This document shows positions 1-57,889 of a DNA stretch of 57,889 nucleotides, piece by piece. Numbering within the stretch: position 1 is the first letter of the stretch; each line of letters begins with the position of its first letter. Both the position numbers and the translations under genes were made by a program. The notes beneath the pieces are model-generated. The model was not told the origin of the DNA. It ran no database searches and saw only the letters and a program-made list of their open reading frames with translations. Source of the DNA: a virus (Duplodnaviria > Caudoviricetes); IMG/VR virus record IMGVR_UViG_3300021131_000007, positions 1 through 57,889 of that record. The stretch is one strand, 5' to 3'.

Positions 1-1
1 T

Positions 2-1555
2 GCTACAGTATCACAATCAAATTCAACAGGGTCAGCTACAAACTCACATGTTTCTTCTGTAACAGTAGATACATATGGTCGTGTAACTGGTGTAACAACT
101 TCACCAATTAATGTAGCAACATCTTCTCAACAAGGTGTGGCAACATTTAATACAGCATCGTTTGCTGTAACAAATGGAGATGTTACTATCAAGGCTGCTG
201 GAGTTTCTAACACTCAGCTTGCAAACTCAAGCGTAACTGTTGGTACAACAGCAATAGCACTTGGAGCTTCTTCAACCACACTTGCTGGACTTACATCTGT
301 AACTTCAACAGGGTTTACTGGTGCTTTTACAGGTAACGTAACTGGTAATGCTGATACTGCAACCAAGCTTGCAACAGCACGTAATATTAACGGTGTAGCA
401 TTTGATGGTTCTGCAGCAATTACTGTAAAAGCATCTACCACAAACGCCCTTACAATTGGAACGGGACTTTCAGGATCATCATTTGATGGTTCAGGTGCAG
501 TAACAATTGCTATAGATTCAACAGTAGCTACATTAACTGGAACACAGACTCTTACAAATAAAACTCTTACATCTCCAATAATTGGAACAATTGTTAATAC
601 AGGAACACTTACACTTCCAACATCAACAGATACACTTATTGGTAAGGCTACAACAGATACCCTTACAAACAAGACATTTGATACAGCTGGAACAGGTAAC
701 GTATTTAAGATTGCTGGAACTCAAATTTCAGCTAACACAGGTACAGGATCAAACGTTCTTGCTACCAGTCCATCTGTAACTGGTCTTTCAACAGATACTC
801 TTACAACAACTGGTAACGTAACAGTTGGTGGTAACTTGACAGTTAATGGTACAACAACCACAATTAACTCAACAACTCTTAATACAACAGAGCAGGTTCT
901 TGTTATCTCTAATGCAGCCACCCCAACAGATGTAACCGCAAACGGTGCGGGAATTACAATTAAGGGTACTACAGACAAGACAATCAAGTGGTACTCATCA
1001 ACAGGTGCTGTAACATTCTCTGAAAACGTAGATCTTGCTTCAGGTAAGACATACAAGATTAATGGAACAGATGTCCTAACATCAACAGCAGTTCTTGGTG
1101 TAACTGTAACAAATATTGCCACAATAACTGGATCTCAAACACTTACAAATAAGACTTTGACTACCCCAGTATTAAATGGTCCATCAGTTAACTCTGCTGG
1201 TATTACATTCTCAGATTCAACAGTACAAACAGTTGCTGGTGTACCATCTATAACATCAATAGATAATACAACTTTTGCAACAGGTACCGTAAGCCTTGCA
1301 ACTGGTCTTAAAGATTATATGGTTAAGGTTGGAGCAAGCGTAACCATAACATTACAACAGGATTCAGCAGCAACATATCCAGTAGGATCATCTATTGATT
1401 TCTATGCAAATGGAACTGGAGCAGCTTTTGCAGCAGGAACTGGAGTAACAATAATCAATACCCCAGGATTAAAGTTTAGAGCAGTTGGATCAGTTGCAAC
1501 TGCAATGAAGGTAGCAGCAAATACATGGTTGGTCTTCGGAGACCTTTCAGCGTAA
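2..1555 (+). CDS. tail fibre / long virion fibre protein, 5'-truncated
   Basis: Frame is open from base 2 (ATVSQSNSTG..VTVDTYGRVT..). Thr/Gly/Ser-rich, with fibre motifs VTVDTYGRVT, GNADTATKLATARNINGVAFDG and repeated TQTLTNKTLT; ends WLVFGDLSA. Confidence 0.8.
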   Translation, partial: ATVSQSNSTGSATNSHVSSVTVDTYGRVTGVTTSPINVATSSQQGVATFNTASFAVTNGDVTIKAAGVSNTQLANSSVTVGTTAIALGASSTTLAGLTSVTSTGFTGAFTGNVTGNADTATKLATARNINGVAFDGSAAITVKASTTNALTIGTGLSGSSFDGSGAVTIAIDSTVATLTGTQTLTNKTLTSPIIGTIVNTGTLTLPTSTDTLIGKATTDTLTNKTFDTAGTGNVFKIAGTQISANTGTGSNVLATSPSVTGLSTDTLTTTGNVTVGGNLTVNGTTTTINSTTLNTTEQVLVISNAATPTDVTANGAGITIKGTTDKTIKWYSSTGAVTFSENVDLASGKTYKINGTDVLTSTAVLGVTVTNIATITGSQTLTNKTLTTPVLNGPSVNSAGITFSDSTVQTVAGVPSITSIDNTTFATGTVSLATGLKDYMVKVGASVTITLQQDSAATYPVGSSIDFYANGTGAAFAAGTGVTIINTPGLKFRAVGSVATAMKVAANTWLVFGDLSA

Positions 1556-1577
1556 TTAAAATAAGGAGAAAATATAA

Positions 1578-2420
1578 ATGTCAAAACAAGCAGGTAGATA
1601 CTCAGAATCGGCAAATGATTTCTTGCAACCACTAGCTGTAACTTCACTTACAGCAACAGATGTAGGAACAAACAGACCGTACTCAGCAACAGCAAATACA
1701 ACATCAGCAGCTTCTGCAGCGGGAACAGGTGGAGCAGTAAATCTTTCTTGGACATTGCCTGCAAATTCTCCAGCAGCGACTTCTTATACTATTACGAGTA
1801 CTCCTGCAACGTACACCGTTAGTACTGGTTCCTCTACTCCTTCTTATACATTTGAAGGACTTGCTTCTAATACTTCTTATACATTTACAGTAGTTGCAAC
1901 TAATGCAGTAGGTAGCTCAGATGCAACTACTTCTTCATCAGTAACTGTAACAACAGTTCCAAATGCTCCACAAAGTCCATCTGCTACAGCTCAAGTTTTA
2001 TATGATACTATTGATTGGACAGATGGACAAAACGGCGGTCAAGCAATAACCAGTTACACCATAACATCAAGTGCAAATGGTTCTCAAACTGGAATTACTT
2101 CACATCCTTATAATTTTACAGAATCTGCAGGGGCACAAGATTATTATGTTGTATATGCACTAAATGCTAATGGAACTTCAGCAGCATCAGCACAAACAGG
2201 AACAGTAACAACACAAGCCCCATTCTTTCCTCCATTCTTTCCACCAGGGTTCTTTTCTCCACCAGGGTTCTTTGCCCCTCCAGGGTTTTTTCACCCACCA
2301 GGGTTCTTTGCTCCTCCAGGGTTTTTTCACCCACCAGGGTTCTTTTCGCCACCAAGATTTGGTACATCTTCAATTAGATTTAAAGAAGATGTTGTCGAGA
2401 TTATAAATATTAGTATATAA
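1578..2420 (+). CDS. fibronectin type III-domain virion protein with C-terminal (PPGFFx)n repeat and S74 N-terminal stub
   Basis: RBS AAGGAG; FN3 motifs LSWTLP, YTFEGLASNTSYTFTVVATNAVG, YYVVYALNANG; tail PPGFF repeats then GTSSIRFKE. Confidence 0.8.
   Translation: MSKQAGRYSESANDFLQPLAVTSLTATDVGTNRPYSATANTTSAASAAGTGGAVNLSWTLPANSPAATSYTITSTPATYTVSTGSSTPSYTFEGLASNTSYTFTVVATNAVGSSDATTSSSVTVTTVPNAPQSPSATAQVLYDTIDWTDGQNGGQAITSYTITSSANGSQTGITSHPYNFTESAGAQDYYVVYALNANGTSAASAQTGTVTTQAPFFPPFFPPGFFSPPGFFAPPGFFHPPGFFAPPGFFHPPGFFSPPRFGTSSIRFKEDVVEIINISI
2218..2360 (+). repeat. in-frame 18-bp tandem repeat encoding PPGFF(S/A/H)
   Basis: CC(A/T)CCAGGGTT(C/T)TTTnnn units; six PPGFF copies preceded by PFFPPFF. 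Confidence 0.95.
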
Positions 2421-2430
2421 TATAATTTAA

Positions 2431-2724
2431 ATGATAAATATTAATTTTAAAGAAGTTATAAAAAAACTTCGTCCAGTGACATGGATTTATAAAAACGATG
2501 AATCTAGAAAAAGATATATTGGATACATAGCTGAAGAATTATTTGAAGAAGAAGCATTTAAATATGTTGTTTCTTTAGATGAGGACGGGATTCCAAATGG
2601 AATTAGCTATGAGTCATTATCTATATATGCTTTAGAAGGTTTAAAAACAGCATATGCTGAAATAGAAAATTTAAGTAATAGGATTTCTTATCTAGAATCC
2701 AAATTGGATGAAAAGAGCAATTAA
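2431..2724 (+). CDS. stand-alone C-terminal part of a Peptidase_S74 intramolecular chaperone domain
   Basis: IKKLRPVTWIY, YIGYIAEEL, GISYESL and a terminal coiled coil (EIENLSNRISYLESKL); lacks the Ser-x4-Lys catalytic start. Confidence 0.85.
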   Translation: MININFKEVIKKLRPVTWIYKNDESRKRYIGYIAEELFEEEAFKYVVSLDEDGIPNGISYESLSIYALEGLKTAYAEIENLSNRISYLESKLDEKSN

Positions 2725-3690
2725 ATTAAAATATTAATTTCCGTATCAAATTATTGCGATCCAGAATACGAAATGACAATAAGGTCTTTATGGGATAACG
2801 CTGGAATGAAAGAAAATCTTATATTTTCTTTAGTTTCAGAAGATTTTAAAGAATATGATTTTTCTTATATTCCAAGTAATCAATTATATTACAAACATTT
2901 TCCCCTAACAGAACATAGTCTTGAATATAGGGGCGGGGTATGCTGGTCTAGAAATCTTGCGACACAAGTTCCAGTAGATTATGATTATTATGTACAATTT
3001 GATTCTCATACATTAGCAGTAAAAGACTGGGATATTATGGCTTTGTCAGCTTATGAAAATTTAAAACATGTTTGGGATAAAATTATTATTTCTGGACACC
3101 CAGCAGATTATGAATATCTTCCAGATGGAACTATTAATTTTTATCAATTCCCACTTACTCCAACCTATGTAGAAAATTTAGAAGGCCTTGTTCCTGGTTA
3201 TACTTTTCCAAAATATAATTCAGTTCCACTTAAAGAATATAAAGAGTCTGCTTGGATAACTGGTTGTTATATATTTGCTCCAAAAGCTTGGGTAGATGAA
3301 ATAGGTATAGAAAAGCAATGGTCATTTAACGTTGAAGAATTTATGATGACTATAAAAAGTTTTAATTTTGGATGGAAAGTTTTAAGCTATGGACAAAGAC
3401 ACGTATTCCATCATTCCTCACATACACTTCCAGATGGATCTATAACTAGAAATAGATTTAGACCATGGGCAGATAGCAGGGCTAATGCTTACTGGCAACA
3501 TGTTTATAGAGAAACTGATAAATTATCATACTTTATGTCAGAACCTATAGAAGGAATGACTTGGATGGGATTGTATAACTTTTTTGATGTTAATAAATTA
3601 GATAGAAAATATTTAGAATATATTCCTGATTACCATCAATATGGAAAATCAATAAAAAGACAAAATCTTGGGATGCCCCCAAGAAATTAA
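2725..3690 (+). CDS. Gnt1-like (GT60, Skp1 hydroxyproline GlcNAc-transferase-like) glycosyltransferase; start extended upstream of the ORF-track ATG 2773
   Basis: In-frame upstream KILISVSNYCDPEY resembles the family N-terminus IFVSIASYRDPE; also GGVCWSR, YYVQFDSHT..WD, FNVEE. Confidence 0.75.
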   Translation: MKILISVSNYCDPEYEMTIRSLWDNAGMKENLIFSLVSEDFKEYDFSYIPSNQLYYKHFPLTEHSLEYRGGVCWSRNLATQVPVDYDYYVQFDSHTLAVKDWDIMALSAYENLKHVWDKIIISGHPADYEYLPDGTINFYQFPLTPTYVENLEGLVPGYTFPKYNSVPLKEYKESAWITGCYIFAPKAWVDEIGIEKQWSFNVEEFMMTIKSFNFGWKVLSYGQRHVFHHSSHTLPDGSITRNRFRPWADSRANAYWQHVYRETDKLSYFMSEPIEGMTWMGLYNFFDVNKLDRKYLEYIPDYHQYGKSIKRQNLGMPPRN

Positions 3691-3727
3691 ACATGATATA
3701 CTAACATACATAGTAGATAGGAAAACT

Positions 3728-4441
3728 ATGAACAACTATGACAGTTCATACCCATTACAACCCAACTGGTCAGCACAAGAACAGCTATTTAACGGAGTTT
3801 GGGTTTATAGAAATATATTCAAAAAAGATATAAATATTATAGATAGATTAAATCAAATTGGTCAGCAAGCAAATGTTGATAACGATTCTAGATATGAATG
3901 GACTTTTGGTTTTGTTGGATATGCAGATAAAAGACCAGAATATAGAGACTGTGAAGATATAAAAATTGGTCAAATAGATTATCCAAGAAATCAAACAGAA
4001 CAATATGTTGGCGATCTTTGGAAAGACTTAAGGTCAATACAAAATCCAGCAGTGCAAGATTATTGCAGCAGATATTCATTAAGAATGAATTATTGGGAAG
4101 TAATGAATTGTATTAAATACGGACCAGGACAACACTTTCAAGAACACGCTGATCATGGATTTTCTTATAGTGCTACAGTTTCTTTAGTTGGTTATCCTAA
4201 TGATGATTATACTGGAGGAGGACTATATTTTCCTAAATTAGGTTTAGATATAAAGCCTACAGCAGGAGATTTATATATATTTCCATCAACCTATCTATTT
4301 TCGCATGTAGCTAAACCAGTTGAATCTGGAACAAAATATTCTATAGTTACAATGCTAGATTACAATGATCATGCTCATAATCAAGAATTTATGCAAATGC
4401 GAGAAAAATGGGTTAGAAATGAACAGCATAAAAGCTTTTAA
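3728..4441 (+). CDS. 2OG-Fe(II) dioxygenase, prolyl 4-hydroxylase-like (#1)
   Basis: HAD, YPNDDYTGGGLYFP, KPTAGDLYIFPS, distal H, terminal K (GTKYS). Confidence 0.85.
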   Translation: MNNYDSSYPLQPNWSAQEQLFNGVWVYRNIFKKDINIIDRLNQIGQQANVDNDSRYEWTFGFVGYADKRPEYRDCEDIKIGQIDYPRNQTEQYVGDLWKDLRSIQNPAVQDYCSRYSLRMNYWEVMNCIKYGPGQHFQEHADHGFSYSATVSLVGYPNDDYTGGGLYFPKLGLDIKPTAGDLYIFPSTYLFSHVAKPVESGTKYSIVTMLDYNDHAHNQEFMQMREKWVRNEQHKSF

Positions 4442-5117
4442 AGTAAGAGGAGAAGGATACGGCATTCTTTCTCAACTTTCAGTTAAAAGAGACTGGATGG
4501 ATAATACTTGGGAAGCACATGCTTATAAATGTTTTCCAGTAAGTTTAACTAATCAATTAGGATGGGGAATTTCATTTCCTGAAGATATTACTTTTATCTG
4601 GGATGGCATTTCAGATTCTTCTCCAGATCATGTTAAGATTCTTAAAGGGGAAAAGTATGCTTATTCTGGACGGGCTAACGCTACAATAAGTTTTAATACA
4701 GGAATTAGGTTTGTTACAAATTCTGACATTTCATTACTGCAAATGCCAGTTCCAAACTACCCAAGAGATGGGGTTTCTCCTTTTACTACTTTAATAAGTA
4801 CATCTTTTTTTCAAGGAGAGATTCCAGTAGCTTGGCAAATAACTAAACCAAATGTTGAAATTACAGTAAAAGCCAATACTCCCATTATATCTATTTTGCC
4901 AATTAATTTAAGTGAATTACAAAATTCAGAAGTTGTTTTTGAAGATATTTTAACAATGAAACATTTTATAGAAAATCCAGAAGAGTACGGTAACCTTGTT
5001 TATGAAATTAATAGAACTGGAAAATGGACTAATTTTTATAGAGATGCCGTTGATCATAAAGGAAATAAACTTGGAGAGCATCAAGTAAAAACAATTAAAT
5101 TGCACGTTAAAGAGTAA
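4419..5117 (+). CDS. DUF6065-like protein
   Basis: KRDWMD..HAYKCFPVSLTNQLGW motif, typical of this family, which is often next to phage 2OG oxygenases. Confidence 0.6.
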   Translation: MNSIKAFKVRGEGYGILSQLSVKRDWMDNTWEAHAYKCFPVSLTNQLGWGISFPEDITFIWDGISDSSPDHVKILKGEKYAYSGRANATISFNTGIRFVTNSDISLLQMPVPNYPRDGVSPFTTLISTSFFQGEIPVAWQITKPNVEITVKANTPIISILPINLSELQNSEVVFEDILTMKHFIENPEEYGNLVYEINRTGKWTNFYRDAVDHKGNKLGEHQVKTIKLHVKE

Positions 5118-5176
5118 ATCTTGTTTTTTTTTATAAATATGGTAAAATTAATATATAGTCGAAAGTAGATAACCTA

Positions 5177-5911
5177 ATGGTTGAAAATAACTGGAATAAA
5201 AACGAAATACCGCAATCAATAACTCCTTCTGGATTTTTTGGCAATTCTTCTGATAATATTGTTGAATTAGAAAATTTTATAACAGAATACGAGCAAAATA
5301 AACTTATGACATTTGCATTAAATAATAAAATTTGGGACGAGACAGAAACACACGTAGATAAAGACGGACTAGTGTTATATGATGCCAATATTTGGAAAGA
5401 TAGAGTTTGTACATACAATTCTTTAATGGCTTCCGACCCATCAATCCTAGAATTAATTTATGATATGATTCGCAGATTAAAAATCGAAGTAGACAAATTT
5501 TTTAATGTAGATGTTAAAGAAACTGGACCAGCTATAGTTAGATGGCCTATAGGTTCAAGACAAGAACCACATGCAGATAAAGAATTTTGGGTGGGTGAAG
5601 AAATGGGAAGACCAAATGATTTTCCTTGGTATGATATAGCTGGATTGTTTTATTTTAATGATGATTACGAAGGAGGGGAACTATACTTTCCCCAACACGG
5701 TATAGAGTTTAAGCCAAAAGCAAGGGCAGCTTATTTTTTTCCAGGAGATAGATATTATGCTCATGGAGTAAGACCTATAAAATCTGGTAATAGATTTACA
5801 TCTCCATTTTTTTGGACAATTAAAAAACATACTGGAGAAAAACAACCTCCAGTAGGATATATTGGTGGATTTGAAAATCCAGAATATAAAAAACTATTTG
5901 AGGGTGAATAA
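5177..5911 (+). CDS. 2OG-Fe(II) dioxygenase, P4H-like (#2)
   Basis: HAD, YFNDDYEGGELYFP, HGV, GNRF. Confidence 0.88.
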   Translation: MVENNWNKNEIPQSITPSGFFGNSSDNIVELENFITEYEQNKLMTFALNNKIWDETETHVDKDGLVLYDANIWKDRVCTYNSLMASDPSILELIYDMIRRLKIEVDKFFNVDVKETGPAIVRWPIGSRQEPHADKEFWVGEEMGRPNDFPWYDIAGLFYFNDDYEGGELYFPQHGIEFKPKARAAYFFPGDRYYAHGVRPIKSGNRFTSPFFWTIKKHTGEKQPPVGYIGGFENPEYKKLFEGE

Positions 5912-5912
5912 G

Positions 5913-6764
5913 ATGAGTCAAATAAATTTAAGAACTGATATTAATAATCTGGATTGGATAGAGCTTTATCCTAATGTAATTGTTTATCAAAACATGTTAA
6001 ATAATCCAGAAGAAGCTTATAAAATTATGATGAATTCAGAGCAATCTGCTGAAGGAAAATATTTTTTTAAAAAATGGGATCTTTGGGCTAGTTTTGGAAC
6101 CTACACACAAGCAAAATTTGGAGAAGATCTAAATGATGCACAATTAGGTTCAGAGTTTGATCAAGAAAAAAATCTTTTTGATGAGATAGCGATAGCTTAT
6201 GATAAAGCTATTTCTCATTATTTTCAACATACTGGAATAGATATTCCAGAAAAAGCAAGATATAGTGGTCAATCTTGGTGTAAATATTTTAATAAAATTG
6301 ATACTTTAAAGAATAAAATGACAATGCAATATCACACAGATTATATTGTTTCTGAAAGAGATATGCCAGGTGAAAAGTTTCATACAACTTGTACTTTTTA
6401 TATAAATGATAATTACAATGGTGGGAATCTTGAGTTTTATATTAATGGTACTATAGTAAATCATAAACCAAAAGCTGGAGACCTTGTAATATTCCCATCA
6501 ACACAACCATATTTTCATGGAGTAAAAACCATTCCAGATGGTAATAAGTTTTTTATTAGAAACTTTGTAATGTCTGATTATGAAGGATCAAAAGAATGGT
6601 TAGATAATCAAAAAAAGTTTGGTGCCTATAGATGGGCAAAAAAAGAATTTGAAAGAATAGATTACGAAAATCCAAGAAATATGATGTATCTGCAAAATGG
6701 AAAAATTATTTCTTATGATGATCTCATGAAAATCAATGAAAAAGAAGGTCAAAATGAAGTATGA
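5913..6764 (+). CDS. 2OG-Fe(II) dioxygenase, P4H-like (#3)
   Basis: HTD, YINDNYNGGNLEF, KPKAGDLVIFPS, HGV, GNKFFIR. Confidence 0.88.
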   Translation: MSQINLRTDINNLDWIELYPNVIVYQNMLNNPEEAYKIMMNSEQSAEGKYFFKKWDLWASFGTYTQAKFGEDLNDAQLGSEFDQEKNLFDEIAIAYDKAISHYFQHTGIDIPEKARYSGQSWCKYFNKIDTLKNKMTMQYHTDYIVSERDMPGEKFHTTCTFYINDNYNGGNLEFYINGTIVNHKPKAGDLVIFPSTQPYFHGVKTIPDGNKFFIRNFVMSDYEGSKEWLDNQKKFGAYRWAKKEFERIDYENPRNMMYLQNGKIISYDDLMKINEKEGQNEV

Positions 6765-7506
6765 TGCAGTATCTGAAGACATTCATATTTATAAAAATTT
6801 TTTAACAGAAGATGAATCTAAAAAAACTTTAGATGTAATTTTAGAGTATGCTGAAAGATTTCCAGATTACTGGAAAGGGATTTCTTTTTATGAATCATAT
6901 TCAGCTGGGTACCCTGAAGTGGGAGACCCCATTTTTAAAAAATATAGCTTGCCAGATGATTGGTTTGAAATACTTATAGATAGATTTAAAGAAGCAGCCT
7001 CTATAGTTGCTGGAGTAGATAAAGACAAAATGTCAAGAATAAGTTTTCATGTACAAAGATGGCTTCCAGGGGCATATGCTCCATTGCATTCAGATAATTC
7101 GAGTAACGAAGGCGTTATGGGTGCATTTACTAGAAGTAGGTATGCTGGATTTATGTATTTAAATGATGATTTTGAAGGCGGTTTGTTAAAATTTCAAGCA
7201 GAGCATGGAAAAAATAATATAGAATTAAAACCAGAAGCAGGAATGTTTGCGATCTTTCATGGTGGACATAAAAATATGCATGAAGTTTCTATTGTTAAAC
7301 ATGGAACTAGATACACTTTAGGTTCATTTTGGGATGATAGAGAAGAATCAGATTACCCCCAAGAATTACGTGATGAATGGGCTAAAGAACTTGCTGAAGT
7401 TAGAGCTATGCAAAAAGAACAACAAAAAGATTGGCAAGAAGTAAGGAAAAAGGGTAAAAGACTTTCTCCTTATGGAGAAGAATATAAAGCTGAGGAAGTA
7501 GAATAA
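6754..7506 (+). CDS. 2OG-Fe(II) dioxygenase, P4H-like (#4)
   Basis: HSD, YLNDDFEGGLLKF, HEV, GTRY. Confidence 0.88.
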   Translation: MKYDAVSEDIHIYKNFLTEDESKKTLDVILEYAERFPDYWKGISFYESYSAGYPEVGDPIFKKYSLPDDWFEILIDRFKEAASIVAGVDKDKMSRISFHVQRWLPGAYAPLHSDNSSNEGVMGAFTRSRYAGFMYLNDDFEGGLLKFQAEHGKNNIELKPEAGMFAIFHGGHKNMHEVSIVKHGTRYTLGSFWDDREESDYPQELRDEWAKELAEVRAMQKEQQKDWQEVRKKGKRLSPYGEEYKAEEVE

Positions 7507-8174
7507 TGCAGTCATCTAATGCTAATATTATAAATGAAAAAAAACAATATATAATGTTTAATCTTATTATGTTACATCCAAATATTTGGTACTGGGAAAA
7601 TGTAATAAGTTCTCCAAAAGAATTAGTTGATTTTATCAATGAAGTGGATTCTGACAAAAGATCTTATGATGCAATATCTTCTTGGAGCCCATGGACCGCA
7701 AGCGATGACAAAAATCTTGTTTATGGATCCGTCAAAACAATTAACAATCAATATAATAAAATTAATACTGGAGACAATAGATTAGATCAAAAAACATTAT
7801 ATATAATAAATAGTTTAAAAATGGCTATTGAAATGTGCTCTGAAAGATATATTTTAGGACACAAATTAGATGTTAATAAATATAATTTAGATCAAAGAAT
7901 GCTTTCTATTAAAAGATGGAATGAGGGACAAAGCATGGGTCCTCATTTTGATGGGCAAGACGGACATTCTGATTTAGGTTTTTCTTTAGTAACTTACCTA
8001 AATGATGACTACGAAGGTGGAGAAATACATTTTAAAGATCATAACATTACAGTTAAACCAAAAGCTGGAAGTTTAATAATGTTCCCATCTCAGATGCCGT
8101 TTGTACATGAAGTATTACCAATAACAAAAGGTACCAGATATATGATGCCAACTTCTGTTTTAACCTTGCCGTAA
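7506..8174 (+). CDS. 2OG-Fe(II) dioxygenase, P4H-like (#5)
   Basis: HFD, YLNDDYEGGEIHF, KPKAGSLIMFPS, HEV, GTRY. Confidence 0.88.
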   Translation: MQSSNANIINEKKQYIMFNLIMLHPNIWYWENVISSPKELVDFINEVDSDKRSYDAISSWSPWTASDDKNLVYGSVKTINNQYNKINTGDNRLDQKTLYIINSLKMAIEMCSERYILGHKLDVNKYNLDQRMLSIKRWNEGQSMGPHFDGQDGHSDLGFSLVTYLNDDYEGGEIHFKDHNITVKPKAGSLIMFPSQMPFVHEVLPITKGTRYMMPTSVLTLP

Positions 8175-8211
8175 TTAATGGTATAATCTATTTAGAATTG
8201 AGGAAAATATT

Positions 8212-9066
8212 ATGTTTTTTGATAGACCAGATTGTATAACTCTTTCTAGCTATATAGATGCTTATGGAACCCCTAGTGGAGTTTTTGTTTTAAAAAACGT
8301 AATTGATCCAGAATTAATTAATAAAATAGAACAAGATCTAAAATTAATAGAAGAAAAATCTTTAAAGAATACAAGTGGATTGATAAACTGGTATGTTGAT
8401 AAAACAGTTGATCCTTTTGTAGATACTATGTACATATGGGAAAAGATGAGTGAAATACTTTCCCCTACACATGTCCTACACCCACAAGCAGGTTTACTGA
8501 AAGTAAAACCAGGTGATGATGGTATGTTTATTCACGCAGACAGCCCAGGTAAAGGACAATGCCATCTTCTTTCACAAAGAGATACATGGTCAACATGTTG
8601 CCTTTTGGATTATGGGGTAGTTACATATTTAGGAGATTGGGAAGGTGGAGAGGTCTTTTATCCAAATATTAATCCAGATGGAACAATAAAAGATCATCTT
8701 AAAGACGGTCCAGAATGCTTAGAATATAAACCTGAAAGAGGAGACATTATTATTCATTCCGCATTTGATCCTTATTCACATGGAGTTAGAGAAGTAACAT
8801 CTGGAATTAGATATGCTTTTTCAAATTTTTCTCTTAAAGCAATTGATAATCCTGGAACATTTTATAATTATGGAACTTCAGAATATTTTGAACAAATAGG
8901 TAAAAACGTACAGGAAAAATCAGTAACTGATGAACAATTAAAAAATTGGCTACAGCCTTTAAAGATAAACCCGCAATTTACCGAAGAAGCAATATTAAAA
9001 ATGCAACAATCTGGACTTGAAGGTGAAGATCTAGCTAAAACATTCTTTGCAGACATGAAAGAATAA
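8212..9066 (+). CDS. 2OG-Fe(II) dioxygenase, P4H-like (#6)
   Basis: HAD, YLGDWEGGEVFYP, HGV, GIRY. Confidence 0.85.
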   Translation: MFFDRPDCITLSSYIDAYGTPSGVFVLKNVIDPELINKIEQDLKLIEEKSLKNTSGLINWYVDKTVDPFVDTMYIWEKMSEILSPTHVLHPQAGLLKVKPGDDGMFIHADSPGKGQCHLLSQRDTWSTCCLLDYGVVTYLGDWEGGEVFYPNINPDGTIKDHLKDGPECLEYKPERGDIIIHSAFDPYSHGVREVTSGIRYAFSNFSLKAIDNPGTFYNYGTSEYFEQIGKNVQEKSVTDEQLKNWLQPLKINPQFTEEAILKMQQSGLEGEDLAKTFFADMKE

Positions 9067-9070
9067 ACAA

Positions 9071-9670
9071 TTGAAATCAATAGAAGAAGTAGCAATTGGC
9101 ATATATAAAATAGATAATTTTATATCAAAAGATGCTTGTGTTTTTTTAAAAAAATATTTAAATCAAGATTTATATGAAAGTCCAAGATATAATATTTATG
9201 GATCTCTTGGGTCGGAATATCCAAAATATTTAGAAATGATAGGTAATTATAAAGAAGACCCTGATTATAATATTGCAATTGATTTGTTTAATTCTATAAT
9301 TTTGTCTTTTAGTAGTCCAGTTTCTTTTATGTTTAAAGAAGATCATATATTAAAACAAACTTACTATAGCGTCATGAAAAATGATAGCGAAAATGAAATT
9401 CATTTAGATAATTATTATTATGACGAATCTGGAGCCCTACAAATAAAAGATGGCTACTCACAAGATAAATCGGCAATGTTATATTTAACCGATGACTACG
9501 AAGGTGGAGAGTTATATTTTCCAAATCAAGATTTTTCAATTAAGCCAAAAGCAGGAACTATGATTTTCTTTGAAGGGGATCACAATAAACCTCATGGAGT
9601 AAAAAAAGTAATTTCTGGGGAAAGATGTAATATAATTACTTTTTTTGAACCTAGGAGTTTAAATGGATAA
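9071..9670 (+). CDS. 2OG-Fe(II) dioxygenase, P4H-like (#7)
   Basis: HLD, YLTDDYEGGELYFP, HGV, GERC; TTG start. Confidence 0.88.
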   Translation: MKSIEEVAIGIYKIDNFISKDACVFLKKYLNQDLYESPRYNIYGSLGSEYPKYLEMIGNYKEDPDYNIAIDLFNSIILSFSSPVSFMFKEDHILKQTYYSVMKNDSENEIHLDNYYYDESGALQIKDGYSQDKSAMLYLTDDYEGGELYFPNQDFSIKPKAGTMIFFEGDHNKPHGVKKVISGERCNIITFFEPRSLNG

Positions 9671-9869
9671 TAAAACAAGAATACTTATTGACGGAAATGA
9701 AGTAGAAGAATTTGAGCAGGCTGTAGACTTAACCATACATACAAAATGTCCAGAAAAATGGTTGCTTATAGACCTAGAAACAGGACAGGAATATGTTGGT
9801 TCAGATAAGCCAAATTTATATGGAAAATGGAAAAGAATTAAAGATGCTATTAAAAAAGATAATCTGTAA
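9663..9869 (+). CDS. small hypothetical protein
   Basis: RBS AGGAG; overlaps the previous stop. Confidence 0.65.
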   Translation: MDNKTRILIDGNEVEEFEQAVDLTIHTKCPEKWLLIDLETGQEYVGSDKPNLYGKWKRIKDAIKKDNL

Positions 9870-9972
9870 GGTTAAGGGACACACGCTTAAATTAGCGGGA
9901 TCTTGTCCATTTACCCAAAGAACATATGATTATTGTCAAAGATGTGACAAATTATTCCTTAAAGTGGAATAA
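9844..9972 (+). CDS. 42-aa Cys/His putative zinc-binding peptide (not in ORF track)
   Basis: Hand-translated: MLLKKIICKVKGHTLKLAGSCPFTQRTYDYCQRCDKLFLKVE; C-x4-H..C-x2-C. Confidence 0.6.
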   Translation: MLLKKIICKVKGHTLKLAGSCPFTQRTYDYCQRCDKLFLKVE

Positions 9973-9986
9973 CTCAGTACAAAATA

Positions 9987-10015
9987 TTCGTATTAAATTA
10001 ATAGAATGGTAAAAT
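9987..10015 (+). promoter_or_regulatory. promoter for the head operon (TTCGTA-N17-TAAAAT, extended -10)
   Basis: ATTCGTATTA at 9986 and TGGTAAAAT at 10007; same architecture at 17807. Confidence 0.55.
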
Positions 10016-10023
10016 AAGTTATT

Positions 10024-10353
10024 ATGAGAGTAACTCCAGTTGAAGAAGTAAATTATGGCACCTATTTATGGGAAATGCCTAACGGTAGCCTTGTTGCTGA
10101 CGAAGAAGGTAATTATATGTGCATTTACGCCATCAAAGGAGATATTAATAAAATTAAAGAATTAAAAGACTTTGCAAAATCTCATGGAATTGAAGAAGGA
10201 AAGCCTATTTGGTTTTCTGGACACCGACCAGTCTCCCAAGAAGAATACGAAAATCAAAAGCAAAGAATGGAATGGGGTCTTGTTGCAGATGAATGGGATA
10301 TCCCAGCATTAAAAGAAGATCTACAACAAAAGAAAAAGATGGGAATCATATGA
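10024..10353 (+). CDS. hypothetical protein upstream of the portal
   Basis: Clean 109-aa ORF coupled to the portal start by ATGA overlap. Confidence 0.7.
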   Translation: MRVTPVEEVNYGTYLWEMPNGSLVADEEGNYMCIYAIKGDINKIKELKDFAKSHGIEEGKPIWFSGHRPVSQEEYENQKQRMEWGLVADEWDIPALKEDLQQKKKMGII

Positions 10354-11927
10354 TAAACCATACAGCTGATGTAGCAGATGATGATTTTGAAAAAAGCACA
10401 ACTATCGAAATTGAAGGTGCTGCTTTAGGCACCTCCCCAAGACAATTACAAGAATCAGATTTTGATGACCCATTTTTAGGAAAAGCTGATGAATTATTAA
10501 AGCTTGAAGGTCTTAATCAAAATTTTAAAAGAAATGCATCACGTAAGTTACAAAAAGCTTATACGGGTTTAGATGATGCAAAGTCTAAAAAACTTGATCC
10601 ACTTGATTTAACTGGATACTCTTTATTTCAAATCGTACAACCCCCATACAATGTGATGTACCTTGCACAGCTATACGACTTATCCCCATACCATCATGCT
10701 GCCGTAGATTCTAAAGTCGCAAATGTAGTGGGATTGGGATATAAATTTGAAGAGAACCAAAAAACTTTGGATAAATTGGAAGATGTTTCTGAAGACGAAA
10801 CAAAACTAGAAAAAGTTCGTCGTAAAATATCTCGTGCAAAGGTAATGATGCGGGATAAGATCGAAAGTCTGAATTCAGATGATACTTTTGAAGAAATGAT
10901 GAAAAAGGTTTATAGGGATCTAGAAGTTACTGGAAATGGCTATCTTGAAGTAGGTAGAACATCTTCTGGAACAATTGGTTACATTGGTCATATACCAGCC
11001 ATTACAATGCGTATAAGACGCCATAGAGACGGTTTTGTACAAGTTGTATACAATCGCTATACCTATTTTAGAAACTTTGGCGATACGACCACACAGGACC
11101 AAATAGGTACAGATCCTCGTCCTAACGAAGTCATTCATTTTAAGAAGTATTCTCCAACAAATACTTATTATGGAATTCCAGATATTATGTCAGCTTCTAA
11201 AGCAGTTGCTGGAGATGAATTTGCAGCTCGTTATAACTTAGATTATTTTGAAAATAAAGCAGTTCCAAGATATATTATCGTATCAAAGGGTGCACGTCTA
11301 AATGCAGATTCCGAAAGAAAACTTTTGGAATTTTTTCAAATTGGTTTAAAGGGTCGTAATCACAGAACACTTTATATCCCTCTTCCATCTGATGGTGAAA
11401 ACTCACGTATTGATTTTGAAATGAAGCCAGTAGAGGCGGGAATTCAAGATTCATCCTTCCAAAATTACTCTGTAGAAAATAGAGACCGTATATTAATTGC
11501 ACATAGAACCCCATTATCTAAAATTGGACATGGAGTTCCTAGTCCATTAGATGATAAAATTTATAAAGAACAGGTTTCCAGACCTATGCAAGATGTTCTT
11601 GAAATGCAAGTTAATAAAATTGTTAAAGAATTTACAGACATGTTTAATTTTAGATTTGAAGAACTTACACTTACAGATGAGCTATCTCAAGCTCAAATTG
11701 ATCAAATTTATCTAACAACTCAGGTTGTAAAGCCTAATGAAGTGAGAATGCGTATGGGATTAAATCCTATTGATTCTGGAGAAGAAGTCTTTGATCCCGC
11801 AGCAAAAGCTGCTGAAATTCAGGCACAAACTATGCAGTCTAGAGCCAGAGATAAAACCAGAAATGCTGCCCCAGAAGAAGCAGTAAGTGGTCGGGCTCGA
11901 AAAGGGGAAGGTAGAAAAGTACAATAA
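10350..11927 (+). CDS. portal protein
   Basis: TGNGYLEV, NEVIHFK, YYGIP, YFENKAVP, PNEVRMRMGLNP; precedes protease and capsid genes. Confidence 0.9.
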   Translation: MINHTADVADDDFEKSTTIEIEGAALGTSPRQLQESDFDDPFLGKADELLKLEGLNQNFKRNASRKLQKAYTGLDDAKSKKLDPLDLTGYSLFQIVQPPYNVMYLAQLYDLSPYHHAAVDSKVANVVGLGYKFEENQKTLDKLEDVSEDETKLEKVRRKISRAKVMMRDKIESLNSDDTFEEMMKKVYRDLEVTGNGYLEVGRTSSGTIGYIGHIPAITMRIRRHRDGFVQVVYNRYTYFRNFGDTTTQDQIGTDPRPNEVIHFKKYSPTNTYYGIPDIMSASKAVAGDEFAARYNLDYFENKAVPRYIIVSKGARLNADSERKLLEFFQIGLKGRNHRTLYIPLPSDGENSRIDFEMKPVEAGIQDSSFQNYSVENRDRILIAHRTPLSKIGHGVPSPLDDKIYKEQVSRPMQDVLEMQVNKIVKEFTDMFNFRFEELTLTDELSQAQIDQIYLTTQVVKPNEVRMRMGLNPIDSGEEVFDPAAKAAEIQAQTMQSRARDKTRNAAPEEAVSGRARKGEGRKVQ

Positions 11928-11980
11928 TATACCACAAATATTTTGCGTTTGTGTGATATGTTGATATTATTTAACTTAGA

Positions 11981-13510
11981 ATGAACATTAAAAAAGTACA
12001 ATGGAATAATAGCGAATCAAGAATCAATTTGTCCTTTCCGATTGCGAAAGTAAACAAAGAGAAAAGAACTGTCGCTGGCTTTGCAACATTAGATAATATT
12101 GATCGTCATGGTGATATTGTAGCATCAGATGCATCAGAAAAGGCATTCCAAAGATTCCGTGGTAACTTACGTGAAATGCACCAACCAATTGCAATTGGCA
12201 AGGTGCTTTCTTTTTCTCCAGAAGATTATTATGATAAAGAATCTGGAAAAACATATAAAGGTATTTATGTAAATGCTTATGTATCAAAAGGTGCACAAGA
12301 TACATGGGAAAAAGTTTTAGATGGCACACTAACAGGATTTTCAATTGGCGGAAACATTGTTCAATCTTCAATGGAGCCAGGAGATAAAGAAGACCGTCGT
12401 GTAATTAAAGAATATGAATTAATGGAACTTTCTCTTGTTGATACTCCTGCAAATCCATTAGCAAATATTTTTTCTATTCAAAAAAATGCAGATGGTACAA
12501 CAATTATTAAAGGTATGGCAGCAGATACATCTGTTGAAAATGTTTTTTGGTGCAAAACAGATAAGATTGCATCATCTACTTCAGAAGTTTCTAAAGATTG
12601 TGTTATTTGTGGAGTAGGTATGGAAAGTGTTGGATGGATTGAAAGTTCAGAAACAGAAAAAGGTTTAGCAATTAGTAAAATTGTTGATTCTTATCTTAAG
12701 AAAGATGATGCTCCAGGCCCAGATCACTCAGCAACAACACAAGACGGAGATGCTGGAACAATTGATTCCAAAGCAACAATTAATTTATATCCTGATCAAA
12801 ATAAAGCTAAGAAAAAGCTAAGAGAAAAAATAAAGAAGTCTGAATCTGGAAACGATTCAGAATATGCTAACGAAGGAGGTAATAAAATGGCAGACGAAAC
12901 AAATAACGATGCAGTTGCAGATGCAATTGAACAAATCGTTGAAGCAGCAGAAGAAGCTATTGATGCAATTGTAGATTCAGCAAACGGATCACAAGATCAA
13001 GATGCTCCAGCTGCAGATGCAGCTCCAGCAGCAGATGCTCCAGTTGCACAAGACGCTCCAGCAGCAGATGCACCAGCAGATGCAGCTCCAGCAATCCCAG
13101 CAGCTCCAGCAGAAGAAAGCGTAGAGAAGTCCGTCACTAACGCAGAAGCAACAAATCCTTTTGCAAAAATGTTGACTGAAATGCGTGACCTTTTCGGTGA
13201 TGCATTGACAAAGAATTCTGCAGACGTAGATGTGAAAATACAAAAGTCGGTAGAAACAGTAGAAGCAGCTCGTGCACAATACGAGAATGCAGTTTCTGAA
13301 ATTAAGAAGGAACTTACTGATCTAACGAATAACATCGCTGATTTCTTCAAGAGATTTGAAGAACTAGAAAAGCGTTTTTCATCATATGAAAACGATACTG
13401 CAGTACAGAAGTCCATTGGTGACGTAGACAGCTCATCAAGGGATACCAAGCTCCAAAAGAATTTGGAGTTTAATTGGCAAGGATCCTTCCTCGGAATCCA
13501 AAGCTTATAA
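11981..13510 (+). CDS. HK97-type prohead protease fused to scaffold
   Basis: GFATLDNIDRHGD, LREMH, GTLTGFSIGG, ELSLVDTPANP; acidic Ala/Pro and coiled-coil C-terminal half. Confidence 0.88.
   Translation: MNIKKVQWNNSESRINLSFPIAKVNKEKRTVAGFATLDNIDRHGDIVASDASEKAFQRFRGNLREMHQPIAIGKVLSFSPEDYYDKESGKTYKGIYVNAYVSKGAQDTWEKVLDGTLTGFSIGGNIVQSSMEPGDKEDRRVIKEYELMELSLVDTPANPLANIFSIQKNADGTTIIKGMAADTSVENVFWCKTDKIASSTSEVSKDCVICGVGMESVGWIESSETEKGLAISKIVDSYLKKDDAPGPDHSATTQDGDAGTIDSKATINLYPDQNKAKKKLREKIKKSESGNDSEYANEGGNKMADETNNDAVADAIEQIVEAAEEAIDAIVDSANGSQDQDAPAADAAPAADAPVAQDAPAADAPADAAPAIPAAPAEESVEKSVTNAEATNPFAKMLTEMRDLFGDALTKNSADVDVKIQKSVETVEAARAQYENAVSEIKKELTDLTNNIADFFKRFEELEKRFSSYENDTAVQKSIGDVDSSSRDTKLQKNLEFNWQGSFLGIQSL
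12887..13510 (+). CDS. nested in-frame scaffolding protein (internal start)
   Basis: Strong SD GAAGGAGGT just upstream of in-frame ATG (MADETNN); DAPAADAAPAA repeats; coiled coil. Confidence 0.6.
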   Translation: MADETNNDAVADAIEQIVEAAEEAIDAIVDSANGSQDQDAPAADAAPAADAPVAQDAPAADAPADAAPAIPAAPAEESVEKSVTNAEATNPFAKMLTEMRDLFGDALTKNSADVDVKIQKSVETVEAARAQYENAVSEIKKELTDLTNNIADFFKRFEELEKRFSSYENDTAVQKSIGDVDSSSRDTKLQKNLEFNWQGSFLGIQSL

Positions 13511-13544
13511 AAATCGAAAAAAATAAAGGTGGTGAAATAAATAA

Positions 13545-14699
13545 ATGAGCAATGAACTATTACAAAAAGTAATTGATACAACAAATCTTGGAACATCAGG
13601 TTCAGATCTATCAGGTGATGGCCGTACCCATTCAGGTACTGGTCTTCTATACCCAGATCAAGCTAACCGTTTCCTAGATTACATGTGGGATGCAACAATT
13701 TTGGCAAAGGCAGCACGTACTATCCGTATGCGTTCCAACACAACTGAAATTGATCGTGTCTCAGTAGGACAACGTCTAATGACTGTTGCAGCAGAAGAGA
13801 ATCCTCGTGATTATGTTAACGCAAATAACGACCAATTCACAAACGCAGCAGCAACATTCTCTAAGATCTCTTTGACAACTCGCAAGCTTCGTCTTGATTG
13901 GGAACTTTCAGCAGAAGCACTAGAGGATAACATCGAAGGTCCAGATCTAGAAGATCATATTGCACGTCTGATGGCAACACAGGCTGGTAATGATATCGAA
14001 GATACTCTTATCAACGCTACAGGAAGCGGAAGTGGACTTATGTCTGCATTCGTCGGTTTCCGTGCTAATGCTATCGCAAATGCACACGTCGTAGATGGAA
14101 ACGCACAAGGTCTAGACAAGGCTGTATTCAACAAGGCAATTAAGACAATGCCTCGTAAGTACAAGCAACGTCGTAATCAACTTCGTTTCTTCACAGGATC
14201 AAACCTAGTACAAGATTATCTATATAATCTTACAGCTAATGCTGGTTCTGTAAATCCATGGGATATCGCTTCTGGCGTTATTCGTGGAGATGTGGTTGCA
14301 AATGATGGCGGACCTGGTTCAACCACTCCGTTCGCATTTGGTATCCCAGTAATTAACGTACCTCTTATGGATGAAACTCGTGATTCCACAGGTAAGTCAT
14401 ACGGTGATTCAGGTTATGATGCTTCAGGAGGTTTGTTCGGTGATCTTCACTTGACATTCCCACAGAACTTCATCGTTGGTATCAAGCGTGATGTTGTTGT
14501 CTATCGTCTCTTCCAACCAAAGAAAGACACAATTGAATATACACTATTCATTCGTGTAGGTTGTGCATTTGAGAACTATGACGCACATGTTATCGTTAAG
14601 AATGTTAAGGTTTCAGGTACTGACTTCGGTACTCTTGGATCTGTAACACACGGTTCACTAGTATCTAACGCAGATACTCGTACACGTGGTACATTCTAA
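13545..14699 (+). CDS. major capsid protein (HK97 fold)
   Basis: Follows the protease/scaffold; GLLYPDQANRF, KLRLDWELSAEALEDNIEG; strong RBS; codon usage looks like a highly expressed gene. Confidence 0.9.
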   Translation: MSNELLQKVIDTTNLGTSGSDLSGDGRTHSGTGLLYPDQANRFLDYMWDATILAKAARTIRMRSNTTEIDRVSVGQRLMTVAAEENPRDYVNANNDQFTNAAATFSKISLTTRKLRLDWELSAEALEDNIEGPDLEDHIARLMATQAGNDIEDTLINATGSGSGLMSAFVGFRANAIANAHVVDGNAQGLDKAVFNKAIKTMPRKYKQRRNQLRFFTGSNLVQDYLYNLTANAGSVNPWDIASGVIRGDVVANDGGPGSTTPFAFGIPVINVPLMDETRDSTGKSYGDSGYDASGGLFGDLHLTFPQNFIVGIKRDVVVYRLFQPKKDTIEYTLFIRVGCAFENYDAHVIVKNVKVSGTDFGTLGSVTHGSLVSNADTRTRGTF

Positions 14700-14720
14700 T
14701 ATAACCTTTTAAGGTGCAAA

Positions 14721-14751
14721 TAAGCGGGGGATGTTAATCATCTCCCGCTTA
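14721..14751 (+). terminator. hairpin after the capsid gene
   Basis: TAAGCGGGGGATG-TTAAT-CATCTCCCGCTTA, 13-bp stem with one G-U. Confidence 0.7.
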
Positions 14752-14762
14752 TATATTTAAAA

Positions 14763-14771
14763 TGGTATAAT
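14763..14771 (+). promoter_or_regulatory. extended -10 promoter TGGTATAAT
   Basis: Exact motif, intergenic, recurring at 8179, 18698, 29107, 54746, 55610. Confidence 0.65.
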
Positions 14772-14797
14772 AGGTATTGACATGAAAGGAATAATAA

Positions 14798-15193
14798 ATG
14801 TCATTTGACACACTAAAAACTACTGAATTAAAAAAAGTTGCTGAAACATTCGGTATTGATTTACCAGAAAAGAATACAAAGCAAGCACTGATACTAGCCC
14901 TACAAGAAGAGGGTATTACATATGATATGTATGCTAAGTTTAGCGGTGCAGAACAAGTAGAAGTTAAAGATACAGATTTAGACAAGCCAGCTAAAAAGGT
15001 AAAGCTAGATAAAGCAAATACTGTTTTAGTAAGAATGGATAGATTGAATCCATCATATAGTACACATGGATACACATTCACACAAGATCATCCATTTATT
15101 GCTATGTCTGAAGATGAAGCACAAAGAATTTTTGATACAGAAATAGGATTCCGTCCAGCCACTCCAAGAGAGGCACAGGATTTCTATAATTAA
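14798..15193 (+). CDS. hypothetical protein with N-terminal Rho-N/HeH-like helix pair
   Basis: LKTTELKKVAETFGIDL..KQALILAL; RBS AAAGGA. Confidence 0.6.
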   Translation: MSFDTLKTTELKKVAETFGIDLPEKNTKQALILALQEEGITYDMYAKFSGAEQVEVKDTDLDKPAKKVKLDKANTVLVRMDRLNPSYSTHGYTFTQDHPFIAMSEDEAQRIFDTEIGFRPATPREAQDFYN

Positions 15194-15209
15194 TTAGGGG
15201 GTAAGTCAG

Positions 15210-16151
15210 TTGCATCAAATAGTTAGAGGTACAACAGAACTTGCAGAGTTCGAGATATATGTAAATGGGCAACTGGCCAACGCAGATGGTGATGTTGTTG
15301 TCTCAGTTACAGATGCTAACTATGGAACCGTAGTAGGAACTGGCGGGACTGCAACAAATGACCCTGCACTAGGTAAATATACATTTGACCTAGATTCATC
15401 TTATACAACACTTAATAGAGTACTGAGGTTGCAATGGGATTATACTGTAAATGGAAAAACAGTATCATCTGAAGATTTTTATGAAGTCTTCACTCCATAC
15501 GCCTCAGTTTCTTCTATAATGGATTATTATAATTTTGGCACAAGGGCACAAGATCTTGATTACAAGAGCGAGCAAGAAATTATTATGGCAGAACGTGTAG
15601 CCCGTTATCAAATTGAAGCATATGCTGGGCAATCATTTGGAAGATACTGGGGAGACCAAGAAGTATTCGGATATGATTCAGATGCAATAGAATTAACTCA
15701 GCGTATGGTCAATGTAGAAAAATTATATGAAGATGGTATTCTTGTTATTGATTATACACAAGATCCAGTCTATAATTCTTTTGGATATGACGTAGAACTA
15801 TCAACAACAAACAAAGCATTGCGAATTGTAAAAAATGCTCAAGATGTTATTTATGAAGGTCAATTTGATCCTACAATTCTTTATTATGGACGATTTAGAC
15901 AATATGCTAGATATAAAGTTTATGGAGAGCTAGGGTGGACTTATGTACCACAAGACGTTAAACATTGTGCAGTTAGATTAGCTGGAAATTTACTTTCCCG
16001 TGACGCCCAATGGCGTGAAAGATATTTGAAAAAAGTTGACCTTTCTGAAATTTCATTTGAATTAGCAGACGGAGCATTCAATGGAACTGGCGATGTAATC
16101 GTAGATTCAATTCTTGATAATTACAGAAATACAGGGATTGTGATAATCTAA
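15210..16151 (+). CDS. head-tail adaptor
   Basis: Position; PYASV, IEAYAGQSF, GWTYVPQDVK, ILDNYR. Confidence 0.65.
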   Translation: MHQIVRGTTELAEFEIYVNGQLANADGDVVVSVTDANYGTVVGTGGTATNDPALGKYTFDLDSSYTTLNRVLRLQWDYTVNGKTVSSEDFYEVFTPYASVSSIMDYYNFGTRAQDLDYKSEQEIIMAERVARYQIEAYAGQSFGRYWGDQEVFGYDSDAIELTQRMVNVEKLYEDGILVIDYTQDPVYNSFGYDVELSTTNKALRIVKNAQDVIYEGQFDPTILYYGRFRQYARYKVYGELGWTYVPQDVKHCAVRLAGNLLSRDAQWRERYLKKVDLSEISFELADGAFNGTGDVIVDSILDNYRNTGIVII

Positions 16152-16600
16152 TGTTAGATTCGTATATTAGTAGTGTTATGAATATGACTGCTGATGTACT
16201 GATTCAGCAAAATGAGCAATCAGAGTCAAGCGGTACTATAACCAGAGAATGGGTTTATGATCGTACAATTAGATGCAAAATAGAACCTTTAAAGTCATCT
16301 GGTGGCGGAAATCGTTATGATAATAAAAAATTTGATATTGGTAAGCACAATGAATATGACGAAAAGCTACAATTAAAAATGAAATGTTTAGTCCCATTTT
16401 CAAAGCGTTGGAGAATCACTGCAATTAGATCTAGTGATCAAAAGCAGGTTTATACTGAAGTTGATAGATACGATAATCCAGATACTATTTTTGATGTCAC
16501 TGCATCCCACGCAATATTAGATCCATTTGGCAAAGTATCATATTACGAAGTAACGCTGCAAAGGGTACATGTTCAAAATGATAACAATACAACCAAGTAA
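16151..16600 (+). CDS. head closure / stopper protein (putative)
   Basis: Synteny and size; beta-rich. Confidence 0.55.
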   Translation: MLDSYISSVMNMTADVLIQQNEQSESSGTITREWVYDRTIRCKIEPLKSSGGGNRYDNKKFDIGKHNEYDEKLQLKMKCLVPFSKRWRITAIRSSDQKQVYTEVDRYDNPDTIFDVTASHAILDPFGKVSYYEVTLQRVHVQNDNNTTK

Positions 16601-17303
16601 AGCAGATATATTAAATATAGAGTCTAAACTAAATGTAAAAATTGACGGGGTAAAAGAATTATCTAGTCCATTAGTACTATCAGAATTAGCCAATGCTATA
16701 TTTACAATAACTGCAAATGCTTTTGTAAAAGCTATGAATATAGAAGCAAAAGGAAATCCTAAAAAATATCATCATATTTATGAATGGAATAAAGTAGGGC
16801 TTTCATCTGGCAGATTATTTTTTTTGTATAAAGAATCTACTAATAATGGTTTATTAGTTATTAAACCTGGTTTTACCAAATCTAAAACCAAGGTTCCAGT
16901 TGCACCAGAGCTTTTAATGCCAGGCAAAACAGGTAAAGTTGTAGCATCTAAATATATTTTTAGAGATAAAGCTTTTATTATGGAATCTGGCAAACCTATT
17001 ATTTATCGTGCATCTAAAAATTTACCTATTCCAGATAATGGCAAAATTAGATTTGTGGCTGCAGGAACTGTAATCAAAAACTATAATCCTGGAGGAAAAC
17101 AAGTAAAAGGATCGTTTGAAAAGTTTTATAGTTTATGGTTCGCAACAAAGGCAGCCTCAATTATTAATGCGTCTGGAATTACCACGGCTATAGATGCTGA
17201 ATTGGCTAAAGTTTTAGAACAGAATAATGCGGGGCCTGCTGAGGTAAGAACTGCTATAATTAATCTATTAAAACAATATTCTAGGGGAGCAGAAGTTATA
17301 TGA
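16569..17303 (+). CDS. neck / tail completion protein (putative)
   Basis: Synteny; basic; HHIYEW motif. Confidence 0.5.
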   Translation: MFKMITIQPSKADILNIESKLNVKIDGVKELSSPLVLSELANAIFTITANAFVKAMNIEAKGNPKKYHHIYEWNKVGLSSGRLFFLYKESTNNGLLVIKPGFTKSKTKVPVAPELLMPGKTGKVVASKYIFRDKAFIMESGKPIIYRASKNLPIPDNGKIRFVAAGTVIKNYNPGGKQVKGSFEKFYSLWFATKAASIINASGITTAIDAELAKVLEQNNAGPAEVRTAIINLLKQYSRGAEVI

Positions 17304-17806
17304 CAGACTATAAATTAACAGCTTCATCTGAAATAAGAAAGTATCTTTGGGATAATATTAAAGATGCAGAAATTCTTGATGAAAATGATTATTATGCTGA
17401 TGGGTTTGCATCTGCCTTAACCCCTATAATTCCAACGCAGCAAGTTCCAGAATTCAATAATCTTCTTCCAGGAAGAACTTATTTAATTTATGATTTTGAA
17501 GTAAAAACAGTGCCAGTACAATGGTGGATGACAGAAGAATCTATGACCATAACTGTTATTTCTCAAAATTATGAAGTAATCAATCAAATTAACAATTTGA
17601 TGCATGATTTATTTAGAAGATATGATCAGAGTGCTTCAGATTTAAATGCCTATCTTGATGGCGATACAGATTTCATATATCATCACATAATGATAGATTC
17701 AATCATGTCCCCCGAGCCATTTAGCACTGAAGGTGACTACCAGATGGCTAGTACGACCTTTACCTACAACTATTCTCGCAAATTAGACGGGAACGGAAGG
17801 TTCTAA
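17300..17806 (+). CDS. tail terminator protein (putative)
   Basis: Acidic 168-aa ORF directly before the major tail gene. Confidence 0.55.
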   Translation: MTDYKLTASSEIRKYLWDNIKDAEILDENDYYADGFASALTPIIPTQQVPEFNNLLPGRTYLIYDFEVKTVPVQWWMTEESMTITVISQNYEVINQINNLMHDLFRRYDQSASDLNAYLDGDTDFIYHHIMIDSIMSPEPFSTEGDYQMASTTFTYNYSRKLDGNGRF

Positions 17807-17836
17807 ATTCGTATTATAGTCCCAATATGTTATTAT
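17807..17836 (+). promoter_or_regulatory. promoter for the major tail gene (TTCGTA-N17-TATTAT, extended -10)
   Basis: ATTCGTATTA-N11-TGTTATTAT, same spacing as the 9986 element. Confidence 0.5.
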
Positions 17837-17893
17837 TGTGTTACGAGGAAGATTTTGTCAAATTTTAAAAACAATAAGGTGGTGAAATAAAAA

Positions 17894-18622
17894 ATGGCAG
17901 CAAATGTAAAAAACGTACTTGTAGGTGCAGCACAAATTTTCGTGTCAACAAAAACCAACTCTGATCGCCCAGTAACCGTTCCAGGTGCTGGTGATCTAGC
18001 ATGGGGAACACAAAAGGCAGCAGGATACCTAGATGCAAGCTCTAAGTGGCGTGATGTTGGTTACACCAACACAGGACTTGAAGTTTCATATGAACCAGGT
18101 TATGGTGAAGTTATGGTTGATCAACTTCTAGATGCAGCACGTTTGTTCAAGCAAACAATTAAGGTAATGCTTAAGACTGAACTAACAGAAGGTACACTAG
18201 AAAATATCAATCTTGTTTTCGGACAATCAGATCCAATTCTTACTTATAGCGGTTCAACAGGAACCAGCGATACAACATTTACAGCAGCATCAGATACAAA
18301 CGCAGCAGCAGTAAATGCTAAGCTAAATCTATCAGGTGGTGCTCTAGGAGATGCTCCAGTAGAGCGTTCTATCGTTGCAGTGGGTAATGCCCCAGCAAAC
18401 CTTGGAACAGAAGCTACTCCAGTAGATGCTTCTACAGTAACAAAGAAAGAGCGTATCTATATCGCACGTCGTGTGGTACAGGTTGAAGTTACATCTCATG
18501 GTTTGAAGCGTGATTCTGCAACTGTATTCCCAGTTCAGTTCCGTTGCTTACCTGATGACAACGATGCTTATGATGGTGCAGAATACGGTGTAATTATTGA
18601 CCGTGTTTACAGCACTCTCTAA
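17894..18622 (+). CDS. major tail (tube) protein
   Basis: NVLVGAAQIF, WRDVGYTNTGLEVSYEP, VDQLLD, TLENINLVFG; strong RBS; followed by a terminator. Confidence 0.85.
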   Translation: MAANVKNVLVGAAQIFVSTKTNSDRPVTVPGAGDLAWGTQKAAGYLDASSKWRDVGYTNTGLEVSYEPGYGEVMVDQLLDAARLFKQTIKVMLKTELTEGTLENINLVFGQSDPILTYSGSTGTSDTTFTAASDTNAAAVNAKLNLSGGALGDAPVERSIVAVGNAPANLGTEATPVDASTVTKKERIYIARRVVQVEVTSHGLKRDSATVFPVQFRCLPDDNDAYDGAEYGVIIDRVYSTL

Positions 18623-18644
18623 TACAACTAAATAGTTTAATATA

Positions 18645-18687
18645 ATAAGGTTTCTGCCCCGAAAGGGGCGGGAACTTTATGTTTTTT
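18645..18687 (+). terminator. rho-independent terminator
   Basis: ATAAGGTTTCTGCCCC-GAAA-GGGGCGGGAACTTTAT followed by GTTTTTT. Confidence 0.85.
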
Positions 18688-18733
18688 ATATTAAAATTGG
18701 TATAATCATACATAGATAACTAAAGGAGAATAA

Positions 18734-19075
18734 ATGCCAACAACAGTATATGAAACGCTTGAAATTAAGCTTTCTAACGGCAACACTATCAGTGTCAAAC
18801 CATTAACAATTACAAATTTAAAAAAGTTCCTAGCAATCGTCAACAAGCTAAATGATGAATCGGTAAAAACCGAAGAAGATGCTATGGAAATCTTTATTCA
18901 AGCTGGCATGGTTTGCATGCAACAATTTTCGCCAGATCTTGCAACAGACAAAGAGTTATTTGAAAACACAATTGAAATTCCAACATTAATGAAAATTCTG
19001 GAAGTTGCAGGCGGTCTCAAACTTAACAATGACGACCCAAACTTCCCAGGGGCGAATCTAGCTGGGAATCTCTAG
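18734..19075 (+). CDS. tail assembly chaperone (gpG-like)
   Basis: Between major tail and tape measure genes; RBS AAGGAG. Confidence 0.8.
   Translation: MPTTVYETLEIKLSNGNTISVKPLTITNLKKFLAIVNKLNDESVKTEEDAMEIFIQAGMVCMQQFSPDLATDKELFENTIEIPTLMKILEVAGGLKLNNDDPNFPGANLAGNL
19036..19042 (+). other. programmed -1 frameshift site C CCA AAC
   Basis: X XXY YYZ heptamer in the correct phase; the -1 frame stays open to 19350. Confidence 0.75.
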
Positions 19076-19350
19076 ATCTCGCCTCTTTAGAGTCCGAAGC
19101 TTTTCTTCTAGGTCAATGGAAGAATTACGAAGAACTTGAATCTTCGTTATCTATTGAAGAGTTGTTATTGACATTGGATGCTATCCGTAAAAAAGATGCA
19201 GCAGACAAAAAGTTTTTAGCAGCACTTCAAGGAGTTGATCTAGATGAAAATTCAGAAGAAGATGAAGATATAACCAGTATCAAGGGTTTCAGAGCACAGC
19301 AAGAAGGCTTTGGAATTGGCTTAGGTCTAGGTTATGTAGTGGAGGAATAA
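19036..19350 (+). CDS. frameshift extension of the tail chaperone (gpGT-like; fusion 18734..19350)
   Basis: -1 frame reads PKLPRGESSWESLDLASLESEAFLLGQWKNYEELESSLSIEELLLTLDAIR.., continuous with track ORF 19162..19350. Confidence 0.75.
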   Translation, partial: PKLPRGESSWESLDLASLESEAFLLGQWKNYEELESSLSIEELLLTLDAIRKKDAADKKFLAALQGVDLDENSEEDEDITSIKGFRAQQEGFGIGLGLGYVVEE

Positions 19351-22300
19351 TTGAATAATATTCAATTAAATATTGTTGCGAATGCTCAGTTCCAACAAGT
19401 CTATGCAGAAGTAGCTAAATTAAAAGAAGCGATGCTATCGCTTCAAAAAGCTTCTGTTGGTGGACCCTTTACTCCTCAAAACGTAGCAAGTATAAGACAA
19501 GCACAAACAGCTTTTGACAATGCTATTCTATCAACTAGAGCATTTAATATTGAATCTGTTGCGATGTCCAGCAATGTTGAGAAGTTTGGAAAATCTTTAG
19601 CTTCGGGACAATTAAGTTTAAATCAATATTATAAAATTTGGCGGGATAATGCAAAAGGCACTTCTGCAGAATTAGATGCATTAGCTACATCACAAGCTAG
19701 ATTAAATAGATCTATAGCAATTGCAGATCCTCTTCGTCCAGGATATGCTAAGTTAGTAACAGATATAAATGGTGTAGTTACAGCAGAAGAAAAAGCTACA
19801 TTTTATCAACAAGCATTAAACACAGCATTACAGCAAGGATCTACCAAATTAATTGATTTTGGTAAGAACATGCAATGGGCAGGACGACAAATGACTGTAG
19901 GTCTTACAGTTCCTATGGCTCTATTCGCAACGGGAGCAGCAAAAGCTTACCTAAGTTTTGACCAACAAATGACTAGTATGTTAAAGGTATACGGATCACA
20001 TGCTACAGTTCAATCACAACAAACTTTAGATACAATTAGAAAGCAAGTAACTCAGTTAGCTTCTGATATTGCTCATACTTTAGGTATAGCTATGACAGAT
20101 ACAGTTACTATTGCTAAAACATTTTCATCTATTGGTCTTGAAGGCCAAAATCTTATAGATACTACAAAAGCTACAGCAACATTGATGAAGCTTGGTGATT
20201 TAGCTGCTACAGATGCTGCTAATTCTATGGTATCTTTGCAAAATGTATTTAAGCTTCAATCAAATCAAATGCAAGATGCAGTTAACTTCTTAAATGCTGC
20301 AAAGCACTCGACATCTACAACTATGCAAGATATCATTGATGCTATTCCTAGAGTCGGTCCTATTTTGCAACAAATGGGTGGAACTTATAAAGACTTCGTA
20401 ACTCTTCTTGTAGGTATGAAAGAATCTGGTATCCCTGCAGCACAAGCAGCTAACGCTATTAAATCTATGTTTGCATCCATTGAAAATCCAACTACTAAAG
20501 CAGTAAAACTTTTTGATTCTTTGGGAATTAGTCTTAAAGGAATAGTTACAAATGATCAAAACAACCCACTAAAAATGGTTCAAGATTTACAGGTAGCATT
20601 AGACAATCTTCCATCATTAACTAGACAACAAGCTATTGAAAATTTATTTGGTAAATTTCAATTTGCTCGTGTAGAAGCTTTGTTAGGAAACTTAGGAAAA
20701 ACTGGATCACAAACTCAAAAAGTTCTTGAACTTTATGGACAATCTAATGCACAGTTAGCAGCAGTTGCTAACCAGGAAATAAACATAGCAAGTAATCAAA
20801 CCCCAGCAGCTCAATTTGCAAAAATGAAGGCAAGCTTGCAAGCAGATCTGATTCCACTTGGACAAACATTTTTAACTGTAGCAACTAAAATAGGTAATGT
20901 TATTGATAGAATTGCAAAAGGCTTTAACAGTATTGGTATATTTGGAAAAGCTTTTCTTGCTATTTTTGCGGGAGCTGCCATATTAGGTCCAATAGTTATG
21001 CTTGTTGGTTTATTTAGTAACTTAGCAGGACAGGTATTTAAAGGCTTAAATTATATAAGAATGTTTAAGCAAGGCATGGATGCTGCTGGACCATCACAAA
21101 ATAAATTTGTTGAAGGTATTCACGCAATGCGAAACTTCTATCAAGATCTTGATAAGAGTACAATTGCTGCTCGTAATCAGATGGACCTTATGCCAGAAGC
21201 CATTACAAGTAACGCACAAGCATTTGATATTTTAAGTAAAGCAATTAGTGATTTAACACTCCAATTTCAAGCATTGACTGTTGCACAAGCAGAAGCAATG
21301 GGAATGCCACTACCTACAACTGTTAATAGACCATTCAATATACCATTTCAAGCCCCAGGATTTGCAACTGGAGGATGGGTTCCAGGAAACCCTTCCAAGG
21401 GAGACGTATACCCAGCAATGCTTACTGGCGGGGAAGCAGTAATTCCAGCAGCACAAGCACAAAAATATCATACAGTTGTCAATTCAATGATTAAAGGTAA
21501 TCTTCCAGGATACATGTCTGGATACTTACCAGCAAGAACACATGCAGCTTTGCCATTTGAACAAAATTCTTCACAGTTTACATCTGGAATAAATATGGCA
21601 GGTTTGGAATCTTTATTCTCTGAATTTCCTAATTTTGTAAAAGTTGTTTCAAATTTAGTTGTAGAATTGCCACAAAAATTAAATGTTGCTTTAATACAAG
21701 GAAAAGCAACTATTGAAGATTTTTCAAAAGCTTGGGCTGCAAGGTCTGGAAAATTTAATTTAGCTGCAGGTTTGGGTGGAGCAAATGTAGAAGATCCAAA
21801 AATTCAAGCAGCTTTAGCAAAACTAGAAGAAGAAATCGGAGCAAGAACAATTGCCATGTCTGATGGCACAGTTTCTGATGAACTTTTAGCAAAAACTACT
21901 AACGATGTAATTTCTAAATACAAAAATTTAAGCACTGCAGAAGGACAAGCAGCCAGAGCTTTATATGAAGCTAGTCAACAAATAGGTCAAGTAAGAATAC
22001 AGTTTTCAACAGAAGCCCTGAGGGCAGGATTACAATCTGGCAAATTTACAACTGTAGGAAATAGCGTTTTATATCAAAATCAAGAAATAGCAAGACTAAA
22101 AGGAAAAACTAAAACTGGATTACCAACATTTAGACCCGCCAGTGCATTTAATCCTTCTGGAAATTATTCTAGAATAGCTCTACAAGGACAAGAATTATCA
22201 TCAGAAACTGCTTCACTTGCAGAACAACAGCTTATGGCAGAAGCAAGAAAAGTTCCACTATCTGCATTAACGGCTATGAAACAGGAAGCAGGAATTGCAA

Positions 22301-24444
22301 GCCCTGCACAAGAATTTAATGTACAAGTAGGACAACCAGTTACTCAAGGTGTTGCAGCAGGTATGGTTGAAGCAATTCCAGAAGTTCAAAATGCTGGAAG
22401 AACAGTAACAACAACAATTGTAGATGATTTAGCTGCATCAACGGATAAGATTAAAACAACTTCACAAGCAATGTGGGTTCCAGCCCAAGAGGACGCAGCA
22501 ATAGCAGGACAAAAAACTGGAGATAGTTTTATTGGCGGAGTAGAAGAAACAATGGGTAGCCCTGCTACACAATCAAGAATGTCTAGGGTTTTGGGTAAGT
22601 TTACCAATATGGGATTCATGGGTAAATCAACAATTGGTATGGGAGCCATGATGGGTGGATCTATGCTTGGATCCGCAGTAGGAGGTTCAGCTGGTTCTGC
22701 TTTAAGTGGAGCTTCAACATTTGGTTCTATGGCATTAATGATGGGTGCTTCAGGAGGTTTATCAGCAGGTTTAGCAGCACTTGGAGCTGCTATTCCATTA
22801 ATTACAAATGCTTTTAAAACAGCAGCAACAGATATGCGTGTTCAAGCAAATGAATTAAAAGGTTCTTTTTCATTAAGCACTTCAGCAGCTAATTATTTTG
22901 GAGTTAAATTTACTCCATTAGCACAATATGATTTTGCTGGAATTGCTGATGGTTTAGGAAAACATGTAGCTTCAATTAAAGCAAATAAAGCAGCAGTAGA
23001 TCAACTAACACAGGCATATTTATCTGCCTCAGATCAAATGACAAAAGATTATTTGGCTGGATTGAAGAAAGAATCTCCTTCAGGTTTACAAGCAAAAATA
23101 TCAGACAAGTATGCTTCAAATATTGCATCTGGGATGTCCCCACAACAAGCATTGCAAGATGTTACTTCTATCATGAATGCTGTTAATGTTAGTAGTATCA
23201 ATCAGATTGGTATTAGATCTAAACTAGATCAAAAACTAACATCTGGACAGGCTTTAGCTCAAATATTAAATACTGCTGTATCAGTTAAGCCAAAACAAAG
23301 TATTGGTGGTAAAGCGGGAGCCCCTACAGCACAACACAATGCAGCAGAAGCAGCTAAAGAAGCAGCTGATAATGTAAATACAATTTTAATAAATATGGCT
23401 GGAGTTAACTCAAAAACTTTTGGAGAACTTTATACTAGTTTAGACGAAACATCTAAAAAATTAATTAATACAGATAAATCTTATAAAAATTTTACAGACA
23501 GCGTTGCTGGAGGAAGTAAAGATGTAATTCAATTTGCATCAGATTTTAGAAATGCTAAAGGTACAACTGAACAGTTTAGTGCAGCAATAAGATTATACAA
23601 TGCTCATATTTTTACTTCAGGTCAAATGTTAGATATGCTTAAGGGCAAAACTAAACAAACCTTTGATCAAGCTTTTATGTCAAGTTTGTCAAAATTAACA
23701 GCTTACGAAACAGCAGCTTCTGGTGGAGGTGGCGGTGGTGGCGGTGGTGGAGGTGGTGGCGGAGTAACTACTACAGATTATTCTAAACAATATAGCCCGT
23801 TAATTAAACATTTGACAGATGTACGCAAGCTTATTCAGGCACAGGCGGATGCTCAAAAGAAGTATAACGATCAATTAAAGGCTACTCAAGATTATCAACA
23901 AAAGCAATTAGATTACTTTAATCAAATGAAAAACGCTTATACATCAGGTAACTTCTTAGGTGCTGCACAAATGCAGAGTAGTGCTCAAGCAGCTCAAGCA
24001 GATTTTGCTGCAACTGTACAGCAACAAAAACAATCTGATGCTATTGCTAATCTAGATAACATTTTGTCTTCAGTACAAGAAGCAAGCACTGGTGGAACTT
24101 CATTTGCTTCTTGGGCAAAAGCAAACCCAGGAATTGCAAGATTTGCTACTTCTAAATATGATAGTTCACTTCTTGGTGGAATGACAGCATCTAATTATTC
24201 TAATAAAACTGGTGGTATAATTTCACAAGCAAATGCAGCACAATCAGCTGCTTCTGCAGCAGCAAGTGGCGGAACATTTCAAAATCTTGTAGTAAACATA
24301 AGTGCAGATAACTCTGTAATACCAGAACAATTTGCACAGACTTTGGCAGCACAAATTCAAGCAGGGGTTCAAAAAGCTTATGCAAAATCAAATACTACAA
24401 ATAGCATAACTGCTAAAACAAAGAACCCGAAAGTAGGTAAGTAA
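19351..24444 (+). CDS. tape measure protein
   Basis: 1697 aa, Ala/Gln-rich helical; GRQMTVGLTVPM, FATGGWVPG..PAMLTGGEAVIP; follows G/GT. Confidence 0.92.
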   Translation: MNNIQLNIVANAQFQQVYAEVAKLKEAMLSLQKASVGGPFTPQNVASIRQAQTAFDNAILSTRAFNIESVAMSSNVEKFGKSLASGQLSLNQYYKIWRDNAKGTSAELDALATSQARLNRSIAIADPLRPGYAKLVTDINGVVTAEEKATFYQQALNTALQQGSTKLIDFGKNMQWAGRQMTVGLTVPMALFATGAAKAYLSFDQQMTSMLKVYGSHATVQSQQTLDTIRKQVTQLASDIAHTLGIAMTDTVTIAKTFSSIGLEGQNLIDTTKATATLMKLGDLAATDAANSMVSLQNVFKLQSNQMQDAVNFLNAAKHSTSTTMQDIIDAIPRVGPILQQMGGTYKDFVTLLVGMKESGIPAAQAANAIKSMFASIENPTTKAVKLFDSLGISLKGIVTNDQNNPLKMVQDLQVALDNLPSLTRQQAIENLFGKFQFARVEALLGNLGKTGSQTQKVLELYGQSNAQLAAVANQEINIASNQTPAAQFAKMKASLQADLIPLGQTFLTVATKIGNVIDRIAKGFNSIGIFGKAFLAIFAGAAILGPIVMLVGLFSNLAGQVFKGLNYIRMFKQGMDAAGPSQNKFVEGIHAMRNFYQDLDKSTIAARNQMDLMPEAITSNAQAFDILSKAISDLTLQFQALTVAQAEAMGMPLPTTVNRPFNIPFQAPGFATGGWVPGNPSKGDVYPAMLTGGEAVIPAAQAQKYHTVVNSMIKGNLPGYMSGYLPARTHAALPFEQNSSQFTSGINMAGLESLFSEFPNFVKVVSNLVVELPQKLNVALIQGKATIEDFSKAWAARSGKFNLAAGLGGANVEDPKIQAALAKLEEEIGARTIAMSDGTVSDELLAKTTNDVISKYKNLSTAEGQAARALYEASQQIGQVRIQFSTEALRAGLQSGKFTTVGNSVLYQNQEIARLKGKTKTGLPTFRPASAFNPSGNYSRIALQGQELSSETASLAEQQLMAEARKVPLSALTAMKQEAGIASPAQEFNVQVGQPVTQGVAAGMVEAIPEVQNAGRTVTTTIVDDLAASTDKIKTTSQAMWVPAQEDAAIAGQKTGDSFIGGVEETMGSPATQSRMSRVLGKFTNMGFMGKSTIGMGAMMGGSMLGSAVGGSAGSALSGASTFGSMALMMGASGGLSAGLAALGAAIPLITNAFKTAATDMRVQANELKGSFSLSTSAANYFGVKFTPLAQYDFAGIADGLGKHVASIKANKAAVDQLTQAYLSASDQMTKDYLAGLKKESPSGLQAKISDKYASNIASGMSPQQALQDVTSIMNAVNVSSINQIGIRSKLDQKLTSGQALAQILNTAVSVKPKQSIGGKAGAPTAQHNAAEAAKEAADNVNTILINMAGVNSKTFGELYTSLDETSKKLINTDKSYKNFTDSVAGGSKDVIQFASDFRNAKGTTEQFSAAIRLYNAHIFTSGQMLDMLKGKTKQTFDQAFMSSLSKLTAYETAASGGGGGGGGGGGGGGVTTTDYSKQYSPLIKHLTDVRKLIQAQADAQKKYNDQLKATQDYQQKQLDYFNQMKNAYTSGNFLGAAQMQSSAQAAQADFAATVQQQKQSDAIANLDNILSSVQEASTGGTSFASWAKANPGIARFATSKYDSSLLGGMTASNYSNKTGGIISQANAAQSAASAAASGGTFQNLVVNISADNSVIPEQFAQTLAAQIQAGVQKAYAKSNTTNSITAKTKNPKVGK
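23722..23763 (+). repeat. Gly14 tract in the tape measure protein
   Basis: 14 consecutive GGN codons. Confidence 0.95.
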
Positions 24445-24917
24445 TGAGTTATAGCATTAATGCAGGTATTAGTTTATCCTTAGATGGAAATACTTGGTAT
24501 ACCCTTACCGATCATAATAGAAAAGAAATAGACGTTACTCCCGCCCTGATTGAGCAAGCTCAAAGAATGGCTAATGGTAAGATGAGAAAATATGTTATTG
24601 CTTCAAAGAAAACAATAACTACTTCTTGGGTTGACATCCCATCAAAAACTACTAGCACAGTTGATCAAGGATATTCATCTGCATGGCTTGAGGCATTTTA
24701 TAATGCTAACGTATTTGTTCCAGTATATGTAAAATTTACACATTCTAGAGAAACAAAACCTACTACAGGATCTGCTCCAGACGATTCAACATTTGCTACA
24801 GCAAGAATAAATTCAGAAATAATTCAATGCTTTATTACTAAATTTACGTTAAAGACTAAACACCGTAATATCAACTTTGACTATGTTGATATGGATATAG
24901 AATTTACGGAGATTTAA
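24444..24917 (+). CDS. distal tail / minor tail protein
   Basis: Directly after the tape measure gene; RMANGKMRKY. Confidence 0.6.
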   Translation: MSYSINAGISLSLDGNTWYTLTDHNRKEIDVTPALIEQAQRMANGKMRKYVIASKKTITTSWVDIPSKTTSTVDQGYSSAWLEAFYNANVFVPVYVKFTHSRETKPTTGSAPDDSTFATARINSEIIQCFITKFTLKTKHRNINFDYVDMDIEFTEI

Positions 24918-27900
24918 TGCTTAACAATGTAGACAGTTCTGTTTTTTTAAATTCAAGTGAAATTAATTTACTTCCAGTTGTTTCTGCAGAATGGAATCAA
25001 AATTTATTTAATCCTCCATATATAACTGTTGCAGGACTTGGGGTAAAAGAAACTGTAACTGCTGGAGCTTCATACACATCAGTAACTGACAGCAATAAGC
25101 ACCCAAACTTTACTACAAATAGCTTTGCACTATCTTCAAATACGGGATCGGTTTCATATTCAGTAACCCCTACATCTACTTCTGCAGCTTATAAAATTGT
25201 ATTTTATGCTAAATCAAGTATCTATACCCCTATAATGCTTAATGCATATGCTAAGGGTACACAGACACAATACGGGTCAACATCAGCTGAAATAAATAGT
25301 TATGGCTGGACTAAAGTAGAAGTTATGATGGGCGGGTCTGGAAATGATGACCCCATATCAAGTATCAATTTTAATATAGTCTGTAATACATTTACTAATT
25401 ATCCAGGAGACGCTACAATTTATTTTACCGTCCCAGAAGTATATGCCAATCAATATTTTAATTATCAATACAATTCTATCTGGCCAACAGATGCTCCATT
25501 TTCTTATTTTAGACCAGGAGAATCATATGTTGGAACTGGAAACTCTAATATATCATTACCTAGTAATTTTAGGCAAGTAACTTCTGGAGCAACAAATGGT
25601 TTTTCTGGAACTTGGTATGCCCCAGTTAGTTCAGTATTGGAAAACCCACAGTATCTATTTGTAACGCAATATAACCCATTTATTAAAAATATTTTACCTA
25701 CAGATATTGCTACTTATAAATATTTTGTATCAGATGCTATTTCAACACCAGCAATTTCTGCACTTTATCCATCAGCAATAAGTACAAATAAATTAGTTTT
25801 AAAATTTAATACTTCAGTGGCTGTACCTAATATTTCTGTTTATCTAAATGGATCTGGCAATACTGCTATATATTCTGGAGCTATCCCATCAAATGGAGTT
25901 TTGATTCTGTATTATAATGGGTCTGGGTGGGGAACAACGCAATGGTCTTTAATGCCTTCCTTTAATTCATCTGGACAACTAAGTCTATATACAACTGTTA
26001 GTGAAATCACAGTAAAGCATAATAGCGATCCAGTACTTAATTCTAACTTCCCTACAAAAGCAGATAATATTCAATATACTGAAGACTATAAAAGAATGCA
26101 CCTTATTGAAGTTTCCCCTAGACTTGAAGTTGATTTAAGTGATTATGTACAAGATATAACTATAACAAAACAATTAGACAGTAAAAGTACTATAGTTCCA
26201 CTATCAACAATTAATACGGACGATGCTGCAATAAACTTGAGCGGTATTCCAATTTTTACTGGAACTGATCCAATACCTTTATTCTCAAATCAGAGTAATT
26301 CAAACTCTTCAATCTTAGCTAATATGCTGAGAAAGAATATAAAGTTTTATGTAAACTGGCATTTGCTTTCGTATACCGATTCTTCAAATACATACAATTC
26401 TTCAGGTTCATATATTCCAGCAGGAGTATTTTATTCAGACAATTGGGAAGAACAAGATATAGATACCATTAAAGTACAATGCTTTGATATTATCAGATAT
26501 CTGCAAACCTTGCCTGTTCCCGATTACGTATCAAATTATAAAACTGTTTTTGATATTATTTCTACTTTATTAGATAGGGCGGGATTTACAGATTACGACA
26601 TAGACTCTCTTTATAAGATAACTAATGATCCATCTTCGCCTATGGACATGTCTTATTTCTTTGTAAATTCTCAAGATACAACTATTGCAGCAGCATTAAC
26701 AGATTTATTTTTAGCTTATCAAATTGGTGCCTATATTGATGAATATGGAGTTATGAAGTTTTTAAGCTTAGCTAATATTTTAAATCCAGCAAGCAGTTCA
26801 GTTTCTTTAACTGATTCTCAAATATATCAAGGCGGTTATTCTGTATCTAATATAGGTAAAGTTGGTAAAATATCTTTAAGATATCAAGAACCTAAAATAA
26901 AACAAACATTAGCATTACAAAATGCCACCGACCCAACTCAAAAGACTTCCCCTTCTTTTATATATACTACATCAACAGCACAGCCTTGGATTAGTCAGAC
27001 TACAGATGCAGTAGGTTTTAACTATTTAAATCAAAATATGGGTGAATCTGATAATAGTTTTGCTTATAATGTAAATGATTTATTAGACATTTTTCATACA
27101 TTTAATTTAAACACAAATGGTTATGCTGTAATAGAAGATGAAATCGTTTCATTTAATTATAAAGAATATACTATTGCATCAGGATCTAATACTAAAACTG
27201 TATCAGTAAAAAGTGATATAGAGTTAGCTTCAGAAGTAGATCGTTTTGTAAAAGGAAATGTAGCTCCACAATTAACTCTTTCTGACGGAGATTCAAATTC
27301 CACAGTATCAAATGTTACTATTACCCCAACTGGAAATATTACAAATGTTCAAAGAGGTTTATTTGGCACTGTTCCTTCCGCTCATAATATTATTACTAGT
27401 CTAACAAGCAAATCCTTATCTCAAGCAACAGCAGCAACGGATTACACAGTAACGGCGGGAGGATCAAATGCTTCAGTATCATTGTTTAAGCCATATACAG
27501 CTGTATCCTCAGATCAGTCTAATCCAGGAATAAATGTAATTAATTGCAGTGTTCCAGCTACTGAAAAACTATTAGTATACCCAACTACTCAAAGAGATGT
27601 AGGATATCATACCTATTCTACAAAATTTAATCTTGCTGATGATAATAAATTATCAGCTGCTGGAATATTTTTTAATGCTACCAGTACAGATTCTTTAGAC
27701 CAAGCATTTTTTGTAGAATTTATAAGAAATTATTTAGGAACAAAAACTACAATAACTGGAACCGATCCAGACACAGGGGCAGACATAACTACAACCACTC
27801 CCACATATCAATATTTAATAGCAATTTATAAATGGAATGAAGGAAATGGCGAAGATGTAATTGCCTGGACTGATATTACTGGCATGACAGGAAATATTGT

Positions 27901-29089
27901 AAATAATTTTGAAAAGGTTTTAGTTAAAAAAACTACATCAGATTCTTATTCTTATGAGCCAGGAACAGATGCTGTTTTTCAATTAAAAGTAGTTAACTAT
28001 GCTTCTGATGGTTCTGATGGAGAAGATGTAGGTCAAGTTATAGATGTATTCTTAAATAACGCCAAGATTGTTGGATGGCAAGTACTAGATCAATCTACAA
28101 ATCAATGGAAACAAACTTCTTCCAATTTAAAAACGGGAGTTCCAAAGCTACCAACCTTAGATCAAGCCCCATCTACTAATAGTGTTTTTGGATCATATAT
28201 GTCAACTCAACCAGTTGTGATACCTATATCTATAAATGGAGAACTAGGTCTTGCATCTATTGTTTATAACGAGGGTAATGCAATTAACTCTACTGTAACA
28301 GTAGGATCTTTTAGAGAACTATATGCAACAGAAGCAATCTTGCAAGATAGAAGCAATAATTATTGGTATCAGACACAACAATTCTTAAATGGAATGATTC
28401 AAAATCAAAATATATTTAATTTGAAGAAAAGCTATATAATGCAAACTCAACCAACGATTACTGGTATAAATGTATATGATGTTCAGTACCAAACCCCAGC
28501 AGCTACAAATGTTGATATTTTGCCAGTACAATATTATCAGTTATATTTTCCGACAGGTGCTCCCGCCGATAATCAATATAGACAAGAAATTGTAGTTGAT
28601 GAATATGCATTAGCCTATTCCACACCATTAAATACAGGTTTTAGAGCAAAGTTTGCTATAGCAAACAATTCTCCTTATTTAGTTTGGATACATAAAGACC
28701 CAGATCAATTAAATACTACTAGTACTCACCTAGTATTATGGACCCATGAAATTGTGGCCCAGTCAGACCCTTCAATTATTGAAAGGGTTTTAAATATAAA
28801 TAACGTTACAGAAGTAGCTCAGGTAGATTCTCCATGGATCCAATCCTCATATGCTGCTAATAAAATGATAGGACTAATTGCTAATGCCATAGAAGGCTTC
28901 TCTAAAGACACCACAATCAAAATTTTTGGTAATCCTTTAATTCAGCTTGGCGACATCATTTCAGTTACATATAAATTGACGGGAATCAACCAAAGACTAT
29001 TTGTAGTACAGTCTGTAAAACATACTTTTAAAAATGGTCTTGAAACAGATTTGGTTATAAATGCTGTGGGTAATGGAACCCAATATTAA
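24917..29089 (+). CDS. large minor tail / hub protein
   Basis: 1390 aa; C-terminal GNPLIQLGDIISV typical of hub/Tal-like proteins. Confidence 0.7.
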   Translation: MLNNVDSSVFLNSSEINLLPVVSAEWNQNLFNPPYITVAGLGVKETVTAGASYTSVTDSNKHPNFTTNSFALSSNTGSVSYSVTPTSTSAAYKIVFYAKSSIYTPIMLNAYAKGTQTQYGSTSAEINSYGWTKVEVMMGGSGNDDPISSINFNIVCNTFTNYPGDATIYFTVPEVYANQYFNYQYNSIWPTDAPFSYFRPGESYVGTGNSNISLPSNFRQVTSGATNGFSGTWYAPVSSVLENPQYLFVTQYNPFIKNILPTDIATYKYFVSDAISTPAISALYPSAISTNKLVLKFNTSVAVPNISVYLNGSGNTAIYSGAIPSNGVLILYYNGSGWGTTQWSLMPSFNSSGQLSLYTTVSEITVKHNSDPVLNSNFPTKADNIQYTEDYKRMHLIEVSPRLEVDLSDYVQDITITKQLDSKSTIVPLSTINTDDAAINLSGIPIFTGTDPIPLFSNQSNSNSSILANMLRKNIKFYVNWHLLSYTDSSNTYNSSGSYIPAGVFYSDNWEEQDIDTIKVQCFDIIRYLQTLPVPDYVSNYKTVFDIISTLLDRAGFTDYDIDSLYKITNDPSSPMDMSYFFVNSQDTTIAAALTDLFLAYQIGAYIDEYGVMKFLSLANILNPASSSVSLTDSQIYQGGYSVSNIGKVGKISLRYQEPKIKQTLALQNATDPTQKTSPSFIYTTSTAQPWISQTTDAVGFNYLNQNMGESDNSFAYNVNDLLDIFHTFNLNTNGYAVIEDEIVSFNYKEYTIASGSNTKTVSVKSDIELASEVDRFVKGNVAPQLTLSDGDSNSTVSNVTITPTGNITNVQRGLFGTVPSAHNIITSLTSKSLSQATAATDYTVTAGGSNASVSLFKPYTAVSSDQSNPGINVINCSVPATEKLLVYPTTQRDVGYHTYSTKFNLADDNKLSAAGIFFNATSTDSLDQAFFVEFIRNYLGTKTTITGTDPDTGADITTTTPTYQYLIAIYKWNEGNGEDVIAWTDITGMTGNIVNNFEKVLVKKTTSDSYSYEPGTDAVFQLKVVNYASDGSDGEDVGQVIDVFLNNAKIVGWQVLDQSTNQWKQTSSNLKTGVPKLPTLDQAPSTNSVFGSYMSTQPVVIPISINGELGLASIVYNEGNAINSTVTVGSFRELYATEAILQDRSNNYWYQTQQFLNGMIQNQNIFNLKKSYIMQTQPTITGINVYDVQYQTPAATNVDILPVQYYQLYFPTGAPADNQYRQEIVVDEYALAYSTPLNTGFRAKFAIANNSPYLVWIHKDPDQLNTTSTHLVLWTHEIVAQSDPSIIERVLNINNVTEVAQVDSPWIQSSYAANKMIGLIANAIEGFSKDTTIKIFGNPLIQLGDIISVTYKLTGINQRLFVVQSVKHTFKNGLETDLVINAVGNGTQY

Positions 29090-29136
29090 GCTAAAATAAT
29101 CAAAAATGGTATAATTTAAGGAAAGCAGGGGGAATA

Positions 29137-29649
29137 ATGGGATACGTAAAAATTTCTGATCCAAACATAATTGATCTAAATGCCATCCACAACATCATCA
29201 ATGTGGTAAATCAGCATAGTGATACTTTGAATACTTTGACCAATAATTTTGGTGCAAGTAACAATTCAAGTTTAAACTTTAATGCAAATAGCTTAGAAAA
29301 TCTATTTGATTCTGGAACACAGATGATAATTTATGGTAGAACTATGTTTGATAGCAGCCTAACATCGTCAACATCAACTTCTCCAGCGGGTAAAATTTAT
29401 CATAAAAATGTTACTTTTGCTGACAGTAATAATGGAATCCCAGCCTTTAACGTAGGAGCCCCGATTATATTTTTAACAATTCATACAGCAAATAGCTCTA
29501 CAATTGCTTATGATTATGCAGATGCTAGAGCAAATGTTTATAGCCCTACAGCTTCTTCTTTCAATATTAGATTGTTTTTACAAGAATCAATTACTTCTGG
29601 TAAACCAATATTTGTAAACTGGATTGCTATTGGTCCAAAAAATAAATAA
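29137..29649 (+). CDS. minor tail protein (H-type lectin-like C-terminus)
   Basis: Ends VNWIAIGP; upstream TGGTATAAT at 29107. Confidence 0.55.
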   Translation: MGYVKISDPNIIDLNAIHNIINVVNQHSDTLNTLTNNFGASNNSSLNFNANSLENLFDSGTQMIIYGRTMFDSSLTSSTSTSPAGKIYHKNVTFADSNNGIPAFNVGAPIIFLTIHTANSSTIAYDYADARANVYSPTASSFNIRLFLQESITSGKPIFVNWIAIGPKNK

Positions 29650-29668
29650 GTAGGGCGGTTATCTAATA

Positions 29669-32600
29669 ATGCAAGATAAAAAGATAGAATACCAGTCTGG
29701 AGCAACCGTTGCTCAGAGAGCCCCTATCTATATAGATGTAAATAGAGATCCAAGAGCAAGAAATCAATCTTACTTAAATTTATATGCAAGTCGTGTTGGA
29801 GCACAAGTAGTTGCTGTTGATGTAATTAACGGAACAGTAATAGCATCATCAAATGTAGATATTTTAAACAGTGCAACTGGTTCTGGAGTTGGCGGGGTTT
29901 CAAATACAATATCTGCAAGCTTACCAATACCAACTCCTGGAGTACCACCATTACCAGTAACTAACTTAGTTGCAACTTGGGATGATCAAGATAATTTAGT
30001 TCTTAATTTTACTTGGAATCCTTCCGATCCATCAAACCAATATGCTTATAAATTTGTTATTGAAGTAAGAGATTCAACTACAAATAAATATTATGTTTTA
30101 AATGCAGGTTACGGATATACAGCACAATCATTTATTACTCCTAGTAGTAGTTCTCAGACTATAACAATTTCTTATTCAGATTTATCATCAGTCATAGAAT
30201 TAATATCAAATATCAATCAAGTTGGGGTTGCTTCAGCAGACTATGCACAAACGGGAGATTATGTATTTGCAGATGTTCCCGCTTTAGTTTCTCATCTTCC
30301 ACAACCAACTATTTCTTTATCTAAGGGAACTGATTACTATGTAGTTTCTGTAACTAATCTTTCTAGTGCTTTAGCTAAAAGTAATTTTTATGGAATTATA
30401 GTAGAAGAAAATGTAACTACTGAAACATTAAAATCCAACGTAAGCTTAACAAACGGCTGGGTTCAAGCATCTGCATTGACAACAACCAGTCCAATAACAA
30501 TTTATGCTCCAGATGACGCTCATCGTTGGGTAAGAGTAAAATTTGTAGGTAAATCTGGAATGCCTTCTGTATATTCAGATATTGCAGATATTACACCAGA
30601 TGCATTTATTCCAGTTAATACGAATCCCCCTACACAATTTGCATCAGCAAGTATTGCTTGGTCATCGAATGACATAGTAGTAACATTTGCACAGCCAGCA
30701 TCAAATGCGGGTACAACAGTAAAAGTAAAAATGGTTCCGTATATAAATGGAAGCGAAAGTAATTCGTTATATGCTTTCTATTATCATGTTATTGTTGGTT
30801 CCGAAACTAGTTTTAATATAACTTCTGGAGATTTGTATAATCAATTTGGAGCATATTACTCTACATACAAAGCTTACATAACATCAGTATCTAACCAAGG
30901 AATTGAAACAACAGACGCTGTAATTATTGCGGGACCAGCGACTAGAACAACTTCTTTATCTACAGTAACCCCTACAGCATCAGTAACTAATACAACAGAT
31001 GGATATGTTGTTCAGTTTGATCTAGGATCATCTGGGGCAAATTTTGGAGAAGTTTATCAATTTTACATATCTCCAACTTTTACATCAATTGACTTACCAG
31101 ATTATATGGATGCAACATATTCATCCAGTGGAACAAATACTATAGTTGTAAGCTCCATAACTCTTGAAAATGGAGACTATTCCTTACCAAGTGGACATAC
31201 AGTAAATGAATTTATTGGAACAGGAATAACTGGAAACGGTATTCAACCAAATACTTATGTTACAAATATATCTGGGACTGGTCCATATACATTGACTTTG
31301 AGTCAAAATATAGATTCTATAAATTATGGAACTCCTTCTGGAAATTATCATATGCAATCTCTTGTTTATTCTGGTAAAGGGCCAGCAAATATATTTTCAA
31401 CATATTATAATGATATGTATGTTACAGTTTTTTATTATGATAATTATGATAACAGATCTCAATCTTCAAATATAAAAACAGTTCATCCAATTAATCCTGC
31501 AGAATCTTTAATAACAAATGCAGTTCAGGTAGGGGGAACTGCTGGAGCTATTTATGTAGGATCATCAGCTTCTACAGGAGCAAGAATTCTTTTAGGTGTA
31601 GATAGCTACTATAATTCAAATAATTCACATTCAGGAATTTTTGCTTATGATGGGTCAGCAACAACTGGATCTTCTCCAACAACATCAATAATATCAAATG
31701 CAAGTAATGGTGGATTTACTTTTTCTACAATAAATGCAAAGATTGCAGATTGGACTATTTCTTCTGATAAGATTCAAAATACTTTAGATACTGTATCTAA
31801 TTATGTTGGAATGTCTGGTACTGGAACTTATTCATTTTGGGCAGGTTCAGCCACAAGCGGGGGAGATTCAAGTGCTAAATTTTCCGTAACCCCAGCAGGT
31901 AAAGTATCAGCAAGAGATATAACTATTTATGGTAGTGGAAATAATTCAGATACTTTAATTAGTGCTGGATCATATTTTAGTGTAAAGGGTGACGGATCAA
32001 TAACCGCAAGCAATGCTTCAATAAGCGGAGCCTTAACAGTAAGTCAACAATCATATTTTAATGCAGATGTTAATATTTCTTCTGGATCTTATTTAAATTC
32101 TGTAGGTACGGGAACGGTAAGAATTGGAGCACAAGGATTATTAGCTTTAGATACTTCTTCTGCAGCAACCACAAAAATTTATTCAAGCCCAATAACAGTT
32201 AATGGAACTTCTGGAATTAGTTTGTGGAGTAAGAGAGCTTTATTTGGATCAAATGAAAGTTCTGGATGGTTAATTTCTGATGGAGTAATTCAATCTGATT
32301 ATATAACTATGGATTCATCTAATCATTATATAAAAATTGTATCGCAAACTTCTAACTCTACAAATGGGATACAACTGAGTGCTGGTGCAGATAGTGATTA
32401 TGCTATTAAAGCTGGAAATTTATCTGGCACTCCAGATTTTTGGGTAAAGCATGACGGTAGTTTAAAAGCATCAAATGCTACTATCACAGGAACAGTATCT
32501 TCTTCTATAGTTAGAGGTGGTAAAAATAGTGTAGATGATGGAAACTCTGGTTATTATCTTGATGCTAGTGGTTCTGCTGCATTGATATCTTATAATACAA

Positions 32601-33013
32601 GTTCTTTAGGTGGAGATAGGTATTATAGTAGTCAGATCTGGGGAATAAAAATTGGTCAAAGTTCTGCAGGAACAAGAATATCAGGTATTCCAATCCAAGG
32701 AGATGCTGATTTAAATAACTGGACAAACGGAGCAACAATTTATCCAGCAAATGGAGAACCTTATTTTCTATCAGATGGAAGTACAGTTCGTTATGGAACT
32801 GGTTCTGTTTCAGTAACCGCTACTGGACATTATAAAAATGCGGGATCTGGAAGTACTGGTTTAGGAGATAAACCAAGACAAAGAATGATTATTGAAGATC
32901 CAGTTACTGGAGAATTGCAATTAGGTATGGCAGTTTATTATAGAAACGCTGGTTCATCTGGAACAGCACCAACCAATTCTGGTTATGTAGGAGATTTGTG
33001 GGTTGATTACTAA
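29669..33013 (+). CDS. tail fibre / tip protein
   Basis: 1114 aa, Ser/Thr/Gly-rich; FSVTPAG, VKGDGSITASNASISG repeats; ends GDLWVDY. Confidence 0.75.
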   Translation: MQDKKIEYQSGATVAQRAPIYIDVNRDPRARNQSYLNLYASRVGAQVVAVDVINGTVIASSNVDILNSATGSGVGGVSNTISASLPIPTPGVPPLPVTNLVATWDDQDNLVLNFTWNPSDPSNQYAYKFVIEVRDSTTNKYYVLNAGYGYTAQSFITPSSSSQTITISYSDLSSVIELISNINQVGVASADYAQTGDYVFADVPALVSHLPQPTISLSKGTDYYVVSVTNLSSALAKSNFYGIIVEENVTTETLKSNVSLTNGWVQASALTTTSPITIYAPDDAHRWVRVKFVGKSGMPSVYSDIADITPDAFIPVNTNPPTQFASASIAWSSNDIVVTFAQPASNAGTTVKVKMVPYINGSESNSLYAFYYHVIVGSETSFNITSGDLYNQFGAYYSTYKAYITSVSNQGIETTDAVIIAGPATRTTSLSTVTPTASVTNTTDGYVVQFDLGSSGANFGEVYQFYISPTFTSIDLPDYMDATYSSSGTNTIVVSSITLENGDYSLPSGHTVNEFIGTGITGNGIQPNTYVTNISGTGPYTLTLSQNIDSINYGTPSGNYHMQSLVYSGKGPANIFSTYYNDMYVTVFYYDNYDNRSQSSNIKTVHPINPAESLITNAVQVGGTAGAIYVGSSASTGARILLGVDSYYNSNNSHSGIFAYDGSATTGSSPTTSIISNASNGGFTFSTINAKIADWTISSDKIQNTLDTVSNYVGMSGTGTYSFWAGSATSGGDSSAKFSVTPAGKVSARDITIYGSGNNSDTLISAGSYFSVKGDGSITASNASISGALTVSQQSYFNADVNISSGSYLNSVGTGTVRIGAQGLLALDTSSAATTKIYSSPITVNGTSGISLWSKRALFGSNESSGWLISDGVIQSDYITMDSSNHYIKIVSQTSNSTNGIQLSAGADSDYAIKAGNLSGTPDFWVKHDGSLKASNATITGTVSSSIVRGGKNSVDDGNSGYYLDASGSAALISYNTSSLGGDRYYSSQIWGIKIGQSSAGTRISGIPIQGDADLNNWTNGATIYPANGEPYFLSDGSTVRYGTGSVSVTATGHYKNAGSGSTGLGDKPRQRMIIEDPVTGELQLGMAVYYRNAGSSGTAPTNSGYVGDLWVDY

Positions 33014-35205
33014 TGGGTTTTTGGGTAAAAAAAGATCAATCAACTTGGGCTCCTGTTAAAAAAGTTTGGGTAAAAACAACATCTGGATCTGGAGCATGGA
33101 CTTCAGCTAAAAAAATATGGGTTAAAGTTATAGGTGGATGGAATTTGTTTTGGCCATCAAATGGGCCATATGCAACAACTCCCCCATCAATAACTCAATA
33201 TACAAATGGTACTGGTAAATATACAAATGAAATAATTTATGGAAGCAATACTTATGGACAAAAAGGTGTATGGGTAGCAAATAGTAGTACATCATCAATT
33301 TCAAGTTATGCTTATAATATTTATACTTCGGATTCCCCTACTCCTGGCGGAACAGAAACATTACAAGAAGGCCCTACAACATTTAGTGGAACCTATCATA
33401 CTATAGATAATACTTTGTATGATGGAAAATATTTAATTTTTGAAGTAGTAGCAACAAGAACAGACGGCACATCAGGAACAGATAGCAGTGATACTGGAAA
33501 TTCTATAAGACCTTTTGTTCATAGAAGTATCCCAGTAATATCCACATATTCTTTAAGTCAAGGTACAGGAGCTTATTTAAATACAATTACTTATACATCT
33601 CAATGGGATTATAGTCAAAGCGATTTGCCAGATTACACTAGGGCAACAGTCGAATTATATAGAAATAGCTCAAGTTCAACTTCTGGCGGGACTCTTGTTG
33701 CAACGGGAACAAGTACAGATAATGGATATACTTATACATCTTCAGTTTCATATGATATGTACACGGATGCAGTTAATAATGATGGTAAATATTTTTATGT
33801 AGTAGAAAAACAATACAATTCTGGAACTGATTTTTCAGGATCTGGTCCAGTAATAAATACTATAAGTCGGGGACCATTTTCAGTAACAATGCCACCTGAT
33901 GCATTTAGCTACAGTATTGCAGATACAACTGCAAGCGTTTATTGGGGAGATCCAGGAGCAACGGTTGCTCAAAGCGGTAATTACGTAGCAGTTAACTGGA
34001 ATGATACTGCATATCCAAGAACTGGTTATTTAGTTTCTGTATCAGGTCCAGTCAATAATGGGCCAGATGATGTGGGAATAACATCTTTCAAGACATATCC
34101 ATTAACTTCCTCTGGATATGAATATGCAACAATAACTGCATACAATTCTAATACTTATTGTACAATTACATGTACTCCAGGAAACAATACATCTAGTTAT
34201 TTATATTCTTATACTCCTGATGGATTTACTCGTGTAACAGCAACCACATCATCTAATACTTATAAATTTTCTGTATCCCCAGGATCAACAGCAACTGTAT
34301 ATTATGTTATGGCTTATTCTGGTGCAAATCAAACAGGACTATCAACGCAAGGAACAGGAGTAGTATCATCAGCTACGCCTACTGCAAAATATGCAAGTAG
34401 TGGTCAAGCAGGTCCTATATATATGCAACAATATGTAGGAGCATCTATATCTTCAGCTTACATAACTCCTTCCAGCGTTACCTTAGATACTCAAAATGGA
34501 AATGGAACTTTTTATTGCATTGTTTCTGCATCTGGATATCCATCTCCATCTATTTATTATAGTTGGCAATTTTTTAGCGGAGGATGGAATGATTTAGGAG
34601 TAACCACATCGTACTTTACACCTTCTTATTCAGGTTATCCTTTTAGATGTGTTGTCACAGCACTTAATGCATACGGCTCTCAAACAGTAGATACTGGATC
34701 AGTAACTGCTTCTTGGAATCCTCCTAGACAGTTAACTGGCCCATCCATATCTGGTAGTGGAGTTGCTGGCACATATATTTCTTTTTCTGGAGGAACTTAT
34801 GCAAATGGTTCATCTTCAAATGATTTAGCAGAAAGTATTAACCCTGCAAGCTTTTCATCGAGTTCACCAAGTGCAGCATCAACTAGTCCTTATAGAGTAA
34901 CAACATCAGATGCATCATCTCCAGCTTGGTATTTTGCATCAAGAGATTCTGTATTTGGAAATAATGGAAGTAATTATACATATTTTTCTGGATCTATCAT
35001 GGCAACTCTTCCTCCACCTACTTTTAATCCAGCACCACCTAATTTTTCACCAGCACCACCTAATTTTCCACCAGCACCACCTAATTTTCCACCAACTCCA
35101 CCTAATTTTCCTCCTACCTTTTTTGGTCCACCAAGATTTGGTACATCTTCTATTAGGTTTAAAGAATCTATAATTAAAATTAATAATATTCATGAGGTAA
35201 TGTGA
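33013..35205 (+). CDS. receptor-binding / fibre protein with C-terminal (PAPPNFx)n repeat and S74 N-terminal stub
   Basis: N-terminal WVK..W repeats; Ig/FN3-like Tyr/Thr/Ser-rich body; ends PPNF repeats then PPRFGTSSIRFKE. Confidence 0.75.
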   Translation: MGFWVKKDQSTWAPVKKVWVKTTSGSGAWTSAKKIWVKVIGGWNLFWPSNGPYATTPPSITQYTNGTGKYTNEIIYGSNTYGQKGVWVANSSTSSISSYAYNIYTSDSPTPGGTETLQEGPTTFSGTYHTIDNTLYDGKYLIFEVVATRTDGTSGTDSSDTGNSIRPFVHRSIPVISTYSLSQGTGAYLNTITYTSQWDYSQSDLPDYTRATVELYRNSSSSTSGGTLVATGTSTDNGYTYTSSVSYDMYTDAVNNDGKYFYVVEKQYNSGTDFSGSGPVINTISRGPFSVTMPPDAFSYSIADTTASVYWGDPGATVAQSGNYVAVNWNDTAYPRTGYLVSVSGPVNNGPDDVGITSFKTYPLTSSGYEYATITAYNSNTYCTITCTPGNNTSSYLYSYTPDGFTRVTATTSSNTYKFSVSPGSTATVYYVMAYSGANQTGLSTQGTGVVSSATPTAKYASSGQAGPIYMQQYVGASISSAYITPSSVTLDTQNGNGTFYCIVSASGYPSPSIYYSWQFFSGGWNDLGVTTSYFTPSYSGYPFRCVVTALNAYGSQTVDTGSVTASWNPPRQLTGPSISGSGVAGTYISFSGGTYANGSSSNDLAESINPASFSSSSPSAASTSPYRVTTSDASSPAWYFASRDSVFGNNGSNYTYFSGSIMATLPPPTFNPAPPNFSPAPPNFPPAPPNFPPTPPNFPPTFFGPPRFGTSSIRFKESIIKINNIHEVM
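35011..35140 (+). repeat. in-frame 21-bp tandem repeat encoding P(A/T)PPNF(S/P)
   Basis: CCAGCACCACCTAATTTT(T/C)CA units, about four copies. Confidence 0.95.
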
Positions 35206-35423
35206 TGAGTTCTGTATTTTTAAGTTTAGAGGAAAAGCTTACAATATTAAATAATCATCTAAGTTGGTTAACTAATGGAGAAGAAAGATTTAATTTAATT
35301 CTTTTAAATTATCCAGAATGGAAAGATTCACAGGAAGTAAAAGACATTTTTGAAGATATTGAAAAAAGAAAAGATTTAATAAATAAAGAAATAGAAAGCG
35401 TAACCCTACAAAATGAAAAATAA
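35202..35423 (+). CDS. small helical protein (possible fibre chaperone)
   Basis: Coupled to the previous gene; LSLEEKLTIL.. helical hairpin. Confidence 0.6.
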   Translation: MMSSVFLSLEEKLTILNNHLSWLTNGEERFNLILLNYPEWKDSQEVKDIFEDIEKRKDLINKEIESVTLQNEK

Positions 35424-35489
35424 GCTTAAAATAACACATTTTACCCTTAAACCCATATTTAATTGTATTTGTGATATAATTAAGGAATC

Positions 35490-35729
35490 ATGACAACACT
35501 ACCAGCTGAAGATAGAAAAACTATCGTAGAACAACATCTTAAAAATGTTCTTTTATCTGAATATAACATTAATTTAAGCTTGCTTGAATCTAATGCTATG
35601 ACCAACAAGCCTGAAGACAATATTACTGCTTTGAACGCACAATTAGCAGATATTGCCCTACAAAAGACTGCACTGCAAACAGAATTAGATTCTATAAATG
35701 CAGAAATTGCAGCAGAACAATCTAAATAA
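35490..35729 (+). CDS. small coiled-coil protein
   Basis: RBS AAGGA; upstream TGATATAAT at 35472. Confidence 0.65.
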   Translation: MTTLPAEDRKTIVEQHLKNVLLSEYNINLSLLESNAMTNKPEDNITALNAQLADIALQKTALQTELDSINAEIAAEQSK

Positions 35730-35735
35730 ATATAA

Positions 35736-35921
35736 ATGGAAAATAATCAAAAAGCAGAATTAATAATTACTGCCTTACAACAACGCATTGCAGAACTTGA
35801 ATTAGATAAAGCAATTTTAAGGGCGGAACTAACTGTATTGGCTAATTCGCAAGAAGATAAACAAATAGCTATACAACAATATAATGAAGAATTATCAGCA
35901 AAACTTGCTAATGGTAATTGA
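35736..35921 (+). CDS. small coiled-coil protein
   Basis: KAELIITALQQRIAELE. Confidence 0.65.
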   Translation: MENNQKAELIITALQQRIAELELDKAILRAELTVLANSQEDKQIAIQQYNEELSAKLANGN

Positions 35922-35946
35922 CATATAAAACAATCTACTACATAAT
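35918..35946 (+). promoter_or_regulatory. sigma70-type promoter TTGACA-N17-CATAAT
   Basis: Perfect -35, 17-nt spacer, near-consensus -10; lies at the structural-to-replication boundary. Confidence 0.65.
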
Positions 35947-35969
35947 ATAGCAATAACTGAAAGGTATTA

Positions 35970-36782
35970 ATGACAAGCGATCTCAAATGGATGATTTCGT
36001 CCGACCAGCAATTCCCTTATCAAGATGATAAGGCTATAGCACTATGGTTTAAAGTAATGGAATGGTTTAAACCAGATGTTGTTGATTATGCTGGAGATAC
36101 GGATGATCAGGCTTGCTATAGCAAGTATACCGATTCTCGTCCCACAGAATTTTTAAAAATGCATAAAGATGAAAATGGAAATGAAATTATTCCCCTTATT
36201 CAACACGAAGCAAAAGATGCTAGAGATTTTTATGCAAAGACAAGAGATGTAGCTGGTAAAGATGCACAATTGTTTTCCGCTCTTGGCAATCACGATGTAA
36301 GAATTTTTGATTACATGGAAAAGAAACTTCCAGATTACATGCAAGATGTAACTCCAGAATCTTTATGGAATTTAGATTCTTTGGGGTATGAGTACATCTA
36401 TTATAACGATTTGCCAAAGTTACGCTTTGGTGATCTTCACATTCATCATGGCGTCGCTCTGTCTCAAAACGCTGGTGAATCTGTACGCAAGGACGTGGAA
36501 AATTTCGGAGTATCTATGATCCGAGGACATTCACATCGTGCTGGTACGTTTTTTCAAACATACGAGTTAAGAAACGGTGGAATGGGCGAGATACTAAGAG
36601 GTTACGAACTTGGGCACATGTGTGATGAAAAAGGACCTGGTATGAAATATACCAATGTCCATAATTGGCAAAAGGCGTTTGCAATAGCACATATTGAAAA
36701 TGGGAATTATCCTCATGTTCAAATTATTGAAATTACGCCTGACTACTCTTGCTATGTAGATGGCAAGAAATTTACACTATAA
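35970..36782 (+). CDS. calcineurin-like metallophosphoesterase
   Basis: SDQQ, GDTDD, GNHD, HHG, GHSHR. Confidence 0.85.
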   Translation: MTSDLKWMISSDQQFPYQDDKAIALWFKVMEWFKPDVVDYAGDTDDQACYSKYTDSRPTEFLKMHKDENGNEIIPLIQHEAKDARDFYAKTRDVAGKDAQLFSALGNHDVRIFDYMEKKLPDYMQDVTPESLWNLDSLGYEYIYYNDLPKLRFGDLHIHHGVALSQNAGESVRKDVENFGVSMIRGHSHRAGTFFQTYELRNGGMGEILRGYELGHMCDEKGPGMKYTNVHNWQKAFAIAHIENGNYPHVQIIEITPDYSCYVDGKKFTL

Positions 36783-36795
36783 GGAGCAAAAAAAT

Positions 36796-37071
36796 ATGAA
36801 GATTAATCAAGCATTGATTGAATCTTATGCACGTAACCTACTTGGTCAGGTTATTGCTGCAGCAACAATCGTTTCATCAACAAGCCACATTTCAATCATC
36901 AGTTTTGGTGGTAAGCAATGGGCACTTGTTGCAAATTCATTATGGGCATCACTAGTCCCAGTTATCTTGCGATTTGTTAACAAGAAGGACCCAGCGTTCG
37001 GTCTTGTAGCAGAGCAAGCTACAACTGCTGTCACAAATAAGATTGATACAGTAGCTGGTGAAACTAAGTAA
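36796..37071 (+). CDS. small membrane protein, holin-like
   Basis: RBS AAGGAG; two hydrophobic segments; PVILRFVNKKDPAFG. Confidence 0.5.
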   Translation: MKINQALIESYARNLLGQVIAAATIVSSTSHISIISFGGKQWALVANSLWASLVPVILRFVNKKDPAFGLVAEQATTAVTNKIDTVAGETK

Positions 37072-37078
37072 CTAAATA

Positions 37079-37267
37079 ATGATGACCTGCAAAAAATGCA
37101 ACGGCAGGGTATTTATAGATCGTGTTTTTTCGCAAAAAACTAGAATTGAACTTTATTGTTTAATGTGTGGAAAAAGATGGTTTATTAAAAAACACGGGAA
37201 TGCGTTCGGGGAATGGCTAGACAAACTAGAAAGAAAGCACAACGCCGATTATTGTATTTCTACCTAA
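37079..37267 (+). CDS. zinc-ribbon protein
   Basis: CKKC..CLMCG. Confidence 0.7.
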   Translation: MMTCKKCNGRVFIDRVFSQKTRIELYCLMCGKRWFIKKHGNAFGEWLDKLERKHNADYCIST

Positions 37268-37728
37268 ACGATACTTTACATAGAGCTTTACATGTAAATC
37301 GTGCGGATGATACAATAATAGCATTCAATTTTGTTGAGGGTAAGCGTGTGGCTTATAACTACACAGATGTGCAGAAAAATAAAAAACACGCTTATTCTAT
37401 TTCAGAAGTTGCAAAATTAATAAATAGACACGTAGACACAATTAAAAGGCACTTAAGGTCGAAAGATATAAGAAAGCCTCAACAGGCATATGCACTTGAC
37501 GATAAAGATAAGTTGGGTAGATATTATTTTACTGATGAGGACATTAAAGAAATTAGAGAATTTTTTAAGACAGTACATATAGGTAGGCCAAGAAAAGATG
37601 GCAAAGTTACAGCAAGCAACATTCCAAGCAGAACAGAATTGGAAGCTATGTTAAGAAATGAAACAGTATTATATGTTAAAGATAAAGACGGGGACTTTGT
37701 CCCAGTTTGGAAGGCACCAGAATGGTAG
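37213..37728 (+). CDS. MerR-like HTH DNA-binding protein
   Basis: YSISEVAKLINRHVDTIKR..RYYFTDEDI. Confidence 0.75.
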   Translation: MARQTRKKAQRRLLYFYLNDTLHRALHVNRADDTIIAFNFVEGKRVAYNYTDVQKNKKHAYSISEVAKLINRHVDTIKRHLRSKDIRKPQQAYALDDKDKLGRYYFTDEDIKEIREFFKTVHIGRPRKDGKVTASNIPSRTELEAMLRNETVLYVKDKDGDFVPVWKAPEW

Positions 37729-37970
37729 ATAATAAACTGAGTAAAGAAGCTAAGCATACATTAAATGTTGCACTGAAAGTATTAGAACATGCCATGGATT
37801 TGGCTGTCGAAAAAGAAGAGTTAGAAGCAATGATTGCTATTTCTGATAGATTAATGATTCTTTACCAACATTTATCAGACAAGAATCCAAAGAAATTTAA
37901 AACAGGATTTTCGCTAAGTTCAGCACAAACTAAAACAGAACCAGAGGAAAACGAAGATGAATCAGACTAA
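37722..37970 (+). CDS. hypothetical protein
   Basis: Coupled ORF in the operon. Confidence 0.6.
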   Translation: MVDNKLSKEAKHTLNVALKVLEHAMDLAVEKEELEAMIAISDRLMILYQHLSDKNPKKFKTGFSLSSAQTKTEPEENEDESD

Positions 37971-38163
37971 TGTAAAGGTTGAATTACATTTTACAAGAAA
38001 TCTTGGTAATTTTGAAAGTGTTAAAATAGGTTTAGGAATTGAAGATTGGGTGCGGGAAGGAGAAAATACTACAACCGCTACTGATCGTATATATAAGTTT
38101 GTAGAAGAAAAACTTATAGAAAAAGTAAAAGAAATAGAATCTGAGATTAAAGGAAAGAAGTAA
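37957..38163 (+). CDS. hypothetical protein
   Basis: FTRNLGNFESVKI motif; coupled. Confidence 0.65.
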   Translation: MNQTNVKVELHFTRNLGNFESVKIGLGIEDWVREGENTTTATDRIYKFVEEKLIEKVKEIESEIKGKK

Positions 38164-38495
38164 TGGCTAAAGAAGATGCAAAGCAAGCTTATGCTTTAGT
38201 ATCTTTGTATATTGCTTTATATAAGAGCAAGTATAACAAGCAGCCAATTGTTAATCGTTATAGAGAAAAATGGGCTATGCAGGATGTTATAGATACTGTT
38301 GGCTTTGATCGTTCTAAAGAATTATTAGAGTATTATTTTAAATGTAACAAAATAGGCCATCCGTTAAATTGGTTTTTATATAATTTTGACAGATTAGATG
38401 ATGTACTAGTTAGATCTCAAGAAGACATAGAACGCAGAAAAGAATTACGTGAACAAACTAAACATTTGGTAGAACAGGAACTTAATGAACACTGA
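38163..38495 (+). CDS. hypothetical protein before the helicase (possible loader/initiator)
   Basis: Coupled to dnaB. Confidence 0.6.
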   Translation: MAKEDAKQAYALVSLYIALYKSKYNKQPIVNRYREKWAMQDVIDTVGFDRSKELLEYYFKCNKIGHPLNWFLYNFDRLDDVLVRSQEDIERRKELREQTKHLVEQELNEH

Positions 38496-39714
38496 AGCAG
38501 CACTGCTATCCGCAATATGCAAAAATAAAGATATCGCCACAGTTCTTACTGATAATGTTGATGAAATCTTTGTTTCCCACCGAGATGTATGGGAAGGGCT
38601 AAAATCTTATTATCTAAAGTTTAGAGCCGTGCCAGATGTAACTGTACTTCAAGAAAAATTTACCGATTTTGAACCAGAGGCAATTAAGGCTGAAACTGGA
38701 TATTACTTAGATAATTTAAAAAATGAATTTTTAACTTCTAGAATCAAAGATATTCTTATTCGTAATGGATCTAGTTTAAAAAATAATTCTGCTAAAAGAG
38801 TTTTGCTTGACATGCAAACTGAACTATATGGGTTAGCCAGAATGACTGGAGAAGTTCGAGATGTTGATTTAACTGATTTTAAACTAGCAGAAGATCATTT
38901 TGAAGCAGTAAAACAACGTTCCGTTGCAATGGGCGGAAGTCCAGGAATCAAGACAGGGTTCAAAGCCATAGACACTGCATACCCTACAGGAATGGCTCCA
39001 GGACACCTTATAGTGATGATTGGTTGGCCAGGTAGGGGTAAGACATGGTTTTCATCTTATCTAGCCTGTAAAGCTTGGGAACAGGGTTTTAAGCCTATGA
39101 TTATCTCGCTTGAGATGTCCCCAGAAAATATGCGTGATCGTATTTATACAATGATGGGATCGGGACTTTTCAAAGCTTCAGACTTTTCAAAGGGTATGGT
39201 TAATACAGATGATTTTCACAACTGGGCTACAGATAAATTTAAAGATAAGCAACAATTTATTTTGATTTCAAACGAAGGTCAAGGACAAGTAACCCCAAAT
39301 ACTGTACAGGCAAAGATTGACCAGTATAAACCAGACTTAGTTATTTTAGATTATCATCAATTGTTTAATGATTCATCTGGAGCAAAATCTGAAATTGAAA
39401 GAAATAGAAATATTTCTCGTGACTTTAAATTATTGGCAATGAGAAATAATATTCCAGTAATTGATATTACTGCTGCAACTATGGATGATGTATCAGATCA
39501 AGATTCACCACCAATGATGTCACAAGTAGCTTGGTCTAAGGCAATTGAATATGATGCTGATATGGCAATTGCAGTTCATAAAAACCCACAAAGCAATATA
39601 ATGGAAATTGTAAGTCGTAAAAATCGTCATGGAACCGACTTTGCTTTCTATTTAGATTGGGATTTAAATAGAGGAATTATGCAGGAAATCTACGAAATGG
39701 ACATTCAGCAGTAA
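38485..39714 (+). CDS. dnaB: DnaB-like replicative helicase
   Basis: TGFKAID, Walker A GWPGRGKT, SLEMS, ILDYHQL, IEYDAD, KNRHG. Confidence 0.93.
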   Translation: MNTEAALLSAICKNKDIATVLTDNVDEIFVSHRDVWEGLKSYYLKFRAVPDVTVLQEKFTDFEPEAIKAETGYYLDNLKNEFLTSRIKDILIRNGSSLKNNSAKRVLLDMQTELYGLARMTGEVRDVDLTDFKLAEDHFEAVKQRSVAMGGSPGIKTGFKAIDTAYPTGMAPGHLIVMIGWPGRGKTWFSSYLACKAWEQGFKPMIISLEMSPENMRDRIYTMMGSGLFKASDFSKGMVNTDDFHNWATDKFKDKQQFILISNEGQGQVTPNTVQAKIDQYKPDLVILDYHQLFNDSSGAKSEIERNRNISRDFKLLAMRNNIPVIDITAATMDDVSDQDSPPMMSQVAWSKAIEYDADMAIAVHKNPQSNIMEIVSRKNRHGTDFAFYLDWDLNRGIMQEIYEMDIQQ

Positions 39715-39753
39715 ATACTATGTAATATACTAGTCTTTTAGTATAATTAAACC

Positions 39754-40101
39754 ATGTTAAAAAGAAACATAAAAAGCTTTTTAATATCTGGTGTTATTAA
39801 AGACGATGCGGGTATTGGAAAGTCAAGAACAATGTATGAGAAGATACTTTTAGACGATATGCGTTCTAGAGGGTATGTCCCAATTCTTGATCTTGAATCT
39901 CAATTTTCAATTAAATATAATGAAAATAAAGATAGTTATAGTTTCTTTTTAGAAATGTTTGGAGTTTATGTTGGAAAAAAGAAAGCTAAAGAAATTGAAG
40001 GCTTTTCTGGACAACAATTCTACAAGAGGGCTACTATGGAAATAATGAGTCCTCCTCCAGATTTTCTTATCAATTATCCTACAAAACCTATAGACAAGTA
40101 A
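39754..40101 (+). CDS. hypothetical protein
   Basis: TATAAT 6 nt before the ATG. Confidence 0.65.
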   Translation: MLKRNIKSFLISGVIKDDAGIGKSRTMYEKILLDDMRSRGYVPILDLESQFSIKYNENKDSYSFFLEMFGVYVGKKKAKEIEGFSGQQFYKRATMEIMSPPPDFLINYPTKPIDK

Positions 40102-40119
40102 TATATTAGCTGATAGAAT
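40091..40119 (+). promoter_or_regulatory. promoter TAGACA-N17-TAGAAT (extended -10), likely leaderless primase mRNA
   Basis: ATG lies 6 nt after the -10 box; no SD. Confidence 0.55.
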
Positions 40120-40125
40120 TATCAA

Positions 40126-41082
40126 ATGCTTATGGAAAAATATACATCTTCAGAAGTTCGTGAAGTTCTTGAAGGCATTGGTGTTAAGATTCAACATCAA
40201 TCACAAACAAATTATTTTTGTTATTGCCCCTTCCATAATAACACACACACCCCATCTTTTACAGTAAGTAAAACAACTGGTCAATATTTATGCTATAACC
40301 CTTCTTGTGATGCCAGAGGCGGACTAGAGTATCTAATATCTCAAATAGGAAATTTAGGTCATTTTGAAGCAGCAAGATTTATTAGACAGTTACATAAGAA
40401 TCGCCCAGATACTTTTGACAAAGATTTAGAAGAACTATTTGATGAAAAGCCAGATTTTGTAGCTTTTCCACAAGAAACTATTGATTTGTTACATGCGGGA
40501 ATAAATGAAAGATCAAGGAGTTATTTTCATGTTCGGAATATTAATGATGATTCTATTGATTACTTTAGCTTGGGATATTCACAAAAACAAGATATGGTAA
40601 CTGTTCCTCTGCATAGTCCAGATGGATTGCCAGTAGGAATCATTGGAAGATCAATAGAAGGAAAACAATTTAAAAATAGTGATAATCTGCCTAGAAGCTT
40701 AACAATGTTTAATCTTCATAGAGCAAAGAAATTAAGTTCTACGATTATAGTTTGCGAATCATCGTTCGATGCCATCAGAATCCACCAATCTGGATACCCT
40801 AATGTTATCGCAACACTAGGTGGCGGGATCTCAAAACAAAATATACAAAACTTAAATAGGTATTCTTCATCTATAGTTATCGCCACAGATACAGATGAAG
40901 CGGGTAAAAAATTAGGTATGGAGATATCTGGTAAGCTCTCAAATAAGAATATAACTTGGGCTTCATTTGATGATGGTGTTAGATATCCAAATGGAGCAAA
41001 AGATGTGGGAGATCTCACAGATCAAGAGATTAAGCAATGTATAAAAAATGCCGTAAGTCATTTTGAATATATTTCTTGGTGA
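40126..41082 (+). CDS. dnaG: DNA primase (CHC2 zinc finger + TOPRIM)
   Basis: CPFH..TPSF..C..C; VCESSFDA; DTDEAG; KDVGD. Confidence 0.92.
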   Translation: MLMEKYTSSEVREVLEGIGVKIQHQSQTNYFCYCPFHNNTHTPSFTVSKTTGQYLCYNPSCDARGGLEYLISQIGNLGHFEAARFIRQLHKNRPDTFDKDLEELFDEKPDFVAFPQETIDLLHAGINERSRSYFHVRNINDDSIDYFSLGYSQKQDMVTVPLHSPDGLPVGIIGRSIEGKQFKNSDNLPRSLTMFNLHRAKKLSSTIIVCESSFDAIRIHQSGYPNVIATLGGGISKQNIQNLNRYSSSIVIATDTDEAGKKLGMEISGKLSNKNITWASFDDGVRYPNGAKDVGDLTDQEIKQCIKNAVSHFEYISW

Positions 41083-41131
41083 TATAATAGTAATACAGGG
41101 CATCATATAGCCCCAAAACATAGGAGATATA

Positions 41132-41803
41132 ATGGGAATAGTAACAGGCTTAGCAGCCATTAACAAAGCAACAGAACCAACACATACAACCAACGATAGT
41201 CAAAAAGGTCGTTGGCTACAACTTAAAGATGGACAATCAGTAAAGATTCGTTTTCTACAGGAAATTGATCCAGACTCACCAAATTATAATAAAGATGCTG
41301 GAACAGGCATTGTTGGTGTAGAACACACAAACCCAAGTGACTATAAGCGTAAAGCAGTTTGTACCTTTGAAGATGAAGGACAATGCTTTGGTTGTGAACA
41401 ACATCGCCGTGACCCTAAGAGCGGTTGGAGAGCACGTCCACGTTTTTATGTTAACGTATTGGTTGACGATGGCACAGAAGAACCTTATGTAGCTATCCTT
41501 TCGCAGGGTACAGGTCCAAAGTCAGCAACTCCTGAAATTGCACAATATGCGGGAGAAACAGGAAGTATTACAAATCTTGTTTGGAAGTTGAAGCGTACTG
41601 GAGAAAAAACAGATACAAATTATTCAATCATTCCACTGCCAACTGCAGAAGTAAAGCCTATTGATTTTACTAAGTATGAATTGTTTGATCTTTCAAAGAC
41701 AGCAGTTCGTACAGTTGCATACGCAGATCAAGAAAACTTTTATTTTGGGGTAACAACAGAAACCTCAGATAACGCAGCCACTTCATCATCTGTTGAGTGG
41801 TAA
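41132..41803 (+). CDS. single-stranded DNA-binding protein (gp32-like)
   Basis: LKDGQSVKIRFL, H..C..CFGC, KRTGEKTDTNY; between primase and polymerase. Confidence 0.7.
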   Translation: MGIVTGLAAINKATEPTHTTNDSQKGRWLQLKDGQSVKIRFLQEIDPDSPNYNKDAGTGIVGVEHTNPSDYKRKAVCTFEDEGQCFGCEQHRRDPKSGWRARPRFYVNVLVDDGTEEPYVAILSQGTGPKSATPEIAQYAGETGSITNLVWKLKRTGEKTDTNYSIIPLPTAEVKPIDFTKYELFDLSKTAVRTVAYADQENFYFGVTTETSDNAATSSSVEW

Positions 41804-41819
41804 TTAGTTAAACGGAGTA

Positions 41820-44800
41820 TTGGTGAATTTCACACATTTACATGTGCACTCGCACTATTCGCTTATGGATGGACTTTGTTCTCCTGAAGAGCTTTTGACT
41901 GCTGCAAAAAATGCGGGACAAACAGCAATGGCTATTACAGATCATGGAACATTATCATCTCATAGAGAAATGCAGGTTGCAGCTAAAAAGCTGGGAATGA
42001 AGCCAATACTCGGTTTAGAAGCATATATATCCGCTACAGATAGATTTGACAAGCGTGATATTAAAAATCGTGATGACAATACTCAGATATTTAATCATAT
42101 AACTTTGCTTGCTAAAAATAATGAAGGTTTAAAGAACCTTCAAAAATTATCTGAGATTGCTTGGACTGAAGGATATTACCGCAAGCCCCGTATTGATTTT
42201 GAAGTTCTTGATGAATATGGAAACGGTCTTATTGTTTTATCTGGATGTATGAATGGACTTATTGCTAAGGCTATTCAGCGTAATGATATGAATAAAGCTT
42301 TTGAATATGCTCGTTGGTTTCAAAATAGATTTAAAGATGATTTTTATCTAGAAGTCCAATCGCATAATGATAAAGAAGTAAATGACGGACAAGCAAAAAT
42401 ATCTGCTGAATTAGGCATTAAGTTGGTTGCTACTGGTGATTGCCATTATGCAACAAAAGATCAAAAGGCTTTGGAAGAAGCTTTGCTTATTTTATCAACT
42501 AAGCCCGATCAAGCAGAAGGCACAAACTATGAATCTGGTAAAAAGTATAAAGATATTTTTGAAAGATTTAATCATTTATATCCAGATCGCCCAATATCAT
42601 TTCAAGATATAAATGTATATATACAACCACTTGAAGAAATTAAAAAAGATTTTGGTTCAGAGTGGACTGAAGATATTTATGATAACTCGTTAGAGATATC
42701 AAATAAGGTTGAAGAGTACGAGTTTCATGAAAACTTAAAGTTACTTCCTAAACCTAAAAAAGATGCACATAATCAATTAATAGAAATGTGTAATGAAACT
42801 TTAAAGGAAAAAGGTTTAGATAATGAAGAGTACAAAGAAAGACTCAAAGAAGAGCTTACTGTCATTAAAGATAAAGACTTCAGTAGTTATTTTCTTGTTG
42901 TTAGCGACATGGTTCGCTGGGCAAAAGATAACGAAATCTTGGTTGGACCAGGAAGAGGATCCGCAGCAGGATCTTTAGTCTGTTATTTGCTAGGAATCAC
43001 AGAGGTTGATCCAATTAAATTTGACCTTTTGTTTTTTAGATTTATTAACCCAGAGCGTAATGATTTTCCAGATATTGATACAGACTTTATGGATCGCCGT
43101 CGTGGAGAAGTAAAAGAATTTTTAAGAAAAAAGTTTAAAAATGTAGCATCAATATCTACCTATCAATATTTTAAAGATAAAGGTGTAGTTAGAGATGCAG
43201 CAAGAGTTTTTGATGTGCCACTTGGAGAAGTAAACAAAGCACTTAAAGGAGTAGAAACATTTGAAGAATTTGAATCTAATAAAAATGTTGATTGGTTTAA
43301 GCAAAAATATCCTGAAGTTCTTAAGTTTGCTTCTGATTTACGTGGTCGCATTCGTTCCGTTGGTATTCACGCTGCAGGTGTCGTTGTTGCTAAAGATGCT
43401 ATCTCAAATTATGCCCCAATTGAAAGTAGAAGCGATTCTAGTGATGACGTTAGTGGTAGAGTTCCTGTTGTTGCTTACGATATGGACCAAGCTGCTGAAA
43501 TAGGATTGATTAAGTTTGATGTACTTGGACTTAAAACTTTATCTGTAATTCAAGACACTATAAAATCTATTAAAGACAGACATAAAATTGATATTGATTT
43601 GCATTCTTTACCGCTTGATGATAAAGCAGTTTTTCAAGATCTATCTAATGGATACACAAAAGGAGTGTTTCAAGCAGAAGCAACTCCTTATACAAATCTT
43701 TTGATTAAGATGGGTGTTGATACGTTTGAAGATATGGTAGCTTCTAATGCTTTAGTTCGTCCAGGTGCTATGAATACAGTAGGAGCAGAATATCTTGCAC
43801 GTAAACGTGGGGATAAAATGGTTCAATATGTTCACCCTGTAATGCAACCTTTCCTAGAAAGAACTTATGGAGTAGTTATATATCAAGAACAGGTTATGCA
43901 AGCTTGCGTTTATTTAGGCGGGATGTCATGGTCTGAAGCTGATAAAGTAAGAAAGATTATTGGTAAAAAGAAAGATGCTAAGGAGTTTGATGTTTTCAAA
44001 GACAAATTCGTTGAAGGTGCCAAGAGGTACATATCTAAAGAAGATGCTGAGCATTTATGGCATGATTTTGAAGCACACGCTGGTTATTCGTTTAATCGTT
44101 CCCACGCTGTGGCTTATTCAATGCTTAGTTATTGGACTGCTTGGCTTAAGCATTACTACACAACTGAATTTGTATTTGCTCTTCTTAAAAATGAAGGCAA
44201 CAAAGATACCAGAACAGAATACCTTTTGGAGGCCAAGCGACTTGGAATTAAGGTTCTCTTACCCCATGTCAACGAATCGGAATTAGATTTTAGCATTCAA
44301 GGAACATCTATTAGATTTGGTTTGTCCAACGTTAAGTATATATCTGAAACAATAGGAAAAAAGATTTTAAATGCTAGACCATTTAAATCTTATGCACATC
44401 TTTTAGAAGTTGCTGGAGAAAAGAAATCTGGAATTAATTCAAGAGCAATTGCTTCATTAAATCTTATTGGTGGAGCAACATTCGATGACAATCCAAGAAC
44501 TGGAAAAGAATCAGAAAACTATTATGAATATTTAAATATACCTAAGTTTGATACTCGTGGCATAACGGCATTTATTAAATCTCAAGTAACACCACTTGAA
44601 GATTTCTTAGAAGAAGGCACTTTTGTAGTGTGTGCAATGGTTAAATCAATTAAAAAGGGCAAAGGCTGGTCTAGAGTAGAATTGGTTGATGATACTGGAT
44701 CTATTGGTATTTTTCATAGTGAAAATACACAAATTGAGACGGGAAATATGTATTTCTTCTTAGTAGGCGACAATAGAATTCATAGATATGTTACAATAGC

Positions 44801-45089
44801 AGAAGTAGTGGAAAAGAAAGATGATCCGTTTATTAATTATCTACATAGTCAAGATCTTCAAATACCTGAAGGTAAAAAGTATATTGTTGACTTTACCCAC
44901 TATCAAACCAAACAAAAGAAAATGATGGCTCACGTCATATATTGTGATGAGCAAAAAGAGATGTATCGTGTAATAGCTTTTCCAAAGATGTACACGACAG
45001 CATTAGGAAAGATGAAAGCTGGATCTTTCTGTTCCCCCGTTATCGGAAAATTAGATGACGGAACAACATTCGTAAAGGAGATAGCATGA
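41820..45089 (+). CDS. dnaE: DNA polymerase III alpha subunit
   Basis: PHP HLHVHSHYSLMDG, TDHG, GPGRGSAAGSL, PDIDTD, HAAGVV, YSFNRSHA. Confidence 0.97.
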   Translation: MVNFTHLHVHSHYSLMDGLCSPEELLTAAKNAGQTAMAITDHGTLSSHREMQVAAKKLGMKPILGLEAYISATDRFDKRDIKNRDDNTQIFNHITLLAKNNEGLKNLQKLSEIAWTEGYYRKPRIDFEVLDEYGNGLIVLSGCMNGLIAKAIQRNDMNKAFEYARWFQNRFKDDFYLEVQSHNDKEVNDGQAKISAELGIKLVATGDCHYATKDQKALEEALLILSTKPDQAEGTNYESGKKYKDIFERFNHLYPDRPISFQDINVYIQPLEEIKKDFGSEWTEDIYDNSLEISNKVEEYEFHENLKLLPKPKKDAHNQLIEMCNETLKEKGLDNEEYKERLKEELTVIKDKDFSSYFLVVSDMVRWAKDNEILVGPGRGSAAGSLVCYLLGITEVDPIKFDLLFFRFINPERNDFPDIDTDFMDRRRGEVKEFLRKKFKNVASISTYQYFKDKGVVRDAARVFDVPLGEVNKALKGVETFEEFESNKNVDWFKQKYPEVLKFASDLRGRIRSVGIHAAGVVVAKDAISNYAPIESRSDSSDDVSGRVPVVAYDMDQAAEIGLIKFDVLGLKTLSVIQDTIKSIKDRHKIDIDLHSLPLDDKAVFQDLSNGYTKGVFQAEATPYTNLLIKMGVDTFEDMVASNALVRPGAMNTVGAEYLARKRGDKMVQYVHPVMQPFLERTYGVVIYQEQVMQACVYLGGMSWSEADKVRKIIGKKKDAKEFDVFKDKFVEGAKRYISKEDAEHLWHDFEAHAGYSFNRSHAVAYSMLSYWTAWLKHYYTTEFVFALLKNEGNKDTRTEYLLEAKRLGIKVLLPHVNESELDFSIQGTSIRFGLSNVKYISETIGKKILNARPFKSYAHLLEVAGEKKSGINSRAIASLNLIGGATFDDNPRTGKESENYYEYLNIPKFDTRGITAFIKSQVTPLEDFLEEGTFVVCAMVKSIKKGKGWSRVELVDDTGSIGIFHSENTQIETGNMYFFLVGDNRIHRYVTIAEVVEKKDDPFINYLHSQDLQIPEGKKYIVDFTHYQTKQKKMMAHVIYCDEQKEMYRVIAFPKMYTTALGKMKAGSFCSPVIGKLDDGTTFVKEIA

Positions 45090-45334
45090 CCGAAGAAACA
45101 ACACAAACAGAAAGCACACAAGAACAAAATCCAGGAGTAAATATTAGCGTAGAGCAAATTCTAGCTGCTATTATTCAAACAGTAGGAACTACTACGGTTT
45201 CTCTTGAAAATCTTGTTGCAAACTACAGCATGAAATCAATTGCTGTAAATCAAAACGAAGATAAGTCTGTAGTATTTTCACTAGTTGATGCTCCAGAACC
45301 AACAGAAGTACCTACAACAGAACAAGCAGAATAA
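45086..45334 (+). CDS. hypothetical protein
   Basis: RBS AAGGAG; ATGA overlap with dnaE. Confidence 0.7.
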   Translation: MTEETTQTESTQEQNPGVNISVEQILAAIIQTVGTTTVSLENLVANYSMKSIAVNQNEDKSVVFSLVDAPEPTEVPTTEQAE

Positions 45335-45337
45335 TTT

Positions 45338-46336
45338 ATGACATTAGTAGCAGAAGAAATATTAGCACGTCTGGATCCAAAAACTAGACAACGCATCCAA
45401 CTTGCTACAGATGTCAGTGCTGAAAGGCAAAAGACTCCGAGTATTGGATTAAATATAGCTCTAAAGGGTGGTCTAGGATATGGTAGGCAAATCCTTGTTT
45501 GGGGTAACAAGTCTGCAGGAAAGTCATCATTTTGTTTACAGATGATTGGAATGGCACAGAAAGAAGGAAAAACTTGTGCTTGGATTGATTCTGAACATTC
45601 TTATGATGCAAAGTGGGCTGAAAGTTTAGGAGTGGATTCAACTTCCCTTATCTACTCCTCAGCAAAAACTATCAATGATATGGTAGATGTTGCAACACAA
45701 TTAATGGAAGCGGGAATAGATATTATTGTTGTGGATTCTATATCAGCATTACTCCCAGCAATTTATTTTGAAAAAGATAGCACTGAATTAAAAAAGTTGG
45801 AAGATACAAAACAAATTGGTGCCGAGGCAAAGGATATGACACATGCAGTCAAAATGCTTAATTACTCTAACAAAAATACGTTACTCGTTCTTATTTCTCA
45901 ACAGAGAAATCAATTTGGTTCTATGCATGCGTCGCATATCCCAACAGGGGGCATGGCAGTTAAGTTTTTCTCCAGCACTGTTATTAAGCTTTGGTCTTCG
46001 GAAGCCGAAGCAAATGCTATTAAATCTGGAATCAAAGTTGGTGATAAGATACTTGAACAAAAAGTTGGACGGCCCGTTAATTGGATCATTGACTACAATA
46101 AACTTGGACCAATGGGACAAAGCGGTCAGTACGATTTTTACTACCAAGGAGATCAAGTTGGAATTGATTCCGTTGGAGAAATATTAGACGCTGCAGAAAT
46201 GATGGGAGTCATTCAAAAAGGCGGGGCTTGGTACACAATCAATGAAGAGCGTTTTCAAGGTAGAAGTAAAGCCTTAGATTATCTCAGAGATAATCCTGAT
46301 GTGGTAAAATTATTACAAGAGAAGATATATGAATAA
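45338..46336 (+). CDS. recA: RecA-like recombinase
   Basis: GGLGYGR, Walker A GNKSAGKS, WIDSE, IVVDSI, PTGGMAVKF, KGGAWY. Confidence 0.93.
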   Translation: MTLVAEEILARLDPKTRQRIQLATDVSAERQKTPSIGLNIALKGGLGYGRQILVWGNKSAGKSSFCLQMIGMAQKEGKTCAWIDSEHSYDAKWAESLGVDSTSLIYSSAKTINDMVDVATQLMEAGIDIIVVDSISALLPAIYFEKDSTELKKLEDTKQIGAEAKDMTHAVKMLNYSNKNTLLVLISQQRNQFGSMHASHIPTGGMAVKFFSSTVIKLWSSEAEANAIKSGIKVGDKILEQKVGRPVNWIIDYNKLGPMGQSGQYDFYYQGDQVGIDSVGEILDAAEMMGVIQKGGAWYTINEERFQGRSKALDYLRDNPDVVKLLQEKIYE

Positions 46337-47285
46337 AATAAAAATAATGGATCAGGTAACAGTTTATCAGGATGTTTTTTCTGATTCTGATTTAAATATG
46401 TTATTGGATGAAATAAATAAATCAGAAATTGAAGATGATAAAAAATATGATCCATCCGAAATTGATCCAGATAATTCTGCTTATTTAAACGAACACGGAC
46501 CCCAACCTCAGGATAAAAATGACGGGAGTTTAATTTACACATGGACTCCTTGGTATACTTATGGTAAAAGAAGTATTTGGAATCATCCATCAGATTTTAA
46601 TCAAGAAAATAAACAACATGTTGGATTCAATTTATTAAAAAATAGTGTTTTGAAAACACATTGTGATTATGTAAATGAATGGGCTAAAGATGGTAAATGG
46701 ACATATGATATACAGGATTGGAACATCGGAGAGACCGAAGAAGATCCTATGGTTATGTCAACTTTGGAAATTCTTAAGCATAAAAAAAATAATGATGAAA
46801 AGTATACCATTCCAGTGCACACAGATTGGCATAATCAAAGGGTAGATGAACCTGGACCAAAACAAATTCTTACCTACACTATTTATTTAAATGATGATTA
46901 TGATGGGGGAGAAATAGATTTTATTGATGAAACAAATTCAAAGCTTATAGTCTATAAACCTAAGCGTGGTGATATAACTGTATTTCCTTCTGGAAGACCA
47001 TATTGGCACGGAGCACGTGCAGTCACATCAGACAAAAGTAAAATATTTATTAGAACTTTTGCTTTATATAGATATCCAGTTACAGAAAAATGGATTAACG
47101 GTTTAATGGTTTACGGACCAACTGAATTTTTAAGAAAAGAAAATGAAAGATTAAAATCAATAGTAGATTCTGGTATAGCAGGTAGACAAGCGGTTCCAAG
47201 AGGCGGAGGCTCAGATCCAGCTAATCCAAATCCAACAATTTATTATGATGAAGAAATTTATATAGATGGTAGGATTATTAATTGA
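46329..47285 (+). CDS. 2OG-Fe(II) dioxygenase, P4H-like (#8, outside the cluster)
   Basis: HTD, YLNDDYDGGEIDF, KPKRGDITVFPS, HGA, KIFIR. Confidence 0.88.
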   Translation: MNKIKIMDQVTVYQDVFSDSDLNMLLDEINKSEIEDDKKYDPSEIDPDNSAYLNEHGPQPQDKNDGSLIYTWTPWYTYGKRSIWNHPSDFNQENKQHVGFNLLKNSVLKTHCDYVNEWAKDGKWTYDIQDWNIGETEEDPMVMSTLEILKHKKNNDEKYTIPVHTDWHNQRVDEPGPKQILTYTIYLNDDYDGGEIDFIDETNSKLIVYKPKRGDITVFPSGRPYWHGARAVTSDKSKIFIRTFALYRYPVTEKWINGLMVYGPTEFLRKENERLKSIVDSGIAGRQAVPRGGGSDPANPNPTIYYDEEIYIDGRIIN

Positions 47286-47620
47286 AAAAAAATTACTCCC
47301 AAGAAGAGTTAGAAACTATTTTAAAAAATCTTAGAGCTACTTCAGTCTTTGTAGCTTTATTAAAACATAATGGAAAAATGTCATTGCCTGCTAAAATGTT
47401 TGAAGAACTATTAAATGAACAAGTTTGGCCTAATGATTTTATTTACAATAATGGTAGTTCAATGTGCATTACTTATGACAGAGAATCTGATGAGTTTGGC
47501 TTTGAGTTAATGTATGAAGATGAAGGTTATAGGCCAGAAAATTCAGTAGCGTTTCAATGCACTAGAGGAAATCTAGAAGTTGGGCACATAGATTACAATG
47601 ATCCGAGATATAAAAAATAA
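47282..47620 (+). CDS. hypothetical protein
   Basis: TTGA overlap; weak similarity to 45086..45334. Confidence 0.6.
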   Translation: MKKNYSQEELETILKNLRATSVFVALLKHNGKMSLPAKMFEELLNEQVWPNDFIYNNGSSMCITYDRESDEFGFELMYEDEGYRPENSVAFQCTRGNLEVGHIDYNDPRYKK

Positions 47621-47622
47621 CC

Positions 47623-47799
47623 ATGGGAAGCTTTAGCGAATTTATCAATAAAGATCAGCCAGGATGTGAAAAAATTTACGGCACATATGGATGTAAGTAC
47701 TGTGATGAAGATTTAGATTTTGCTTGGTGGGATTTAAACAAAGCAACATTTTTTTGGATTTGTTCAAAAGGACACAGATCAGAACATAAGTTAGGATAA
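47623..47799 (+). CDS. 58-aa zinc-ribbon protein (not in ORF track)
   Basis: Hand-translated: MGSFSEFINK..GCKYCDE..WICSKGHRS..LG; fills the gap exactly. Confidence 0.7.
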   Translation: MGSFSEFINKDQPGCEKIYGTYGCKYCDEDLDFAWWDLNKATFFWICSKGHRSEHKLG

Positions 47800-47800
47800 A

Positions 47801-48109
47801 ATGTCAGAACGTGGAGAAATAAAACGTGACGGTGCAAAAGGGCAAAAAAACTCTGGGCGTGGGGATTATCAAAAAGGCGATGCCCAATGGCACGATTTTG
47901 TAGTTGATTATAAAGAATATTCTAAAAGTATTTCAATATCAAAAGCAATCTGGGCAAAAATATGTACAGATACATTTAAAGTAAACAGAGATAAGTATCC
48001 AGTTTTAAAATTAATTTTAGGTGAGAATAGTCAAAAAACTAGACTTGCGGTAATTGAATGGGAGCTGTTCGAACAAATGGTAGAGTGTTGGGAGAATCAA
48101 AATGGTTGA
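47801..48109 (+). CDS. PD-(D/E)xK nuclease, Holliday-junction-resolvase-like
   Basis: NSG..KGD..VDYK. Confidence 0.6.
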   Translation: MSERGEIKRDGAKGQKNSGRGDYQKGDAQWHDFVVDYKEYSKSISISKAIWAKICTDTFKVNRDKYPVLKLILGENSQKTRLAVIEWELFEQMVECWENQNG

Positions 48110-48434
48110 AAATGAAAAAACTTCTTTAGAGATGATTAGTTCTGTTACAGAATTTAATGATATGTCTGAGTTTATGAATGATAAAGATTTAGATCAAGCT
48201 TTAGAGCTTATGATTAAATTGATAGCAAAGCCAGATGTTCCTCCTAGTGCAGCTCCATCTTTAATAGTAAAATTGCAGGCAATTAGTGCCAAGCTTGCAA
48301 TGCAAGCAAGGTACTACACCACTTTTGAAAAAGGTGGGGAAAATTCAAAAAAGAAGAATACATACTATACAGCAGCAGAAGCCATAGATAAGCTTGTAGA
48401 TGCATTAAAGTATTCTGCAAGATATGGAGTTTAA
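48102..48434 (+). CDS. hypothetical helical protein
   Basis: Coupled ORF. Confidence 0.65.
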   Translation: MVENEKTSLEMISSVTEFNDMSEFMNDKDLDQALELMIKLIAKPDVPPSAAPSLIVKLQAISAKLAMQARYYTTFEKGGENSKKKNTYYTAAEAIDKLVDALKYSARYGV

Positions 48435-49214
48435 TTGACTGTTACAACACTTAAAATAAAAAAGAAGCCAGGGGGCTTTGACAAAGAAAAGTTTCTCCAA
48501 GAATACTTTGATTCATTTGAGTCAAAATCTGGTTTTACAGAAAAGAAAACATTCTCTCCAAGCACACTTGGTTATGGCCACGGTAATTGTGCTAGGTATT
48601 GGTTTATAGCGTTTAATGGGGCGGAATTTGAAGATACTGCTAAACCATTAGCTAAAGCTGCTATGGAAAATGGAACATTTACTCACGATAGACTCCAGGC
48701 AAGATTTAGCAAAATGAATAAATCATATAAGGTTATTGCCCATGAAGTAGATACTACCTTTCAAGATCCACCAATCCATGGATTTATGGATACAGTAATT
48801 CAAGATATAGAAAATGATTTAACTATTGCTATTGAAATAAAGTCTGCAAAAGATGAACAATGGGTAGTTAAAAATTCTAGTTTAGAGCCATCAGATAATC
48901 ATAGGATTCAATTGCTTTCCTATATGAAGATCTGGGGCTATAAATATGGAGCATTTTTTTATGAAGATAAAAATGATCAAACTCCACTTATGATTGTTAT
49001 TGAAATGGACGAAGATAATACTAAATTAATTGATTATGTATTTGAATGGCTTCGTGGTGTTTATGATCTTTATTTGGCTGAAACCTTGCCAAATAGAGCC
49101 TTTACAAAATCTACGTGGGCTTGTAAGGGATGTCCAGTTAAAAATGTTTGTTGGAAAGATATGAAAACGGAAGAGGGCGAAGTTGAATATCCAGCCATGG
49201 TGACTAAACTATGA
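48435..49214 (+). CDS. Cas4-like PD-(D/E)xK exonuclease
   Basis: FSPS..C.R, GTFTH, GFMD, IEIKS, QLLSY, CKGCPVKNVC. Confidence 0.85.
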   Translation: MTVTTLKIKKKPGGFDKEKFLQEYFDSFESKSGFTEKKTFSPSTLGYGHGNCARYWFIAFNGAEFEDTAKPLAKAAMENGTFTHDRLQARFSKMNKSYKVIAHEVDTTFQDPPIHGFMDTVIQDIENDLTIAIEIKSAKDEQWVVKNSSLEPSDNHRIQLLSYMKIWGYKYGAFFYEDKNDQTPLMIVIEMDEDNTKLIDYVFEWLRGVYDLYLAETLPNRAFTKSTWACKGCPVKNVCWKDMKTEEGEVEYPAMVTKL

Positions 49215-49921
49215 AAAAAGCAATAGGCTTTACTGCATTTGACAGAGTTGAATATCTTAATAAAGCTCTTGCTTCTTGGTCCGATGTAAGAAATTTAAGA
49301 GATTATGATTTTTATTTTTTTATAGAACCTTCAAATCGTTATAATGAAATAGTACAAATAATTAAAAATTTTCAAAATAATACAAATATTAAAACAACTA
49401 TTATTTCTAATCCTGAAAAATTAGGATGTGCTACAAATACTTGGTCTGTATTTGAATTTTTATTTAAACTATATGATTTTGTTATTTTGGCAGAGGATGA
49501 TGTTGTTGTATCAAAAGATGTATTAGAATATTTTAATTTTGTTGAAGAAAAGTATCGCAATGATGAAGAAATAGCAATTGTATCTGCAAACACTAAATGG
49601 GATACAAAAGACCCTATTAAATTAATTAGAGAGCAAGGATTTAATGGTTTAATCTGGGGAACTTGGAAAAAATATTGGACAAAATATTTTGAACATAATT
49701 GGGAAAAAGAACCATTTCCAGGGGCCGAGCATTCAGGTTGGGACTGGCATTTAAATATTAACATGCTTCCATTTAATAAGCTTAAAAATATTAATCCAAT
49801 GGTATCAAGATCAAACCATATTGGTTTAATTGGAGAACACTGTACTCCAGAACTTTTTGATTTAACAATATCTCCGTCTTTTAATTTAGACAATCAATGG
49901 GATATGCTGGAGGAAGTATGA
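49211..49921 (+). CDS. GT-A fold glycosyltransferase (GnT-I/GT13-like)
   Basis: TAFDRVEYL, VILAEDD, WGTW, GWDW, SRSNHIG..G.H. Confidence 0.8.
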   Translation: MKKAIGFTAFDRVEYLNKALASWSDVRNLRDYDFYFFIEPSNRYNEIVQIIKNFQNNTNIKTTIISNPEKLGCATNTWSVFEFLFKLYDFVILAEDDVVVSKDVLEYFNFVEEKYRNDEEIAIVSANTKWDTKDPIKLIREQGFNGLIWGTWKKYWTKYFEHNWEKEPFPGAEHSGWDWHLNINMLPFNKLKNINPMVSRSNHIGLIGEHCTPELFDLTISPSFNLDNQWDMLEEV

Positions 49922-50199
49922 TTTGTTCTAACAAAGGATGTGCTAATAAGTTTGAGCCTAAAACGCATAATCAAAAATATTGCTCAGATGAATGTTGTAA
50001 GGTAGCAACTAATTTAAAAATAAAAGAAAAATATTATTATAAGAAAGCACGGGCAGCGGGTAAAGAATTTATTTGTGCCACCAGAGGTTGCAAGCAAGTA
50101 TTAAGTAGATTTAGTACAGATAAAATTTGTGAAGGCTGCAAGATGAAAGAAAGAGCAAAAGAAAAACAAGAGATCTTGGACATGCTTAATGGCAAATAA
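49918..50199 (+). CDS. Cys-rich zinc-finger protein
   Basis: RBS GGAGG; C-x4-C..QKYCSDEC..C-x4-C..CEGC. Confidence 0.7.
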   Translation: MICSNKGCANKFEPKTHNQKYCSDECCKVATNLKIKEKYYYKKARAAGKEFICATRGCKQVLSRFSTDKICEGCKMKERAKEKQEILDMLNGK

Positions 50200-50728
50200 A
50201 ATATTGGGAATAGATGCTAGTACCAATAGCATTGCCTTTTGTTTAATTCACGATAAAACCCCAATCAAGTGGGGAGAAGTAACTTTTCAGGGTTCCAGTG
50301 TTTATGAAAGAATTCTTGATGCCAAACGCAAAGTTCACGCAATACGTGAACGTTTAGATTATGATACAATATGTATAGAGGCAGCAGTTTCAGTAAAGTC
50401 CGTAGCAACTGGACTTAAGATGGCCTATATGTTTGGAACAATTATGGGAGAACTTATGTATGACGATACAAAAGTTATTGAAGTTCACCCGCTTAGTTGG
50501 CAAGGGTATATAAAAAATCCTAATTTTAAAAAAGCTGAAAAAGATGCTGTCAAGTCTGAATTTCCAGGAAAATCAGAATCTTGGTATAAAAATAAAGTTA
50601 GAGAACTTAGAAAACAAAAAACAATTGATTTTGTTAAAACTTTAGGTATCGAAACTGATAATGATAACGTTGCAGATTCGGTGGGAATAGCATGGTGGGC
50701 AGCTAATGAGCAAAGCAGATCTTTATAA
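50189..50728 (+). CDS. ruvC: RuvC-like Holliday junction resolvase
   Basis: ILGIDAS, CIE, HPLSW, DNVADSVGIA. Confidence 0.85.
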   Translation: MANKILGIDASTNSIAFCLIHDKTPIKWGEVTFQGSSVYERILDAKRKVHAIRERLDYDTICIEAAVSVKSVATGLKMAYMFGTIMGELMYDDTKVIEVHPLSWQGYIKNPNFKKAEKDAVKSEFPGKSESWYKNKVRELRKQKTIDFVKTLGIETDNDNVADSVGIAWWAANEQSRSL

Positions 50729-50861
50729 ATCAAAAGCTTGGCTATATAAAAGATATGTAGTCGAAAGAAAAAATATTATTGAAATAGCAAAAGAGGCGGG
50801 ATGCAGTCATATGACCATCCAAAGATATTTAGAGAAATACGGAATGGTTAAGGGGAAATAA
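50706..50861 (+). CDS. 51-aa HTH protein (not in ORF track)
   Basis: Hand-translated: MSKADLYKSKAWLYKRYVVERKNIIEIAKEAGCSHMTIQRYLEKYGMVKGK. Confidence 0.75.
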   Translation: MSKADLYKSKAWLYKRYVVERKNIIEIAKEAGCSHMTIQRYLEKYGMVKGK

Positions 50862-51040
50862 TGCCAATCTACGAATATGTATGTATAGAGTGTGATACTT
50901 CTACAGAGGTTACAAGAAGTTTTAACGATCAAGAAAAAATTCCTCCATGTCAAAATTGTGGTTACAGTATGGTTAGATCATACAATGCTCCAGGAATCCA
51001 ATTTAAAGGTTCTGGATTTTACAAGACGGATAACCGATGA
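50861..51040 (+). CDS. FmdB-family zinc-ribbon protein (not in ORF track)
   Basis: Hand-translated: MPIYEYVCIEC..CQNCG..PGIQFKGSGFYKTD. Confidence 0.85.
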   Translation: MPIYEYVCIECDTSTEVTRSFNDQEKIPPCQNCGYSMVRSYNAPGIQFKGSGFYKTDNR

Positions 51041-51558
51041 ACGAAATAGAAGTAGCAAGTCAATTTGATCAAATGAATAAAGTTGTTGAGGAAATGCTTA
51101 AGGGCAATAACCCAACACAAATAGCAAGACAACTTGGATTGCAAAGAGTAGAGGTTGTTAATCATATTGAAACTTGGAGATCGCTTATGCAAGGTGATCA
51201 CGGAGTAAAAGAAAGAGCTTCAGAAGCATTAGCAGCAGCAGATCAACATTATAATATGATTATTAAAGAAGCCTGGGATACAGTTAATCAAGCAAATGAT
51301 CAAGATGCTCTAAATGTAAAAGCACAAGCATTAAAGCTAATTGCTGATGTTGAACAAAAGCGTATTGACATGTTGCAAAAAGCTGGCGTTATAGAAAAAA
51401 ATGATATGGCTGATGCTATATTAGAAACAGAACGCAAGCAAGAAGTTTTAGTTGGAATATTAAGAGATGTATCTTCATCTTGTCCTAATTGTAAACAAGA
51501 GGTAGCTAGAAGACTAGCACAAGTAACAAATACTGTAGAGGTAATATCAGTTGACTGA
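51037..51558 (+). CDS. terminase small subunit (putative)
   Basis: N-terminal HTH (NPTQIARQLGL), helical; directly before terL. Confidence 0.6.
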   Translation: MNEIEVASQFDQMNKVVEEMLKGNNPTQIARQLGLQRVEVVNHIETWRSLMQGDHGVKERASEALAAADQHYNMIIKEAWDTVNQANDQDALNVKAQALKLIADVEQKRIDMLQKAGVIEKNDMADAILETERKQEVLVGILRDVSSSCPNCKQEVARRLAQVTNTVEVISVD

Positions 51559-53389
51559 TTTTAGCGATTTTTTAGGTGCACTTGAAGAAGATGCATTTGA
51601 AGAAACTCCTGTAGAAATTGAAGAATTTGTAACTTCAAAAGATTATTTAGGGCTTCCGCCTTTATCTGAATATCAGTATCAGATGATTAAAGCCTCTACC
51701 CAAATATATAAAAAAGAAACATTAATTAAGTTATTTGGTGAAGAAGAAGGTGGAAAAAGATGGAATCAAACTTGTAATGAAGTTATTTTTCAATTAGGTA
51801 AAGGATCTGGAAAAGACTATACCTCTACTATTGCTTGTTCATATGTAGTTTATTTATTGTTATGCTTAAAAGATCCTGCTAGATACTATGGAAAGCCTCC
51901 AGGAGATAGCATTGATATTATTAACGTTGCTATTAACGCCATCCAGGCACAACAAGTTTTCTTTAAAGGTTTTACAAATAGAATTACTAGATGTAGATGG
52001 TTTGATGGAAAATATCAACAAAAGGTAAGTAGTTTTATTTTTGATAAGGGAATTACAGTACACTCGGGTCACTCTCAAAGAGAATCTTGGGAAGGTTACA
52101 ACCTTTTATTTGCTGTACTTGATGAAATTTCAGGATTTGATTTGGATTCAACCAGCGGAAATGAACAAGCAAAAACTGCCTCATCTATCTATAAAATGTT
52201 TCGTGGTTCTGTAGATTCTCGTTTTCCATTGTTTGGCAAAGTTTTGCTTCTTTCTTTCCCACGTTTTAAAAACGATTATATCCAACAAAGATACAATGAA
52301 GTTGTGGCGGAGAGAGAAGTTGTTATTCGCAAACATACGTTTAAAGTAGATGAAGATCTTCCAGATGGAACTGAGGGTAATGAATTTCATATTGAATGGG
52401 ATGAAGATCATATTCTTAGCTATAATGTACCAAGAGTTTTTGCTTTAAAGCGACCAACTTGGGAAATTAACCCAACAATTAAAATTGAAGATCTTGCTAT
52501 GAATTTTTATTCAGATCCTATTGATGCTCTTTCTAGATTTGCCTGCATGCCTCCAGATGCAGTAGATGCTCTTTTCCATTCCCGTGAAAAAGTTGAAGCA
52601 GCATTTAGTAATTTAAATATTGCATTAGATGAAACTAATTCATTTAAAGATTGGTTTCAGCCAGATCCAGAAAAAGCATATTATATTCACGTTGACTTAG
52701 CTCAAAAACATGACCATTGTGCAGTAACTATGGCTCACGTAGATAGATGGGTTACTATGAAAATGGCGGGAGCCTACACAGATGCCCAACCTTATGTAAT
52801 AGTTGATGCTATTAGATACTGGACTCCTACAAAAGAAAAATCAGTTGATTTTACAGAAGTTAAAAATTATATAATTAGTTTAAAACAACGTGGATTTAAT
52901 ATCAAGCGTGTAACATTTGACCGTTGGAATTCATTTGACATGATGGAACAATTAAAATCTTATGGAATGAATTGTGAAGTTTTATCTGTTGCCAAAAAGC
53001 ATTATGAGGATATGCTTTTATGCGTTATGGAAGAAAGATTAAATGGTCCTAAAATTAATCTAATTATTGATGAATTACTTGAGCTTAGAATTGTTAAAAA
53101 AGATAAGGTAGATCACCCTAGAAAAGGTTCAAAAGACCTTGCAGATGCTACTTGCGGGGCAATTTATAATGCGATATCATTAACTCCTAAAGGTGATGGA
53201 GAAATCCATGTTTATAGTTATAATGCTTTTGATGAAGAAGTAGAGCGTGATACAGACGTCAGAGGCAATCAAATAATTAGGGCGGAAAAGAAAAAAGAAA
53301 TTCCAGGAAATGTAAGAGATTATCTTGGTATAGATTCTGATGACGATATGCCTGCGGATGGATTTGTAGATAATTTTAGGATACTTTAA
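51551..53389 (+). CDS. terL: terminase large subunit
   Basis: Walker A GKGSGKD, Walker B AVLDE, HVDLA, TFDRWNS, DHP..SKDLADA. Confidence 0.92.
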   Translation: MTDFSDFLGALEEDAFEETPVEIEEFVTSKDYLGLPPLSEYQYQMIKASTQIYKKETLIKLFGEEEGGKRWNQTCNEVIFQLGKGSGKDYTSTIACSYVVYLLLCLKDPARYYGKPPGDSIDIINVAINAIQAQQVFFKGFTNRITRCRWFDGKYQQKVSSFIFDKGITVHSGHSQRESWEGYNLLFAVLDEISGFDLDSTSGNEQAKTASSIYKMFRGSVDSRFPLFGKVLLLSFPRFKNDYIQQRYNEVVAEREVVIRKHTFKVDEDLPDGTEGNEFHIEWDEDHILSYNVPRVFALKRPTWEINPTIKIEDLAMNFYSDPIDALSRFACMPPDAVDALFHSREKVEAAFSNLNIALDETNSFKDWFQPDPEKAYYIHVDLAQKHDHCAVTMAHVDRWVTMKMAGAYTDAQPYVIVDAIRYWTPTKEKSVDFTEVKNYIISLKQRGFNIKRVTFDRWNSFDMMEQLKSYGMNCEVLSVAKKHYEDMLLCVMEERLNGPKINLIIDELLELRIVKKDKVDHPRKGSKDLADATCGAIYNAISLTPKGDGEIHVYSYNAFDEEVERDTDVRGNQIIRAEKKKEIPGNVRDYLGIDSDDDMPADGFVDNFRIL

Positions 53390-53391
53390 TT

Positions 53392-53631
53392 ATGAAGTTA
53401 CTCAAGAGTAAAAAACCTGATATAGATTACGAACAGCTATATCATGATTCCCAGCAAAAATTAAGCTGGTACATTGATGCACTTGAGCAAAAACAAATAC
53501 AATGTGATACAATTGAACAAGTTGTTTCTAGTTTGAAGCAAGAAAATGCCCAACTTAAAAAAGAGTTGGAAGCCCTAAAGCAGGGACTTATAGATTTACC
53601 TAAACTATTGGGTAAAAACCTAGGAAAATAA
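53392..53631 (+). CDS. small coiled-coil protein
   Basis: Heptad pattern. Confidence 0.6.
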   Translation: MKLLKSKKPDIDYEQLYHDSQQKLSWYIDALEQKQIQCDTIEQVVSSLKQENAQLKKELEALKQGLIDLPKLLGKNLGK

Positions 53632-53652
53632 ACCAAATAAGAAAAGGAAAAT

Positions 53653-54702
53653 ATGAAAACAAATAAAAAGATTACCATTGCTATCGCTGCAGCCCTAGCA
53701 TTCACAGGTATCTCAACATCAGCACATGCTGCTCCACTATCAGTAACAGTAGCAGGCTCAGCAAATGCAACAACTTCTGCAGCACCAGCAACGATTGCAG
53801 TTCCTGCATCTAACGTAATTGATTCAGGTCACTCTATTGCTCTTGCAGCAACAGCAGATACGAACACTGTAGTAACATTTACTGCATCTGGTTCTGTAAA
53901 GCTTGTTTCAGCACTTAATACAACACCAGCACCAGTTAATACTGCTTCTGGTGTAACATCTGCTTCTGTAACCTCACAAGGTTCAGCAGTAACAGAATAT
54001 GCTTATACAACAAGCACATCAGTTGGTTCTGTAACTATTACAAATGGTGCATATTCAACTATCGTATACATTCAAGGTACAGCAGGAGCAGCATCTAATG
54101 TTTCTGTTTCTGTTCCAGCTTCAGCAGCAATTAACACTGCCCCAACAATTTCTGTTTCAGCAACAGACGTTTTTGGCAACGCAGTTGGTGGAGAAACCGT
54201 ATCAGTAACCGTAATTGGAGGAACATTCTCTGATCTTACTGTAACTAAGTCCCTAGTTACATCAACAGCAGCAAATGTGCTTGCTGATAATACTTTGACT
54301 TTGGGTTCAAAGTCTGCAACTTTGGCTGCAGTTTCTGCAGGTACAGTAACAGTAGTTGCTACTGATACATCAATCGGTTCAGCAGTAACAGGATTGCCTG
54401 CACCAGTTAAATCAATTGCAGCATCATTTTCTGTATCAGATCTAAATGCTTCAATTTCAGCATTGCAATCACAAATTGCAAGTTTGAGCAACACAGTTGC
54501 AGTCCTACAATCTCAACTAGCAACTGAAAAAGCAGCACATGCTGCAGACTCAGCAACAGCAACAACTGCACTTGCAAATGCAAAGGCTACATCAGATGCA
54601 GCAGCAGCAACTGCAGCAGCAGCATATAAGGCAGAGTATAACGCTCTTGCTACAAAGTGGAACAAGGCTCATCCAAAAGCTAAGGTTGCACTAAAGAAGT
54701 AA
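53653..54702 (+). CDS. secreted Ala/Thr/Ser/Val-rich Ig-like surface protein
   Basis: Sec signal MKTNKKITIAIAAALAF..AHA; ATDVFGNAV Ig-like motif; coiled coil; basic tail KWNKAHPKAKVALKK. Confidence 0.75.
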   Translation: MKTNKKITIAIAAALAFTGISTSAHAAPLSVTVAGSANATTSAAPATIAVPASNVIDSGHSIALAATADTNTVVTFTASGSVKLVSALNTTPAPVNTASGVTSASVTSQGSAVTEYAYTTSTSVGSVTITNGAYSTIVYIQGTAGAASNVSVSVPASAAINTAPTISVSATDVFGNAVGGETVSVTVIGGTFSDLTVTKSLVTSTAANVLADNTLTLGSKSATLAAVSAGTVTVVATDTSIGSAVTGLPAPVKSIAASFSVSDLNASISALQSQIASLSNTVAVLQSQLATEKAAHAADSATATTALANAKATSDAAAATAAAAYKAEYNALATKWNKAHPKAKVALKK

Positions 54703-54718
54703 ATTAATACAATTAGGG

Positions 54719-54746
54719 AGGGCGGGATACTAATTCCGCCCTTTTT
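54719..54746 (+). terminator. rho-independent terminator
   Basis: AGGGCGG..CCGCCCT followed by TTTT. Confidence 0.8.
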
Positions 54747-54763
54747 GGTATAATGGAGACAAG

Positions 54764-55039
54764 ATGAATACACAAATATGGTCATGGGCATTATCTACAA
54801 TAGGTGTTATAGGCATATATCTTACTGGTAGAAAAAACTGGCGGGGATATGCAGTAGGCATTTGTACAGAATGTGCTTGGGTAGCATATAGCATGCAGAC
54901 AAAACAATGGGGTTTTATTTTTGGATCAACAATTTATATTTCTGTATATTTGTTTAATATTAATAAATGGATTACAGAAGCTAAATCGTTCAAGAATAAA
55001 GTTCATCTAAATATATTTCATACAAGGAAGGTAAAATAA
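54764..55039 (+). CDS. small three-TM membrane protein (PnuC-like fragment or holin)
   Basis: WSWAL..GIYLTGRKNWRGY..WVAY..QWGF; directly before the endolysin. Confidence 0.6.
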   Translation: MNTQIWSWALSTIGVIGIYLTGRKNWRGYAVGICTECAWVAYSMQTKQWGFIFGSTIYISVYLFNINKWITEAKSFKNKVHLNIFHTRKVK

Positions 55040-55040
55040 T

Positions 55041-55589
55041 ATGACAGCAAAAGCAGTACCAGCGGTAGGGGCAAATAAGCCAGGATCAGCAGCACGTTTT
55101 CTTGAGGTAGCAATGTCTCAAGTTGGTGTAGTAGAAGGTCCAAAAGATAATGAAACAGATTACGGCAAGTTCACAGGTCATGACGGACAAGCATGGTGTG
55201 GTTCTTTCATGATGTGGTGTGCAAAGCAAGCAGGAGTAACAATTCCAAATGTTGTTTATACTCCAGCAGGAGCAGATGCATTTAAAAAAGCTGGAACATG
55301 GACAGATGCTGATAAAGCAGATCCAAAACCAGGAGATTTAATTTTCTTTCATTTCTCAGCAGCAGCAAAGCCAACAGATTTAATTCAACACGTAGGTGTT
55401 GTTCTAAAGAATAACGGTGATGGAACAATCACAACTGTAGAAGGAAATACATCACCAGATCATAAGCCATCTGGAAGTCCTGATAATGGTGGAGAAGTTG
55501 CATCAAATATTCGTGGATATAAAGTTGGAAATAAAGCTGGAAAATGGGCAACTGTTGTTGGTTTCGGAAGACCAGCATACACTGCATAA
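55041..55589 (+). CDS. CHAP-domain endolysin / peptidoglycan hydrolase
   Basis: AWCGSF, PKPGDLIFF, HVGVV, TVEGNT, VGFGRP. Confidence 0.88.
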   Translation: MTAKAVPAVGANKPGSAARFLEVAMSQVGVVEGPKDNETDYGKFTGHDGQAWCGSFMMWCAKQAGVTIPNVVYTPAGADAFKKAGTWTDADKADPKPGDLIFFHFSAAAKPTDLIQHVGVVLKNNGDGTITTVEGNTSPDHKPSGSPDNGGEVASNIRGYKVGNKAGKWATVVGFGRPAYTA

Positions 55590-55653
55590 AACTAATTAAG
55601 TAATCATTCTGGTATAATGGGCATGTAGACACATTCTACATGGAGGTCAATAA

Positions 55654-57840
55654 TTGACCAGAAAGATTAAATTTATAATAGCAACTCTGTTTACCACAGG
55701 GTTGCTATTTCTTTTCCCGTCCAATAAAGCACATGCTGATGATACGGCGGTAGTTGATACAACTAGCCAACCAGTATTAGACCCATCAGTAAGTATAGAA
55801 AATAACAGCACTATAACAATTAACAGTGTACAAAATAAAATAGATTCAGCCACATCCACACTTCAATCTACAGCCCAAATAGATTCCGCAGCAATAATAA
55901 ATTCTATACAAACAAATGTCCCTAATGCAGACACTCAAACAGCAGTTCAAATAGCAACAACGCAAGATCCAATTTCAACAGCAGTTCAAGATGCTACTTT
56001 AAAAATACAAATAGCAAATCAGGCTATAGATTCTGCCACATCTGCTATTAAAATTGTTAACTCTAATCAATTAGTTGTAGATTCTCAAACAGTAATAGTT
56101 TCTAATATTCAATTGCAAATAGATAGTGCTACCGCAAATGTAGATAGTACTACAACCACATTACAATCAGCACAAAATACATTATCGTCTGCTCCTTTAT
56201 CAACAATTAATGTAACGGCTTCTGGAGTTATTGCAACAGTTTATCGTGCTCAAAATGGAGCATCACCATCGTTAAATAATTTAGGTAATCCCGTAGAAAC
56301 TTTAGTAGTACCATCAATATCGTATAACTGGGGTAGTGGACAAATTCTTAACTCTGGTTTATCTGATCACGTTATAGTTGTTTTTAACGGACAAATAACA
56401 GTACCAAACACTACAGATATTTATTATGCTGTTTATTCAGATGACGGTTCAAAATTGTATATAAATGGACAATTGATTATAAACAACTGGAGAGATCAAG
56501 GTTTAACGTGGAGTCCTTACAGTCAACATTTTACAGTTACCCCAGGACAAACTCAAGATATTACTCTTTACTATTATGAAAATGGTGGCGGAGCGGGAGT
56601 TACAATGGGATGGGGATACAATAATATTTGGACATCTCCTACTTCAGTTAATTATAGCCATGTAACATCTACAACTTCAGCTCCAAATCCAGCTTTAGTT
56701 CAAGCAGTAACAGATGCTCAGAAAGCTTTAAATGATGCTCAAAATAATTTAAATACCACACAACAACAATTGTCTGAAGCAATAAATAATTTAGCAACAG
56801 CACAAAATAATCTTCAAATATCTTTACAAACTGCTAACGCTCTTGCGGATACTGCAACAGTAGCAGTTCAAACAGCAGTAACTGCTATGGATAATTCAGT
56901 GCAAGTTACAAATGATTACTATGCACAAATTGCAGCAGCAAAAGCAGCAACAGATGCCCTTGCTGCACAACAAGCAGCAGATAGACAAGCAGCACTAAAA
57001 GCAGCAGCGGATGCTGCTGCAGCCAAAGCCCAAGCAGATGCATTAGCAGCCCAACAGGCTGCAGATAAAGCAGCAGCAGATAAAGCAGCAGCGGATGCTG
57101 CTGCAGCTAAAGCACAGGCAGATGCCAAAGCAGCACAAGATGCTGCTGATGCTAAAGCCAAACAAGATGCTGCAGATGCTGCAGCAAAAGCTGCACAAGA
57201 CGCTGCAAATGCTAAAGCAGAAGCAGATGCAAAATTAACTGCACAACAAGCAGCAGATCAAGCTGCAAAAGATGCACAAGCAAAAGCAACAGCAGATAAA
57301 GCAGCAGCGGACGCTGCAAAAGCTCAAGCAGATAAAGTTTTGCAAGACGCAATTGGAGTAAAACCAAATAATCCAGATCAACTTTCAGATACAGTAGTTA
57401 AAGAAGCTCCTGCCGAATTACTAGTTCCACATATTCAAGTAGATCTAAAAGGAGTAGAGAATGGTGGCATTCAATTCTTTGGTACTAAGAGTGCACCTCA
57501 AGTTGTTGGAGAAGATGGTAATCTTACACCACCAGCCCCACCTCCAGGATCTGGTTTACCAATACCTGCAGATGCAATCACTACTGCTGATACATTTATC
57601 GGACAACCAGGTGGTGCTAGTTTCAATGCTCCAGATGTTGCTGTCCCTGTTGTTTTAACACCAGTGACTGGTGCACTTGCTGCAGTACCTGGAGTACAAG
57701 CAATTAATCAAACATTTGTTGCAATGGCAAACATTGGAAACGATATGTCACCTGTAACAAGAAAGAAAGCTAAAAAAATCTTAGTAACTACAGTTGTCGT
57801 AGGACAAATAGTAGCACTTAGAAGGAGGTTCGGCAAATGA
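55654..57840 (+). CDS. secreted/membrane-anchored PA14-domain protein with long Ala-rich coiled coil
   Basis: Signal peptide ..AHA; PA14 motifs YNWGSG, SDDGSKLYING, NNWRDQG, YYENGGGA; AAAKAQADA repeats; C-terminal hydrophobic segment followed by RRR. Confidence 0.8.
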   Translation: MTRKIKFIIATLFTTGLLFLFPSNKAHADDTAVVDTTSQPVLDPSVSIENNSTITINSVQNKIDSATSTLQSTAQIDSAAIINSIQTNVPNADTQTAVQIATTQDPISTAVQDATLKIQIANQAIDSATSAIKIVNSNQLVVDSQTVIVSNIQLQIDSATANVDSTTTTLQSAQNTLSSAPLSTINVTASGVIATVYRAQNGASPSLNNLGNPVETLVVPSISYNWGSGQILNSGLSDHVIVVFNGQITVPNTTDIYYAVYSDDGSKLYINGQLIINNWRDQGLTWSPYSQHFTVTPGQTQDITLYYYENGGGAGVTMGWGYNNIWTSPTSVNYSHVTSTTSAPNPALVQAVTDAQKALNDAQNNLNTTQQQLSEAINNLATAQNNLQISLQTANALADTATVAVQTAVTAMDNSVQVTNDYYAQIAAAKAATDALAAQQAADRQAALKAAADAAAAKAQADALAAQQAADKAAADKAAADAAAAKAQADAKAAQDAADAKAKQDAADAAAKAAQDAANAKAEADAKLTAQQAADQAAKDAQAKATADKAAADAAKAQADKVLQDAIGVKPNNPDQLSDTVVKEAPAELLVPHIQVDLKGVENGGIQFFGTKSAPQVVGEDGNLTPPAPPPGSGLPIPADAITTADTFIGQPGGASFNAPDVAVPVVLTPVTGALAAVPGVQAINQTFVAMANIGNDMSPVTRKKAKKILVTTVVVGQIVALRRRFGK

Positions 57841-57889
57841 AATTAATTAAAGGTTTATTGTCAGACCTAGCCAATCAGATTTGGACTTT
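57837..57889 (+). CDS. 3'-truncated ORF (MKLIKGLLSDLANQIWT..)
   Basis: SD AAGGAGG; ATGA overlap; runs off the window. Confidence 0.55.
   Translation, partial: MKLIKGLLSDLANQIWT

Follow-up and report, generated by a model that had tools for sequence, protein, structure and literature searches.

An S74 chaperone domain divided between two adjacent genes of a tailed phage, with the putative catalytic pair kept on the fibre protein

Two adjacent genes and the domain that they encode

The window, by which we mean the whole stretch of 57,889 nucleotides analysed here, belongs to a tailed phage that has genes for a portal, a protease, a capsid-type protein and a terminase, and its portal is ~52% identical to the portals of large Streptomyces phages. 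Near the start of the window, a long fibre-like open reading frame (ORF; 2..1555) lies just upstream of two adjacent ORFs on the + strand, ORF1 (1578..2420, 280 aa in the ORF list) and ORF2 (2431..2724, 97 aa, starting MININFKEVIKKLRPV). Directly downstream of this pair come a GlcNAc-transferase gene and six paralogues of 2OG-Fe(II) oxygenases.

ORF1, the putative client, combines FN3 domains, a Pro/Phe-rich repeat and a short C-terminal stub related to S74 domains. Two stretches of the protein match the Pfam fn3 profile (E 4.4e-10), and a PHROG search assigns it to the J-like tail fibres (E 7e-6). The repeat (2223..2384, + strand) was detected by a repeat search as seven tandem copies of an 18-nt unit, at a spacing of 18 nt, that encode (PPGFFx)n, and would form a trimerising stalk directly before the proposed cleavage site. 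The protein ends ..PPRFGT-SSIRFKEDVVEIINISI, followed by the stop codon TAA at 2418-2420. The 17 residues of the stub, SSIRFKEDVVEIINISI (residues 264-280; 2367..2417, + strand), which we also call the 'cable', consist of Ser264-x4-Lys269 and 11 further residues, with Ser264 encoded at 2367-2369 and Lys269 at 2382-2384. The Ser-x4-Lys spacing of the stub, to which an earlier reading of the sequence alone had drawn attention, is indeed canonical: Ser264 and Lys269 stand at i, i+5, exactly as the dyads S911/K916 of endoNF, S587/K592 of MyRF and S1264/K1269 of T5 pb1 (PMC8326128, PMC4690869). The domain does start with a catalytic Ser and Lys at a distance of five residues, but this pair is carried by ORF1 and not by the body polypeptide. 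By analogy with the sites described for T5 (Thr1263|Ser1264) and MyRF (P586|S587) in PMC4690869 and PMC8326128, the predicted cut falls between Thr263 (2364-2366) and Ser264.

ORF2 comprises the body of the S74 domain: helix a1, then the strands of the beta 'cutter', and finally the C-terminal helix. The protein matches Peptidase_S74 (PF13884) with 24.7 bits, against a curated cut-off of 22, over profile positions 15-51 of 58 only; in a six-frame search, the match reaches 26.4 bits over positions 10-51 and is the single PF13884 match in the whole 57.9-kb record. The sequence-only reading had proposed that the tail of the FN3 protein and the next ORF form one S74 domain, and a custom hidden Markov model (HMM), built from 113 fused S74 domains of a representative search, none of them from the clade discussed below, bears this out. 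ORF2 residues 8-91 align with positions 20-102 of the model (84.3 bits, E 1.5e-25), and ORF1 residues 263-275 align with positions 3-15, at a score of 2.8 bits that is not significant alone and ranks third of 442 segments. With the stub at positions 3-15 and the body at positions 20-102, the two ORFs tile a single S74 domain.

An AlphaFold2 model of ORF2, built with 16 homologues (mean pLDDT 86.8), consists, according to DSSP, of a helix (residues 6-12), two strands (16-18 and 29-31), short helices, a hairpin (47-58) and a long C-terminal helix (60-96; 2608..2718, + strand), so that the S74 fold order a1-b1-b2-a3-beta hairpin-long a4 is present in the model. The long helix is expected to form the core of a trimeric coiled coil; in MyRF, the equivalent a4 helix is described as driving trimerisation (PMC8326128). 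The four best structural matches of the model in the PDB are all S74 chaperones, namely, MyRF (7dc3_B, residues 597-705, Z 7.3), K1F endoNF (3gw6_D, residues 921-1062, Z 7.2), GA-1 gp12 (3gud_B, residues 630-739, Z 5.6) and T5 pb1 (4uw8_A, residues 1274-1396, Z 5.4); these Z values are middling, and the next entry reaches Z 2.4.

The structural matches locate the break precisely. They begin at MyRF residue 597, endoNF residue 921 and T5 pb1 residue 1274, in each case 10 residues past the catalytic serine (Ser587, Ser911 and Ser1264, respectively), and ORF2 therefore lacks both Ser and Lys. Hence, it is exactly at the boundary between the cleavage strand (the cable, which bears both catalytic residues) and helix a1 of the body that the domain is broken. 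The body has invariant W18 and Y20, which correspond by alignment to MyRF Y615/Y617, a pair whose double mutation abolishes correct cleavage (PMC8326128). In the precleavage trimer of MyRF, the cleavage-site cable is reported to thread the beta 'donut' of the neighbouring subunit (PMC8326128), and T5 residues 1265-1276 wind round the other chains ahead of the first hairpin (PMC4690869). The solved structures thus have the cleavage strand held by the neighbouring subunit (PMC8326128), and the break falls where the domain already operates across chains.

At the nucleotide level, the ORF1 stop codon and a 10-nt AT-rich spacer (together 2418..2430, + strand) separate two ORFs that lie in different frames (1578 mod 3 = 0 for ORF1; 2431 mod 3 = 1 for ORF2). 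As had been pointed out from the sequence alone, a TAA at 2428-2430 bars a simple frameshift, shutting the ORF2 frame immediately before the ORF2 ATG. The spacer of the window itself has no Shine-Dalgarno run, which we count against reassembly in trans. The junction is spanned by a 10-nt direct repeat, ATAAATATTA, read from the sequence (2403..2443, + strand), with copies at 2403-2412 and 2434-2443, 31 nt apart, each of which encodes I-N-I, one in either ORF.

Conservation of the split among relatives

ORF2 used as a single-sequence query against viral contigs confirmed no relative, and an alignment of ORF2 homologues was needed as the query. This search yielded 39 loci, 16 of which encode long fibre proteins that end in an ordinary fused S74 domain, whereas one is ended by the contig edge and the remaining 22 have the same split as the window. 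Together with the window, there are 23 split loci with 18 distinct stub-body pairs, in which body identity falls to 42-44%. The spacers range from 5 to 27 nt, the offset of the body frame is 0 in 13 loci, 1 in eight and 2 in two, and a G-rich Shine-Dalgarno run is found in 10 of the 18 distinct spacers. Thus, the split noticed in one contig is kept in 22 further viral contigs, with varied spacers and frame offsets, and on the question of whether relatives would instead have a continuous ORF, they favour the split, with one fused member of the clade, P0017, described below.

Stub and body go together strictly. The arrangement is found at all 23 loci with both sides visible (22/22 where loci are counted by a visible upstream gene). 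Conversely, among the best 80 of 166 ORF1 relatives in viral contigs, which with the window's own copy make 81 loci, the body gene adjoins all four stub-bearing ORF1 homologues and none of the 77 others, seven of which leave the contig before the C-terminus is visible. A protein collection contains 14 other stand-alone homologues of ORF2 (56-98 aa), including one with a GTG start and one 56-aa fragment, and 13 of the 14 share the start point. The DNA between 1500 and 3700 had no match in the phage collection; when 50,697 phage records were searched with ORF2 by tblastn (E <= 1e-3), eight records were found, none of an Alteromonas phage, and no close homologue in cultured phages; and a scan of genome contigs, aimed at the host, gave three distant fused matches, in MAGs only.

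Both parts appear to evolve under purifying selection. Across the 18 distinct versions of the stub, S1, S2 and K6 never change, position 4 is occupied by either R or K, and F5, I9 and V12 are nearly invariant, whereas positions 3, 7 and 11 vary freely; the codons of the invariant residues vary synonymously (TCT/TCA, TCA/TCT/TCC and AAA/AAG). By pooled Nei-Gojobori estimates, dN/dS is 0.22 in the stub (15 codons) and 0.20 in the body core (32 codons), crude values from 153 non-independent pairs with synonymous sites near saturation.

These observations confirm that the split is real and dismiss both an assembly error and a recent pseudogene. As a viral contig assembled from a metagenome, the window might owe such an arrangement, once, to an assembly or sequencing artefact or to the recent pseudogenisation of a fused gene; the same architecture, however, occurs in 22 other contigs, which add 17 distinct sequences, with diverged spacers and purifying selection on both parts, and the 14 other stand-alone homologues point the same way. 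The recurrence of the split with varied spacers and frames and with strict co-occurrence of stub and body leaves this explanation with practically no probability.

The same evidence bears on the scenario in which the two ORFs are joined in expression, through a programmed frameshift, readthrough or bypassing between the ATAAATATTA copies, to give a fused S74 fibre of the ordinary kind. Were the ribosome to hop from ATT 2409-2411 to ATT 2440-2442, a seamless canonical domain would result, and both ORFs are in the same frame at 13 of the 23 loci. Yet the range of spacer lengths, the offsets of 0, 1 and 2 and the many bodies with ribosome-binding sites of their own speak against recoding: several in-frame spacers contain two or three stops, the ORF2 frame of the window is shut right before its ATG, the G-rich ribosome-binding run precedes the conserved start in 10 of the 18 distinct spacers, and matched take-off and landing sequences are not kept in the relatives examined. 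We accordingly regard recoding as very improbable.

Co-occurrence is also what argues against uncoupling of the two parts, with ORF2 serving another fibre and the stub kept for an unrelated reason. The long fibre-like ORF just upstream (2..1555) would be one candidate for such a client, but it does not end in Ser-x4-Lys, the whole record has one PF13884 match, and body and stub co-occur strictly, which makes uncoupling improbable.

The nearest relative in fused form is P0017. This metagenomic protein of 340 aa, found on two contigs, is encoded by one continuous ORF without the junction duplication and consists of an N-terminal domain, a Pro/Phe/Ser repeat and an S74 domain (Pfam match at residues 242-291, profile positions 1-51), with a motif, SSIRYK, that closely resembles the SSIRFK of the window's stub. 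When the window's pair is aligned to P0017, stub positions 12-17 and ORF2 residues 1-6 fall on the same domain positions. This overlap matches the 10-nt direct repeat and suggests that the ATAAATATTA pair is a possible trace of a short duplication of the junction at fission. Of the two copies, that of the body is probably the one used, given that beyond position 14 the stub tails vary in length and sequence, while the first residues of the body include invariant I4 and F6.

A tree of 76 S74 bodies unites the 31 split sequences and P0017 in one clade (SH-aLRT 99). P0017 is placed inside the split clade with weak support, and a single split clade is not rejected by the AU test (p 0.145), so that the tree and the test are compatible alike with one fission, two fissions or a re-fusion. 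Viral and metagenome scans and a word-based search found no further fused relatives of the clade beyond P0017: the scans with P0017 itself returned N-terminal or low-complexity matches only, and the protein search with ORF2 for longer, fused relatives, a weak, word-based one, returned none. A full HMMER scan did recover fused relatives that the word-based search had missed.

Outside the clade, eight short proteins begin at or near helix a1, and no second family of split S74 domains is established among them. One of these, P0054, was considered as an independent split and rejected; its close relatives (75-79% identity) are fused, which probably makes it an artefact of gene calling or an event of very recent date. 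Searches with two others, P0064 and P0075, gave no loci.

A proposed two-piece chaperone

The best explanation of these findings, which we consider moderately probable, is that the C-terminal S74 chaperone of an ancestral phage fibre was split into two adjacent genes, and we infer that its parts reassemble and cleave in trans. ORF1 would keep the cable as a 17-residue C-terminal tag, and ORF2 would supply the body. Three ORF2 chains would trimerise via their C-terminal helices (residues 60-96), and each body would wrap its beta cutter strands, including W18 and Y20, round the tag of one ORF1 chain, such that the three client chains would be lined up in register by their C-termini, which would nucleate the folding of the Pro/Phe-rich stalk. 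Lys269 would then activate Ser264, and the Thr263-Ser264 bond would be cut, releasing a mature fibre that ends ..PPRFGT and a body trimer with three 17-residue peptides. Binding, trimerisation and cleavage before Ser264 by the ORF1/ORF2 pair are predicted here from conservation and from the solved S74 structures. Predictions of a 3:3 complex between the last 50 residues of ORF1 and ORF2, each entered as an alignment, scored 0.16, 0.57 and 0.23 (mark, 0.32) with no controls folded, values that weigh on neither side.

The main rival of cleavage in trans holds that ORF2 is a purely intermolecular chaperone or transient cap that would dock on the stub, itself no more than a binding tag, help trimerisation and depart with no proteolysis, as has been put forward for the IMC-like chaperones that Alteromonas phages encode separately. 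Separate chaperones of the IMC fold, with genes downstream of that for the fibre and needed for fibre function, do exist according to PMC10579305 and PMC7289586, and conservation of the stub would be equally expected of a binding tag; indeed, the stub motif could be conserved for binding rather than catalysis. An arginine that precedes the cut by four residues and may correspond to the folding sensor T5 Arg1250 / endoNF R897 occurs in only 11 of the 18 relatives, which we also count against cleavage in trans. What weighs against a mere cap is the pattern of conservation: the residues that never change in 18/18 versions are the catalytic Ser and Lys at canonical spacing, along with [RK]4, whereas positions 3, 7 and 11 are free. 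Furthermore, the Alteromonas pairs are modelled to bind by a beta-sheet that is missing from true IMCs, and not by a cable (PMC10579305). On balance, we judge the cap rather unlikely, albeit far from negligible.

A broader form of the preferred, cleaving model, on which we are evenly divided, is that of a two-piece self-cleaving chaperone, with the dyad on a 17-residue substrate tag and a 97-residue scaffold that would activate the dyad and trimerise the client, the scaffold being reusable in principle and self-cleaving removal of the C-terminus being generally required on Pro/Phe-rich fibres. The scaffold could in principle turn over, as it is not consumed with the client. With regard to the general requirement, the C-terminal modules of the ORF1 family are interchangeable, and the commonest, a Hint/intein-like domain, occupies the same position in 40 of the 81 loci (the best 80 of 166 ORF1 relatives and the window's locus, L001). 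The Hint/intein-like alternatives fit a need for a self-removing C-terminal module, and the exchange of S74 and Hint modules within the same fibre family suggests that traceless removal of the C-terminus is a general requirement on Pro/Phe-rich fibres.

S74 domains are the textbook intramolecular chaperones, made in cis, used once and cut off. If cleavage in trans is correct, an S74 domain can be assembled from two chains, with the catalytic strand and the cutter contributed by different polypeptides, and a single-use intramolecular chaperone would have become a reusable, enzyme-like assembly factor. In evolutionary terms, the pair would link the chaperones that act in cis to those IMC-like ones that other phages encode separately. 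The part of the body in catalysis can be probed with no more than two small genes and two point mutants, and, if the system works as proposed, it would amount to a compact pair of a short tag and a small helper that trimerises the tagged protein and then removes the tag. For annotation, an S74 match of 90-100 aa located downstream of a fibre gene is not necessarily a fragment.

Comparison with known systems

The pair shares family and fold with the S74/ICA chaperones, represented by K1F endosialidase, T5 pb1, GA-1 gp12 and MyRF (PF13884; 3GW6, 4UW8, 3GUD and 7DC3). The Ser-x4-Lys motif precedes helix a1 by the right distance, strand b1 keeps its aromatic pair, the C-terminal helix is suited to a trimeric coiled coil, and the domain is located at the C-terminal end of a fibre-like protein. 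Unlike in these proteins, chaperone and client are not one polypeptide: at all 23 loci the domain is distributed over two ORFs, in the window with a stop, a 10-nt spacer and a change of frame between them, and the client retains the cable with its two catalytic residues. Some 80 of the roughly 100 domain residues are made separately in the window, ~6 junction residues occur in both pieces, and ~17 residues, compared to about 130-150, would be cut from the client. The endosialidase domain reportedly does not function in trans.

The analogy with naturally split inteins is only that, an analogy: in both cases a self-processing domain is distributed over two polypeptides that would have to associate before the chemistry, but the fold and the chemistry are unrelated, there is no ligation, and in the phage pair both catalytic residues would reside on one fragment.

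In polinton-like viruses, S74 domains are described as 'fused or adjacent' to fibre modules (PMC12220804). In the full-text literature searched, no S74 split that leaves the dyad on the client was found. The closest prior art to the split in the window, as far as the available texts go, is provided by A5 gp9 and V22 gp27, the separately encoded IMC-like tail-fibre chaperones of Alteromonas phages (PMC10579305, PMC7289586). Like these, ORF2 is, judging from gene order and the structural model, a small protein of the IMC fold encoded directly downstream of a fibre gene. The Alteromonas proteins are thought to form a trimeric cap at the fibre's C-terminus (PMC10579305), and the accessible text of PMC10579305 and PMC7289586 describes neither a catalytic stub on the fibre nor proteolysis. 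Contact in their models is made by an additional beta-sheet, which true IMCs do not have, and three extra beta-strands pairing to the head of the fibre are ascribed to gp9 and gp27 (PMC10579305). The ORF2 model has the canonical strands only. As to sequence, no homology was reported to have been identified for V22 gp27 (PMC7289586), in contrast to ORF2, which is a recognisable member of PF13884.

Interchangeable C-terminal modules in the fibre family

The C-terminal modules are interchangeable across the family of fibres, with FN3 domains and a Pro/Phe repeat, that includes ORF1 (window 1578-2420), the fibre-like client that carries the S74 stub. We classified by their C-termini 81 loci, namely, the best 80 of 166 ORF1 relatives (L002-L081, for example, L069:3992-5359, L005:3304-4791 and L003:2282-3577) and the window's own locus, L001. 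A Hint/intein-like domain forms the C-terminal end at 40 of the 81, all complete ORFs and 29 of them distinct; the junction is F|C or Y|S in many cases, and an ..HNK terminus is common. Among the five Hint-classed proteins scanned, four gave sub-cut-off matches to Pfam Intein_splicing (E 2e-5 to 7e-3), and fn3 was the sole match of the other, L048. The remaining loci end in the S74 stub (4 of 81), Cys-rich tails (10/81), a Gly_rich_2 domain (6/81) or short tails (14/81), or have an ORF1 homologue that runs past the contig end (7/81). It is unusual that two unrelated modules, S74 and Hint-type, both predicted to be self-cleaving, occupy the same position.

Clients of the split clade and short S74 proteins

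In the clade where client and S74 body are neighbouring genes, stub and body are constant while the client varies in length from 167 to 381 aa (relatives L083-L088 and L099), so that the number of N-terminal domains differs among the clients. Outside this clade, seven short metagenomic S74 proteins of 84-101 aa (P0037, P0062, P0064, P0075, P0081, P0091 and P0153) have an S74 match that begins at or near helix a1, the first helix of the body, and lacks the Ser-Lys part; these could be independent splits or else truncated gene calls. P0054, the one short S74 protein checked, has close relatives that are fused. An inverted repeat of 17 nt, 82% complementary (window 2417-2433 and 2718-2734), brackets the body gene ORF2 (2431-2724) near-exactly, from the ORF1 stop and ORF2 start to the ORF2 stop, and may be a chance product of AT-rich DNA.

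Genomic neighbourhood

Upstream of ORF1 lies a large fibre-like ORF, open at the window start (2-1555), with repeated TLTNKTL-type motifs and only weak PHROG matches ('virion structural protein'); a Pfam search with this ORF found no family, and its end lacks an S74 motif. The portal protein (10293-11927) is about 51-54% identical to those of Streptomyces phages, Coruscant, Mandalore and Muntaha among them; the phages with related portals have genomes of 120-134 kb, and the window, by contrast, is AT-rich.

Directly 3' of ORF1 and ORF2, the region 2773-9670 encodes a GlcNAc transferase (PF11397, E 1e-10; the Skp1 hydroxyproline GlcNAc-transferase belongs to this Pfam family), a DUF6065 protein (4365-5117) and six 2OG-FeII_Oxy_3 paralogues (3668-4441, 5177-5911, 5862-6764, 6736-7506, 7506-8174 and 9071-9670). 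Several relatives have, judged by eye, a similar-looking ORF just after their ORF1 homologue. The Pro-rich repeat of ORF1 might be prolyl-hydroxylated and glycosylated, which would make ORF1 an extensin- or collagen-like phage fibre.

Follow-up and report, generated by a model that had tools for sequence, protein, structure and literature searches.

A candidate split Peptidase_S74 domain with its cleavage strand on two different proteins of a metagenome-derived phage

The S74/ICA domain is a textbook intramolecular chaperone, which folds and then cuts its own chain. Self-processing domains divided between two polypeptides are represented by the naturally split inteins, for which reassembly is needed before any action occurs. 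Separate or removable trimerising elements are also known to set the register of fibres, as in T4 gp57A and gp38, the Tfa proteins and the C-propeptide of procollagen, and the collagen rod is itself hydroxylated and Pro-rich.

In the passages available from PMC3742443 and PMC8326128, the Ser-Lys dyads of S74/ICA domains are given as S578/K583, S587/K592 and S911/K916, and the cleavage cable of one subunit threads the donut of its neighbour (PMC8326128). The ICA domains (PF13884) of K1F endosialidase, the T5 L-shaped tail fibre and the GA-1 neck appendage resemble the locus described here in the i/i+5 spacing of the dyad and in a C-terminal site, here after a putatively trimeric rod and with a candidate coiled-coil end; the roles of the known domains are described in the available passages of PMC3742443 and PMC8326128. 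These known examples are one chain acting on its own polypeptide, whereas here the domain is severed after the cleavage strand and the body is separate. S74 genes described as 'fused or adjacent' to fibre modules are found among the fibre genes of Polinton-like viruses, but the available passages of that source (PMC12220804) describe no break inside the domain, no orphan cleavage strands and no use by several clients. No split or trans-acting S74 was found in the literature covered, which consisted of openly accessible sources rather than subscription journals and included the available parts of PMC3742443, PMC8326128, PMC12632334, PMC12220804 and the preprint 10.1101/2025.09.30.679562. The present locus differs in a break inside the S74 domain, with the cleavage strand standing alone on at least two different proteins.

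The features of the locus are listed in Table 1. The window is the whole 57,889-nt stretch of IMG/VR record IMGVR_UViG_3300021131_000007. The proteins that carry the strand are called client A and client B (fibre B), the strand with its short tail is called the stub, and the remainder of the domain is called the body.

Table 1. Positions of the repeats, stubs, tag copies, body gene and neighbouring genes in the window
Feature	Position	Strand	Remarks
Client A, 280-aa FN3 protein	1578..2420	+	Pro/Phe repeat 2241-2354; 17-residue stub 2367-2417
39-nt tag block, partner copy in client A	2349..2387	+	37/39 identity
Stand-alone S74/ICA body, 97 aa	2431..2724	+	without Ser-Lys strand; starts 10 nt past client-A stop, +1 frame
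Enzyme cluster	2773..9670	+	GlcNAc-type glycosyltransferase, six 2OG-Fe(II) oxygenase paralogues, DUF6065 protein, one further ORF
Client B (fibre B), 730 aa, probable fibre	33013..35205	+	distal end of tail module; without Pfam or PHROG family
Pro-rich tandem repeat of fibre B	35014..35111	+	21-nt (7-residue) period, 4.7 copies
39-nt tag block, fibre B copy	35128..35166	+	13-residue tag spanning predicted cleavage site
Orphan S74 stub of fibre B	35146..35202	+	19 residues, Ser1 to last residue; Ser1, Arg4, Lys6
Small helical ORF	35205..35423	+	72 aa from ATG; start overlaps fibre-B stop by one base

Fibre B is probably a fibre protein. Its gene comes later in the record than those for the tape measure (19351-24444, PF10145) and for a minor tail protein (24917-29089, phrog_10359). 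Six relatives were found. Among 5.8 billion clustered proteins there is no close orthologue, the best match being 41% identical with a different C-terminal module, and a search of viral contigs for close relatives gave 17 pattern matches, none of which was confirmed. No Pfam match is obtained for fibre B itself because its stub spans only about the first 14 positions of the PF13884 profile. The sequence-only reading held that the gene downstream of fibre B is not S74-like, and this was borne out: the ORF has no S74 match in Pfam or PHROG, and hhalign gives it a probability of 0.3% against the S74-body profile. It is not Hint-like either (0.09% against the Hint profile), and in the ESM Atlas only unnamed small viral helical proteins were matched, with scores below 0.9.

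The two clients were said to share a short tag at their C-termini, and the comparison agrees in all details. The two blocks are identical at 37 of 39 nt, and both differences, one in a Ser codon (TCA/TCT) and the other in an Arg codon (AGA/AGG), are synonymous, so that 13 residues are identical. Both ORFs stop soon after the Lys, with 11 residues following it in client A and 13 in fibre B. The repeat units before the tag are likewise different as claimed, that of client A having an 18-nt period in 6.3 copies vs the 21-nt period of fibre B. The tag pattern occurs at only 2 places in the window, and none of 100 dinucleotide shuffles contained 2 matches. Under the codon usage of the window itself, identical 13-residue peptides would be expected to have 6.4 of 13 codons in common; the probability of at least 11 shared codons is 0.007, and that of at most 2 base differences is 0.004. 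Since the shared codons exceed what the peptide alone would lead to expect, the 39-nt identity goes beyond protein constraint, and the DNA block is of recent common ancestry by copy or conversion. Similarity ceases on both sides of the block. Two synonymous changes are too few to demonstrate selection by themselves, and the identity taken alone fits a recombination scar and selection equally well. The exact degenerate tag pattern had no matches in viral contigs or in metagenome contigs; a looser pattern gave 12 loci in metagenome contigs, every one a chance occurrence in a frame that is short or unrelated, and blastn against a phage GenBank collection gave only short unrelated matches.

Judged by motif and profile, the tag is the cleavage strand with which a Peptidase_S74 (ICA) chaperone domain begins; its motif is Ser-Ser-x-Arg-x-Lys, and the remainder of that domain is the separate 97-aa ORF. 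The cut in fibre B is predicted to fall before Ser1 (35146), and that in client A before the codon at 2367-2369. Ser1 and Lys6 have the i/i+5 spacing in both stubs of the window and in the stub of every listed relative. The body matches PF13884 with 24.7 and 26.4 bits (cut-off 22) over profile positions 15-51 of 58, bodies of relatives reach 25.9-37.1 bits, and the C-termini of PHROG tail-fibre families are also matched by the body. Two bodies from relatives, P0130 and P0131, show 87-90% identity, and among the related proteins P0010 and P0141 are encoded on long contigs (107.9 and 113.8 kb). With two profiles, 2428-2706 is the single S74 match in the record, which represents about 54% of the genome. 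Homologues of client A are numerous (1000 at E <= 0.001 among 8000 candidates). In one fused relative (P0144), an aromatic repeat, a Ser-Ser...Lys strand and a body-like C-terminus are found in one chain, and over residues 256-340 it shares 52% identity with the body (E 9e-23). All 17 of the more distant relatives (L117-L133) are fused as well, with the Ser...Lys motif upstream.

An AlphaFold2 model of the body (pLDDT 74.7) displays a helix, four strands interspersed with short helices and a long C-terminal helix. This order of elements agrees with that in the MyRF ICA crystal structure, a1-b1-a2-b2-a3-b3-b4-a4 (available passages of PMC8326128). MyRF, however, is a eukaryotic membrane-bound transcription factor in a single chain, and the body monomer model gave no significant structural match. 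Foldseek against the PDB returned no matches at E <= 0.001 for this monomer, which represents an intertwined trimer poorly; for the same monomer, subject to the same restriction, a wide VIA-align search had a best Z of 3.8 and listed no ICA entry. The body profile gave no matches to PDB sequences at E <= 0.01.

It can be seen from the relatives that the split is maintained. The window and all 22 close relatives that could be assessed encode stub and body in two ORFs; in the relatives the body is an open frame of 95-123 codons, and the stub-ending ORF stops 5-27 nt upstream. The body shares the frame of the stub ORF (frame 0) in 13 loci and is shifted by +1 in 7 and by +2 in 2. The stubs of relatives have 16-20 residues from the first Ser, and Ser1, Ser2, Arg/Lys4 and Lys6 are kept in all those listed, as counted by eye from the tail sequences (in two loci the stub length was taken as 18 and a second motif disregarded). 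The opinion that truncation at the same point argues against accidental decay is thus upheld, by the same split in 22 of 22 relatives and by the retention of stub residues and lengths.

In 10 of 23 stub loci the stub belongs to a second protein and has no adjacent body; these loci represent 3 distinct sequences. The dyad residues are kept in these orphan stubs, and no body was found within about 500 nt downstream in any of the 10. The count of stubs and bodies proposed in the sequence-only reading comes to 2 stubs and 1 body in the window (a 54%-complete record), beside the body-less stub loci of the relatives. Two contigs carry one adjacent and one orphan stub, among them G005 (33.6 kb) with a single body; such two-stub contigs are fragments of 13-34 kb. 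In the most complete relative, G004 (82% complete), there are one stub and one body, and its second repeat protein is without a stub; therefore, use by several clients is not universal. Three contigs that are 17-22% complete (L048, L064, L065) have one stub each and are uninformative on second clients. Overall, stub and body are homologous to two parts of one domain, the split is conserved, and body-less stubs recur. Of the suggestion that the tag is a signal serving several virion clients, the part concerning portability and conservation is supported by the 22 split loci and the 10 orphan-stub loci, while the part concerning modifying enzymes is not, since an oxygenase also stands beside tagless proteins.

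These findings suggest, with a probability of roughly 0.55, that a trimer of the body takes hold of the tags in trans, brings the Pro-rich rods into alignment and makes a cut ahead of the first Ser. On this view the C-terminus of fibre B is a Pro-rich rod and, after it, the orphan 'cable' of the split domain, about 19 residues with the cleavage-site Ser and the dyad Lys. The separate body gene would supply helix a1, a four-strand 'donut', the collar helices and a C-terminal trimerising coiled coil. Through this coil the body would trimerise, and each donut would grip one client chain by its free C-terminal cable. Three client tails would thereby be brought into register, nucleating trimerisation of the Pro-rich repeats. 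The reconstituted Ser-Lys site would then cleave just before Ser1, the body and the stub peptide would be released, and the mature client proteins would end at the residue preceding Ser1. Clients A and B would both be served by the same body. Because the cable of an ICA already threads a neighbouring donut, the contact which the split has to restore is inter-chain from the outset, and a short free end could thread in the same manner. We infer trans binding, trimerisation, cleavage and the sharing of one body from the sequences and their arrangement. A complex prediction with three copies of fibre-B residues 681-730 and three of the body, from an 18-row alignment, scored 0.13 (mark 0.32), which speaks neither for nor against binding. 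The stubs have 17 and 19 residues from Ser1, vs 11 residues before the body-equivalent in the fused P0144. Given these 11 residues, the stub would seem to overlap the start of helix a1, and the fit of both copies is a difficulty for the model. The released stub peptide might also stay in the donut and make the body single-use, in which case one gene, coupled to client A, would not obviously provide enough body.

Fibre B could instead have a dedicated body gene of its own, far away or in the portion of the genome that the record lacks, and the system would then be split without being shared. In favour of this, completeness of the record is about 54%, the two-stub contigs are all fragments, and the position of the body directly after the stub gene in 22 of 22 assessable loci suggests pairing. 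This arrangement is considered unlikely, for the 57.9-kb record has one body match with two profiles, G005 has two stubs but a single body, no body lies within about 500 nt downstream at any of the 10 orphan-stub loci, and the ORF to which fibre B is translationally coupled is not S74. It could also be supposed that stub and body at locus A are fused by read-through or frameshift into a normal cis domain, so that the split is only apparent. Consistent with such recoding, 13 of 22 related loci are in-frame with one stop and 6-27 nt between stub and body, and in the window a 10-nt direct repeat (2403-2412, 2434-2443) lies 31 nt apart, the removal of 31 nt restoring the frame. Nevertheless, recoding is very improbable. 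In 9 of 22 loci the body stands in the +1 or +2 frame, and the spacers vary, which leaves no common recoding signal and rules out bypass or frameshift at 2403-2443 as a general mechanism; moreover, relatives are without similar peptides matching the 10-nt repeat, and fibre B and the 10 orphan stubs, body-less downstream, would be left unexplained.

Two further explanations concern the tag itself. It might be a functionless scar, carried over from the FN3 gene with the boundary of a C-terminal cassette by recombination, and the codon identity beyond the need of the peptide (P = 0.007), the sharp loss of similarity at both block edges and the evident swapping of C-terminal modules among relatives all accord with a recent DNA copy. 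A scar, however, would be expected to decay or to end randomly, whereas four distinct orphan stubs (that of fibre B and 3 others) keep Ser1, Ser2, Arg4 and Lys6 and end in a similar length window. Both base differences are synonymous too, though two are too few for significance. An inert remnant is accordingly improbable. There is similarly little likelihood that the tag works without an S74 body, either as a strand for docking or capping in the virion or as a recognition signal for the oxygenases and glycosyltransferase. Such a role is suggested by the Pro-rich repeats of both tagged proteins, the enzyme cluster after the body gene and the alternating hydrophobic strand of the stub tail. But oxygenase genes lie beside tagless repeat proteins, meaning that the enzymes need no tag, and a mere docking strand leaves the strict retention of the catalytic Ser and Lys unexplained.

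If the trans-acting split domain is real, with a catalytic strand that is naturally split off and transferable, the contact between cable and donut would be sufficient for recognition, and the split would account for the ability of phages to transfer one solution to assembly from fibre to fibre with a copy of some 40 bases. Tag and chaperone would then form a small genetically encoded pair that could trimerise engineered fibres or other proteins and afterwards set them free, much in the manner of split inteins. The likeness to split inteins and Hint modules lies in two-part self-processing; fold and chemistry are unrelated (Cys/Asn vs a Ser-Lys dyad). Trans-acting fibre chaperones and the procollagen C-propeptide are functionally like the proposed S74 body, with no sequence relation.

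Different modules are found at the C-terminal position among the relatives. In some relatives of client A and of client B, an intein-like Hint module follows the repeat in place of the S74 tag. Its characters, an N-terminal Cys and a C-terminal His-Asn within about 150 aa after the repeat, are present in relatives only and in neither protein of the window. With Pfam Intein_splicing, 6 of 10 tested proteins were matched, all below the cut-off, and a profile of four Hint modules matched inteins as well as a bacterial intein-like domain among PDB entries (E 8.7e-9 to 2.8e-5). By this comparison the C-terminal position would seem to be a slot for interchangeable self-removing modules.

The enzymes of the cluster after the body gene probably modify the Pro-rich repeats. 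A 2OG-Fe(II) oxygenase follows the repeat protein in 4 of 8 next-genes tested, and the repeat protein there carries a Hint module at its end in L007 and L009, a Cys-rich tail in L050 and no such end in L023. Because the oxygenase also follows proteins with such ends, the modifying enzymes associate with the repeat and not with the tag, and a role of the tag with the enzymes is not supported. That S74, Hint and Cys-rich ends replace one another on the same Pro/Phe-rich rods, next to clusters of oxygenases and a glycosyltransferase, speaks for a class of modified virion fibres, so far undescribed, among uncultured phages known from metagenomes. A wider picture may be offered more tentatively. 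A diffusible trimeric S74 body could act as 'tag and cutter', recognising several virion proteins, unrelated to one another, by a tag of about 20 residues at their C-termini, setting the register of their hydroxylated and glycosylated Pro-rich rods and removing itself through the Ser-Lys site borne by the client. Sister phages would use intein-like modules in cis; the rod C-terminus would serve as the module slot and the split form as a portable trimerisation-and-release tag. Some module-less relatives end a few residues past the position of the predicted cut.

The C-terminal tag of fibre B is carried on a 39-base block that recurs on the FN3 protein with 2 differences, both synonymous. No third match was found anywhere in the window, and a pair of matching blocks was never reproduced by shuffled sequence. 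According to window codon usage, identical peptides would share 6.4 of 13 codons; at least 11 of 13 are in common (P = 0.007), and therefore the block is a recent DNA copy, beyond mere convergence on one peptide. Likeness between the two loci stops at both block edges. The repeats 5' of the tag differ, with a 21-nt period in fibre B and an 18-nt period in the FN3 protein, and the frames stop 13 and 11 residues past the Lys, respectively. The near-identical block with its synonymous differences, the unlike repeats and the stops soon past the Lys had been described in the sequence-only reading and held on measurement, as did the lack of S74 likeness in the gene after fibre B. This gene encodes a small helical viral protein of 72 aa, for which no relation to S74 or Hint modules was found, and its ATG overlaps the fibre-B stop by one base (35200-35207), which suggests translational coupling.

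Features of the window in map order
Position	Feature
2-1555	tail-fibre-like ORF, open at 5' end
1578-2420	FN3 protein, 280 aa, ending in stub
2349-2387	39-base tag block, first copy
2403-2412, 2434-2443	10-nt direct repeat
2431-2724	97-aa ORF, S74 body
2773-9670	GlcNAc-type glycosyltransferase (PF11397), six 2OG-Fe(II) oxygenase paralogues, DUF6065 protein, one further ORF
after 2773-9670	portal, prohead protease, capsid genes
after portal/capsid genes	tape-measure protein, 1697 aa
33013-35205	fibre B, 730 aa, last of three large distal tail proteins
35128-35166	39-base tag block, second copy
after distal tail proteins	replication genes
41820-45089	DNA polymerase III alpha subunit, full length, with PHP, NTPase, finger and HhH domains
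55654-57840	728-aa protein with PA14 domain

The linear record (57,889 bases, 35% G+C, about 54% complete) has no close relative that we could find among deposited phage genomes, and two S74 profiles detect a single body in it. That body matches Pfam Peptidase_S74 above cut-off (24.7 and 26.4 bits in two runs) only from profile position 15, and likewise hits PHROG tail-fibre families at their extreme C-termini. The protein encoded just before it carries the absent domain start, in the form of the motif Ser-Ser-x-Arg-x-Lys, with the five-residue Ser-to-Lys spacing of the dyads S578/K583, S587/K592 and S911/K916 in the available text of PMC3742443 and PMC8326128. Thus the body passes the family sequence test and the dyad lies on the stub; the intramolecular arrangement that defines S74/ICA is absent here. 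In the protein database, 14 further body relatives of 56-98 aa all carry precomputed PF13884. A naturally fused protein, P0144 (340 aa), combines in one chain an aromatic repeat, this Ser-Ser...Lys strand and a body-like C-terminus, which lies 14 residues past the first Ser and has 52% identity to the window body; P0144 confirms that stub and body belong together. In viral contigs, 17 relatives at a greater distance, several of which come from giant-virus bins, are fused too. These fused forms imply that fibre B bears, as its tag, the cleavage strand of S74/ICA and lacks the remainder of the domain. Outside the clade, the closest S74 domains of the fused kind (L117, L124, L126, L127, L128, L130) come from contigs labelled as giant-virus metagenome bins, where they terminate long, repetitive, fibre-like ORFs.

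A profile built from four bodies retrieved 40 loci in viral contigs, the 23 closest being open frames of 64-123 codons, one ended by the contig end. The search of relatives for C-terminal stubs, proposed from the sequence, was borne out: in 22 of 22 assessable loci (17 distinct sequences) the body is preceded by an FN3/Pro-Phe-repeat ORF ending in a stub of 16-20 residues from the first Ser (18 in two loci that carry a second motif). The body starts 5-27 nt past the end of the stub ORF, sharing its frame in 13 loci and shifted by +1 in 7 and by +2 in 2. Judging by these relatives, the split is conserved and not an assembly error, and the varied frames argue against a single conserved frameshift or read-through signal. 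The 10-nt direct repeat of the window brackets the stub stop and body start at a distance of 31 nt, and deletion of 31 nt would bring both into one frame; since the relatives' sequences show no evident comparable likeness between the end of the stub and the beginning of the body, the repeat may have arisen by chance in AT-rich DNA.

A degenerate pattern that describes the most frequent type of stub recovered 23 stub loci in viral contigs. A body lies 3' of the stub in 13 of these and none in the other 10, which represent 3 distinct sequences (6, 3 and 1 loci) and sit on an FN3 paralogue of 362-372 aa. Ser1, Ser2, Arg4 and Lys6 (numbered from the first Ser) are kept in the orphan stubs. The proposed portability of the tag is thus supported, and the tag is conserved. 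Both kinds occur together in two contigs: G005 (33.6 kb) has a single body match (17278-17553), which belongs to the stub gene at 17573-18385, while the orphan stub gene lies at 24761-25861; the second contig (13.3 kb) holds L159 and L160. What was first seen in one genome thus characterises a phage clade. The second client of the window differs from those of the relatives, being another and much larger tail protein. In G004 (89 kb, 82% complete), a second Pro/Phe-repeat protein of 353 aa (L138, 62901-63962, minus strand) lacks a stub, and its end lies a few residues past the S74 cut position predicted for its paralogue.

The reading favoured here, at a probability of about 0.55, is that the separate S74 body acts on client stubs by trans-complementation, and one such body could plausibly be shared by both clients. 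In the available text on the MyRF ICA crystal structure, the cleavage-site "cable" threads the four-strand "donut" of the neighbouring subunit (PMC8326128), and the C-terminal helices form a trimerising coiled coil, the trimer being needed for cleavage (PMC8326128, PMC3742443). In the AlphaFold2 model of the body (pLDDT 74.7), a helix, four strands and a long C-terminal helix follow one another, the element order described for MyRF ICA (PMC8326128). Because the MyRF cable threads its neighbour, a break just past the cable would part two pieces that already meet across chains, and would leave a cable with a free end able to thread the donut. A body trimer could then capture three client tails, align their Pro-rich rods, complete the Ser-Lys site and cut before Ser1. 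Three difficulties face this model: the window stubs exceed the cable of fused P0144 by 6-8 residues and so reach into the beginning of helix a1; a body that keeps hold of the stub peptide might work only once; and the genome is incomplete.

The tag had also been proposed as an address for modifying enzymes. The glycosyltransferase/oxygenase cluster lies directly 3' of the body gene, and suggests that the Pro-rich virion repeats are hydroxylated and glycosylated. A 2OG-Fe(II) oxygenase directly follows the repeat protein in 4 of 8 next-genes tested, accompanying Hint modules, Cys-rich tails or no module at all. Because oxygenases follow repeat proteins without an S74 tag, this role is disfavoured, and the enzymes track the repeat and not the tag. 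In L030 (3838-4545), a sulfotransferase-family protein (PF03567, 23.4 bits) replaces the oxygenase.

In the available text on polinton-like viruses, S74 genes are "fused or adjacent" to fibre genes (PMC12220804); the break inside the domain and the orphan cleavage strands of the window phage do not appear in that text. The literature searched, in which subscription journals are not included, yielded no account of an S74 domain that is split or acts in trans. The parts belong to a known domain, here in an arrangement that is not intramolecular. Pond glycofibrils, in which glycosylated repeats of short peptides are reported together with an ICA domain at the C-terminus, are a useful parallel for ICA-folded repeat rods (preprint 10.1101/2025.09.30.679562).

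Relatives of the FN3 protein occupy 80 loci; without the 7 that run off their contig and 20 duplicates, these comprise 53 distinct proteins. A long C-terminal module of about 150-200 aa ends 28 of these (25 flagged by script and 3 by eye, with the same ending); the others have Cys-rich tails (10), ends at most 25 residues past the repeat (7), S74 stubs (3) and other endings (5). The long modules have Cys first and often His-Asn last. Of 10 proteins tested, six match Pfam Intein_splicing, all below cut-off, and a profile of four modules matches PDB inteins and a bacterial intein-like domain (E 8.7e-9 to 2.8e-5). Being C-terminal, not inserted, such Hint modules would cleave rather than splice. 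Fibre B has six relatives among 5.8 billion clustered proteins, two of which (P0124, P0125) close with a repeat rich in Pro or in aromatic residues and, after it, a Hint-like module; by eye, that of P0125 resembles the module of the FN3-protein relative P0005. As relatives of each protein end in this way, both virion proteins probably carry cassettes of a repeat plus a self-removing module, here both of the S74 stub type. Intein-like Hint modules after a Pro/Phe repeat were observed in relatives of both clients (among L006-L085; P0005, P0009, P0022, P0124, P0125). The Cys-rich tails (at least 4 Cys in the last 30 residues, no removable module) belong to ten distinct proteins: L033, L036, L037, L046, L047, L050, L056, L058, L061 and L083. 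Also, in the FN3-protein relative L028 (2501-3346) the Pro/Phe repeat is replaced by one rich in Tyr, Asn and Phe.
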